Below are positions 1 to 24,000 of a stretch of DNA of 24,000 bases, piece by piece. The stretch comes from an uncultured Jatrophihabitans sp. GTDB taxonomy: Bacteria > Actinomycetota > Actinomycetes > Mycobacteriales > Jatrophihabitantaceae. Positions within the stretch are counted from its first letter, which is position 1. Each line of letters begins with the position of its first letter. Below the pieces are notes generated by a model. It did not search any database and was not told where the DNA came from. It was given only the letters and a program-made list of their open reading frames with translations. The translations under genes were made by a program, and so were the position numbers. The stretch is taken from positions 15,128 through 39,127 of the forward strand of contig NZ_CAXTQF010000029.1 of assembly GCF_964246335.1 (NCBI RefSeq). Reading direction: 5' to 3'.

Positions 1-53
1 TGTCGGCTCGATCGCTCATCAGCTGGCTCCTCGGTCGGGGACGGTGCTGGTCT

Positions 54-1352
54 TCAGTGCAGGACGGCATAGAGCAGGTAGGCGTTGAGCGTGATGATCG
101 TGGCGGCCACAGCTGACATCAACGCCGTCGTCGTCGCTCGATTCGCGTGCGGTCCCATGACGTCGGCGCGGCGGCTGAGCATGGTCAGCGGGACGAGGGC
201 GAACGGGACCCCGAAGGACAGCAGCACCTGCGACACCACGAGCGTCGACGTCAACGGCAGGCCGAGGCCGAGCACGACGAGTGCCGGGAGCATCGTGACG
301 CCGCGCCGGACGAACAGCGGGACCTGGCGCCGCAGGTAACCCGCCATCACCACCTGTCCCGCGTAGGTGCCGACGCTCGACGACGAGAGCCCGGACGCGA
401 GCAGGGCCACCGCGAACGCGACGGCGGTGCCGCCGCCCGCGAGCTCGGCGAGCCCGGCGTGTGCGGCGACGATGGAGTCCGCGTGCTGGCCGCTCAGTCC
501 GGAGAACACCGCCGCCGCGACGACCAGCATCACCACGTTGATCACGCCGGCCAGCCCGAGCGCGACGACGACGTCCAGCCGCTGGACGCGCAGCACCGAG
601 CGCCGCTCCCGATCGTTCACGAACGGAGACAGGTTCTTGGTCAACGCCGAATGCAGGTAGACGACGTGCGGCATGACCGTCGCGCCGACGATCCCGGCGG
701 CGAGCACGACGCTGTCCGCGCCGGCGAAGTGCGGCACAAGACCGCCGGCGACCGCACTCGCATGCGCGCCCACCGACGCCAGGTCGTAGAGGAACCCCGA
801 CAGCACCAGCGCGAGCAGCGCCACGACCACGAGCTCGAAGCGCCGGCGCCCGTGCTGCTCGAGCCCGAGGATGACGAAGGCGACGACCGCGGTGATGAGT
901 CCGGCAGGCAGCAGCGGCACTCCGAAGAGCAGGTTCAGCCCGATGGCGGCGCCGACGAACTCTGCGATGTCCGTTGCCATCGCGACGACCTCGGCCTGCA
1001 CCCACAGCAGCGTCGACGCGGTCCGCGGGAACCTCTCCCGGCACAGCTCGGGCAGGTCCCGGCCGGTGACGACGCCGACCTTCGCCGACTGGTACTGCAC
1101 GAGCATCGCCATCACGTTGGCGACGACCACGACCCAGATGAGCGTGTAACCGTACTTCGCGCCGGCGGAGAAGTTCGTCGCGAAATTGCCCGGGTCGATG
1201 TAGGCGACCGAGGCCACGAACGCCGGGCCGACGAGGCCGGCGGCGACACGCCACCGGCTGCGCTCCCCGACTGCGGGATCCGCCGCGGTCGAGGAGGGCT
1301 CAGCGTCGTCGGAGACCGGACCGCGGTGTCCGGCCGTCCTCGTGTCGAACAC
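54..1352 (-). CDS. mntH: Nramp-family divalent metal (Mn2+/Fe2+):H+ symporter
   Basis: 432-aa polytopic ORF with the Nramp signature region VAYIDPGNFATNFSAGAKYGYTLIWVVVVANVMAMLVQYQSAKVGVVTGRDLPELCRE. GTG start at 1352 leaves about 40 aa before the GPAFVA helix, as in mycobacterial MntH. Stop TGA at 54..56. Confidence 0.9.
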   Translation of the reverse strand: MFDTRTAGHRGPVSDDAEPSSTAADPAVGERSRWRVAAGLVGPAFVASVAYIDPGNFATNFSAGAKYGYTLIWVVVVANVMAMLVQYQSAKVGVVTGRDLPELCRERFPRTASTLLWVQAEVVAMATDIAEFVGAAIGLNLLFGVPLLPAGLITAVVAFVILGLEQHGRRRFELVVVALLALVLSGFLYDLASVGAHASAVAGGLVPHFAGADSVVLAAGIVGATVMPHVVYLHSALTKNLSPFVNDRERRSVLRVQRLDVVVALGLAGVINVVMLVVAAAVFSGLSGQHADSIVAAHAGLAELAGGGTAVAFAVALLASGLSSSSVGTYAGQVVMAGYLRRQVPLFVRRGVTMLPALVVLGLGLPLTSTLVVSQVLLSFGVPFALVPLTMLSRRADVMGPHANRATTTALMSAVAATIITLNAYLLYAVLH

Positions 1353-1358
1353 CCATGA

Positions 1359-3077
<1,719 letters not shown>

Positions 3078-4106
3078 TCAGGGAACGAGAATCGCCCGGC
3101 CGCGGACCTCGCCCGCGTCGAGGTCGTGCAGCGCCTCCTGGGCGGCGTCGAGCGGGTAGGTCTTCGTGTGCAGCGTGACCTTGCCGGCCTGGGCGAGCAC
3201 CATCAGCTCGGCCAGCTCGTTGTAGGTGCCGACGATGTTGCCGATCACGTTGCGTTCGGTGCTGACGACGTCGAGCGTCGGGACGTGCAGCTCGCCGCCG
3301 TAGCCGATGACGTAGTACGAGCCGCCCGGACGGGTCATCGCCCAGCCGTCGCGTTCCGCACCCTCCTCGGCGACGAAGTCGAACACCACGTCGGCGCCGG
3401 CACCGTCGGTCAGCTGCAGCACCGCGTCGACGTGCTTGCCGTCGGCCACCACGGTCTGGTTCGCGCCGAGCGACTCGGCCAGTTTGAGCGCAGCGGGATT
3501 GCGGTCGACGACGATGATGTTGGTCGCGGTCAGCGCGGTCAGGCACTGCACGCCGATGTGGCCGAGGCCGCCGGCCCCGATCACCACCGCGGTCGTCCCC
3601 GGATAGAGCAGCGGCACCGCCTTGCGCACCGCGTGGTAGGCGGTGATGCCGGCGTCGGCCAGCGCGGCGAGGGCGTTCGGCTGCGTCGACGGGGCGAGCT
3701 TGATGCACGCGCGCGCCGACGTGAGCAGGTACTCGGCCATCCCGCCGTCGGTGCCGTCCAGGCCGGGGAAGACGCTGAGTTCGCAGTGCATGTCCTGCCC
3801 GGCGCGGCACGCGCGGCACAGCCCGCAGGTCGGCGTCGGGTGCAGGATGACGGTGTCGCCGACCGCGACGTTGGTGACCGCCGAGCCGACCTCGTGCACC
3901 CAGCCGGCGTTCTCGTGCCCGATCGTGTACGGCAGGGTCGGGTGCATCGCCTCGTCCCACTGGCCGAGGATGATGTGCAGGTCGGTGCGGCACACACCGG
4001 CGCCACCGATCTTCACGACGACGTCCGTCGGCCCCTTGACGGTCGGCTCGTCCACCTCGTCGACGGTGGGTTGTTCGTTGTAGGCGTGCAACCGGACGGC
4101 CTTCAT
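3078..4106 (-). CDS. Zn-dependent medium-chain alcohol dehydrogenase (likely secondary-alcohol/2-propanol dehydrogenase)
   Basis: 342 aa. Catalytic Zn motifs GVCRTDLH and GHENAG. Structural Zn cluster CGLCRACRAGQDMHC (C-x2-C-x2-C-x7-C). NAD fold GAGGLG. The start ATG shares one nt with the upstream stop (TGATG at 4104..4108). Confidence 0.9.
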   Translation of the reverse strand: MKAVRLHAYNEQPTVDEVDEPTVKGPTDVVVKIGGAGVCRTDLHIILGQWDEAMHPTLPYTIGHENAGWVHEVGSAVTNVAVGDTVILHPTPTCGLCRACRAGQDMHCELSVFPGLDGTDGGMAEYLLTSARACIKLAPSTQPNALAALADAGITAYHAVRKAVPLLYPGTTAVVIGAGGLGHIGVQCLTALTATNIIVVDRNPAALKLAESLGANQTVVADGKHVDAVLQLTDGAGADVVFDFVAEEGAERDGWAMTRPGGSYYVIGYGGELHVPTLDVVSTERNVIGNIVGTYNELAELMVLAQAGKVTLHTKTYPLDAAQEALHDLDAGEVRGRAILVP

Positions 4107-4828
4107 CAGTCATCTCCTTCGGGGTCCACGGGCAGGCCGTAACGGTTGGCGAGCATGCCTTTGCACACGTGGCCGTTGGCCTCGAGGTTGACCCGCGTGA
4201 GCCGCGCCTTGCCCAGGTGCAGCCGCAGGTCGTCGGGTGCGACGGCCGCGCCGGTCCGCACGTCGATCAGCAGCGGCGCGTCGTCGCCGGCCGGTAGCCC
4301 GAGCTGGGCACGGCGTGCGCGCAGCCGGTCGACGTCGTCGCTGTGCGGCAGGTCGGCCAACGTCAACGTGGCCAGCTCGGCCGGCGTGCGGCGCAGCTGC
4401 CGAACGACGCGGTCGGTGCCGGCCAGGACGGCTTTGCGGACGAAGTCCGCGCGCAGCGTGTCCAACTCACCGTCGGCCAGGCTGCCGAACGACTCGACGA
4501 AGCCGGCACGCGCGGCGACGCCGGCATTGATGTCGGTCGAGGCGAAGTGGTCGTCGAGCAGCACCACCGCCCGCGTCACGCCGGGCACCGCGGCCACCGC
4601 TTCGTAGGCATCGGCCACCATCAGGAACGCGAAGTTCGGCGCACAGAAGTACGTCGGCAGTCGCAGATGCACCTCGGCGACGCCGTCGTCGCCGACCTCG
4701 CAGGAGGCGACGAAACCCAGTGACGTCACCGGCTCGTCGATCTCCGGGTCGATCACGGAGTCGAGAGCGCGCAGCACCAGGGAGCGCGCCGGCAGTGCCA
4801 GCACGCTCCCCTGGTTGGGCTGCGTCAT
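4106..4828 (-). CDS. DUF59 (MIP18/PaaD-like, Fe-S/metallocentre-assembly family) domain protein with an uncharacterised C-terminal half
   Basis: I trimmed the 453-aa track ORF to the ATG at 4828 (MTQPNQGSVL...), giving 240 aa. That ATG overlaps the amidohydrolase stop (ATGA). The N-terminal LDSVIDPEIDEPVTSLGFV ... LRLPTYFCAPNF is typical DUF59. I do not recognise the C-terminal roughly 140 aa. Confidence 0.75.
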   Translation of the reverse strand: MTQPNQGSVLALPARSLVLRALDSVIDPEIDEPVTSLGFVASCEVGDDGVAEVHLRLPTYFCAPNFAFLMVADAYEAVAAVPGVTRAVVLLDDHFASTDINAGVAARAGFVESFGSLADGELDTLRADFVRKAVLAGTDRVVRQLRRTPAELATLTLADLPHSDDVDRLRARRAQLGLPAGDDAPLLIDVRTGAAVAPDDLRLHLGKARLTRVNLEANGHVCKGMLANRYGLPVDPEGDD

Positions 4829-5874
4829 GCCTGGCCTTGGACGAGCTCCGCGTCGTCGCGCCTCGCGGGCTCGCTCTGGTCGGCGATCTGGCACTCGGCC
4901 GGGACGTCGATGTCGTAGAGCTTGGCCGCGTTGAGGCCGAGAATCTTCTTCTTGGTGTCGACGTTGACCCGCGGGTAGTCGGAGAACTCGTCGCTCGGGT
5001 AGTCCCAGTCGACGAACCCCTCGACCTGCCACTTCGGTTCCCAGATGCCGTAGTCGCTGCCGAAGGTCATCTTGTCCTCGCCGACCCAGAACAGCAGCTC
5101 GCCCATCACCTTCGCGAAGAACTTCGGCCGGGCGTACATCAGGCCACCGATGACGACCGAGAGGCCCGCGTAGACGTTGGGCTCCTGCGTCGCCATGAAG
5201 CAGAAGTCCTCGATGCGCGGCAGGCCGACGTGTTCGACGATGAAGTTCAGTTCGGGGAAGTCGGTGGCCGCGTGATCGACGTCGGACACGTCGAAAGCGT
5301 CCTTGTCCAACGGCCAGATCGTCGGGCCCTTGTGCACGTGGACGTTCTTGATCCCCAGCTCTCGGGCCTTGTCCAAGAACCGGTAGCAGTCGGGGTCGCT
5401 GAGCTTGTAGCCGCGCGAACCGTTGTTCCACTCGGCGGTGTAGAGCTTGATCCCCTTGGCGTTCCACCGCTTGACGTTGTCGGCGAACTCCTTCAGGCCG
5501 CTGTCACCGTCACGCGGGTCGAACCGGGTGTTGACGATGAACTTGCCCGGGTACTTCTCGGCCAGCGCGCCGTTCTTCTCGGTGGTGTTGAAGCCTTCCG
5601 AGTACCACTCCTTGAGGTACGTCGGCTGGAAGACCGCGACGTCGACGTGCCCCTTGTCGAACACGTCGCTCATCAGGTCGTCCTCGGAGTACCCCTCGAA
5701 GTGCTCGATCGACCAGTGCGTCTCGGGCGGCCCGAGCGACTGGTAGGCGTGGAAGCATTCGATCCACCCCTTGGCGTACTGCTCCTGGCCCTTGACCCAG
5801 TTCTCCGGTGTGGCGTCCCAGAAGTGCATGTGGCTGTCGACCACGAAGTACTTCTCGCCGTCCTTCTCGTACAC
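4825..5874 (-). CDS. Amidohydrolase-2 family metal-dependent hydrolase (TIM barrel)
   Basis: 349 aa. N-terminal VVDSHMHFW (HxH metal motif). GTG start at 5874 is preceded by AGGAG plus 6 nt. It sits at the conserved position after the coupling protein in prm/mim-type clusters. Confidence 0.8.
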   Translation of the reverse strand: MYEKDGEKYFVVDSHMHFWDATPENWVKGQEQYAKGWIECFHAYQSLGPPETHWSIEHFEGYSEDDLMSDVFDKGHVDVAVFQPTYLKEWYSEGFNTTEKNGALAEKYPGKFIVNTRFDPRDGDSGLKEFADNVKRWNAKGIKLYTAEWNNGSRGYKLSDPDCYRFLDKARELGIKNVHVHKGPTIWPLDKDAFDVSDVDHAATDFPELNFIVEHVGLPRIEDFCFMATQEPNVYAGLSVVIGGLMYARPKFFAKVMGELLFWVGEDKMTFGSDYGIWEPKWQVEGFVDWDYPSDEFSDYPRVNVDTKKKILGLNAAKLYDIDVPAECQIADQSEPARRDDAELVQGQA

Positions 5875-5912
5875 GTACGTCTCCTCACTTGCGCCGCAGC
5901 GCAGATGGACGG

Positions 5913-6287
5913 TCAGCGGGCCTTGAGGTCGAACCCGAGATATTCGGCTGCTTCCTCCGGGTTCGAGAACATGATCGTTCTGTCGTCCAGGTGGACCATG
6001 CGGCCGTAGTGCGTCGACATGTTGTTCTCGAACTCCGAGGCGCTGAAGAAGCCCTCTTCCTCACCGAGCGCCGCGTCCATGTCGTCGTAGACGACGTCGA
6101 AACGGCCGACCCCGTCGACGCGGATCATCGACGGCAGCGGCGTGACCGTCACGTTGTCGATGCGCGACAGCACCTTCGCCATCACGGCGCCGATCTGGTT
6201 GTTCATCAGCGTGAAGCCGCACATGTTCGAGAACGTCTTGTCGGACTTGAACGGGCTCTCGCTCGTCTTGAACCTGGTTTCGGTCAC
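5913..6287 (-). CDS. mimD: SDIMO coupling/effector protein (MmoB/DmpM family)
   Basis: The track ORF (216 aa) has an Arg/Gly-rich, non-coding-looking N-terminus. I call the GTG at 6287 (VTETRFKTSESPF...), which overlaps the small-subunit stop (GTGA), giving 124 aa. Size and position match the fourth gene of mimABCD/prmABCD. The start is less certain; an alternative ATG lies at MCGFTLMNN. Confidence 0.75.
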   Translation of the reverse strand: MTETRFKTSESPFKSDKTFSNMCGFTLMNNQIGAVMAKVLSRIDNVTVTPLPSMIRVDGVGRFDVVYDDMDAALGEEEGFFSASEFENNMSTHYGRMVHLDDRTIMFSNPEEAAEYLGFDLKAR

Positions 6288-7453
6288 TGCGACAGCTCCT
6301 TCGGCGACTTCAGGGACAGGTCGGACAGGATCTCGGCGAACCGGCTCTTGGCCCGGTCGAGGCCATCCTCGAACCGCGGCGCCTTGGCGTCCGGCTGCGA
6401 CCAGATGGGTTGTAGCCGGCGCGCAGCCGCGATGGAGCGTTCCGTCCACTTCGACAGCCAGCCGTCCAGGATCGACTTGTTGTGCTCGGCGAACTCCTTG
6501 TCGTTCGTCAGCAGCTCGAACATCGCCTTCGTGTACCGCAGGTCGCGCTCGGCGTAGTCCCACTCGCCCGCGCCGACGACCGTCGGCGTCACGTAGTCGC
6601 CGTTGCGCGGCGCGGCCTGCTGCACCAGGTTGCTGCGGAGGAGCTCACCCACTAGCGGCTCGAACACGACGTTGACCGCGAACACGGCTTCGCACCAGTC
6701 GTCGATGCAAGTTATCTGCTCGGCGACCTCACGCACGCCCTGCCAGGCGTCGTCGCTGTTCCACGTCTCGACGTGCGCCGAGCCGTCGAAGCCCTCGATC
6801 TCCTCGCTGAGCGTGAGGTTGTAGAGCGCGAGGTCCTGGGCGAAGCGGATCCGGTGCATGCTGTTCACCGAGATCGCGTTGTTGTGCATGTTCGTGGGCG
6901 CCCGCCGGTTGGCGTTCGCGAACACGTACAGCCCGAAACCGTGATCGACGTGCATCCAGGCGCCGACGTTGCGCTCGACGAACGTCACCCAGTTCGGGCT
7001 CCACTGGCTGAACGCCTTGGTCTGGCGCGCGGTCTCCACGTTCTGGTTGATCTGCCGCACGACGTTGGAGTTGTAGCGGTAGAAGGTGAGTTCCCACTCC
7101 TCGTTCGGGTCGCGGAACTCGTGCCACCCGTGGGCCGGCCAGTCGTAACCCTTGCCGCCCGATCCCGGGTAGCGCTCGGGTTCGGGACGGTCACTGCCCC
7201 AGGCCTTGAGCGCCGTCCAGTCGAGCGGGTAACCGCCGCGGCCGTCGGAGAAGCCGTAGATCCACCCCTGGGACAGGTAGTGGCGCGGGTCGGGCTGGAC
7301 CTCGACAGTGACGTCCTCGTAGTGCGACTGACGCCGCTTCGCCGGGGTGAAGTAGTTGTAGCTGCGCGCGGTCGAGTCCGGGAACTCCTTGGCGCCTGCC
7401 TCGGCGTCGGTGAATTCCGGTCTCGGTGCGCTGCGTTCCGTGGTCTCGGTCAT
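6284..7453 (-). CDS. mimC: SDIMO hydroxylase small (beta) subunit
   Basis: I trimmed the 484-aa track ORF to the ATG at 7453 (MTETTERSAPRPEF...), which is 2 nt after the reductase stop, giving 389 aa. It is the third gene in the large subunit, reductase, small subunit, coupling protein order diagnostic of propane/acetone-type SDIMOs. Confidence 0.85.
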   Translation of the reverse strand: MTETTERSAPRPEFTDAEAGAKEFPDSTARSYNYFTPAKRRQSHYEDVTVEVQPDPRHYLSQGWIYGFSDGRGGYPLDWTALKAWGSDRPEPERYPGSGGKGYDWPAHGWHEFRDPNEEWELTFYRYNSNVVRQINQNVETARQTKAFSQWSPNWVTFVERNVGAWMHVDHGFGLYVFANANRRAPTNMHNNAISVNSMHRIRFAQDLALYNLTLSEEIEGFDGSAHVETWNSDDAWQGVREVAEQITCIDDWCEAVFAVNVVFEPLVGELLRSNLVQQAAPRNGDYVTPTVVGAGEWDYAERDLRYTKAMFELLTNDKEFAEHNKSILDGWLSKWTERSIAAARRLQPIWSQPDAKAPRFEDGLDRAKSRFAEILSDLSLKSPKELSQ

Positions 7454-7455
7454 GG

Positions 7456-8502
7456 CTACTCTCTCCCCGGGTCGCCGGTTGTGGTGAATTTGTCGTAGTA
7501 GATGTGTTTCTCGTCCGCGCCCAGCGCGACGAGTGCTTCCATCGCCGCCTCGACCATCGGCGGCGGCCCGCAGACGTAGCAGTCGGCGGCGGACAGGTCG
7601 GTCTCGTTCTTGCTCATCACGTCGGTGATCAGCCCGGTCTCGCCGTCCCACCCGTCGCCCTCGTGATCGGACAACGCAGGGACGAAGCGGAAGTTCGCCA
7701 ACTGGCCCTGCAGGTTCGCCAGCTCCTCGGTGAAGCACAGATCGGGGACCTGTCGGGCGCCGTAGTAGTAGGTCGCCTTGCGGGTGCTGCCCCGCTCGGC
7801 CAACGAGCGCAGCACCGACAGGATCGGCGCCATCCCGGCGCCGCCGCCGAGGAACACCATGTCCGAGTCGCGCCCGTCGCGCAGGGTGAAGACGCCGAAC
7901 GGGCCGGTCAGCTCGAGGACGTCACCGACCTTGAGCTGCGTGTCGAGATATCCGGAGAACAGGCCGCCCGGGTAGATGCGGATGACGAACTCGAGTTCGG
8001 TGCCGCCGGAAGACGGGGTGTTGGCAACGGAGAACGAGCGGGTCTCGTCGGTGCCGGGAACGGTGAAGTCCCAGTACTGGCCGGCGAAGAAGTTGACGCT
8101 CTCCGGCTCGACGATCTTCACCTTGACGTGTCGCATGTCGCGGGTGACGGGATCCACCGAGACGACTTCGGCCTTGGCCCGCTGGATGGGGTGCCCGGAC
8201 CGGATCATCTCCTCGTCGTAGTTGAGCAGCTCGATCGTCACGTCCTCGTAGACGTGCGCCCGGCACAGCAGCGTGAAGCCCTCGTCCTTCTCGAAGTCGG
8301 GCAGCGCGAAGGTGGAGTACTTGTCGAGCTCGATGTCGTCGCCGTCGAGGACGAAGGACTTGCAGGAGGCGCACTGCCCTTCCTTGCAGCCGTGCATGAG
8401 CATGATGCCCTGCTCGGTAGCGGCGCGCAGCACGTTCTGTTCCTCGTCGACCTCGATCTCGATGCCGACGGGCTCGAAGCGTACTGAGTGCTTGTCAGCC
8501 AA
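7456..8502 (-). CDS. mimB: SDIMO NADH oxidoreductase (plant-type 2Fe-2S ferredoxin plus FNR-like FAD/NAD domain)
   Basis: 348 aa. 2Fe-2S ligands CKEGQCASC (C-x4-C-x2-C) plus a later LLCRAH. FAD motif RSFSVAN. NAD motif GGGAGMAP. The start is TTG at 8502, with AGGAG 7 nt upstream. Confidence 0.9.
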   Translation of the reverse strand: MADKHSVRFEPVGIEIEVDEEQNVLRAATEQGIMLMHGCKEGQCASCKSFVLDGDDIELDKYSTFALPDFEKDEGFTLLCRAHVYEDVTIELLNYDEEMIRSGHPIQRAKAEVVSVDPVTRDMRHVKVKIVEPESVNFFAGQYWDFTVPGTDETRSFSVANTPSSGGTELEFVIRIYPGGLFSGYLDTQLKVGDVLELTGPFGVFTLRDGRDSDMVFLGGGAGMAPILSVLRSLAERGSTRKATYYYGARQVPDLCFTEELANLQGQLANFRFVPALSDHEGDGWDGETGLITDVMSKNETDLSAADCYVCGPPPMVEAAMEALVALGADEKHIYYDKFTTTGDPGRE

Positions 8503-8540
8503 AACCTCGCTCCTCGCTCGTCGTCGTGATCTGGTCCGAA

Positions 8541-8573
8541 GGAGGAGGCCCGGTGTTGCACCGGGCCTCCTCC
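8541..8573 (-). promoter_or_regulatory. Perfect 15-bp GC-rich stem-loop in the mimA-mimB intercistronic spacer
   Basis: GGAGGAGGCCCGGTG (8541..8555), loop TTG, CACCGGGCCTCCTCC (8559..8573), with perfect complementarity. It lies in the 91-nt gap between the mimA stop (8594) and the mimB start (8502). No clear U-tract follows on the transcribed strand. Confidence 0.6.
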
Positions 8574-8593
8574 GGAGTGCGGTCTGTTCCTCC

Positions 8594-10246
8594 TCAGGCG
8601 TCGGCAGGCGCCGGGCGGCCGGCGGGACCCTGCTTGACGTAGTCGGCGTGGTACGCCTTCTGCTCGTCCGCGCTCATCTCGTTGAGCAGCACGTTCGGGC
8701 TCTGCAGCGGCGGGCACCGGCGCAGGTGGTCGAGCGTCCACATCTTCTTCGGGTCCAGATTCAGGTGCGGCTGTGCCGTGAGCGTCTTGCCGTCGTCGCG
8801 CACGTAGCCCATGTCGGAGACGACGTCGGCCCAGTTCCAGCCGTGGTAGAGCGTCTCCCACTCGCGCTTGCCGATCAGCTGACCCATGTTCGGCGTATCG
8901 CGACCCTCGTACGTGGGCCGGAACGCGACGGTGTCCGTCCACCGGCAGGCCTCGTGGCAGTAGGTGCGCATCTGCCCGTCGACCTCGGCCATGACCATGT
9001 CCTCACGGACCAGGCAGGGCACCATGCAGGTCCAGCACCGGGCCGGGTAGACGTAGTCGACGTCCTCGAGCGCGATCGGGTTGTGCCCGTTCGCGACCGA
9101 CAGGCGGGCGTAGTTCTCCCACCAGGCGCCGTACTTGTCGTACCAGCCCGGGTACTTGTACTCGAACCACTCGAAGTCCTCGTCGGTCATCGGGTCGATG
9201 CGCCAGTAGTTGGCGAGCCACCCGGTGGCGAAGAACTGCGCGACCTCGTGCACGTAGCCCTTGTTCCAGATCTGGTTCCACGACTCTTCGATCAGGTCGT
9301 GCGGGATCTCCAGGCCGTACTTCTCCAGCGGGACGAGGTAGCTGCGGTAGTAGTCGTCGTAGATCCACCGACGCCACATCTCCGCATAGCTCTCCCGATC
9401 CTTGCGGCGGTCCTTCGTGCCGTACTCGATGAAGGTGCCGATCGCGGCGTCCACGACCCGGTGGTTGTTCCACCACGCGTAACGCAGGTCGCGGGCCAGC
9501 AGCTGGTGGTTGCTCTCGTCCGACAGTGCCATCAGCAGCGTCGCGTACCCGTTGCTGATGTGCCGCGACTCGTCCGACTGCACGGAGTGGAACACCGTCG
9601 GCAACAGGTAGTCACCGTTGGCGGCCGCCTCGGCCGGCATCGCGACGAACAGCGTGTTCGTGAACGCCGTCTCGGCGACGATGGTCAAGTAGATGCTCGC
9701 GGCGGTGATCGCATCGCCGGTGATGAAGCCCTCCGCGAACTGCCGCCCGATGGTGCCGCAGTAGTCGTTTTGGAAGTTCTTCAGGCTGCTGTTGAAGCCG
9801 GCCGGGTCGATGTAGTTGTTCATGTACAGGCGCTTGAGGTTCTGCTGGATCGTCGAGTGGCGAACCTCGTCGATCATCTGGATCGCCTGCCCGTTGTGCA
9901 GCTCCGGGTTCGGCACCGTGTTGAACAGCAGCGGCATCGCGCGCGCCGCGGAGATCTCCGGCAACGGGATGATCGACAGGAACAGCTTCTGCCATTCCAG
10001 CCACCGCTCCTGCACCTGGCGGAACATGTTGCCGCGAATCGCGCCGTCGGATGCCCCGTAAACGCGGTGGTCCTTCTCCTCCTCCATCGGGAAGTAGGAC
10101 CGCAACACCTGCTTGAGCGGGTCCTTCTTCTTCGCCTTCTGGAAGGTGTAGTCGGTGCCGTACTGCGAGACCGGCGTGTGGTACAGCGGATCCCAGGACA
10201 GCTCCTGGATCTTTTCGTGGGCCTTGGCCACGCTCTGACGACTCAT
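8594..10246 (-). CDS. mimA: SDIMO hydroxylase large (alpha) subunit, propane/acetone/phenol monooxygenase type
   Basis: I trimmed the track ORF to the ATG at 10246 ([13 protein letters not shown]...), with GAGGAG 7 nt upstream, giving 550 aa. Both di-iron ExxH motifs are present (MIDEVRHST and [11 protein letters not shown]). From memory, the sequence is close to the MimA/PrmA large subunits of Mycolicibacterium, Rhodococcus and Gordonia. Confidence 0.93.
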
Positions 10247-10312
10247 TGCCACACTCCTCGGGTAGACAGGTGCGTCATCTGGCAATCAGACCCGGCCGCG
10301 GACGGTCGCCAA

Positions 10313-10327
10313 GTCTCAGTACGAGAC
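10313..10327. promoter_or_regulatory. Dyad GTCTC-AGTAC-GAGAC (copy 1 of a recurrent 15-bp operator-like motif)
   Basis: Perfect 5-bp arms. It lies 16 nt after the orf94 stop and 67..81 nt upstream of the mimA ATG. Confidence 0.55.
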
Positions 10328-10343
10328 ACCTGTCGTCGAGGCA

Positions 10344-10628
10344 TCACGCCTCGGTCCCGCGCTCGAAGACGACGGCGCGGATCTCGTCGAGATCCCTGCG
10401 CACCTGACGCATCACCTCGCGGTTGCCCTCGGCGAGTGGCTCGATCCCGAGTGAGCGCAGCAGCGCCCGAGCCGGCTCGGCGGGATCGCCGGCCTCGCCG
10501 AGGACCGGGTGCAACCCCTCGTCGGCGAGCTGCGCGAACACCGTGTGGACCACTGTCCACGGGTTGTACGTCTCGACATCCGATTCGTCGGCCGGCAAGT
10601 TGCTCAGCTGACTGTCCCCGACTCGCAC
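10344..10628 (-). CDS. Hypothetical acidic 94-aa protein between the regulator and mimA
   Basis: The reading frame has a strong GC3 bias (for example CTC GAC GAG ATC CGC GCC GTC GTC TTC GAG). The track start is TTG at 10649, but GGAGG plus 7 nt precedes the GTG at 10628, which I prefer. I recognise no family. Confidence 0.55.
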   Translation of the reverse strand: MRVGDSQLSNLPADESDVETYNPWTVVHTVFAQLADEGLHPVLGEAGDPAEPARALLRSLGIEPLAEGNREVMRQVRRDLDEIRAVVFERGTEA

Positions 10629-10695
10629 GCGCTCACCTCCGGACAGCAATACCTCGGACGTGCGTCCGGTGACTGGTCGACCGGCCGCACCTGCC

Positions 10696-10705
10696 GGTCT
10701 AGACC
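10696..10705. promoter_or_regulatory. 10-bp perfect palindrome GGTCTAGACC (related GTCT/AGAC half-sites, zero spacer)
   Basis: Seen directly. Its centre is about 31 bp from the centre of the 10725..10739 dyad, in the divergent orf94/mimR intergenic region. Confidence 0.3.
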
Positions 10706-10724
10706 CCCGCCGAGGGGCCGAAAA

Positions 10725-10739
10725 GTCTCAATTTGAGAC
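10725..10739. promoter_or_regulatory. Dyad GTCTCAA-T-TTGAGAC (copy 2, perfect 7-1-7 palindrome)
   Basis: Located in the divergent intergenic region, about 97 nt upstream of the orf94 GTG (10628) and 136 nt upstream of the mimR ATG (10875). Confidence 0.6.
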
Positions 10740-10874
10740 ACCGAAGGCGGTCGCATTGCGTACATTTGTGAGGTAGACCACTGCGCCTGAGTACATGCCA
10801 GGCGCCGATCCGGTCCGTGCTGAGTCGACAGCGGGGAAGCGACCGGTGGGAGGCGATCGGAGGTCGGCTCGACC

Positions 10875-12662
10875 ATGACTGGTCCGCCTATTCCGTCGCT
10901 GACGCCCGACGCCGGCGGAGTGGCAGCGAACCGGCTGCGCTTCCTGACCGACGACGGCCGCCCCGAGCGGGTACGACCGCTGATCCTGGCGTCGTGGCGG
11001 CGGTCCCGGAACTTCTCGGTCGCGCCGGACTCGCTGGAACTGCCCTACCGCGCCGACCTCCAGATCGACACGCCGCTCGTGCGCAGCGCACAGCCGGTGC
11101 TGGCCCGGCTCGCCGAACAGCTCAGCGGCCAGCCCATCAGCATCGTCCTCACCGACGCCGCCGGCCTCGTGCTCAGCCGCCGCAGCGGCACCGCTGAACT
11201 GGAGCGATACCTCGACAGCGTCCGACTCGCGCCCGGATTCAATTACGCCGAGGAATTCGTCGGCACCAACGGAATCGGTACCGCGTTGGAGGCCGGTTCG
11301 GCGGCCGAGGTCTTCGGCCACGAGCACTACGCCGAGGACCTGGAGCGGCTGGCGTGCGCCGGCGTGCCGATCCACGACCCGATCAGCGGGCGGCTGCTCG
11401 GGGTCATCGACCTCACGTGCTGGCGAAAAGACGCCGAGTCACTGCTGTTGACGCTGGCCACCTCGACGGCCGACCAGATCAAGCACGCCCTGGTGGAGTC
11501 GTCGAGCGCTCGTGAGTTCGAGGTGCTGCGGGCATACCGGCAGACCTGTCGGCGCACCAACGGCATCGTGTTCGCCGTCACCAACGACGCAATGATGCTC
11601 AACAGCTACGCGCAGGCCGAGCTCGACCCGGCCGACCAGGCGGCGTTGCAGACGATGGCCGGTGAGACGGCGTCGTCGGCCCTGGCCGGCCGGCGGCACT
11701 CACTCTCCCTTGTGCTGCCGAGCGGCGCTGCGGCGCAGCTGTACTGCCAGCAGGTCGATTACGACGGTGCGCCGGCCGGTCTGGTCGTCCACGTCAAGCT
11801 CGTCCAGGACGCCGGTGCGCCGACCGGGATGGCCGACGCCTCGATGTCGGTGCCCGGTCTGGTCGGCGACACGTCGTCGTGGCGACGGGTCTGTCGGCAG
11901 GTGCAGGAAGCGATGAACGCGCGCAGCTGGCTGATGCTCGAGGGTGAGGTCGGTACCGGCAAGGTCGCGTTGCTGCGCGGGGTCCAGGTGCGCCGGCAGC
12001 CGCCCGCGCGCAGCGTCGTGCTCGACGCCGCGGACGTGGGGCCCGGTTGGATGGACGAGGCACGGCGCGCCGTCGCCGCGAACGACACCGTCATCTTCGC
12101 GCACGTCGACCAGCTCAATCCCGCTCGCGTTCGCGCACTGCACGCGCTGCTCGACGACACCCGGCGTGATCCCGAACGCCGTGACCTGTGGGTGGCCGCG
12201 ACCTGTCGACCCGGCGCCGGGGACGACGCGCTGGCCCGGTTGATGCCGTTCTTCCCCACCACCCTGGCCGTGCCGCCGCTGCGCCTGCACATCGACGACC
12301 TGCCGGGCCTGGTCACCTTCTTCCTCGGCAAGCTGGGTTCCGGCGGCAATGTGCAGCTCGCCCCCGCCGCCCTGCGCGTGCTCATGCGCTCACCGTGGCC
12401 CGGCAACGTCCGTCAGCTGCAGCAGCTTGTCCACGACCTGTTGCAGCACCGGCGATCCGGGGTGGTCGGCGTCGAGGACCTGCCGCCGGAGATGCATTCC
12501 ATCAGCCGGCGAGTGCTGTCCACGCTCGAGCAGATGGAACGGGACGCGATCGTGCGCAGCCTCACCGACGCCAGGGGCAACAAGGTGCAGGCCGCGCGAT
12601 CGCTGGGCATGTCCCGCGCGACGATCTACCGCAAGATCCACGAATTCGGCATCGTCCTGTAA
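10875..12662 (+). CDS. mimR: NtrC/AcoR-family transcriptional activator (GAF sensor, degenerate AAA+, Fis-type HTH), MimR-like
   Basis: 595 aa. AcoR-type GAF block: GTNGIGTALE...VFGHEHY...CAGVPIHDPISGRLLGVIDLT. Walker-A-like GEVGTGK. Conserved PPLRLHIDDLP and WPGNVRQL. C-terminal HTH_8: MERDAIVRSLTDARGNKVQAARSLGMSRATIYRKI. It is divergent from the SDIMO operon. GGAGG lies upstream of the ATG. Confidence 0.88.
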   Translation: MTGPPIPSLTPDAGGVAANRLRFLTDDGRPERVRPLILASWRRSRNFSVAPDSLELPYRADLQIDTPLVRSAQPVLARLAEQLSGQPISIVLTDAAGLVLSRRSGTAELERYLDSVRLAPGFNYAEEFVGTNGIGTALEAGSAAEVFGHEHYAEDLERLACAGVPIHDPISGRLLGVIDLTCWRKDAESLLLTLATSTADQIKHALVESSSAREFEVLRAYRQTCRRTNGIVFAVTNDAMMLNSYAQAELDPADQAALQTMAGETASSALAGRRHSLSLVLPSGAAAQLYCQQVDYDGAPAGLVVHVKLVQDAGAPTGMADASMSVPGLVGDTSSWRRVCRQVQEAMNARSWLMLEGEVGTGKVALLRGVQVRRQPPARSVVLDAADVGPGWMDEARRAVAANDTVIFAHVDQLNPARVRALHALLDDTRRDPERRDLWVAATCRPGAGDDALARLMPFFPTTLAVPPLRLHIDDLPGLVTFFLGKLGSGGNVQLAPAALRVLMRSPWPGNVRQLQQLVHDLLQHRRSGVVGVEDLPPEMHSISRRVLSTLEQMERDAIVRSLTDARGNKVQAARSLGMSRATIYRKIHEFGIVL

Positions 12663-12680
12663 CGCGGCCGCGGCTGCGGT

Positions 12681-12890
12681 TCAGGTCGCGAGCAGGCAGA
12701 CCCCGCTGATCGCGACGAGGGCCGACGCGAGCTGCACGCCCCGGGTATGGGCTTGCAGCCAGCGCACGTGCGGCCGGTGACAGGCCGGGATGAGCCGGGG
12801 GTCCACGTGGTGGACGGCGACGCTCCACGACCACTGCACCAACGACACGAGCGCGGCCACCGCGAGCAGCGCCACCGCGGTCTGTGACAT
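12681..12890 (-). CDS. Hypothetical 69-aa two-helix membrane peptide
   Basis: ATG at 12890 with GGAG 7 nt upstream. GC3-rich codons throughout. Two hydrophobic segments (AVALLAVAALVSLV and LASALVAISGVCLLA). No recognisable family. Confidence 0.45.
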   Translation of the reverse strand: MSQTAVALLAVAALVSLVQWSWSVAVHHVDPRLIPACHRPHVRWLQAHTRGVQLASALVAISGVCLLAT

Positions 12891-12958
12891 GCGTCGGCTC
12901 CTTCGTCGGCATCGCGGTGCGTACCCGGTAATCGTGGCGCCGTCGCAATCCGCCGACT

Positions 12959-12973
12959 GTCTCAGTCTGAGAC
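12959..12973. promoter_or_regulatory. Dyad GTCTCAG-T-CTGAGAC (copy 3, perfect 7-1-7 palindrome)
   Basis: It lies 7 nt after the stop of the SatP-like gene and 69 nt upstream of the 69-aa ORF start. A 1-nt loop makes an RNA hairpin implausible, so a protein-binding dyad is more likely. Confidence 0.55.
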
Positions 12974-12980
12974 CGGCCGG

Positions 12981-13664
12981 TCAGTGCACAACGGGTCGGC
13001 CGAGCGCCAACGCTTTGCCGCCGGTAGCCACCGACGAAACACCCATGTAGAGGTAGACGCCCACTGCGGCGAACGCGAAGGCGACTATGCCGGCGATCTT
13101 GGACCATGTGCTCGAGGCGTTGACGGTCGAGATGAGCACGCACACGAGGCATGCCTCGACCAGCACGAACAGCAGCGTGAACGCGAACGGCAGACGCAGG
13201 GTGGCCAGGGTCAGCATGCCGATGATGACCAGCCAGGTGATCAGGAACGCCGCCTGCGTGTGCAGCGCCGCGTTCGGCGTGATTGCGAACCAGTTGTGCG
13301 TGAGCCCGAGCACGAGGGCGGCGTAGCTGAGCCAGAAACCGGAGAAGATGCCGAAGATGCTCGCGACCGCGCTCTGCCCGAGGGCTGCCGCCCACACCGT
13401 GCTGACCGCGAGACCGAATCCCGTCGCCGTCGCGATGATCGGCATCGACGAGCCGAGGCCGCCGGTCGGGACGTAGCCCACCAGCACCAGCGCGAGGGCA
13501 ACAGTGCCTGCGACGAAGACCGGCAGGCCGAGGGCCGCGGGATTGCCGGACAGGAACGGTGGGGTCGGATCGGGTGCGGGCGCCTCGGCGGTCGGGGTGG
13601 GCCTGCGTTCGGTGGCGATGTGGTCGCCGGAGGCGCCTTCGACGCCTGCGTGGGTTGCAGTCAT
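12981..13664 (-). CDS. GPR1/FUN34/YaaH-family (SatP/AceTr-type) acetate/succinate channel homologue
   Basis: I trimmed the track ORF to the ATG at 13664 (MTATHAG...), with GAGGAG upstream, giving 227 aa. Family signature NPAALGL (consensus NPAPLGL) is followed by six hydrophobic helices. Confidence 0.8.
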   Translation of the reverse strand: MTATHAGVEGASGDHIATERRPTPTAEAPAPDPTPPFLSGNPAALGLPVFVAGTVALALVLVGYVPTGGLGSSMPIIATATGFGLAVSTVWAAALGQSAVASIFGIFSGFWLSYAALVLGLTHNWFAITPNAALHTQAAFLITWLVIIGMLTLATLRLPFAFTLLFVLVEACLVCVLISTVNASSTWSKIAGIVAFAFAAVGVYLYMGVSSVATGGKALALGRPVVH

Positions 13665-13739
13665 GACGAACTCCTCGGTGCGGAACGATCTTCTTGTCGA
13701 GATCGCCGACGATGCTCGCAACGTGGACGCCTCGGCTGC

Positions 13740-13754
13740 GTCTCACTCTGGGAC
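13740..13754. promoter_or_regulatory. Dyad GTCTC-ACTCT-GGGAC (copy 4, one mismatch), overlapping the palindrome GGGACGTCCC (13750..13759)
   Basis: Seen directly in the SatP-like/BLUF divergent intergenic region. Confidence 0.35.
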
Positions 13755-13787
13755 GTCCCGCGCACACCACCGGAAACGACGGTGCAC

Positions 13788-13802
13788 GTCTCAATCCGAG
13801 AC
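13788..13802. promoter_or_regulatory. Dyad GTCTC-AATCC-GAGAC (copy 5, perfect; arms extend to ACGTCTC/GAGACGT at 13786..13804)
   Basis: It lies 124 nt upstream of the SatP-like ATG (13664) and 126 nt upstream of the BLUF ATG (13928). Confidence 0.6.
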
Positions 13803-13830
13803 GTCCGCGACGGTGCCGGCCGGCCGGGTC

Positions 13831-13845
13831 GTCGCAGAGTGAGAC
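13831..13845. promoter_or_regulatory. Dyad GTCGC-AGAGT-GAGAC (copy 6, one mismatch)
   Basis: Its centre is 43 bp from the centre of copy 5, in the same intergenic region and 83 nt upstream of the BLUF ATG. Confidence 0.35.
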
Positions 13846-13927
13846 CGCAGATCCCGCCGGTGCGCGGACGATGAGCGCGCAGGCCGTGGGTTGGTCCATC
13901 GAGTTCTTCGCATGAGGAGGCACCCGG

Positions 13928-14377
13928 ATGAGCAGTGACGGATTGCAGGGCCCCGCGTTCCGCCTCATGTACCGCAGCCACAGTCTGATCCCGGCCGAGT
14001 CGAGCAAGGCCGAGCTCGGCGCGCTGTTCTCGGTCGCGCGATCGAACAACAAGAAGCTCGGGATCACCGGCGCCCTGATGCTGGACGCGGAGTGGTTCGT
14101 GCAGACGCTGGAGGGCGACGAGGCTGCCGTGCGCTCGCTGTTCGAACGCATCAGCACCGATCCCCGGCACGACGACGTCGCCGTGCTCGACACCGCAACG
14201 GTGCCCGCCCGCGCGTTCCCGCACTGGTCGATGGCGCAGGTGTCCACCGCCGGCAAGGACGACGTCTATCTCATCGCGCACGAGGACGGCATCGCGCCGG
14301 CGACCCCGCGGCGACGCAGTCCGGAGCAGGACGCAGCGCTCGACACCATGCGCGCAGCGGTGAGCGCGCAGGTCTAG
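13928..14377 (+). CDS. Short stand-alone BLUF-domain (blue-light sensor using FAD) protein
   Basis: 149 aa. ATG is preceded by GAGGAGG plus 7 nt. BLUF hallmarks: LMYRS (Tyr15), SNNKKLGITGAL (Asn40/41), FVQTLEG (Gln59), DPRH, and FPHWSM (Trp100, Met102). The Gln-to-Met spacing of 43 matches what I recall for AppA. Confidence 0.85.
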   Translation: MSSDGLQGPAFRLMYRSHSLIPAESSKAELGALFSVARSNNKKLGITGALMLDAEWFVQTLEGDEAAVRSLFERISTDPRHDDVAVLDTATVPARAFPHWSMAQVSTAGKDDVYLIAHEDGIAPATPRRRSPEQDAALDTMRAAVSAQV

Positions 14378-14401
14378 CTACTCCGCGGGCGTGCGGCTGC
14401 G

Positions 14402-14572
14402 TTACTCGGTGGCGCCGTGGCCGAGGCCGTCCGGGTCGGCGTCCTCGGCGATGCCATCCACCTCGCTGTGGTGTTGGTCGGCCGCCGCCGCCGCTTGCTC
14501 ACCCGACGCGTCGTTGGGGTCGACGTCCGGCATCGGCTGGAACATGTCGGGGGCGTCCTCGATGTCGGGCAT
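14402..14572 (-). CDS. Hypothetical 56-aa highly acidic protein
   Basis: ATG at 14572 (MPDIEDAPDMFQPMPDVDPNDASGEQ...) with GGAG 6 nt upstream. The GC3 bias is consistent with coding. No family recognised. Confidence 0.35.
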   Translation of the reverse strand: MPDIEDAPDMFQPMPDVDPNDASGEQAAAAADQHHSEVDGIAEDADPDGLGHGATE

Positions 14573-14668
14573 GGCATCTCCAGGTGCGACTGGCTGGATG
14601 GTTCGCCTCATCGTGTGCGGCAGGGTCTGCTGCGGACGTGTCACTTTGCGACACAAGGAACGTCTGGG

Positions 14669-14742
14669 AGCCGCCTGTCGGAGTCGAACCGACGACCTGC
14701 CGCTTACAAGGCGGCTGCTCTGACCAACTGAGCTAAGGCGGC
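14669..14742 (-). tRNA. tRNA-Thr (anticodon UGU)
   Basis: The reverse complement folds as a canonical 74-nt cloverleaf: acceptor GCCGCCT/AGGCGGC, D arm GCTC..GAGC, anticodon stem GCCGC/GCGGC with loop CTTGTAA, variable AGGTC, T arm GTCGG-TTCGACT-CCGAC, discriminator T. CCA is not exactly encoded; the genomic sequence continues CCCA. Confidence 0.93.
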
Positions 14743-14855
14743 GCTGCGCCTGAGATTACCGGTGTCGCTTCGCTCGCCGGCTTGGGTGAAACCCCGGGCG
14801 CGGTCGAAGACGAATAGACGGGCAGACTGCCTACGGGTCCGTAACCGTCGAGGGG

Positions 14856-15599
14856 ATGCGCGTGAGCCGACTGCACCGGCCGAAGGCAGGCTTGTGGATC
14901 CGCGTATGGGTGTCGATCCTCTATCCGCTCGACGGGCTGTTCTTCAAGATCCGCTGGCAGCATCTCGAACGGGTGCCCGCGCCGTCGCAGGGTGGCGTGC
15001 TGATCGCGATTAACCACGTCTCGCAGGTCGACACCGTGCTGACCGCGCGGCTTGTATGGCAGTCCGGCCGGGTGCCGCGCTTCATGATCAAGGCCGGGAT
15101 CTTCGACTGGCCCATCGTCGGCTACATGATGAAGGGCGCCGGGCAGATCCCCGTCTACCGCGGGACGGCCGACGCCGCGCATTCCCTGCGCGACGCCGTC
15201 AGTGCGCTCGAACGTGGCGAGGCCGTCGTCATCTACCCGGAGGGGACGACGACGAAGGATCCGGCCAACTGGCCGATGCAGAGCAAGACCGGCATTGCGC
15301 GCCTCGTCCTGCTAGCGCCGGACATCCCCGTGGTGCCCGTCGGGCAGTGGGGCGCGCACCGGATGGGCGGTCCGAGCCTGCGGCGGCTGGGTCGGCGGCG
15401 CACTGCGCAGGCGTCGATCGGCGAGCCGTTGGACCTCAGCCGCTTCCGCGGCAAGGAGCCGACGCCGGCGTTGCTGCGCGAGATCACCGACGAGATCATG
15501 AGCGCGGTGCGCGAGCAGGTGGCCGAGCTGCGCGGCGAGCCGGCGCCCGACACGTTCTTCGTGCCGAAACGGGTCTACGTGGACAAAGGGCGTCGCTGA
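14856..15599 (+). CDS. 1-acyl-sn-glycerol-3-phosphate / lysophospholipid acyltransferase (PlsC family)
   Basis: 247 aa. HX4D catalytic block INHVSQVD and block III IYPEGTT. The start is ambiguous: GAGGGG abuts the ATG at 14856, so the GTG at 14862 is equally plausible. Confidence 0.85.
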   Translation: MRVSRLHRPKAGLWIRVWVSILYPLDGLFFKIRWQHLERVPAPSQGGVLIAINHVSQVDTVLTARLVWQSGRVPRFMIKAGIFDWPIVGYMMKGAGQIPVYRGTADAAHSLRDAVSALERGEAVVIYPEGTTTKDPANWPMQSKTGIARLVLLAPDIPVVPVGQWGAHRMGGPSLRRLGRRRTAQASIGEPLDLSRFRGKEPTPALLREITDEIMSAVREQVAELRGEPAPDTFFVPKRVYVDKGRR

Positions 15600-15692
15600 G
15601 CGCTCTGCCCTTCTCGGCGATGCGGGAGCGGGGTTGATGTTAGCTCGGCGGCGTTCCGCTGCGCGCGCCGGGACGTATAGGTGGTGTCCCGC

Positions 15693-15736
15693 AAACGCCA
15701 ACAATCTTTCGGTTCGGCGAAAGATTCTTGGCGTTT
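15693..15736 (+). terminator. Long hairpin (19-bp stem, one C-C mismatch, 6-nt loop) downstream of the acyltransferase gene
   Basis: AAACGCCAACAATCTTTCG (15693..15711), loop GTTCGG, CGAAAGATTCTTGGCGTTT (15718..15736), followed by CTCT. It lies 94 nt after the stop at 15599, inside a 341-bp non-coding gap. Confidence 0.4.
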
Positions 15737-15940
15737 CTCTGGCGAGCGAAGTACCCCTCCTCGTCGCGTGGCGACCCTGCGGGATGACACGCCGAGGATC
15801 CGCCCGCAGAGCAGCCACGCGGCACGATTCCATGTGGCGCGAGTGACTGCCGAGGCTGATGTATCGAACGCTGCAATTCACTCGCCGGACTGGCCTGTGG
15901 ACAACGCGCGCAAGATCGATTCTCGTGCCAGTATTCGTGG

Positions 15941-16564
15941 GTGCGTATGTGGTGGTGCGCGGCGATACTCGCGATCACTGCTGCGTTGACGGCGTGCACC
16001 GGATCGGCCACACCGCGCCCCACTCATTCGCCGGTGCCGACCACTCCATCGACGTCGGCTGCGCCGAGCTCCACTGCGCCGCCGGCACCCGTGGTGCCCA
16101 CCACCGGCCCCAACGTCCGCCCCGGCGAAAGACCGCCAACGCTCCCGGCGGTGGGCCACGAAGACAAGCCGATCGGCGCCGACTTCTACGCGCGCTATTG
16201 GATTGAGACACTCGATTGGGGCTATGCCACCACGAGCTCGGCGTTGGCCCGAACTGCATTCTCGCCGGTGTGCACTGGGTGTGCGAGGTTTGTAACCACC
16301 TACGACCTCACGAGCAAGGCGGGAGATCATTTCGTTGGCGGCCGATCAAGCATCACCAGTTCCGCCATCGCAGACAACGACAAGCGGAATGGCGCTCAGT
16401 ACGCAGTCGACATAACCATTTCGGTCGCACCACTGAAGACGGTGGACGCAAAGGGTGCTGCTGTGTCCTCGGCGAAGCCACTTACGATCACCTTTCGCAA
16501 CTGGCTCGCTTGGCGCGGCGTCGGATTCACTGTCGTTGACTTCAAACAAGTGGTGATGAAGTGA
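15941..16564 (+). CDS. Putative lipoprotein with a Pro/Thr/Ser-rich linker
   Basis: 207 aa. Signal peptide with lipobox: MRMWWCAAILAITAALTAC (L-T-A-C). A PT-rich linker is followed by a globular domain (FYARYWIETLDWGY...). The start is GTG at 15941 or ATG at 15947. Confidence 0.7.
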   Translation: MRMWWCAAILAITAALTACTGSATPRPTHSPVPTTPSTSAAPSSTAPPAPVVPTTGPNVRPGERPPTLPAVGHEDKPIGADFYARYWIETLDWGYATTSSALARTAFSPVCTGCARFVTTYDLTSKAGDHFVGGRSSITSSAIADNDKRNGAQYAVDITISVAPLKTVDAKGAAVSSAKPLTITFRNWLAWRGVGFTVVDFKQVVMK

Positions 16565-17478
16565 AGCGAATCGTGCCGTTCGTAATTGCACTAGTCGTTG
16601 GATACGCGTGCGCCAACGGCATAGCGCTGGCGCGGGAAGCTCCCCCAGTGGGCAACGGCGGCGGTTACACGGGAACCACGAATCCGGGTCGAGTAACCGT
16701 CTCTGGAACCAAGACCGGCGGCCACGAGAAAGTCGCGGGCGTTGCGTCGTCTCGCCGGCCAGCGCCGGTCGGCGCTACGACGTTGGTGCGGTGTGGGGCG
16801 GGCGCGGCTGGTTCGCTTGGGCAACTTGGCGATCCGGAAGCACAAGGTGACGCGGCGTGGTGTGGGCAGATCACGCAACAGTGCGCGCAGTCGGCGACTG
16901 TGCCTGGCAACACCGACGCTGCGGTACGCGTGCAGAAGGGCACGGACGGCCGCTGGACGTACAACGGCCAGCAGTGCGTGGCGCCGCTGGCGCCGGCCAG
17001 ACCCGTGGTTACCGCGGCGGCGGTGCGTGCCCAGGCCGTCCGGCTGATCCCCGCGGCAGCGATCGGGCTCGCCCCGCGCACCGCGACGTTGGTCAACATC
17101 CAGACCGTCATGTGGGTCGACGCACCCGGCGCGCGCACGCTGCCCGGCGTGCGCATCCTCGGCCAACAGGTCACCATCACCCTGCGACTGGCGCAGGTGG
17201 TGTGGTCCTTCGGCGACCAGCACGGCGCGTCGACATCGTCACCCGGGAAGGCGTACGACCAGACCAACGCGCCGTGCCGCACCCGTCTGTGCCCCGGCTA
17301 CTTCGGTCACGTCTACGCCACTACGGGCGACATGCACCTGACCGCCACCGCACAATGGACCGCGGCGTTCACCGTGAACGGCGGCGCAGCGCAGCAGATC
17401 CCCGGCGCCGTCCCGGGCCCGGCCGCCAACGCGAACCTGTTGGTACGGCAGGCGCGCAGCGTCCTCGTTCCCAACTAA
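16561..17478 (+). CDS. Hypothetical secreted or membrane-anchored Cys-containing protein
   Basis: 305 aa. N-terminal hydrophobic segment MKRIVPFVIALVVGYACANGIALA. The GTG start overlaps the lipoprotein stop (GTGA at 16561..16564). Several spaced Cys residues. No family recognised. Confidence 0.6.
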   Translation: MKRIVPFVIALVVGYACANGIALAREAPPVGNGGGYTGTTNPGRVTVSGTKTGGHEKVAGVASSRRPAPVGATTLVRCGAGAAGSLGQLGDPEAQGDAAWCGQITQQCAQSATVPGNTDAAVRVQKGTDGRWTYNGQQCVAPLAPARPVVTAAAVRAQAVRLIPAAAIGLAPRTATLVNIQTVMWVDAPGARTLPGVRILGQQVTITLRLAQVVWSFGDQHGASTSSPGKAYDQTNAPCRTRLCPGYFGHVYATTGDMHLTATAQWTAAFTVNGGAAQQIPGAVPGPAANANLLVRQARSVLVPN

Positions 17479-17479
17479 G

Positions 17480-17539
17480 CGACTGTGCACCGCCTGCAGG
17501 GCGACACGCCGTCAAACGCGCGCAGCCGGTGCACAGTCG
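17480..17539. terminator. Inverted repeat between convergent genes (candidate bidirectional terminator)
   Basis: CGACTGTGCACCG (17480..17492) pairs perfectly with CGGTGCACAGTCG (17527..17539). The stem continues after one C-C mismatch with CTGC/GCAG. It lies between the stop at 17478 (+) and the stop at 17579 (-). There is no U-tract. Confidence 0.4.
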
Positions 17540-17578
17540 GCGGCTGCGGTGACAGAACCGGCACGAGCAAGCAGCAGT

Positions 17579-18567
17579 TCAGTCGGCGCGCCGCCGCCGA
17601 GCGATCTCGGCGAGAGTCACCGCGGCGGCCACCGAGGCGTTGAGCGATTCCGCAGCGGCCGCCATCGGTATCGAGACGGTCAGATCGCACGTCTCACCCA
17701 CCAGTCGCGACAACCCACGACCCTCCGAGCCGACGACGACAACGACCGGCTCGGTCGCCATCTCGAGATCGTCGAGCGATGTCGTGCCGTCCGCGTCCAG
17801 ACCGAGCACGAACAGGCCGGCGTCGCGGCAGTCCTTCAACGCGCGCACCAGATTCGTCACCTGTGCGACCGGCAGCCGTGCGGCCATGCCGGCCGACGTC
17901 CGCCACGCCGTCGCGGTGACACCCGCCGAACGCCGCTCCGGCACGACGACGCCCTGCGCGCCGAAGGCGAGCGCCGAGCGGATCACCGCGCCGAGATTGC
18001 GCGGATCGGTGACGCCGTCGAGCGCGACCAGCAGGGGCGGCACGCCCGCCTCGAGCGACTCGGCGAGCAGGTCCGGCAGCGCGTGATACGCGAACGGTGG
18101 CACCTGCAGCGCGATGCCCTGATGCAGCACCCCGTTGGTCCGGCGGTCGATCTCCGCGCGGCTCACCTCGAGCAGCGCGACGCCGCGGTCGCTCGCCAGG
18201 CGCACCGCCTCGGTGACGCGCTCGTCGGCGTCCAGTCCGTGCGCGAGATACAGCGCCGTTGCCGGAACCCCGACGCGCAGCGCCTCGGCCACCGGATTGC
18301 GCCCGACCAGCAGCTCAAAGGCCGGCGCGTCGCGTGCGCTGCGCTTCGTGTCGCCGCGATGGGTGGACGGGCGTGGGTCGCGGCTGCTCGCCTCGCCGCG
18401 ACGCTCGGCCGATGCCGCGCGCCGCGCTGCCGGATGGCCCTTGCGCGCGGACGCCGGTGGTGTCGGGCCCTTGCCCTGCAACTTCTTGCGCGACTGGCCG
18501 CCGGAGCCGACCTGCGGGCCCTTCTTCGACTTGCGGATGGCGCCACGGCGCTGCGAGTTGCCGGCCA

Positions 18568-18568
<1 letters not shown>
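17579..18568 (-). CDS. rlmB: SpoU/TrmH-family 23S rRNA (guanosine-2'-O)-methyltransferase RlmB-like, with a basic N-terminal extension
   Basis: I trimmed the track ORF to the ATG at 18568 ([17 protein letters not shown]...), which shares one nt with the cysS stop (TGATG), giving 329 aa. The C-terminal SpoU methylase core is [17 protein letters not shown]...[18 protein letters not shown]. The cysS-adjacent position matches the mycobacterial Rv3579c/Rv3580c arrangement. Confidence 0.85.
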
Positions 18569-19947
<1,379 letters not shown>

Positions 19948-19990
19948 CGCGCCATCGTACGGACGAGGGCGGTCGGGCCGATGTCCTAGC

Positions 19991-21127
19991 GTGGCCTGCG
20001 TGGACAACTCCCCGCTGCACCCGGACTCCCTCGTCGTCGCACTCGGCAGGCCGCACACCGGCGGTGGGCCGGTGAACGCGCCGATCGTGCTCGCCGCGCC
20101 CTACCGGCACGACCCGGTCGACAGCGACGCCGGCGCCAACCGCTACGCGCGGCACGACGTCACTGAGACCGTCGCCGCGTTCGAGACCATCCTCGGTGAG
20201 CTGGACGGCGGCCACGCCCTCGCGTTCGGCAGCGGTGTCGCCGCGATCGCGGCGGTGGTCGAAGGTCTGCCCGCCGGCTCGGTCGTGGTGGCGCCGTCGG
20301 ACGCCTACTCCGGCACGGTGTCGATCTTCGCCGAGCAGGAGCGGCTCGGCCGGCTGACGGTGCGCCGCGTCGATCTCGCGGACACCGAGGCGGTTGTGGC
20401 AGCCGTGGACGGTGCTGCACTGGTGTGGCTGGAGACGGTGACGAATCCGCTGATGGCGGTGTCCGACATCCCGGCGATTACCGCGGCCGCGCGGCAGGCC
20501 GGCGCGCTCGTCGCCGTCGACGCGACGTTCTCCACGCCGCTGATCGCCCGGCCGATCGAGCTCGGCGCGGACATCACCATGCACTCGGCCACCAAGTACC
20601 TCGGCGGCCACTCGGACGTGCTTATGGGCGCGCTGGTCGTCCGCGACGAACCGCTGGCGCTGCAACTGCACGATCGCCGCACGCTCACCGGCGCCGTCCC
20701 CGGGGCGCTCGAGGCGTACCTGACGACGCGCGGGATCCGCACGCTGGCGCTACGGATGGACCGCGCGCAGGCCAATGCAGGCGAACTCGCCCGGCGCCTT
20801 GCCGACCACCCGCGCGTCACCCGCGTGCGCTACCCCGGCTTGCCCGACGACCCTGGCCACGCCGTCGCCGCCCGCGACCACAACGGTTTCGGCGCGATGC
20901 TGGGCATCGAGATCGACGGCAGCGCCGACGACGCGGAGCAGGTGTGCACCGCACTGCGGCTGATCACACACGCCACCAGCCTGGGCGGCGTCGAGTCGCT
21001 GATCGAGCGCCGCGCGCGGCACCCCGTCGACGCCGCGTTCGGCACGCCCGAGCAGCTGCTGCGGTTGTCGGTGGGCATCGAGAACGTCGACGATCTCTGG
21101 GCCGATCTCGGCCGAGCGCTCGGCTGA
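19991..21127 (+). CDS. PLP-dependent Cys/Met-metabolism enzyme (cystathionine gamma-lyase/gamma-synthase family)
   Basis: 378 aa. PLP-lysine motif SATKYLGGHSDVLMGA. C-terminal SLGGVESLIE...LLRLSVGIE is typical of the family. Start is GTG at 19991 or GTG at 20000. Confidence 0.85.
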   Translation: MACVDNSPLHPDSLVVALGRPHTGGGPVNAPIVLAAPYRHDPVDSDAGANRYARHDVTETVAAFETILGELDGGHALAFGSGVAAIAAVVEGLPAGSVVVAPSDAYSGTVSIFAEQERLGRLTVRRVDLADTEAVVAAVDGAALVWLETVTNPLMAVSDIPAITAAARQAGALVAVDATFSTPLIARPIELGADITMHSATKYLGGHSDVLMGALVVRDEPLALQLHDRRTLTGAVPGALEAYLTTRGIRTLALRMDRAQANAGELARRLADHPRVTRVRYPGLPDDPGHAVAARDHNGFGAMLGIEIDGSADDAEQVCTALRLITHATSLGGVESLIERRARHPVDAAFGTPEQLLRLSVGIENVDDLWADLGRALG

Positions 21128-21142
21128 CGCCCAGGCGTCAGC
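21123..21142. terminator. Short palindrome spanning both convergent stop codons
   Basis: GCTGACGCC-CA-GGCGTCAGC. It contains the TGA of the plus-strand gene (21125..21127) and the TGA of xylA (complement of 21138..21140). Confidence 0.3.
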
Positions 21143-22325
21143 GCGCTGCGAGCAGGTGGTCGACGGCCAGCTGGTTCAGCCGCACGAAGCCGTAGCCGCG
21201 CTCCCCGGCGGCCTGCGGATCGAAGTCCTCGTATGCGCTCGCGTCGGCGAGCAGATCCCTCGTCGTCTCCCCGGCGGCGAGCGTGGGTTCACGCAGCGAC
21301 GGCACTCCCGCGCGCTCGAGCGCCTCCTGCACCTGCGGGTCGGCCCGGTAGGCCTGCGCGCGTTCGCGCAGCACCAGGTACATGCGCATGCACGCGGCCG
21401 CCGACTCCCACACCCCGGCGATGTCCTCGGTGCGCGACGGCTTGTAGTCGAAGTGCCGCGGCCCGGTGTACGCCGGACCACCACCCGGCGCGCCGTGCTC
21501 GAGCAGGTCGACGAGGTGGAAGGCGTTGAGCAGATCGCCGTGCCCGAACACGAGGTCCTGGTCGAACTTGATGCCGCGCTGGCCGTTGAGGTCGATGTGG
21601 AACAACTTGCCGGCCCACAACGCCTGCGCGATGCCGGCCGCGAAGTTCAGCCCGGCCATCTGCTCGTGCCCGACCTCAGGGTTCACGCCCACCATGTCGG
21701 CGTGCTCCAGGCCGGCGATGAACGCGAGCGCGTGGCCGACCGTCGGCAGCAGGATGTCGCCGCGCGGCTCGTTGGGCTTGGGCTCGAGCGCGAAGCGCAG
21801 GTCGTAGCCCCGCTCGACGACGTAACCGGCGAACAGGTCGATCGCCTCGCGATAGCGGTCGAGCGCGGCCTGCACGTCCTTCGCGCCGTCGTACTCCGAA
21901 CCCTCGCGACCGCCCCAGAAGACGTAAGTCTGCGCGCCGAGTTCGGCGGCGAGATCGAGGTTGCGCAGCACCTTGCGCACGGCGTACCGGCGCACCGACC
22001 GGTCGTTGCTGGTGAACCCGCCGTCCTTGAACACGGGGTGGGTGAACAGATTCGTCGTCATCATCGGCACGGTCAGCCCGGTGTCGCCGAGCGCCTGGCG
22101 GAAGCGCGCGACGAGCCTGTCCCGTTCGGCGGCCGAGCTGCCGAACGGGATCAGGTCGTCGTCGTGGAAGGTCACCCCCCACGCGCCCAGCTCGGTGAGC
22201 CGGTGCACCGCCTCGACGGGATCCAGCGCCGGCCGGGTCGGGTCGCCGAACGGGTCGTTGGCCCGCCAGCCGACGGTCCAGAGGCCGAAACTGAAGTGGT
22301 CGTCGCGGGTCGGGGTGGGGGTCAT
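21138..22325 (-). CDS. xylA: Xylose isomerase, class I (actinobacterial type)
   Basis: 395 aa. Hallmark motifs [22 protein letters not shown] and [16 protein letters not shown]. Confidence 0.93.
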
Positions 22326-22355
22326 GCGTGTCCCTTTTCCGGCTGGACGCCGCGT

Positions 22356-22826
22356 CTAACGGGTCAGCAGCGCGGTGGCGATCGCGGCGCGCCCCGCACC
22401 GCGGCCGGTCAGACCGAGGCCGTCGGTGGTCGTCGCCGCCAGCGAGACGGGCGCGCCCGCCGCGGCGCTCAGCGTCGCCTGCGCCTCGGCCCGGCGCGGC
22501 CCGATCTTGGGCTCGTTGCCGATCATCTGGACCGCGACGTTGCCGATCCGCCACCCCGAGTCTGAGATCAGCCGCACGACCTCGCGCAGCAGCGTCACCC
22601 CGGCCGCCCCGGCCCAGCGCGGGTCATCGGTGCCGAACACTGCACCGAGATCGCCCATCGCCGCGGCGGACAGCAGCGCGTCGCACGCGGCGTGGGACGC
22701 GACGTCACCGTCGGAGTGGCCGGCACATCCGTCCACGCCAGGCCAGAGCAGCCCGGCGAGCCAGCAGTCCCGGCCGGGCTCGACCGGGTGGACGTCGACG
22801 CCGACGCCGGTGCGCAGCTCGGGCAC
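22356..22826 (-). CDS. ispF: 2-C-methyl-D-erythritol 2,4-cyclodiphosphate synthase
   Basis: 156 aa. [24 protein letters not shown], and [13 protein letters not shown]. From memory it is colinear with mycobacterial IspF. The GTG start at 22826 directly abuts the upstream stop. Confidence 0.93.

Positions 22827-24000
<1,174 letters not shown>

What the first reader, a model, noticed from the sequence alone, without database searches (positions are those of the whole stretch)
10313..13845. Recurrent 15-bp dyad GTCTC-N5-GAGAC found only in intergenic DNA around the monooxygenase locus: a candidate undescribed operator/UAS regulon
Reading by eye, I find four perfect copies: 10313..10327, 10725..10739, 12959..12973 and 13788..13802. 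Two more copies have one mismatch: 13740..13754 and 13831..13845. All have identical 5-N5-5 geometry, and all lie in non-coding spacers in front of or between mimA, orf94, mimR, the 69-aa ORF, the SatP-like gene and the BLUF gene. I saw no copy in the roughly 21 kb of coding sequence. A simple composition model (0.35^6 x 0.15^4 x 24000, using my rough estimate of base composition) predicts about 0.02 perfect copies per window. The half-site spacing of about one helical turn resembles the dyads bound by Fis-type HTH domains of NtrC-family activators, and such an activator (MimR-like) is encoded in the middle of the array. To my knowledge no DNA site has been defined for this regulator family in actinobacteria. 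The motif predicts that acetate-channel and BLUF genes are co-regulated with the SDIMO operon.
Basis: partly seen in the sequence, partly recalled or inferred. Interest (0 to 1): 0.8.

Follow-up and report, generated by a model that had tools for sequence, protein, structure and literature searches.

The report
Conserved MimR-box at monooxygenase promoters
The repeated 15-bp palindrome is real and is almost certainly the DNA docking site of the acetone/propane-monooxygenase regulator MimR. It is conserved next to that regulator across many actinobacteria and sits where it could switch on ordinary promoters directly.

Summary
There are four perfect and two one-mismatch GTCTC-N5-GAGAC copies at the stated coordinates, all in non-coding DNA, against 0.04 perfect copies expected. 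The true consensus is 6-3-6: tGTCTCA-N3-TGAGACa.

I fetched 79 loci from other species that encode homologues of the adjacent regulator (47-63% identity). In these loci plus the window, 100 of 101 perfect dyads lie within 1.3 kb of that gene. About 70 loci share the order mimA <- dyad <- orf101 <- dyad -> mimR. Rhodococcus, Gordonia and Mycobacterium MimR loci carry the dyad too.

A -10-like hexamer follows each dyad at a fixed distance (+29 to +35 from the dyad centre). This puts the dyad near -41.5, over the -35 region. It is therefore not a distant sigma-54 enhancer.

The regulator carries the Pfam MimR and MimR_N domains, a GAF domain and a Fis-type HTH. It lacks the GAFTGA loop, and Actinobacteria lack sigma-54.

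Best reading: this is a "MimR box" that drives the monooxygenase operon, orf101, mimR itself and a small membrane protein gene. A weaker variant drives the SatP-like channel, which is conserved in 14 loci. BLUF is linked only in this window.

Binding has not been tested. One 2015 paper noted conserved elements at this position without defining the site.

The parts
10313..10327 (.). Dyad 1 (GTCTCAGTACGAGAC), 74 bp from its centre to the mimA start codon. It is the proposed activator site of the monooxygenase operon promoter.
   Evidence: A dyad occupies the same position between orf101 and mimA in about 70 loci.
10285..10290 (-). -10-like hexamer TCTGAT of the mimA promoter, at +30 to +35 from the centre of dyad 1. 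The inferred transcription start is near 10278-10279, giving a leader of about 32 nt.
   Evidence: T30, A34 and T35 are all present in 62 of 72 loci, against a background of 0.2%.
54..10246 (-). Target operon: mimA (8594-10246), mimB reductase (7456-8502), mimC (6284-7453), mimD coupling protein (5913-6287), amidohydrolase (4825-5874), FeS-assembly-like protein (4106-4828), alcohol dehydrogenase (3078-4106), GroEL-like chaperonin (1359-3050) and Nramp transporter (54-1352).
   Evidence: Pfam hits. Gene calls. The same gene families recur in 47-73 of the loci, and Nramp in 25.
10344..10649 (-). orf101, a conserved small protein of unknown function lying between dyads 1 and 2. It is read divergently from mimR.
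   Evidence: Present in 68 of 80 loci. No family or solved relative found.
10725..10739 (.). Dyad 2 (GTCTCAATTTGAGAC, perfect), shared by the divergent orf101 and mimR promoters.
   Evidence: A perfect dyad lies about 60-220 bp before the regulator's start codon in 74 of 79 loci.
10761..10766 (+). -10 hexamer TACATT of the mimR promoter, at +29 to +34 from the centre of dyad 2. The inferred start is near 10773, giving a leader of about 100 nt.
   Evidence: TAnnnT occurs at exactly +29 to +34 in 44 of 76 loci, against a background of 0.06%.
10875..12662 (+). mimR-type regulator (595 aa): MimR_N, GAF, MimR, a degenerate AAA+ core, AAA lid and a Fis-type HTH_8. It is the proposed dyad-binding protein.
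12681..12890 (-). orf69, a small hydrophobic protein gene whose start codon lies 76 bp from the centre of dyad 3.
   Evidence: An orf69-family gene in L001, and unclustered ORFs of similar size and hydrophobicity in L039 and L056, follow a perfect dyad just after mimR. L036 has the same arrangement by my gene map.
12959..12973 (.). Dyad 3 (GTCTCAGTCTGAGAC, perfect). CACGAT lies at 12931-12936 on the minus strand, at +30 to +35 towards orf69.
12981..13664 (-). SatP-like channel gene of the GPR1/FUN34/YaaH family.
   Evidence: It lies next to mimR in 15 of the 80 loci examined, window included. A best dyad of 1-3 mismatches lies upstream of it in 14.
13740..13754 (.). Dyad 4 (one mismatch), 83 bp from its centre to the SatP start. 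GAGCAT lies at 13712-13717 on the minus strand, at +30 to +35.
13788..13802 (.). Dyad 5, the central site of the SatP-BLUF spacer. No -10-like hexamer lies at the usual distance on either side, so it is probably an auxiliary or cooperative site.
   Evidence: Centres are spaced 48 and 43 bp apart, and dyads 4 and 6 form a 21-nt inverted repeat around it (I6).
13831..13845 (.). Dyad 6 (one mismatch), 90 bp from its centre to the BLUF start. GACGATG lies at 13867-13873, at +29 to +35.
13928..14377 (+). BLUF-domain protein gene. It is a possible extra regulon member in this genome only.
   Evidence: No BLUF homologue occurs in the other 79 loci.

Best explanation
The dyad tGTCTCA-N3-TGAGACa is the recognition site (a 'MimR box') of the MimR-family regulator encoded at 10875-12662. 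I propose that a dimer of its C-terminal Fis-type helix-turn-helix binds the two half-sites. The box is centred about 41.5 bp upstream of the transcription start. It therefore lies over the place where a -35 element would be, in promoters that have a -10 hexamer but no -35.

On sensing its inducer through the N-terminal MimR_N/GAF module, the bound regulator would recruit or activate RNA polymerase carrying the ordinary housekeeping sigma factor. The inducer is acetone in the mycobacterial prototype. This resembles a class II activator, not a sigma-54 enhancer-binding protein acting from a distance.

In this window the boxes serve five promoters: the mimABCD-accessory operon, orf101 and mimR (back to back from one shared box), the small membrane protein orf69, the SatP-like channel and the BLUF gene. 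One further box lies in the middle of the SatP-BLUF spacer and probably aids cooperative binding.

Shown here: the conservation of the box, its location, its geometry relative to -10 hexamers, and the loss of the sigma-54-contact motif. Inferred: that MimR is the binding protein, the transcription start positions, activation as opposed to repression, and the role of the central box.
For: Chance is excluded: 4 perfect copies against 0.04 expected.

Conservation: 74 of 79 loci from other species hold a perfect copy just upstream of the regulator gene. The order mimA <- dyad <- orf101 <- dyad -> regulator recurs in about 70 loci, from Actinoplanes, Amycolatopsis, Prauserella, Kibdelosporangium, Saccharomonospora, Kineosporia, Streptosporangiaceae, Nocardioidaceae and Frankiales. 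The surrounding spacer sequence carries no information.

Location: 100 of 106 perfect 5-N5-5 copies are intergenic although 88% of the DNA is coding. Of 101 perfect 6-3-6 copies, 100 lie within 1.3 kb of a regulator gene.

Link to MimR: the dyad follows the regulator where orf101 is absent and gene order differs. Examples are Rhodococcus opacus PD630, a Mycobacterium MAG, Gordonia and Rhodococcus aetherivorans. The recognition helix SRATIYRKI is almost invariant. Paralogues with a diverged helix, next to mdo or CuMMO genes, have no dyad. The acetone-carboxylase paralogue has only a variant.

Geometry: on the mimA side, T30, A34 and T35 are all present in 62 of 72 loci. On the mimR side, TAnnnT sits at +29 to +34 in 44 of 76. 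The orf101 start codon lies 39-44 bp from the dyad centre in 24 of 66, consistent with leaderless transcripts. In Gordonia the hexamer is TTGTAT with an inferred leader of about 57 nt. This matches the -10 proposed from the mapped start (TTGTAT) and the 55-nt leader of Rhodococcus BCP1 prmA (PMC4428276). No full -35/-10 promoter exists in 10200-14000.

Not sigma-54: none of 240 family members has GAFTGA. Only the Walker A region and the lid align to enhancer-binding proteins. There is no -24/-12 excess. Actinobacteria lack sigma-54 (PMC3162934).
Against: There is no binding or expression experiment for this organism.

The -41.5 position rests on conserved -10-like hexamers plus one mapped start site in another genus, whose promoter sequence I could not read.

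In the window, the orf101 side of dyad 2 has only TCTAGA at the expected place. Its first in-frame start codon is 83 bp away, so it is not leaderless here.

Dyad 5 has no -10 partner.

Loci L070 and L075 encode regulators with a near-identical (L070: MARATIYRKI) or identical (L075) helix, but neither has a perfect dyad or an adjacent monooxygenase.

All loci were chosen because they contain the regulator. 'Linked to the regulator' is therefore measured only against about 20 kb of flank per locus, not against whole genomes.

Gene calls in the loci come from my own simple caller.

A site overlapping -35 could also serve repression. The function of the retained AAA+ module is unexplained. Its Walker A lysine is kept in this clade but is arginine in Mycobacteriales.
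Confidence: 0.8

Rival explanations
1. The dyad is an NtrC-style upstream activating sequence. The regulator would bind far from a sigma-54 (-24/-12) promoter and activate it by DNA looping and ATP-driven remodelling. This is what the annotation 'sigma-54-dependent Fis family regulator' implies.
For: The regulator is annotated this way by public sources. It also shares the AAA lid and HTH_8 with NtrC, NifA, FleQ and ZraR.
Against: None of 240 family members has a GAFTGA motif. There is no Pfam Sigma54_activat hit. The region between Walker A and the lid does not align to enhancer-binding proteins. TGGCAC-N5-TTGC matches are at chance level, 21 against 22.7 expected, and none lies in the target spacers. 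The dyad ends only 21-22 bp before a conserved -10 hexamer. Actinobacteria lack sigma-54 (PMC3162934).
Confidence: 0.02
2. The dyad is bound by a different protein. Candidates are a global regulator such as CRP/GlxR (a putative CRP site was proposed at this position in Rhodococcus BCP1), or the product of the conserved neighbour orf101.
For: Cappelletti et al. 2015 annotated a conserved putative CRP site immediately upstream of the prmA -35 and observed catabolite repression. orf101 flanks the dyads in 68 of 80 loci, and its function is unknown.
Against: A global factor should have sites at other promoters, yet only 1 of 101 perfect dyads lies away from a mimR gene in 1.48 Mb. The half-sites read TCTCA-N3-TGAGA. 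This is inside-out and more closely spaced than the CRP consensus TGTGA-N6-TCACA (read directly from the sequence). orf101 is absent from Rhodococcus, Gordonia and Mycobacterium loci that keep the dyad. It also shows no DNA-binding family or fold, although that model is of low confidence.
Confidence: 0.08
3. The dyad is a MimR operator used mainly for repression. Occupancy over the -35 region would block RNA polymerase until inducer releases the protein.
For: The site overlaps the -35 region. In Rhodococcus mimR promoters a second dyad lies 17 bp downstream, within the promoter spacer, which is a typical repressing position.
Against: The target promoters lack any -35 consensus, as activator-dependent promoters do. 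From my own knowledge of Furuya et al. 2011 (J Bacteriol 193:5817), which I could not retrieve here, deletion of mimR in M. smegmatis abolished acetone induction and did not de-repress. The strict one-face spacing to the -10 hexamer is what class II activation requires.
Confidence: 0.08
4. The palindrome acts at the RNA level, as a hairpin, terminator or attenuator, or is a small dispersed repeat (REP- or MITE-like).
For: It can form a 6-bp stem with a 3-nt loop. Dyad 3 lies 8 bp after the SatP stop codon.
Against: Variant copies break the pairing without compensating for it, for example CTCTCA..TGAGAC and GACTCA..TGAGAG. No T-run or terminator-like site is found. By the -10 geometry most copies lie upstream of transcription starts. 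Flanks share no extended similarity. There is no Rfam match.
Confidence: 0.02

Closest known systems
MimR of Mycolicibacterium smegmatis mc2155 and M. goodii 12523, the acetone-responsive activator of mimABCD (Furuya et al. 2011, J Bacteriol 193:5817; cited from my own knowledge, paper not retrievable here)
   Same: Same Pfam domains (MimR_N PF26965 and MimR PF26961). Same GAF plus Fis-type HTH architecture. Same neighbourhood: alpha subunit, reductase, beta subunit and coupling protein, followed by amidohydrolase, FeS-assembly-like protein, alcohol dehydrogenase and GroEL-like chaperonin. MimR-domain regulators (41% identical to the window's) beside the same gene cluster in Rhodococcus, Gordonia and a Mycobacterium MAG carry the same dyad.
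   Different: The window protein is only about 41% identical to the Rhodococcus homologues I compared directly. It keeps the Walker A lysine, which they have replaced by arginine. Its locus has an extra conserved gene, orf101. To my knowledge, and in eight searches of the held library, no DNA site has been defined for MimR. I could not fetch the M. smegmatis mimR-mimA spacer itself.
Conserved elements at the prmA promoter of Rhodococcus sp. BCP1 (Cappelletti et al. 2015, PMC4428276)
   Same: A transcription start was mapped 55 nt before prmA, with a proposed -10 of TTGTAT. That paper reports a conserved 'putative CRP site immediately upstream of -35' and a conserved palindrome 'covering -35' that it likened to a Fis site. 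The dyad occupies exactly that position relative to an identical TTGTAT in Gordonia.
   Different: That paper gives no sequence in its text. It did not define a consensus, link the element to other promoters or other genera, or test binding. One of the two elements was assigned to CRP and catabolite repression. I cannot tell which of the two corresponds to the dyad.
Sigma-70-dependent relatives of enhancer-binding proteins: E. coli DhaR and TyrR
   Same: They share the sensor, AAA+-like and Fis-type HTH architecture, lack the sigma-54 contact loop, and act at ordinary promoters (established knowledge). DhaR is the best NCBIfam match (E 2e-41), and its GAF-like domain (4lrx) aligns to residues 26-210.
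   Different: The DhaR score of 142 bits is far below the equivalog cut-off of 551. From memory, TyrR boxes are TGTAAA-N6-TTTACA and TyrR activates from upstream (class I) sites. Here the site is 6-3-6 and overlaps the -35 region.
Sigma-54-dependent enhancer-binding proteins and their upstream activating sequences (NtrC, NifA, XylR, DmpR)
   Same: Dyad sites are read by a C-terminal Fis-type HTH. The AAA lid is homologous. These proteins also commonly regulate hydrocarbon monooxygenases, as DmpR and XylR do.
   Different: No GAFTGA, no Sigma54_activat domain, no -24/-12 promoter and no distance from the promoter.
Class II activator sites of CRP/FNR-type regulators (centred at -41.5)
   Same: The inferred position is the same, the -35 element is replaced, and the spacing to the -10 hexamer is fixed.
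   Different: The protein fold is unrelated. The half-site sequence and orientation also differ: TCTCA-N3-TGAGA against TGTGA-N6-TCACA.

Membership tests
MimR family of actinobacterial regulators (Pfam PF26965 MimR_N plus PF26961 MimR) | The protein matches the MimR_N and MimR Pfam models. | tested here: met
   Precomputed Pfam domains of the identical protein P0001 list PF26961 and PF26965. The names of these models are shown. The local Pfam copy lacks them.
MimR family of actinobacterial regulators (Pfam PF26965 MimR_N plus PF26961 MimR) | N-terminal GAF sensor and C-terminal Fis-type HTH (HTH_8). | tested here: met
   GAF at residues 71-199 (E 1.5e-10), HTH_8 at 550-591 (E 5.5e-11) and AAA_lid_14 at 473-544.
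MimR family of actinobacterial regulators (Pfam PF26965 MimR_N plus PF26961 MimR) | Encoded beside a mimABCD/prmABCD-type di-iron monooxygenase cluster with amidohydrolase, FeS-assembly-like, alcohol dehydrogenase and GroEL-like genes. | tested here: met
   The same order is described for M. smegmatis and Rhodococcus in PMC4428276.
MimR family of actinobacterial regulators (Pfam PF26965 MimR_N plus PF26961 MimR) | Positive, acetone-responsive control of the monooxygenase operon. | not testable with these tools
   This needs reporter or knockout experiments.
Sigma-54-dependent enhancer-binding proteins and their UAS | GAFTGA loop that contacts sigma-54. | tested here: not met
   None of 240 family members, including the window protein, has it. 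Residues 372-458 do not align to NifA, FleQ or NtrC.
Sigma-54-dependent enhancer-binding proteins and their UAS | Sigma54_activat AAA+ domain (PF00158). | tested here: not met
   No hit at E <= 0.001. Only the lid domain matches.
Sigma-54-dependent enhancer-binding proteins and their UAS | -24/-12 promoter (TGGCAC-N5-TTGC) at the target genes. | tested here: not met
   21 matches at two or fewer mismatches against 22.7 expected. None lies in the four target spacers.
Sigma-54-dependent enhancer-binding proteins and their UAS | Binding sites about 80-150 bp or more upstream of the promoter. | tested here: not met
   A conserved -10 hexamer begins 21-22 bp after the dyad.
Sigma-54-dependent enhancer-binding proteins and their UAS | Host encodes sigma-54 (rpoN). 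| not testable with these tools
   Only a 42-kb contig of this MAG is known. The literature states that Actinobacteria lack the system (PMC3162934).
Class II activator-dependent promoters | Activator site centred near -41.5 from the transcription start. | tested here: inconclusive
   This is inferred from -10 hexamers at +29 to +35, from start codons 39-44 bp from the centre, and from one mapped start in Rhodococcus BCP1. No start has been mapped in this organism.
Class II activator-dependent promoters | No functional -35 hexamer. | tested here: met
   No -35/-10 consensus promoter exists in 10200-14000. The anchored profiles carry no information at the -35 position apart from the dyad itself.
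E. coli DhaR (NCBIfam NF008485 equivalog) | Score above the curated equivalog cut-off. | tested here: not met
   142 bits against a cut-off of 551. It is a related protein, not a DhaR.
Actinobacterial CRP/GlxR sites | TGTGA-N6-TCACA half-site order and spacing. | tested here: not met
   The sequences read TCTCA-N3-TGAGA. The sites are restricted to mimR loci.

The most novel reading that the evidence does not exclude
MimR-type regulators may be descendants of enhancer-binding proteins that lost the sigma-54 contact and became class II activators of housekeeping-sigma promoters. A single symmetric 15-bp box centred at -41.5 would fire two back-to-back promoters at once: a leaderless orf101 and mimR itself. 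The same box would define a small, portable regulon across Actinomycetota, consisting of the monooxygenase operon, orf101, a 2-TM peptide and a SatP-like channel. In this Jatrophihabitans genome the regulon would have recruited a BLUF photoreceptor, coupling ketone or propane oxidation to blue light.
Probability: 0.45. Interest if true: 0.7.

Novelty: new member of a known kind. Interest (0 to 1): 0.6.

Why it matters
In 2011 it was noted that MimR-like 'NtrC-family' activators are common in actinomycetes, although these bacteria have no sigma-54. How they work was left open. A precise, family-wide DNA site and a fixed promoter geometry turn that question into simple experiments: EMSA or footprinting on a 15-bp oligonucleotide, half-site and spacing mutants, and start-site mapping.

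The site also allows regulon prediction in any genome that encodes a MimR orthologue. At least 3,585 relatives of the window regulator score E <= 1e-20. It flags an uncharacterised, universally co-regulated small protein (orf101). It gives a defined operator for building acetone, 2-propanol or propane biosensors and inducible promoters in Rhodococcus, Mycobacterium and Gordonia.

Finally, it suggests that a conserved element earlier read as a CRP site in the Rhodococcus prmA promoter may be the specific regulator's site.

Tried and rejected
- Exact-protein look-up of the window regulator found no contig. The source was identified through the homologue search instead.
- Literature: eight searches found no defined MimR or PrmR site. 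Searching for GTCTCA/TGAGAC returned primer noise, and one broad search was wasted on acronyms. The Furuya 2011 paper could not be retrieved by DOI or by a guessed PMC id. Supplementary text of Cappelletti 2015 holds no sequence.
- M. smegmatis locus: a second homologue search with the Rhodococcus regulator did not list M. smegmatis. I used R. opacus PD630, a Mycobacterium MAG and Gordonia instead.
- The R. aetherivorans plasmid has a rearranged cluster with a truncated, unannotated prmA. It still has a perfect dyad upstream.
- orf101 as the DNA-binding factor: there is no Pfam, NCBIfam or PDB relative. The single-sequence AlphaFold model is weak (pLDDT 66), and Foldseek found nothing at E < 1. 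This test is uninformative and does not exclude DNA binding. The stronger argument is that orf101 is absent from Mycobacteriales loci that keep the dyad.
- Other readings rejected: sigma-54 promoter, known RNA family and terminator.
- HspR HAIR (CTTGAGT-N7-ACTCAAG) and DosR boxes were considered from memory and rejected because their half-sites and spacing differ.
- A possible link between K-to-R in the recognition helix and A at dyad position 1 (L053, L064, L072) was considered. It is not consistent, because L065 and L067 have the A without the change.
- A 2-mismatch copy at 14638-14652, next to tRNA-Thr, was treated as chance.

Full report
**1. Observation.** GTCTC-N5-GAGAC occurs perfectly at 10313, 10725, 12959 and 13788, and with one mismatch at 13740 and 13831. 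Shuffles that preserve dinucleotide content give 0.04 perfect copies, and none of 100 shuffles reached four. At one mismatch or fewer the count is 6 against 1.73 expected. All copies lie in the 12% of the window that is non-coding. The repeat finder recovers the same six as one family (D1).

**2. Setting.** The regulator is 100% identical to a protein from an uncultured Jatrophihabitans sp. MAG. My gene map comes from a codon-bias caller checked with Pfam and NCBIfam.
- A minus-strand operon runs from mimA (8594-10246) through reductase, beta subunit, coupling protein, amidohydrolase, FeS-assembly-like protein, alcohol dehydrogenase and GroEL-like chaperonin to an Nramp transporter (54-1352).
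- It is followed by orf101 (10344-10649, minus) and the regulator (10875-12662, plus).
- Next come orf69 (12681-12890, minus), a SatP-like channel (12981-13664, minus) and a BLUF protein (13928-14377, plus).

**3. Conservation.** I aligned 22 homologues of the regulator and used the alignment to fetch 79 loci from 79 species genomes, with regulators 47-63% identical.
- 74 loci hold a perfect 5-N5-5 copy just upstream of the regulator gene.
- The aligned sites show that the conserved unit is 6-3-6, tGTCTCA-N3-TGAGACa, with no information in the flanks.
- Of 106 perfect 5-N5-5 copies, 100 are intergenic although 88% of the DNA is coding.
- Of 101 perfect 6-3-6 copies in 1.476 Mb, 100 lie within 1.3 kb of a regulator gene. 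My base-composition arithmetic predicts about 0.04 in total.
- Clustering of neighbouring proteins shows that the loci are orthologous. The order mimA <- dyad <- orf101 <- dyad -> regulator recurs in about 70 of them.

**4. The dyad follows the regulator.**
- Rhodococcus plasmid homologues, 41% identical, have a perfect dyad upstream of the gene.
- The truncated prmA on the same R. aetherivorans plasmid has a perfect dyad upstream.
- R. opacus PD630 has two dyads before the regulator. A Mycobacterium MAG has one dyad 44 bp before the regulator's start codon. Gordonia has one before prmA.
- These loci lack orf101 and have a different gene order. The regulator is therefore the only DNA-binding gene that always accompanies the dyad.
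- The recognition helix SRATIYRKI is nearly invariant.
- Paralogues next to mdo or copper monooxygenase genes have the helix SRSTLYARM and no dyad. The acetone-carboxylase paralogue of RHA1 has ARSSLYRKL and only a variant, GTCTCACGTCGACAC. A Streptomyces paralogue has SRATMYRKM and keeps a one-mismatch dyad.
- This pattern of helix and site changing together is suggestive, not proof. L070 and L075 have a near-identical (L070: MARATIYRKI) or identical (L075) helix but no perfect dyad.

**5. Promoter geometry.** I anchored all upstream regions on the dyad centre.
- On the mimA side there is a conserved TGTNAT-like hexamer at +30 to +35. T30 carries 2.4 bits, A34 2.4 and T35 2.3. The combination is present in 62 of 72 loci, against a background of 0.2%.
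- On the regulator side, TAnnnT sits at +29 to +34 in 44 of 76 loci, against a background of 0.06%.
- The orf101 start codon lies 39-44 bp from the centre in 24 of 66 loci. This fits leaderless transcripts.
- With a -10 hexamer at these positions, the dyad centre falls at about -41.5 and the dyad covers the -35 region.
- In Gordonia the hexamer is TTGTAT and the inferred leader is about 57 nt. Cappelletti et al. mapped the Rhodococcus BCP1 prmA start 55 nt upstream of the gene, with a proposed -10 of TTGTAT (PMC4428276).
- In the window the corresponding hexamers are TCTGAT (mimA), TACATT (regulator), CACGAT (orf69), GAGCAT (SatP) and GACGAT (BLUF).
- The orf101 side of dyad 2 is weak (TCTAGA). 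Dyad 5 has no partner hexamer.
- Dyads 4 and 6 are arms of a 21-nt inverted repeat around dyad 5 (I6).
- No complete -35/-10 promoter and no terminator is found in 10200-14000.

**6. The regulator.**
- It has GAF, AAA_lid_14 and HTH_8 domains and the Pfam MimR_N and MimR domains.
- Against solved structures, only the Walker A segment and the lid align to NifA, FleQ, NtrC and ZraR. The N-terminus aligns to the GAF-like domain of DhaR.
- DhaR is also the best NCBIfam match, but far below its cut-off.
- None of 240 family members has a GAFTGA-like motif.
- The Walker A lysine is kept in the window clade (118 of 120) and replaced by arginine in the Rhodococcus, Gordonia and Mycobacterium clade (0 of 120).
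- TGGCAC-N5-TTGC matches are at chance level and absent from the target spacers. Actinobacteria lack sigma-54 (PMC3162934).

**7. Regulon.**
- The core targets are mimA, orf101 and the regulator itself.
- An orf69-family gene in L001 and similar small hydrophobic ORFs in L039 and L056 each follow a perfect dyad just downstream of the regulator, as in the window. L036 shows the same arrangement by my gene map.
- A SatP-like gene lies beside the regulator in 15 of the 80 loci examined, window included.
- In 13 loci besides the window, the SatP gene is preceded by a degenerate dyad, G[GA][CT]TCAAANTGAGA[AG]. Where I checked the spacing (L018), a TAC-type hexamer follows at +30 to +35.
- The BLUF gene occurs only in the window.
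- The physiology is coherent. MimABCD-type enzymes hydroxylate acetone and are acetone-induced (PMC7176365).

**8. Rivals.**
- An RNA hairpin is unlikely. Variant copies break pairing without compensation, and there is no Rfam hit.
- A global regulator is unlikely given the restriction to mimR loci and the inside-out half-sites relative to CRP.
- orf101 shows no sign of DNA binding, though the structural test was weak.
- Repression cannot be excluded. It may well apply to the second, spacer-located dyad in Rhodococcus mimR promoters.

**9. What is known.**
- Eight library searches found no defined MimR site.
- Cappelletti et al. 2015 reported conserved elements at exactly this place, assigned them to CRP and to a Fis-like palindrome, and gave no consensus.
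- I therefore class the finding as a new member of a known kind: the operator of a known regulator family.
- It adds one mechanistic point of some interest. A relative of enhancer-binding proteins appears to act from a class II position.

**10. Limits.**
- There are no binding or expression data.
- Transcription starts are inferred.
- The loci were selected through the regulator.
- The gene calls are my own.
- Neither the M. smegmatis spacer nor any whole genome could be examined.

Noticed in passing
window 10344-10649 (-); same position in 68 of 80 loci: orf101 encodes a protein of about 80 aa. Its core is highly conserved: ETYNPWTVVNLVFxHLAxQGLHPVLGE..GDPG..A..LLRALGI.PAAEGNR. It always lies between the two dyads and is often leaderless. 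It has no Pfam, NCBIfam or PDB relative. The AlphaFold single-sequence model is helical with pLDDT 66 and has no fold match. The gene is absent from Rhodococcus, Gordonia and Mycobacterium loci.
   Followed up: partly
window 12681-12890 (-); L001 11854-12078, L039 3073-3294, L056 2871-3095: Small hydrophobic ORFs of about 70 aa recur just downstream of mimR, each with a perfect dyad upstream. They look like two-transmembrane peptides. Only the L001 ORF clusters with orf69; those in L039 and L056 are alike in size and hydrophobicity but were not clustered with it. They have no family assignment.
   Followed up: partly
window 54-1352 (-): An Nramp-family metal transporter is the last gene of the monooxygenase operon here and in 25 of the loci. 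It may supply metal to the di-iron enzyme.
   Followed up: no
window 11943-11963 (regulator residues 357-363); proteins P0121-P0240: The regulator's Walker A motif is GxxGxGK in the window clade (118 of 120). It is GxxGxGR in the Rhodococcus, Gordonia and Mycobacterium clade (0 of 120 keep the lysine). ATP hydrolysis may therefore be dispensable, at least in the latter clade.
   Followed up: partly
L087 6919-6950; L080 7895-7926: Rhodococcus mimR promoters carry two dyads 17 bp apart centre to centre. The first sits at the class II position relative to TACTCT or TACGCT. The second falls in the promoter spacer, which suggests autorepression.
   Followed up: no
window 13740-13845: The SatP-BLUF spacer is built symmetrically. 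Dyads 4 and 6 are arms of a 21-nt, 90% inverted repeat around the central dyad 5. The centres are 48 and 43 bp apart.
   Followed up: partly
window 14667-14742 (-): A tRNA-Thr (anticodon TGT) gene lies just downstream of the BLUF gene. A 2-mismatch dyad-like sequence at 14638-14652 lies next to it and is probably chance.
   Followed up: no
L016, L024, L034, L042, L044, L046, L057: mimR 5' leaders: The long mimR leaders of several loci share a GGCTGAGCCTCCAG-like element about 70-110 nt after the dyad centre. It could reflect close relatedness of these loci or a leader element.
   Followed up: no
L082 (R. jostii RHA1 pRHL2), L083, L084, L085: MimR-family paralogues sit next to several other gene sets. 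These are acetone carboxylase genes, NDMA-dependent methanol dehydrogenase (mdo) with MoxR/VWA genes, a copper membrane monooxygenase, and an alcohol dehydrogenase with an ABC transporter. The family looks like a general small-ketone and small-alcohol sensor set, with diverging DNA sites.
   Followed up: partly
window 15600-16930: This stretch has weak coding signal. The only recognisable product is a DUF6318 protein (15941-16564, +).
   Followed up: partly
L070, L075: Two regulators with a near-identical (L070: MARATIYRKI) or identical (L075) recognition helix have no perfect dyad in about 21.8 kb and no adjacent monooxygenase. Their targets are unknown.
   Followed up: no

Follow-up and report, generated by a model that had tools for sequence, protein, structure and literature searches.

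MimR of Mycolicibacterium smegmatis and M. goodii, the activator of mimABCD, has the same NtrC/AcoR-like GAF-AAA-HTH layout as the regulator that we describe here. Furuya et al., writing in J Bacteriol in 2011, reportedly identified MimR of M. smegmatis as an acetone-responsive positive regulator of mimABCD and are said to have remarked on the absence of sigma-54. Deletion of mimR in M. smegmatis reportedly abolishes expression and does not make it constitutive. Since the MimR work it has been known as a paradox that a phylum devoid of sigma-54 has activators of the sigma-54 type. For MimR we know of no publication on an operator, a promoter geometry or a degenerate AAA+ domain, and to our knowledge no small ORF is annotated between mimR and mimA in M. 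smegmatis.

The closest characterised architecture is that of E. coli DhaR, a sigma-70-dependent activator of dhaKLM with GAF, PAS, degenerate AAA+ and HTH parts. Its control comes from the proteins DhaK and DhaL and not from a small molecule. TyrR and PhhR of Proteobacteria are also sigma-70-dependent, and they use AAA+ for ligand- and ATP-dependent oligomerisation instead of remodelling. AcoR of Bacillus and AcxR of Xanthobacter, sigma-54-dependent regulators of acetoin and acetone use, resemble our regulator in overall layout and in having a GAF-type sensor, and they govern ketone catabolism. GAFTGA, an intact ATPase and -24/-12 promoters mark these two as canonical bacterial enhancer-binding proteins (bEBPs), and our regulator has none of these canonical features.

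The name 'atypical EBPs' already exists in the literature for such a class (PMC6158489), and TyrR, DhaR, HupR, NtrX and VpsR are members that function without sigma-54 (PMC6158489, PMC3162934). For VpsR, class-II activation of sigma-70 RNAP has been proposed, and NtrX represses its target (PMC6158489). The concept is thus not new, with MimR, DhaR, TyrR, VpsR and NtrX before it and atypical EBPs already known in Proteobacteria. We found nothing relevant in the literature on actinobacterial atypical EBPs. Of the features that define the class, the regulator has an AAA+/lid/HTH part homologous to bEBPs and lacks GAFTGA.

The regulator and its family

The regulator gene lies at 10875-12662 on the plus strand of the window, by which we mean the whole 24,000-nucleotide stretch of DNA that was analysed. 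It encodes 595 aa arranged as GAF, PAS-like, degenerate AAA+, lid and Fis-type HTH (ORF list, Pfam, AF2 and family comparison). An earlier note on this DNA had read a GAF, AAA+ and Fis-HTH layout from the letters, and Pfam agrees, with matches to GAF (residues 71-199), AAA_lid_14 (473-544) and HTH_8 (550-591).

The GAF sensor domain (residues ~60-210; 11052-11504, plus) was matched to DhaR(N) 4lrx by phmmer and Foldseek in addition to Pfam, and the PAS-like domain that follows it (residues ~211-311; 11505-11807, plus) was recognised from AF2 secondary structure and a Foldseek match to the DhaR GAF-PAS fragment. The N-terminal half as a whole matches the DhaR(N) structures 4lrx/4lrz, and its Foldseek alignment to the GAF-PAS fragment has 312 columns. 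Next come a reduced AAA+ alpha/beta core of five strands (residues 333-466; 11871-12272, plus; hhalign, MAFFT, AF2 and Foldseek), the AAA+ lid with its PPLR and WPGN motifs (residues 467-545; 12273-12509, plus; Pfam AAA_lid_14) and the Fis-type HTH (12510-12659, plus; Pfam HTH_8). Conservation is highest in the HTH (0.84), second in the GAF domain (0.80) and lowest among the folded domains in the AAA core (0.62). GTNGIGTAL (130-138) and VFGHEHY (146-152) in the GAF domain are invariant. Judged by conservation, strong selection acts on the GAF domain, on the HTH and, within the AAA+ core, on the P-loop.

The family is large, with more than 3,600 protein matches and at least 598 genomic loci, and Rhodococcus plasmids often carry several copies each. 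The best relative of our regulator in the genome contigs searched is 63% identical. The features of the reduced core are found family-wide, which rules out a sequencing or frameshift artefact. Family members carry the database name 'transcriptional regulator of acetoin/glycerol metabolism'. The best NCBIfam match of our regulator is DhaR (NF008485), at 142 bits, far under the equivalog cutoff of 551. DhaR adjoins dhaKLM, whereas the neighbours here are mimABCD-type and include no dha genes.

Deletions in the AAA+ core

The AAA+ core is a genuine bEBP homologue. Alignment to bEBPs with hhalign gave a probability of 98.3% (E 1e-14), and the best Foldseek matches of the AAA+/lid/HTH part were NtrX (first), ZraR, FleQ, NtrC1 and VpsR, with E-values from 2e-12 to 1e-8. 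The earlier note had proposed a comparison with Pfam Sigma54_activat (PF00158), and the match is only partial: residues 330-370 align to profile positions 2-42 of 168, with a score of 12.8 bits that is below the gathering score of 20.2.

The core is shortened in two places. From the Walker-A Lys to the Walker-B Asp there are 49 residues, compared with 65 in E. coli PspF, NtrC and ZraR. The earlier note was right that this segment is shortened, but the difference is 16 residues and not about 20. It also confined the shortening to this segment and missed a second deficit of 15 residues from Walker B to PPLR (58 residues vs 73 in PspF, NtrC and ZraR). By the hhalign spacing comparison with these three proteins, the core is 31 residues shorter in total.

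We aligned the core with PspF, NtrC, ZraR, TyrR and DhaR in MAFFT, and in an AF2 model the core has a pLDDT of 75-93. The L1 (GAFTGA) hairpin is deleted according to MAFFT, hhalign and the model. The segment in place of ESELFGH...GAFTGA is DAADVGPGWMDEARRAVA (residues 384-401; 12024-12077, plus), and in the model strands 2 and 3 are linked there by just one helix (392-402). This agrees with the earlier observation that nothing like ESELFGH..GAFTGA is present: we found neither motif at the L1 position, even allowing 2 mismatches. The only string within 2 mismatches of GAFTGA is GAPTGM (314-319), in a disordered linker before Walker A and a variable region of the alignment, and we rejected it as a chance match. 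The pre-sensor-I hairpin (L2) is also deleted, with a short loop (432-438) before strand 4 in place of E.G...RVGG, and the arginine-finger helix is deleted in both MAFFT and hhalign. Both of the surface hairpins that engage sigma-54, L1 and pre-sensor-I, are therefore gone.

Among the atypical EBPs, DhaR is likewise without GAFTGA. It has no sensor-II Arg (NDFEL), its Walker B is degenerate (LEK) and its P-loop Lys is followed by a hydrophobic residue (GKA), but its core is almost full-length (62 residues from Lys to Walker B and 73 from Walker B to PPLR, vs 49 and 58). TyrR and PhhR lack GAFTGA too, but in TyrR only 7 residues of L1 are deleted and ESELFGH, the DE of Walker B, sensor II and the full distal core are kept; its sensors are of the ACT-PAS type. 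VpsR of Vibrio cholerae and NtrX of Brucella abortus share the lack of GAFTGA and a non-consensus Walker B with our regulator. Unlike it, they are response regulators with REC input, VpsR needs c-di-GMP, and loss of the pre-sensor-I hairpin or of the arginine-finger helix is not reported for either.

Residues of the nucleotide site

We counted motif states in an alignment of 113 family members. The Walker A P-loop, GEVGTGK in our regulator (residues 357-363; 11943-11963, plus; motif search and family alignment), is invariant as GExGxGK in 113/113, with the Lys scored in 111/113, and one more distant paralogue has Arg in place of this Lys. The residue after the Lys is Val or Leu, where bEBPs have Glu. 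Since the P-loop is invariant, nucleotide binding may persist.

The Walker B remnant is FAHVDQL (residues 408-414; 12096-12116, plus; motif search and family alignment). H410 is present in all 113 members and D412 in 89%. The second Walker B position (413) is highly mixed: Arg in 38 members, Leu in 14, Ala in 12, Val in 10, Lys in 9, Gln in 8, Glu in 8 and Ser in 5. The earlier note had proposed a change from DE to DQ at the catalytic Glu. D412-Q413 is indeed present, but it is one state of a free position and no signature, so we do not read it as a specific change. The sensor-I position is Leu in 90/113 members, and the sensor-II Arg, present as R513 in our regulator, is found in only 3/113. 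To judge from these counts, the family is under no selection to keep the catalytic Glu, a polar residue at sensor I or the Arg of sensor II. We infer that the regulator is deficient as an ATPase.

The conserved P-loop, H410 and D412 may leave space for residual or unconventional nucleotide chemistry. An alternative is that the AAA+ remnant is an active NTPase motor. Catalysis would then fall to non-canonical residues such as H410 and D412, and the motor would remodel a sigma-70-family holoenzyme or partner an alternative or ECF sigma factor. The conservation of the P-loop and H410 in 113/113 members and of D412 in 89% would fit a motor, and the non-canonical -10-like hexamers after a G run in the catabolic promoters (see below) might suit an alternative sigma factor. 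We nevertheless consider a motor quite unlikely, as none of the catalytic Glu, the polar residue of sensor I, the arginine finger and the sensor-II Arg is conserved and the helix bearing the trans-acting arginine is deleted. In addition, the core is the least conserved of the folded domains, and a more distant paralogue does with Arg in place of the P-loop Lys.

Genes around the regulator

The regulator is divergent to a mimABCD-type cluster, and mimABCD synteny is kept in 67/79 related loci. This agrees with the MimR-type regulators of group 5/6 di-iron monooxygenase clusters, which are divergent to mimABCD/prmABCD genes accompanied by a groEL-like chaperonin. All genes of the cluster are on the minus strand. 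The mimA/prmA-type di-iron monooxygenase large subunit is at 8594-10246 (Pfam Phenol_Hydrox, 8e-56) and probably starts at ATG 10246; mimA is 88-96% identical in related loci. The rest of the operon (1359-8502) was assigned from Pfam and synteny and encodes a reductase (7456-8502), the monooxygenase beta subunit (6284 to ~7450), an MmoB-type coupling protein (5913 to ~6260), an amidohydrolase (4825-5874), a Zn-ADH (3078-4106) and a GroEL-like chaperonin (1359-3050). For MimR, too, the divergent genes form a mimABCD-type cluster that includes amidohydrolase, adh and groEL-like members, and the host phylum of both is without sigma-54. A paralogue of the regulator on an RHA1 plasmid has acetone-carboxylase-type genes as its divergent neighbours.

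Between the regulator and mimA there is a conserved small ORF of ~82-101 aa (10344-10649, minus; tblastn, GC3 0.86). It has a tblastn match in 73/79 loci and 997 homologues. It is present in this locus and most relatives, and is not known to be annotated in M. smegmatis. Pfam gave no convincing family for it (DUF5319 at E 0.0065 was below the cutoff). The product is predicted to be a three-helix protein of ~82 aa, at a low-confidence AF2 pLDDT of 63, and no DNA-binding family was detected.

Putative operator palindromes

The palindrome TGTCTCA-N3-TGAGACA occurs in six copies around the regulator gene. The expected number for the window is 1.7, and a count of six was matched in 0/100 shuffles. 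In the 79 related loci (1.2 Mb) there are 100 exact copies; 95 of these lie at most 700 nt upstream of a regulator gene, compared with 0.9 in shuffles, and 99 adjoin one. The palindrome is linked to the regulator gene across Actinomycetota.

All six sites come from the palindrome search. The predicted operator O1, a perfect 7-1-7 palindrome GTCTCAA-T-TTGAGAC at 10725-10739, is conserved in 67 related loci and is common to the divergent promoters of the regulator and of the small ORF, which is the first gene downstream of it. The predicted operator O2, GTCTCAGTACGAGAC, is at 10313-10327, directly upstream of mimA, and this type of site was found at 30 sites or loci among the relatives. The other copies are on the far side of the regulator gene. 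O3, GTCTCAGTCTGAGAC, at 12959-12973, precedes a two-TM ORF of 69 aa (12681-12890, minus) by 76 nt. O4 (13740-13754, 1 mismatch), O5 (13788-13802, exact) and O6 (13831-13845, 1 mismatch) are together at 13740-13845, between a YaaH-family gene (12981-13721, minus) and a BLUF gene (13928-14377, plus).

This co-occurrence points to the regulator as the protein that binds the palindrome. The palindrome could instead be the site of another factor, such as the small ORF product or a global regulator, with the regulator binding elsewhere or without sequence specificity. The case for another factor is that regulator binding is read from co-occurrence only and that the small ORF also co-occurs, in 73/79 loci. 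We think it very unlikely, given that 99/100 copies adjoin a regulator gene and that the palindrome is kept at a Rhodococcus plasmid paralogue whose regulator is 41% identical and which has no divergent small ORF. No domain is more conserved than the HTH, and an inverted repeat of 15-17 bp suits a dimer of Fis-type HTHs; the ~82-aa three-helix product of the small ORF matched no DNA-binding family. At the RHA1 pRHL2 paralogue, we did not find a GTCTC-N5-GAGAC site in the intergenic region, and distant paralogues therefore probably use other operators.

Promoter geometry

In 52/67 loci the first base of a TANNNT hexamer is 29-30 bp away from the centre of the palindrome, compared with a background of 0.29 per position. 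If these conserved hexamers are taken as -10 elements, the palindrome centre would be near -41.5. In our locus, the predicted -10 hexamer of the regulator's promoter is TACATT (10761-10766, plus), which starts 29 bp from the O1 centre. In the other direction, the small-ORF/operon promoter has a predicted -10-like hexamer TCTAGA after a G run (10698-10703, minus), 29-34 bp from the O1 centre, and the position matrix for this direction has G+26 at 76% and T+30 at 78%. A third predicted -10-like hexamer, TCTGAT (10285-10290, minus), is 30-35 bp from the O2 centre; the family matrix toward mimA has T-N3-A-T at +30 to +35, with T at 97%, A at 87% and T at 87% (hexamer positions 1, 5 and 6). These conserved hexamers and their spacing are consistent with action at promoters of the sigma-70 family. 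Both of the catabolic-direction hexamers, TCTAGA and TCTGAT, miss the usual A at position 2.

We examined whether the palindrome half-site TTGAGA could serve as a -35 element, and rejected this because its distance of 22 nt to the -10 hexamer is too long. A scan of 10200-14000 for E. coli-type -35/-10 promoters found none. The consensus used is that of E. coli and is uninformative for GC-rich Actinobacteria, and the result is consistent with promoters that have no -35.

We found no sign of a sigma-54 promoter and rejected this possibility. The pattern TGGCAC-N5-TTGC with up to 3 mismatches has 194 matches in the window vs 207 expected; with fewer than 3 mismatches there is none in 10286-10874. 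A relaxed -24/-12 pattern has no positional peak across the 67 loci, and the conserved promoter positions are incompatible with GG/GC spacing of the -24/-12 type. The earlier note had named a -24/-12 promoter before mimA as evidence that would speak against its reading; we found none there and none that recurs in homologous loci. Its premise that Actinobacteria lack RpoN agrees with the literature, in which Actinomycetota are effectively without functional RpoN (PMC3162934; PMC12316311). None of the window ORFs scanned has a sigma-54 family match, and going by the phylum rpoN is presumably absent from the source genome.

The same geometry could be read as repression. The regulator would then be mainly a repressor or anti-activator on palindromes over the -35, the inducer would release or remodel it, and activation of mimABCD would be derepression. 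In both directions the palindrome does lie over the promoter's -35 position, a good TANNNT leaves the regulator's own promoter with no obvious need of an activator, and NtrX, the top structural match, is a repressor (PMC6158489). We judge this to be unlikely, because poor -10 hexamers and the lack of a -35, as in the catabolic promoters, are typical of activator dependence, and a centre at -41.5 is the canonical position of a class-II activator. The reported loss of expression in the M. smegmatis mimR deletion also argues against derepression. On the regulator's own well-formed promoter, a site at -41.5 could act in repression instead of activation.

Proposed mechanism

The earlier suggestion of a bEBP repurposed for sigma-70-type activation is supported by the bEBP homology, the loss of L1, the lack of conservation in the hydrolysis residues, the effective lack of RpoN in the phylum, the failure to find a -24/-12 promoter, the -10-type hexamer at a fixed distance from the palindrome and the divergent mimABCD-type cluster. 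We believe that the regulator is likely to be an atypical EBP of the MimR/DhaR type which is ATPase-dead and independent of sigma-54, and a class-II-like activator of the divergent operon.

The regulator descends from sigma-54 activators and would have abandoned both sigma-54 and ATP hydrolysis. A dimer, or a higher oligomer, would bind the palindromes through the Fis-type HTH. The GAF-PAS module would sense the inducer, which may be acetone or a related ketone or alcohol, and the regulator would presumably be ligand-gated. Once bound, it would activate SigA-type RNA polymerase by direct class-II-like contact. From O1, it would activate the promoter of the small ORF, mimABCD, amidohydrolase, adh and groEL genes, and O1 would also serve autoregulation of the regulator promoter. 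From O2, it would activate an internal mimA promoter, and from O3-O6 it would probably activate the genes for the YaaH-family transporter, the small membrane protein and the BLUF protein. The AAA+ remnant would have no motor function; it would be a scaffold for oligomerisation and may also bind nucleotide (compare ATP binding in TyrR).

A more far-reaching version of this model is possible, and we regard it as doubtful. The phylum-wide family would be the most reduced bEBP derivative so far, stripped of both sigma-54-engaging hairpins, of the arginine-finger helix and of every hydrolysis residue, with an invariant P-loop and a new invariant His-x-Asp. The remnant would be a sensor of nucleotide (energy state) or of phosphate, and would control whether the class-II activator oligomerises at -41.5 of SigA promoters. 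The regulator would thereby join the sensing of ketones in its GAF domain with nucleotide status, and the small ORF would be a further component.

Meaning for the family

Our contribution is a concrete and testable model for a very large actinobacterial family. It includes the exact bounds of the AAA+ deletions and the residues that are still selected (the P-loop and H410-x-D412), the conserved putative operator TGTCTCA-N3-TGAGACA with a class-II-like promoter geometry, and a probable local regulon made up of the monooxygenase operon, the small ORF, the YaaH-family transporter, the small membrane protein and the BLUF gene. The model is of use for acetone, propane or ketone biosensors and for inducible expression systems in Actinomycetota, and it would help to mend annotations as 'sigma-54-dependent', which are widespread. 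It also has a bearing on the recycling of an ATPase motor into a passive scaffold.

Domain layout and the reduced AAA+ core

The regulator (10875-12662, plus strand, 595 aa) has by Pfam a GAF domain (residues 71-199), AAA_lid_14 (473-544) and HTH_8 (550-591), which with the AAA+ homology found by hhalign bears out the GAF, AAA+ and Fis-HTH layout read in an earlier note from sequence alone. The three motifs quoted there are in place: GEVGTGK at residues 357-363, DAADVGPGWMDEARRAVA at 384-401 and FAHVDQL at 408-414. Pfam Sigma54_activat gave a partial, sub-threshold match (12.8 bits vs a gathering score of 20.2), confined to residues 330-370 and profile positions 2-42 of 168. DhaR was the top NCBIfam match, far under the DhaR cutoff. 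Searching PDB sequences with phmmer matched bacterial enhancer-binding proteins (bEBPs) through the lid and HTH only, and DhaR(N) through the N-terminal half.

We compared the window protein and its family with E. coli PspF, NtrC, ZraR, TyrR and DhaR (NC_000913). The homology to the bEBP core is true (MAFFT; hhalign probability 98.3%, E 1e-14, 206 columns), with two deletions that both methods place. The first removes ESELFGH...GAFTGA, the L1 hairpin, so the sigma-54 contact loop is gone as the note had said. From the Walker-A Lys to the Walker-B Asp there are 49 residues, compared with 65 in PspF, NtrC and ZraR, 62 in DhaR and 58 in TyrR; the segment is shortened, but not by the roughly 20 aa estimated by eye. 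The second deletion, which takes the pre-sensor-I hairpin and the arginine-finger helix, leaves 58 residues from Walker B to PPLR (73 in all five E. coli proteins). E. coli DhaR has the same decay in milder form, with GKA after the P-loop, LEK at Walker B and NDFEL at sensor II.

The AlphaFold model (37-sequence input alignment; mean pLDDT 69, residues 340-470 at 75-93) predicts a minimal core of five strands; strands 2 and 3 are separated by a single helix, and strand 4 comes after a short loop. Foldseek against the PDB placed Brucella NtrX first (E 2e-12), followed by ZraR, FleQ, NtrC1, VpsR and LuxO, and matched the N-terminal half to a DhaR GAF-PAS fragment. By its core features the window protein falls outside the canonical bEBPs and among the atypical EBPs.

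Constraint across the family

The family has more than 3,600 protein matches, actinobacterial in every named case, and its genomic loci number at least 598, with 2-5 paralogues per plasmid in Rhodococcus. We counted motif states in 113 non-redundant members. The P-loop GExGxGK (Lys in 111/113) and H410 are invariant, and D412, the Walker B Asp, is kept in 89%. The residue after the P-loop Lys, Glu in bEBPs, is hydrophobic (Leu in 84), the sensor-I polar position is Leu in 90, and the sensor-II Arg is found in three, the window protein among them. The catalytic Glu position varies freely (R38/L14/A12/V10/K9/Q8/E8/S5), so the DQ that the note took for a replaced DE is present in FAHVDQL as one state of an unconstrained position, and not as a specific replacement. 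Conservation of the alpha/beta core (0.62) is the lowest of the folded domains (GAF 0.80, HTH 0.84). Judging from these residues, it is very unlikely that the AAA+ remnant hydrolyzes ATP, and it may still bind nucleotide or phosphate. The P-loop is kept and the catalytic set is lost; we regard it as improbable that a non-canonical NTPase activity remains or that an alternative sigma factor is involved.

The most conserved GAF stretch, GTNGIGTAL...VFGHEHY...LACAG (residues 125-162, window 11247-11360), is also the lowest-confidence region of the predicted structure (pLDDT below 50). The 37-sequence alignment shows no variation at Cys161, Cys182, Cys225 or Cys340. The stretch and the cysteines could mark a ligand, metal or redox site. 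In precomputed Pfam every homologue has PF26961 and PF26965, so the N-terminal or reduced AAA+ parts may already be covered by curated models. The label "sigma-54 dependent" persists in many source annotations of family members, and PGAP names the Rhodococcus plasmid paralogues merely "helix-turn-helix domain-containing protein".

The monooxygenase cluster and its neighbors

The window contains a complete mimABCD/prmABCD-type cluster on the minus strand: hydroxylase alpha (mimA, 8594-10246), reductase (7456-8502), hydroxylase beta, an MmoB-type coupling protein, an amidohydrolase, a Zn-ADH and a GroEL-like chaperonin. The regulator of mimABCD has been named mimR (PMC8394569). This synteny, with a small ORF between mimA and the regulator, is shared by 67 of 79 related loci. 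By synteny the window protein is a MimR-type regulator. MimA in these related loci shares 88-96% identity with the window's MimA, and the regulator only 47-63% with the window's regulator, so the regulator is evolving much faster than the enzyme under its control.

The longest mimA ORF starts at a TTG (10285, minus strand) overlapped by the predicted -10 hexamer. The ATG at 10246 (minus strand) has a GGAG ribosome-binding site upstream and an N-terminus, MSRQSVAK..., that agrees with related loci; it is probably the true start.

The small ORF (10344-10649, minus strand, about 82-101 aa) is kept in 73/79 related loci; its roughly 1,000 homologues are without exception labeled "hypothetical". 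It matched no Pfam family (DUF5319, E 0.0065, fell under the cutoff), and AF2 predicts three helices at low confidence. Because it is the first gene downstream of O1, the palindrome at 10725-10739, its product may be an assembly factor or co-regulator.

A putative operator

The regulator-mimA intergenic region has two copies of a 27-nt element centered on GTCTC-N5-GAGAC. There are six such palindromes in the window (1.7 expected; six were reached by 0/100 shuffles), all intergenic and inside 3.5 kb around the regulator. Across 1.2 Mb of related loci we found 100 exact copies (0.9 in shuffles), 95 of them less than 700 nt upstream of the regulator, four just downstream and one elsewhere. With this placement, we think it improbable that another factor binds the palindrome.

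Three palindromes (13740-13845; one exact, two with one mismatch) lie between a GPR1/FUN34/YaaH-family (acetate/succinate-type) transporter gene (12981-13721, minus strand) and a BLUF blue-light sensor gene (13928-14377, plus strand), and both genes may belong to the predicted regulon. Of the 79 related loci, 13 have a YaaH homologue after the regulator. Palindrome O3 (12959-12973) is followed 76 nt downstream by an unannotated-looking 69-aa ORF (12681-12890, minus strand), located just beyond the YaaH-family gene; this ORF has a strong Shine-Dalgarno, AAGGAG, and its product two predicted TM helices. A tRNA-Thr gene (anticodon TGT) occupies 14667-14742 (minus strand), and ORFs listed over its span are spurious.

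A paralogue on Rhodococcus jostii RHA1 pRHL2 (156421-158253, 37% identical) is divergent to acetone-carboxylase-type genes (hydantoinase/oxoprolinase and gamma subunit), and the GTCTC-N5-GAGAC site is absent there. A 41%-identical paralogue on an R. aetherivorans plasmid adjoins a prm-like cluster and keeps the palindrome; its P-loop Lys is Arg (GSGRT).

Promoter geometry

On the regulator side, 52 of the 67 loci used have a TANNNT whose first base is at +29 or +30 from the palindrome center (background 0.29 per position), with TACATT (10761-10766) as the window instance. On the side of the small ORF and mimA, positions +30 to +35 hold a T-N3-A-T hexamer preceded by a G-rich run (T 97%, A 87%, T 87% at the mimA-proximal site). 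With the hexamers taken as -10 elements, these distances put the palindrome center near -41.5, which would be a class-II activator position. We consider a repressor mode for the regulator improbable. In the window and the palindrome-anchored related loci, before mimA as elsewhere, a -24/-12 element was neither enriched nor fixed in position. The primary MimR study reportedly found positive control dependent on acetone, and is said to have already remarked on the absence of sigma-54.

The literature agrees with the note that Actinobacteria are without RpoN: sigma-54 is missing from them, and TyrR, DhaR and HupR are sigma-70-dependent EBP homologues with defective GAFTGA (PMC3162934). The "atypical EBPs" TyrR, HupR, HsfA, PhhR, NtrX and VpsR are without GAFTGA, and their Walker motifs often depart from the consensus; VpsR is a proposed class-II activator of sigma-70 RNAP (PMC6158489).

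Proposed mechanism

Loss of the catalytic set and the lack of a -24/-12 element support the note's reading of a bEBP repurposed for sigma-70-type activation and possibly ATPase-dead. The concept of sigma-54-independent, atypical EBPs is already known; the extent of the core reduction and the operator/promoter model are, as far as we could find, undescribed. We consider the following mechanism likely as a whole. The GAF-PAS module would sense an inducer, probably acetone or else a ketone or alcohol related to it, and the Fis-type HTH, going by co-occurrence, would bind TGTCTCA-N3-TGAGACA. From about -41.5 the regulator would activate SigA-type RNAP at the operon promoters and would also control its own promoter, and the AAA+ remnant would serve as a scaffold for oligomerization, possibly binding nucleotide, and not as a motor.

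What the first reader, a model, noticed from the sequence alone, without database searches (positions are those of the whole stretch)
13928..14377. Stand-alone BLUF photoreceptor embedded in a hydrocarbon/ketone-oxidation locus of an actinobacterium
The 149-aa ORF retains every residue of the BLUF photocycle that I can align: Tyr15, Asn40/41, Gln59, Trp100 and Met102. It has no output domain, so it must signal through a protein partner, as short BLUF proteins such as PixD, BlsA or PapB do. It shares an intergenic control region and the dyad motif with the SDIMO-associated genes. Its nearest regulator is an AAA+/HTH activator whose ATPase module looks inactive. A light input into expression or activity of a flavin/di-iron, ROS-prone monooxygenase pathway is plausible, but I am not aware that it has been described. 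BLUF proteins are best characterised in Proteobacteria and Cyanobacteria. I cannot verify their frequency in Actinobacteria from here.
Basis: partly seen in the sequence, partly recalled or inferred. Interest (0 to 1): 0.7.

Follow-up and report, generated by a model that had tools for sequence, protein, structure and literature searches.

The report
Blue-light sensor wired into acetone/propane oxidation regulon
A small blue-light sensor gene in a soil actinobacterium sits beside, and appears to be switched on by the same DNA control element as, the genes that oxidise acetone and propane, which suggests an undescribed and testable link between light and this metabolism.

Summary
ORF 13928-14377 (+) is a real stand-alone BLUF protein (Pfam E 5e-27), with Tyr15, Asn40/41, Gln59, Trp100 and Met102 in place. 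It lies next to a complete mim-type di-iron monooxygenase cluster, a MimR-type regulator and a YaaH transporter gene, in an uncultured Jatrophihabitans.

The link to the cluster is more than adjacency:
- **Operator.** The dyad GTCTCA-N3-TGAGAC lies in the mimR-mimA intergenic region of 74 of 80 independent mim loci.
- **BLUF promoter.** A near-identical dyad (GTC[G/C]CAAANTGAGAC) lies 50-240 bp upstream of the BLUF gene in 61 of 80 homologous loci (about 0.5 expected). A -10-like hexamer follows at the same 22-nt spacing as at mimA.
- **Gene linkage.** Eleven of 80 BLUF loci carry a mim cluster within 10 kb, in at least four arrangements and seven or more BLUF clades. In one Hyphomicrobiaceae operon BLUF is the last gene.
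- **Reverse view.** Only 1 of 80 mimA loci has BLUF beside it, so BLUF is an optional accessory.

Best reading: a photoreceptor co-induced with the MimR regulon that gives it a light input, probably through a protein partner (MimR is the leading candidate). Photochemistry, MimR binding to the dyad and the partner are all untested. It is a new variant of a known kind, of moderately high interest.

The parts
13928..14377 (+). Short BLUF photoreceptor gene (149 aa): BLUF core at residues 11-103, then a conserved C-terminal module (LIAHxDGIxPA hairpin 113-124, helix 132-146)
13914..13920 (+). Ribosome-binding site GAGGAGG, 7 nt before the ATG
   Evidence: read from the sequence
13831..13845 (+). 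BLUF-proximal dyad GTCGCAGAGTGAGAC, with the perfect half-site towards BLUF; inferred MimR-type operator centred near -42
   Evidence: the same sequence lies upstream of BLUF in L057 and L161
13867..13872 (+). Predicted -10-like hexamer GACGAT, 21 nt after the dyad end (inferred)
   Evidence: spacing statistics; sequence
13788..13802 (.). Central exact dyad GTCTCAATCCGAGAC in the yaaH-BLUF divergent region
13740..13754 (-). yaaH-proximal dyad; it reads GTCCCAGAGTGAGAC towards yaaH
   Evidence: orientation read from the sequence
12981..13664 (-). GPR1/FUN34/YaaH-family (acetate-type) transporter gene; likely ATG at 13664 with RBS GAGGAG
   Evidence: a YaaH gene accompanies the mim locus in 19 of 80 mimA loci
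12959..12973 (-). Exact dyad GTCTCAGTCTGAGAC, 69 nt upstream of a 69-aa membrane-like ORF
12681..12890 (-). 69-aa ORF that looks like a two-span membrane protein (judged by eye from the translation), downstream of yaaH; status uncertain
   Evidence: no Pfam hit
10875..12662 (+). MimR-type regulator: GAF, degenerate AAA+ (Walker A only), AAA_lid_14 and HTH_8; DhaR-like
   Evidence: its homologue in L161 carries the Pfam MimR_N/MimR labels
10725..10739 (.). Exact dyad GTCTCAATTTGAGAC, distal site in the mimR-mimA region
10344..10649 (-). Small conserved ORF (101 aa) between mimR and mimA, itself preceded by a dyad
10313..10327 (.). Exact dyad GTCTCAGTACGAGAC, mimA-proximal operator
1359..10285 (-). 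mim-type SDIMO cluster: large subunit 8594-10285, reductase 7456-8502, small subunit (ORF 6284-7738), MmoB-like coupling protein (ORF 5913-6563), amidohydrolase 4825-5874, DUF59 protein (ORF 4106-5467), Zn-ADH 3078-4106, GroEL-like chaperonin 1359-3050
14667..14742 (-). tRNA-Thr (TGT), 290 bp downstream of BLUF; marks the end of the block

Best explanation
The ORF encodes a genuine short BLUF blue-light photoreceptor that belongs to the regulon of the MimR-type activator controlling the acetone/propane (mim-type) soluble di-iron monooxygenase. It is transcribed from its own promoter. In that promoter a MimR-type dyad (GTCGCAGAGTGAGAC) overlaps the -35 region, about 42 nt upstream of the predicted start, which is the same geometry as at mimA. 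The sensor would therefore be made only when the pathway is induced. Once made, it most probably passes a blue-light signal to the pathway through protein-protein contact, using its conserved C-terminal hairpin/helix module. The most likely target is the DhaR-like sensory N-terminus of MimR, which would give a light-gated feedback on expression of a flavin and di-iron enzyme that is prone to making reactive oxygen species. Shown: the domain, its key residues, the predicted fold, the conserved dyad and its spacing, and the recurrent gene linkage. Inferred: that MimR binds the dyad, that the site activates transcription, that flavin is bound and photocycles, the identity of the partner, and the sign of the effect.
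For: The BLUF domain and its residues are confirmed, as is the predicted fold. The exact dyad is in the mimR-mimA intergenic region of 74 of 80 metagenomic mim loci, with position 4 a T in 94-100% of sites. MimR is the only regulator gene found alongside most of these loci. A dyad with at most 1 mismatch lies within about 250 bp upstream of BLUF in 52 of 69 loci not linked to SDIMO genes and in 9 of 11 linked loci. The background is 0.006 per 300 bp, and the flanking DNA is not conserved. Both promoter sets place a -10-like hexamer ending in T at +28 after the dyad: mimA has T+23 97%, A+27 89% and T+28 97%; BLUF has T+28 68% and G+29 76%. In L039, L040 and L060 the ATG falls at the predicted transcription start, which implies leaderless mRNA. 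A 'G at position 4' variant also precedes another gene of the mim locus, the small ORF in L096 and L116, and yaaH in the window has the comparable C-at-position-4 variant. A mim cluster lies within 10 kb in 11 of 80 BLUF loci, about 1.3 Mb of flank in all, where at most about 0.3 would be expected by my estimate. The arrangements differ: downstream of mimR, convergent with mimR, after groEL and Nramp, and beside mimA. The linked BLUFs fall in at least 7 separate clades of the tree. In L076 (Hyphomicrobiaceae) the BLUF ATG lies 13 bp after the groEL-like stop codon, as the last gene of an SDIMO operon that is only 36-52% identical. MimR is the most widely shared non-syntenic neighbour within 2 kb, and no other conserved small partner is found. 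In L161 the mimR ORF reads through the dyad into BLUF. MimR's best named relative is DhaR (below the family cutoff), an activator that is controlled by small protein partners (my own knowledge: Baechler et al. 2005, EMBO J). No paper in the searchable library links BLUF to mim, prm or SDIMO genes.
Against: From the mimA side, BLUF is adjacent in only 1 of 80 loci, and that copy is a partial match. So most mim systems work without a linked BLUF. Whether genomes with an unlinked BLUF carry a mim cluster at all could not be checked. The BLUF dyad differs systematically from the core operator (G or C instead of T at position 4, and an A-rich centre), so a MimR paralogue or another regulator could be the binder. 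No experiment or publication available here defines the MimR operator. Some family members lack the dyad: a Pseudonocardia subgroup, the Lapillicoccus paralogues and all the Alphaproteobacteria. Nothing here tests flavin binding, the photocycle or any interaction.
Confidence: 0.6

Rival explanations
1. The BLUF protein does serve the mim system, but it acts after translation on the enzyme machinery (the FAD/2Fe-2S reductase, the hydroxylase, or the GroEL-like assembly chaperonin) rather than on MimR. For example, it could throttle NADH-driven turnover in light.
For: In L076 BLUF is the last gene of the structural operon, directly after the groEL-like gene. In L034 and L038 it lies at the groEL end, after an Nramp metal-transporter gene. 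Co-induction with the enzymes fits a stoichiometric partner.
Against: In about 9 of the 13 linked loci (window included) BLUF is next to, or one gene from, mimR rather than the structural genes. I know of no BLUF protein that regulates an oxygenase directly. This was not tested here.
Confidence: 0.2
2. The BLUF protein is a general-purpose light sensor with no specific tie to the monooxygenase. Its upstream dyad would then be the operator of a different regulator (a MimR paralogue or an unknown factor), and the proximity to mim genes would be hitch-hiking on a shared island.
For: Position 4 and the centre of the dyad differ consistently between BLUF sites and the core mim operators. Of the BLUF loci, 86% are not near a mim cluster, and 79 of 80 mimA loci lack BLUF. 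The mim genes have a lower GC content than their flanks, and a tRNA gene lies next to the block.
Against: The half-site TGAGAC and the spacing from dyad to -10 hexamer are identical. Accessory mim-locus promoters also use dyads with G or C at position 4. Linkage recurs in different arrangements, clades and phyla, far above my estimated expectation of about 0.3. There is an operon fusion in L076.
Confidence: 0.2
3. The protein no longer senses light and works as a flavin-based redox or oxygen sensor for the pathway, or as an inert flavin-binding protein.
For: The pathway is redox-intensive. In a different sensor family, NifL is a flavoprotein anti-activator of a GAF-AAA+ regulator that senses redox state (my own knowledge).
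Against: All photocycle residues (Tyr, Gln, Met, Trp, Asn, Ser) are strictly conserved across the family, which is what selection on photochemistry would produce.
Confidence: 0.07
4. The conserved upstream dyad is an RNA hairpin (a leader or attenuator) rather than a protein-binding DNA site.
For: The perfect versions could form a 6-bp stem.
Against: In the BLUF sites position 4 is G or C while its pairing partner, position 12, stays A. That is a conserved mismatch with no compensating change. In L039, L040 and L060 the dyad lies upstream of the predicted transcription start. Rfam finds nothing there.
Confidence: 0.03

Closest known systems
Short (stand-alone) BLUF photoreceptors: PixD/Slr1694 and TePixD, BlrB, BlsA, PapB
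   Same: A single BLUF domain of about 150 aa with no effector domain, the full Tyr/Gln/Met/Trp/Asn set, and the same predicted core fold (RMSD 1.6-2.8 A over about 100 residues to AppA, BlsA and BlrB). Signalling is expected to go through a protein partner.
   Different: It is only 26-38% identical to them. In the model the C-terminal 45 residues form a beta-hairpin (the conserved LIAHxDGIxPA) plus one helix, not the two-helix cap. Superposition over the full length is poor (RMSD 7-9 A). It comes from Actinomycetota. It has a family-wide conserved upstream operator, which I do not know to have been described for any BLUF gene.
BlsA control of acetoin/butanediol catabolism in Acinetobacter (BlsA with the regulator AcoN; PMC6595428)
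   Same: A short BLUF protein gives a light input to the catabolism of a small ketone, through a transcription regulator of that pathway. The activator of the aco genes (AcoR) belongs to the same broad GAF/AAA+/HTH_8 class as MimR (my own knowledge).
   Different: To my knowledge blsA is not encoded in the aco locus and serves many pathways. Here the sensor gene carries the pathway's own operator and is often adjacent to the regulator. The organisms and the enzymes (a di-iron monooxygenase) are different.
Activators controlled by regulon-encoded protein partners: DhaR with DhaK/DhaL, NifA with NifL, PspF with PspA (my own knowledge)
   Same: MimR has the NifA/DhaR-like layout. Its best NCBIfam match is DhaR and its best solved-structure match is NifA. 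Its AAA+ core is degenerate, as in DhaR. NifL is a flavoprotein sensor that binds its activator. PspA and DhaK/L are encoded in the regulon they control.
   Different: No interaction is shown here. BLUF is unrelated to PAS-FAD NifL, to DhaK/L and to PspA. The signal would be blue light rather than oxygen, substrate state or membrane stress.
MimR/mimABCD acetone- and propane-inducible monooxygenase system of mycobacteria (Furuya et al. 2011, J Bacteriol, my own knowledge; mentioned in PMC8394569)
   Same: The same gene set and order, with a divergent mimR and a GroEL-like chaperonin. The large subunit is 86-96% identical across the actinomycete loci compared.
   Different: I know of no photoreceptor, and no defined operator, reported for that system. 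The dyad GTCTCA-N3-TGAGAC and the accessory regulon members (BLUF, yaaH, a small ORF) are inferred here.

Membership tests
BLUF domain (Pfam PF04940) | Profile match above the curated threshold | tested here: met
   94.2 bits against a cutoff of 25, E 5.3e-27, profile positions 2-92 of 92
BLUF domain (Pfam PF04940) | Photocycle residues: Tyr (AppA Y21), Gln (Q63), Met (M106), Trp (W104) and the flavin-contacting Asn/Ser | tested here: met
   Y15, Q59, M102, W100, N40/N41 and S39, by alignment to BlrB, TePixD and BlrP1. Y15, N41, Q59, W100 and M102 are invariant in 25 homologues
BLUF domain (Pfam PF04940) | Ferredoxin-like beta-alpha-beta-beta-alpha-beta-beta fold | tested here: met
   AF2 model with pLDDT 86.8: E10-19, H23-43, E47-53, E56-63, H65-76, E81-92, E101-104. 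Foldseek probability 1.00 to AppA, BlrB, BlsA and PixD. This is a prediction only
BLUF domain (Pfam PF04940) | Binds FAD/FMN and shows a reversible red shift of about 10 nm in blue light | not testable with these tools
   Needs purified protein and spectroscopy
Short BLUF proteins (PixD/BlrB/BlsA type) | A single BLUF domain with no enzymatic or DNA-binding output domain | tested here: met
   149 aa, and the only significant Pfam hit is BLUF
Short BLUF proteins (PixD/BlrB/BlsA type) | A C-terminal two-helix cap packed on the sheet | tested here: inconclusive
   The model gives a beta-hairpin at 113-124 plus one helix at 132-146. Full-length superpositions have RMSD 7-9 A, against 1.6-2.8 A for the core. 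The sequence aligns to PixD through residue 134
Short BLUF proteins (PixD/BlrB/BlsA type) | Light-dependent binding of a protein partner | not testable with these tools
   MimR is a candidate only by gene neighbourhood
MimR regulon (genes under the mim operator) | The dyad GTCTCA-N3-TGAGAC upstream, at the same distance from a -10-like hexamer as at mimA | tested here: met
   Sites at 13831-13845 (1 mismatch) and 13788-13802 (exact). Found in 61 of 80 family loci. The T at +28 is shared
MimR regulon (genes under the mim operator) | MimR binds the site, and transcription is induced by acetone or propane | not testable with these tools
   No binding-site data were found in the library
MimR/DhaR-like activator (the neighbouring regulator 10875-12662) | GAF-type sensor, AAA+ module and a Fis-type HTH | tested here: met
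   GAF E 1.5e-10, AAA_lid_14 E 1.6e-13, HTH_8 E 5.5e-11. A 47-61% identical homologue class carries the Pfam MimR_N/MimR labels
Sigma-54 enhancer-binding proteins (NtrC family) | A complete Sigma54_activat AAA+ core (Walker B, GAFTGA, arginine finger) | tested here: not met
   Sigma54_activat matches only profile positions 2-42 of 168, E 0.096, below the cutoff. All NCBIfam equivalog scores are far below their cutoffs
mim/prm-type SDIMO gene cluster | Large and small hydroxylase subunits, a reductase and a coupling protein, with amidohydrolase, DUF59, ADH and GroEL-like genes | tested here: met
   Pfam hits in the order given. The same order appears in L034, L039, L047, L051 and L057. Substrate range was not tested

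The most novel reading that the evidence does not exclude
Across soil Actinomycetota, and in at least one Hyphomicrobiaceae, a dedicated short-BLUF subfamily forms a light-gated feedback loop on the MimR regulon. MimR induces the sensor together with the acetone/propane monooxygenase. In blue light the sensor then binds MimR's DhaR-like N-terminus (or the enzyme) to retune the pathway. This would be the first photoreceptor-controlled soluble di-iron monooxygenase system, and the first BLUF family defined by a conserved cis-regulatory signature.
Probability: 0.3. Interest if true: 0.8.

Novelty: new variant of a known kind. Interest (0 to 1): 0.65.

Why it matters
Soluble di-iron monooxygenases of the mim/prm type oxidise propane, acetone, phenol and pollutants such as 1,4-dioxane, and they are abundant in soil actinomycetes. 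I found no report that their expression or activity responds to light. If a BLUF sensor is part of the MimR regulon, removal of volatile organic compounds at soil and leaf surfaces could follow a day-night cycle, and bioremediation or biocatalysis strains could behave differently in light. It would also give Actinomycetota their first BLUF protein with an assignable pathway. The predicted MimR operator (GTCTCA-N3-TGAGAC) can be tested directly and used to map the regulon. Finally, the system may be a compact pair, responsive to both light and inducer, that could be used as a genetic tool in high-GC bacteria.

Tried and rejected
- **Exact-protein contig look-up for the window BLUF:** nothing on record.
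- **Neighbour clustering of all ORFs around the 80 BLUF loci:** the largest clusters came from one syntenic Streptosporangiaceae-like lineage (GST-like, glycogen and nitrile-hydratase genes). I rejected these as shared ancestry rather than functional linkage. No conserved small partner gene was found next to BLUF.
- **First dyad pattern, with N6 spacing:** 0 hits. The correct spacing is N5.
- **Reciprocal scan from mimA:** BLUF is adjacent in only 1 of 80 loci, which rules out BLUF as a core cluster component.
- **yaaH promoters in other mim loci:** they carry only degenerate (2-5 mismatch) versions of the dyad, so dyad control of yaaH is not general.
- **tblastn against plasmids:** only proteobacterial and Bacteroidota BLUFs at 45% identity or less, and no actinobacterial plasmid example.
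- **Other alphaproteobacterial BLUF loci (L068, L074, L075, L080):** no SDIMO genes nearby.
- **Sigma-70 consensus and terminator scans around BLUF:** nothing found.
- **Rfam:** no RNA family in the leader.
- **Literature:** the Furuya 2011 MimR paper is not held. Searches for BLUF with propane, monooxygenase or acetone, and for MimR with acetone, found no relevant link.
- **Not attempted:** a complex prediction of BLUF with MimR. The structure tool takes single chains of window or database sequences only, and only about 9 paired sequences exist.
Full report
**1. What is at the coordinates**

The ORF at 13928-14377 (+) is 149 aa long. It has an ATG start and the Shine-Dalgarno sequence GAGGAGG seven bases upstream. 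It matches Pfam BLUF end to end (E 5.3e-27, 94 bits against a cutoff of 25) and nothing else of significance.

Alignment to the solved proteins BlrB, TePixD and BlrP1 puts Tyr15, Ser39, Asn40/41, Gln59, Trp100 and Met102 at the photocycle and flavin-contact positions. In 25 homologues, Y15, N41, Q59, W100 and M102 are invariant.

An AlphaFold model built on that alignment (pLDDT 86.8) has the canonical beta-alpha-beta-beta-alpha-beta-beta core. The core superposes on AppA, BlsA and BlrB at 1.6-2.8 A. The last 45 residues are predicted as a beta-hairpin plus one helix. The hairpin is the family's most conserved block outside the flavin pocket, LIAHxDGIxPA. This tail does not superpose on the two-helix cap of PixD or BlrB (RMSD 7-9 A over the full length).

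An identical protein is on record as a BLUF protein of an uncultured Jatrophihabitans sp..

**2. The neighbourhood**

Pfam scans give a complete mim/prm-type gene set on the minus strand:

| Gene | Coordinates |
|---|---|
| Hydroxylase large subunit | 8594-10285 |
| Reductase | 7456-8502 |
| Hydroxylase small subunit | ORF 6284-7738 |
| MmoB-like coupling protein | ORF 5913-6563 |
| Amidohydrolase | 4825-5874 |
| DUF59 protein | ORF 4106-5467 |
| Zn-dependent alcohol dehydrogenase | 3078-4106 |
| GroEL-like chaperonin | 1359-3050 |

The rest of the block runs as follows:
- A divergent regulator lies at 10875-12662 (+), with GAF, AAA_lid_14 and HTH_8 domains.
- A YaaH-family transporter gene lies at 12981-13664 (-).
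- The BLUF gene follows.
- A tRNA-Thr gene lies at 14667-14742 (-), followed by unrelated housekeeping genes (PlsC, CysS).

The regulator keeps a Walker A sequence (GEVGTGK), but the rest of the sigma-54 AAA+ core is not recognisable. Sigma54_activat matches profile positions 2-42 of 168 only, at E 0.096. Only the lid and HTH align to solved NtrC-family proteins. Its best named relative is DhaR (far below the family cutoff). A homologue of this regulator class carries the newer Pfam labels MimR_N and MimR.

**3. The dyad is real and is the signature of mim loci**

GTCTC-N5-GAGAC (that is, GTCTCA-N3-TGAGAC) occurs exactly at 10313 and 10725 in the mimA-mimR region, at 12959, and at 13788. It occurs with one mismatch at 13740 and 13831. 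That makes six sites against 1.7 expected, and none of 100 shuffles reaches six.

In 80 mimA loci fetched independently from metagenomes, 74 carry the exact dyad, almost always in the mimR-mimA intergenic region. These sites have a T at position 4 in 94-100% of cases. MimR is the only regulator gene found alongside most of these loci, so I infer that the dyad is its operator. No binding data were available.

**4. The BLUF gene carries its own copy of this operator, family-wide**

I fetched 80 genomic loci encoding homologues that are 49-64% identical. Nearly all are Actinomycetota, with five Alphaproteobacteria.
- A dyad with at most one mismatch lies within about 250 bp upstream of BLUF in 52 of the 69 loci that have no SDIMO genes nearby, and in 9 of the 11 that do.
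- The background rate in the same loci is 0.006 per 300 bp.
- The consensus is GTC[G/C]CAAA[G/C/T]TGAGAC, always with the perfect half-site facing BLUF. The surrounding DNA is not conserved.
- The distance to a -10-like hexamer is the same as at mimA. The last T of the hexamer sits 28 nt after the dyad in both sets: 97% at mimA, and 68% at BLUF followed by GG.
- This places the dyad centre near -42, a typical position for an activator that overlaps the -35 region.
- In L039, L040 and L060 the BLUF ATG falls exactly where transcription is predicted to start, as expected for leaderless actinobacterial mRNAs.

The consistent G or C at position 4, opposite an unchanged A at position 12, argues against an RNA hairpin. 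Rfam finds nothing there. Variants with G or C at position 4 are also used at other accessory promoters inside mim loci: the small conserved ORF in L096 and L116 (G) and yaaH in the window (C; the reverse complement of 13740-13754).

**5. Gene linkage recurs**

Eleven of the 80 BLUF loci have a mim-type cluster within 10 kb. With about 1.3 Mb of flank examined, my estimate of the chance expectation is at most about 0.3. The arrangements differ:

| Arrangement | Loci |
|---|---|
| BLUF just downstream of mimR | L039, L040, L057 |
| yaaH between mimR and BLUF | the window, L051 |
| BLUF convergent with mimR | L047, L061; L052, with a transposase-like ORF inserted and mimR in fragments |
| BLUF after the groEL-like gene and an Nramp gene | L034, L038 |
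| BLUF upstream of mimA, next to an IclR-type gene | L077 |

The linked BLUFs are scattered over at least seven clades of a neighbour-joining tree.

In L076 (Hyphomicrobiaceae) the BLUF ATG lies 13 bp after the stop codon of the groEL-like gene. There it is the last gene of an SDIMO operon whose proteins are only 36-52% identical to those of the window.

One more locus, L161, has a mimR ORF that runs through the dyad into BLUF. The dyad is translated as ...SQSET..., and the gene call is a 771-aa 'fusion'.

Within 2 kb of BLUF, MimR is the most widely shared neighbour outside one syntenic lineage. No conserved small partner gene appears.

**6. The other side of the ledger**

- Starting from mimA, only 1 of 80 loci (L107, a partial match) has BLUF beside mimR, whereas a YaaH gene accompanies the locus in 19. 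BLUF is therefore an optional accessory, not a core part of the cluster.
- Some members lack the dyad: a Pseudonocardia subgroup with a methyltransferase gene directly upstream, the second copies in Lapillicoccus, and all the Alphaproteobacteria.
- The systematic difference at position 4 leaves room for a paralogous regulator.

**7. Mechanism**

Shown by sequence:
- an intact BLUF sensor;
- a promoter built like the mimA promoter;
- recurrent linkage to mimR and the SDIMO genes.

Inferred:
- MimR activates BLUF transcription together with the monooxygenase when acetone, propane or 2-propanol is present.
- The sensor then passes on blue light through its conserved C-terminal module.
- The most probable target is MimR itself. 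There are precedents for activators of this layout being controlled by small, regulon-encoded or flavin-binding partners: DhaR with DhaK/DhaL, NifA with NifL, and PspF with PspA (my own knowledge).
- There is also a precedent for a short BLUF protein controlling ketone catabolism through a pathway regulator: BlsA with AcoN for acetoin (PMC6595428).
- Direct action on the reductase, hydroxylase or chaperonin is the main alternative. The L076 operon and the L034/L038 arrangement favour it.
- The sign of the effect is unknown. One possibility is photoprotective shut-down of a flavin and di-iron enzyme prone to making reactive oxygen species. Another is induction at illuminated surfaces where volatile compounds are available.

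**8. Novelty**

Short BLUF proteins and BLUF control of catabolism are known, so this is not a new kind of system. I found no report of any of the following:
- a BLUF subfamily in Actinomycetota tied to the mim regulon;
- the dyad as a mim operator;
- any photoreceptor associated with a soluble di-iron monooxygenase.

The subfamily is small and tight. It has about 10 cluster representatives at E no more than 1e-30, among about 13,400 BLUF-like representatives. It is nonetheless widespread in soil metagenome-assembled genomes.

I rate it a new variant of a known kind, with interest 0.65. The claim can be tested directly in cultured strains: Blastococcus sp. TF02-09 and Humibacillus sp. DSM 29435 for the linked arrangement, and Kineosporia spp. 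and Pseudonocardia hydrocarbonoxydans for the unlinked one.

Noticed in passing
window 10344-10649 (-); L096 6049-6312 (+); L161 236-535 (-): A small conserved ORF (87-101 aa, with only a weak DUF5319 hit at E 0.0065) lies between mimR and mimA, or downstream of mimR. It has its own mim-type dyad upstream (window 10725-10739; L096 GTCGCAATATGAGAC). It is probably another undescribed member of the regulon.
   Followed up: partly
window 12681-12890 (-) and 12959-12973: A 69-aa ORF that looks like a two-span membrane protein lies just downstream of yaaH, with an exact dyad 69 nt upstream of its start. L114 has a similar dyad downstream of its yaaH gene.
   Followed up: partly
L161 730-3045 (protein P0126): The mimR ORF has no stop codon and reads through the BLUF promoter dyad (translated as ...PSQSET...) into BLUF, giving a 771-aa MimR-BLUF call. 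It could be a natural fusion or a sequencing or assembly artefact. Only one contig of 3.5 kb carries it.
   Followed up: partly
L034 8552-9847; L038 8605-9882: An Nramp (Mn/Fe transporter) gene lies between the GroEL-like end of the mim cluster and BLUF. This may be relevant to iron supply for the di-iron enzyme.
   Followed up: no
L052 10736-12598 and 12582-14356: A transposase-like ORF is inserted between BLUF and mimR, and mimR appears to be split into fragments.
   Followed up: no
L006, L009, L013, L018-L022, L025, L028, L032, L037: about 25-65 nt after the BLUF dyad: A block of about 40 nt (CCAATGAACAAGTATCGGACAAGTCCTGGTGGTGACAC) between the dyad and the BLUF start is strongly conserved in one syntenic lineage, although the upstream DNA differs. 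Its function is unknown.
   Followed up: no
L117 4240-4638: A run of GACTCC-N3-[CGT]GAGAC units spaced 12 or 24 nt apart was picked up by the dyad scan. It is probably a coding tandem repeat unrelated to the operator.
   Followed up: no
window 4500-10500 compared with its flanks; tRNA-Thr 14667-14742: The mim structural genes have 64-66% GC, against 69-72% in the flanks, and the whole mim/mimR/yaaH/BLUF block ends at a tRNA-Thr gene. This is compatible with horizontal acquisition.
   Followed up: no
L034 compared with L065 (same Lapillicoccus MAG, ant_bin.464): The MAG has two BLUF paralogues. The copy next to the mim cluster has the dyad, and the unlinked copy does not.
   Followed up: partly
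window 14402-14656 (-): An 84-aa, very acidic ORF is convergent with BLUF, between BLUF and the tRNA gene. Whether it is a real gene was not assessed.
   Followed up: no
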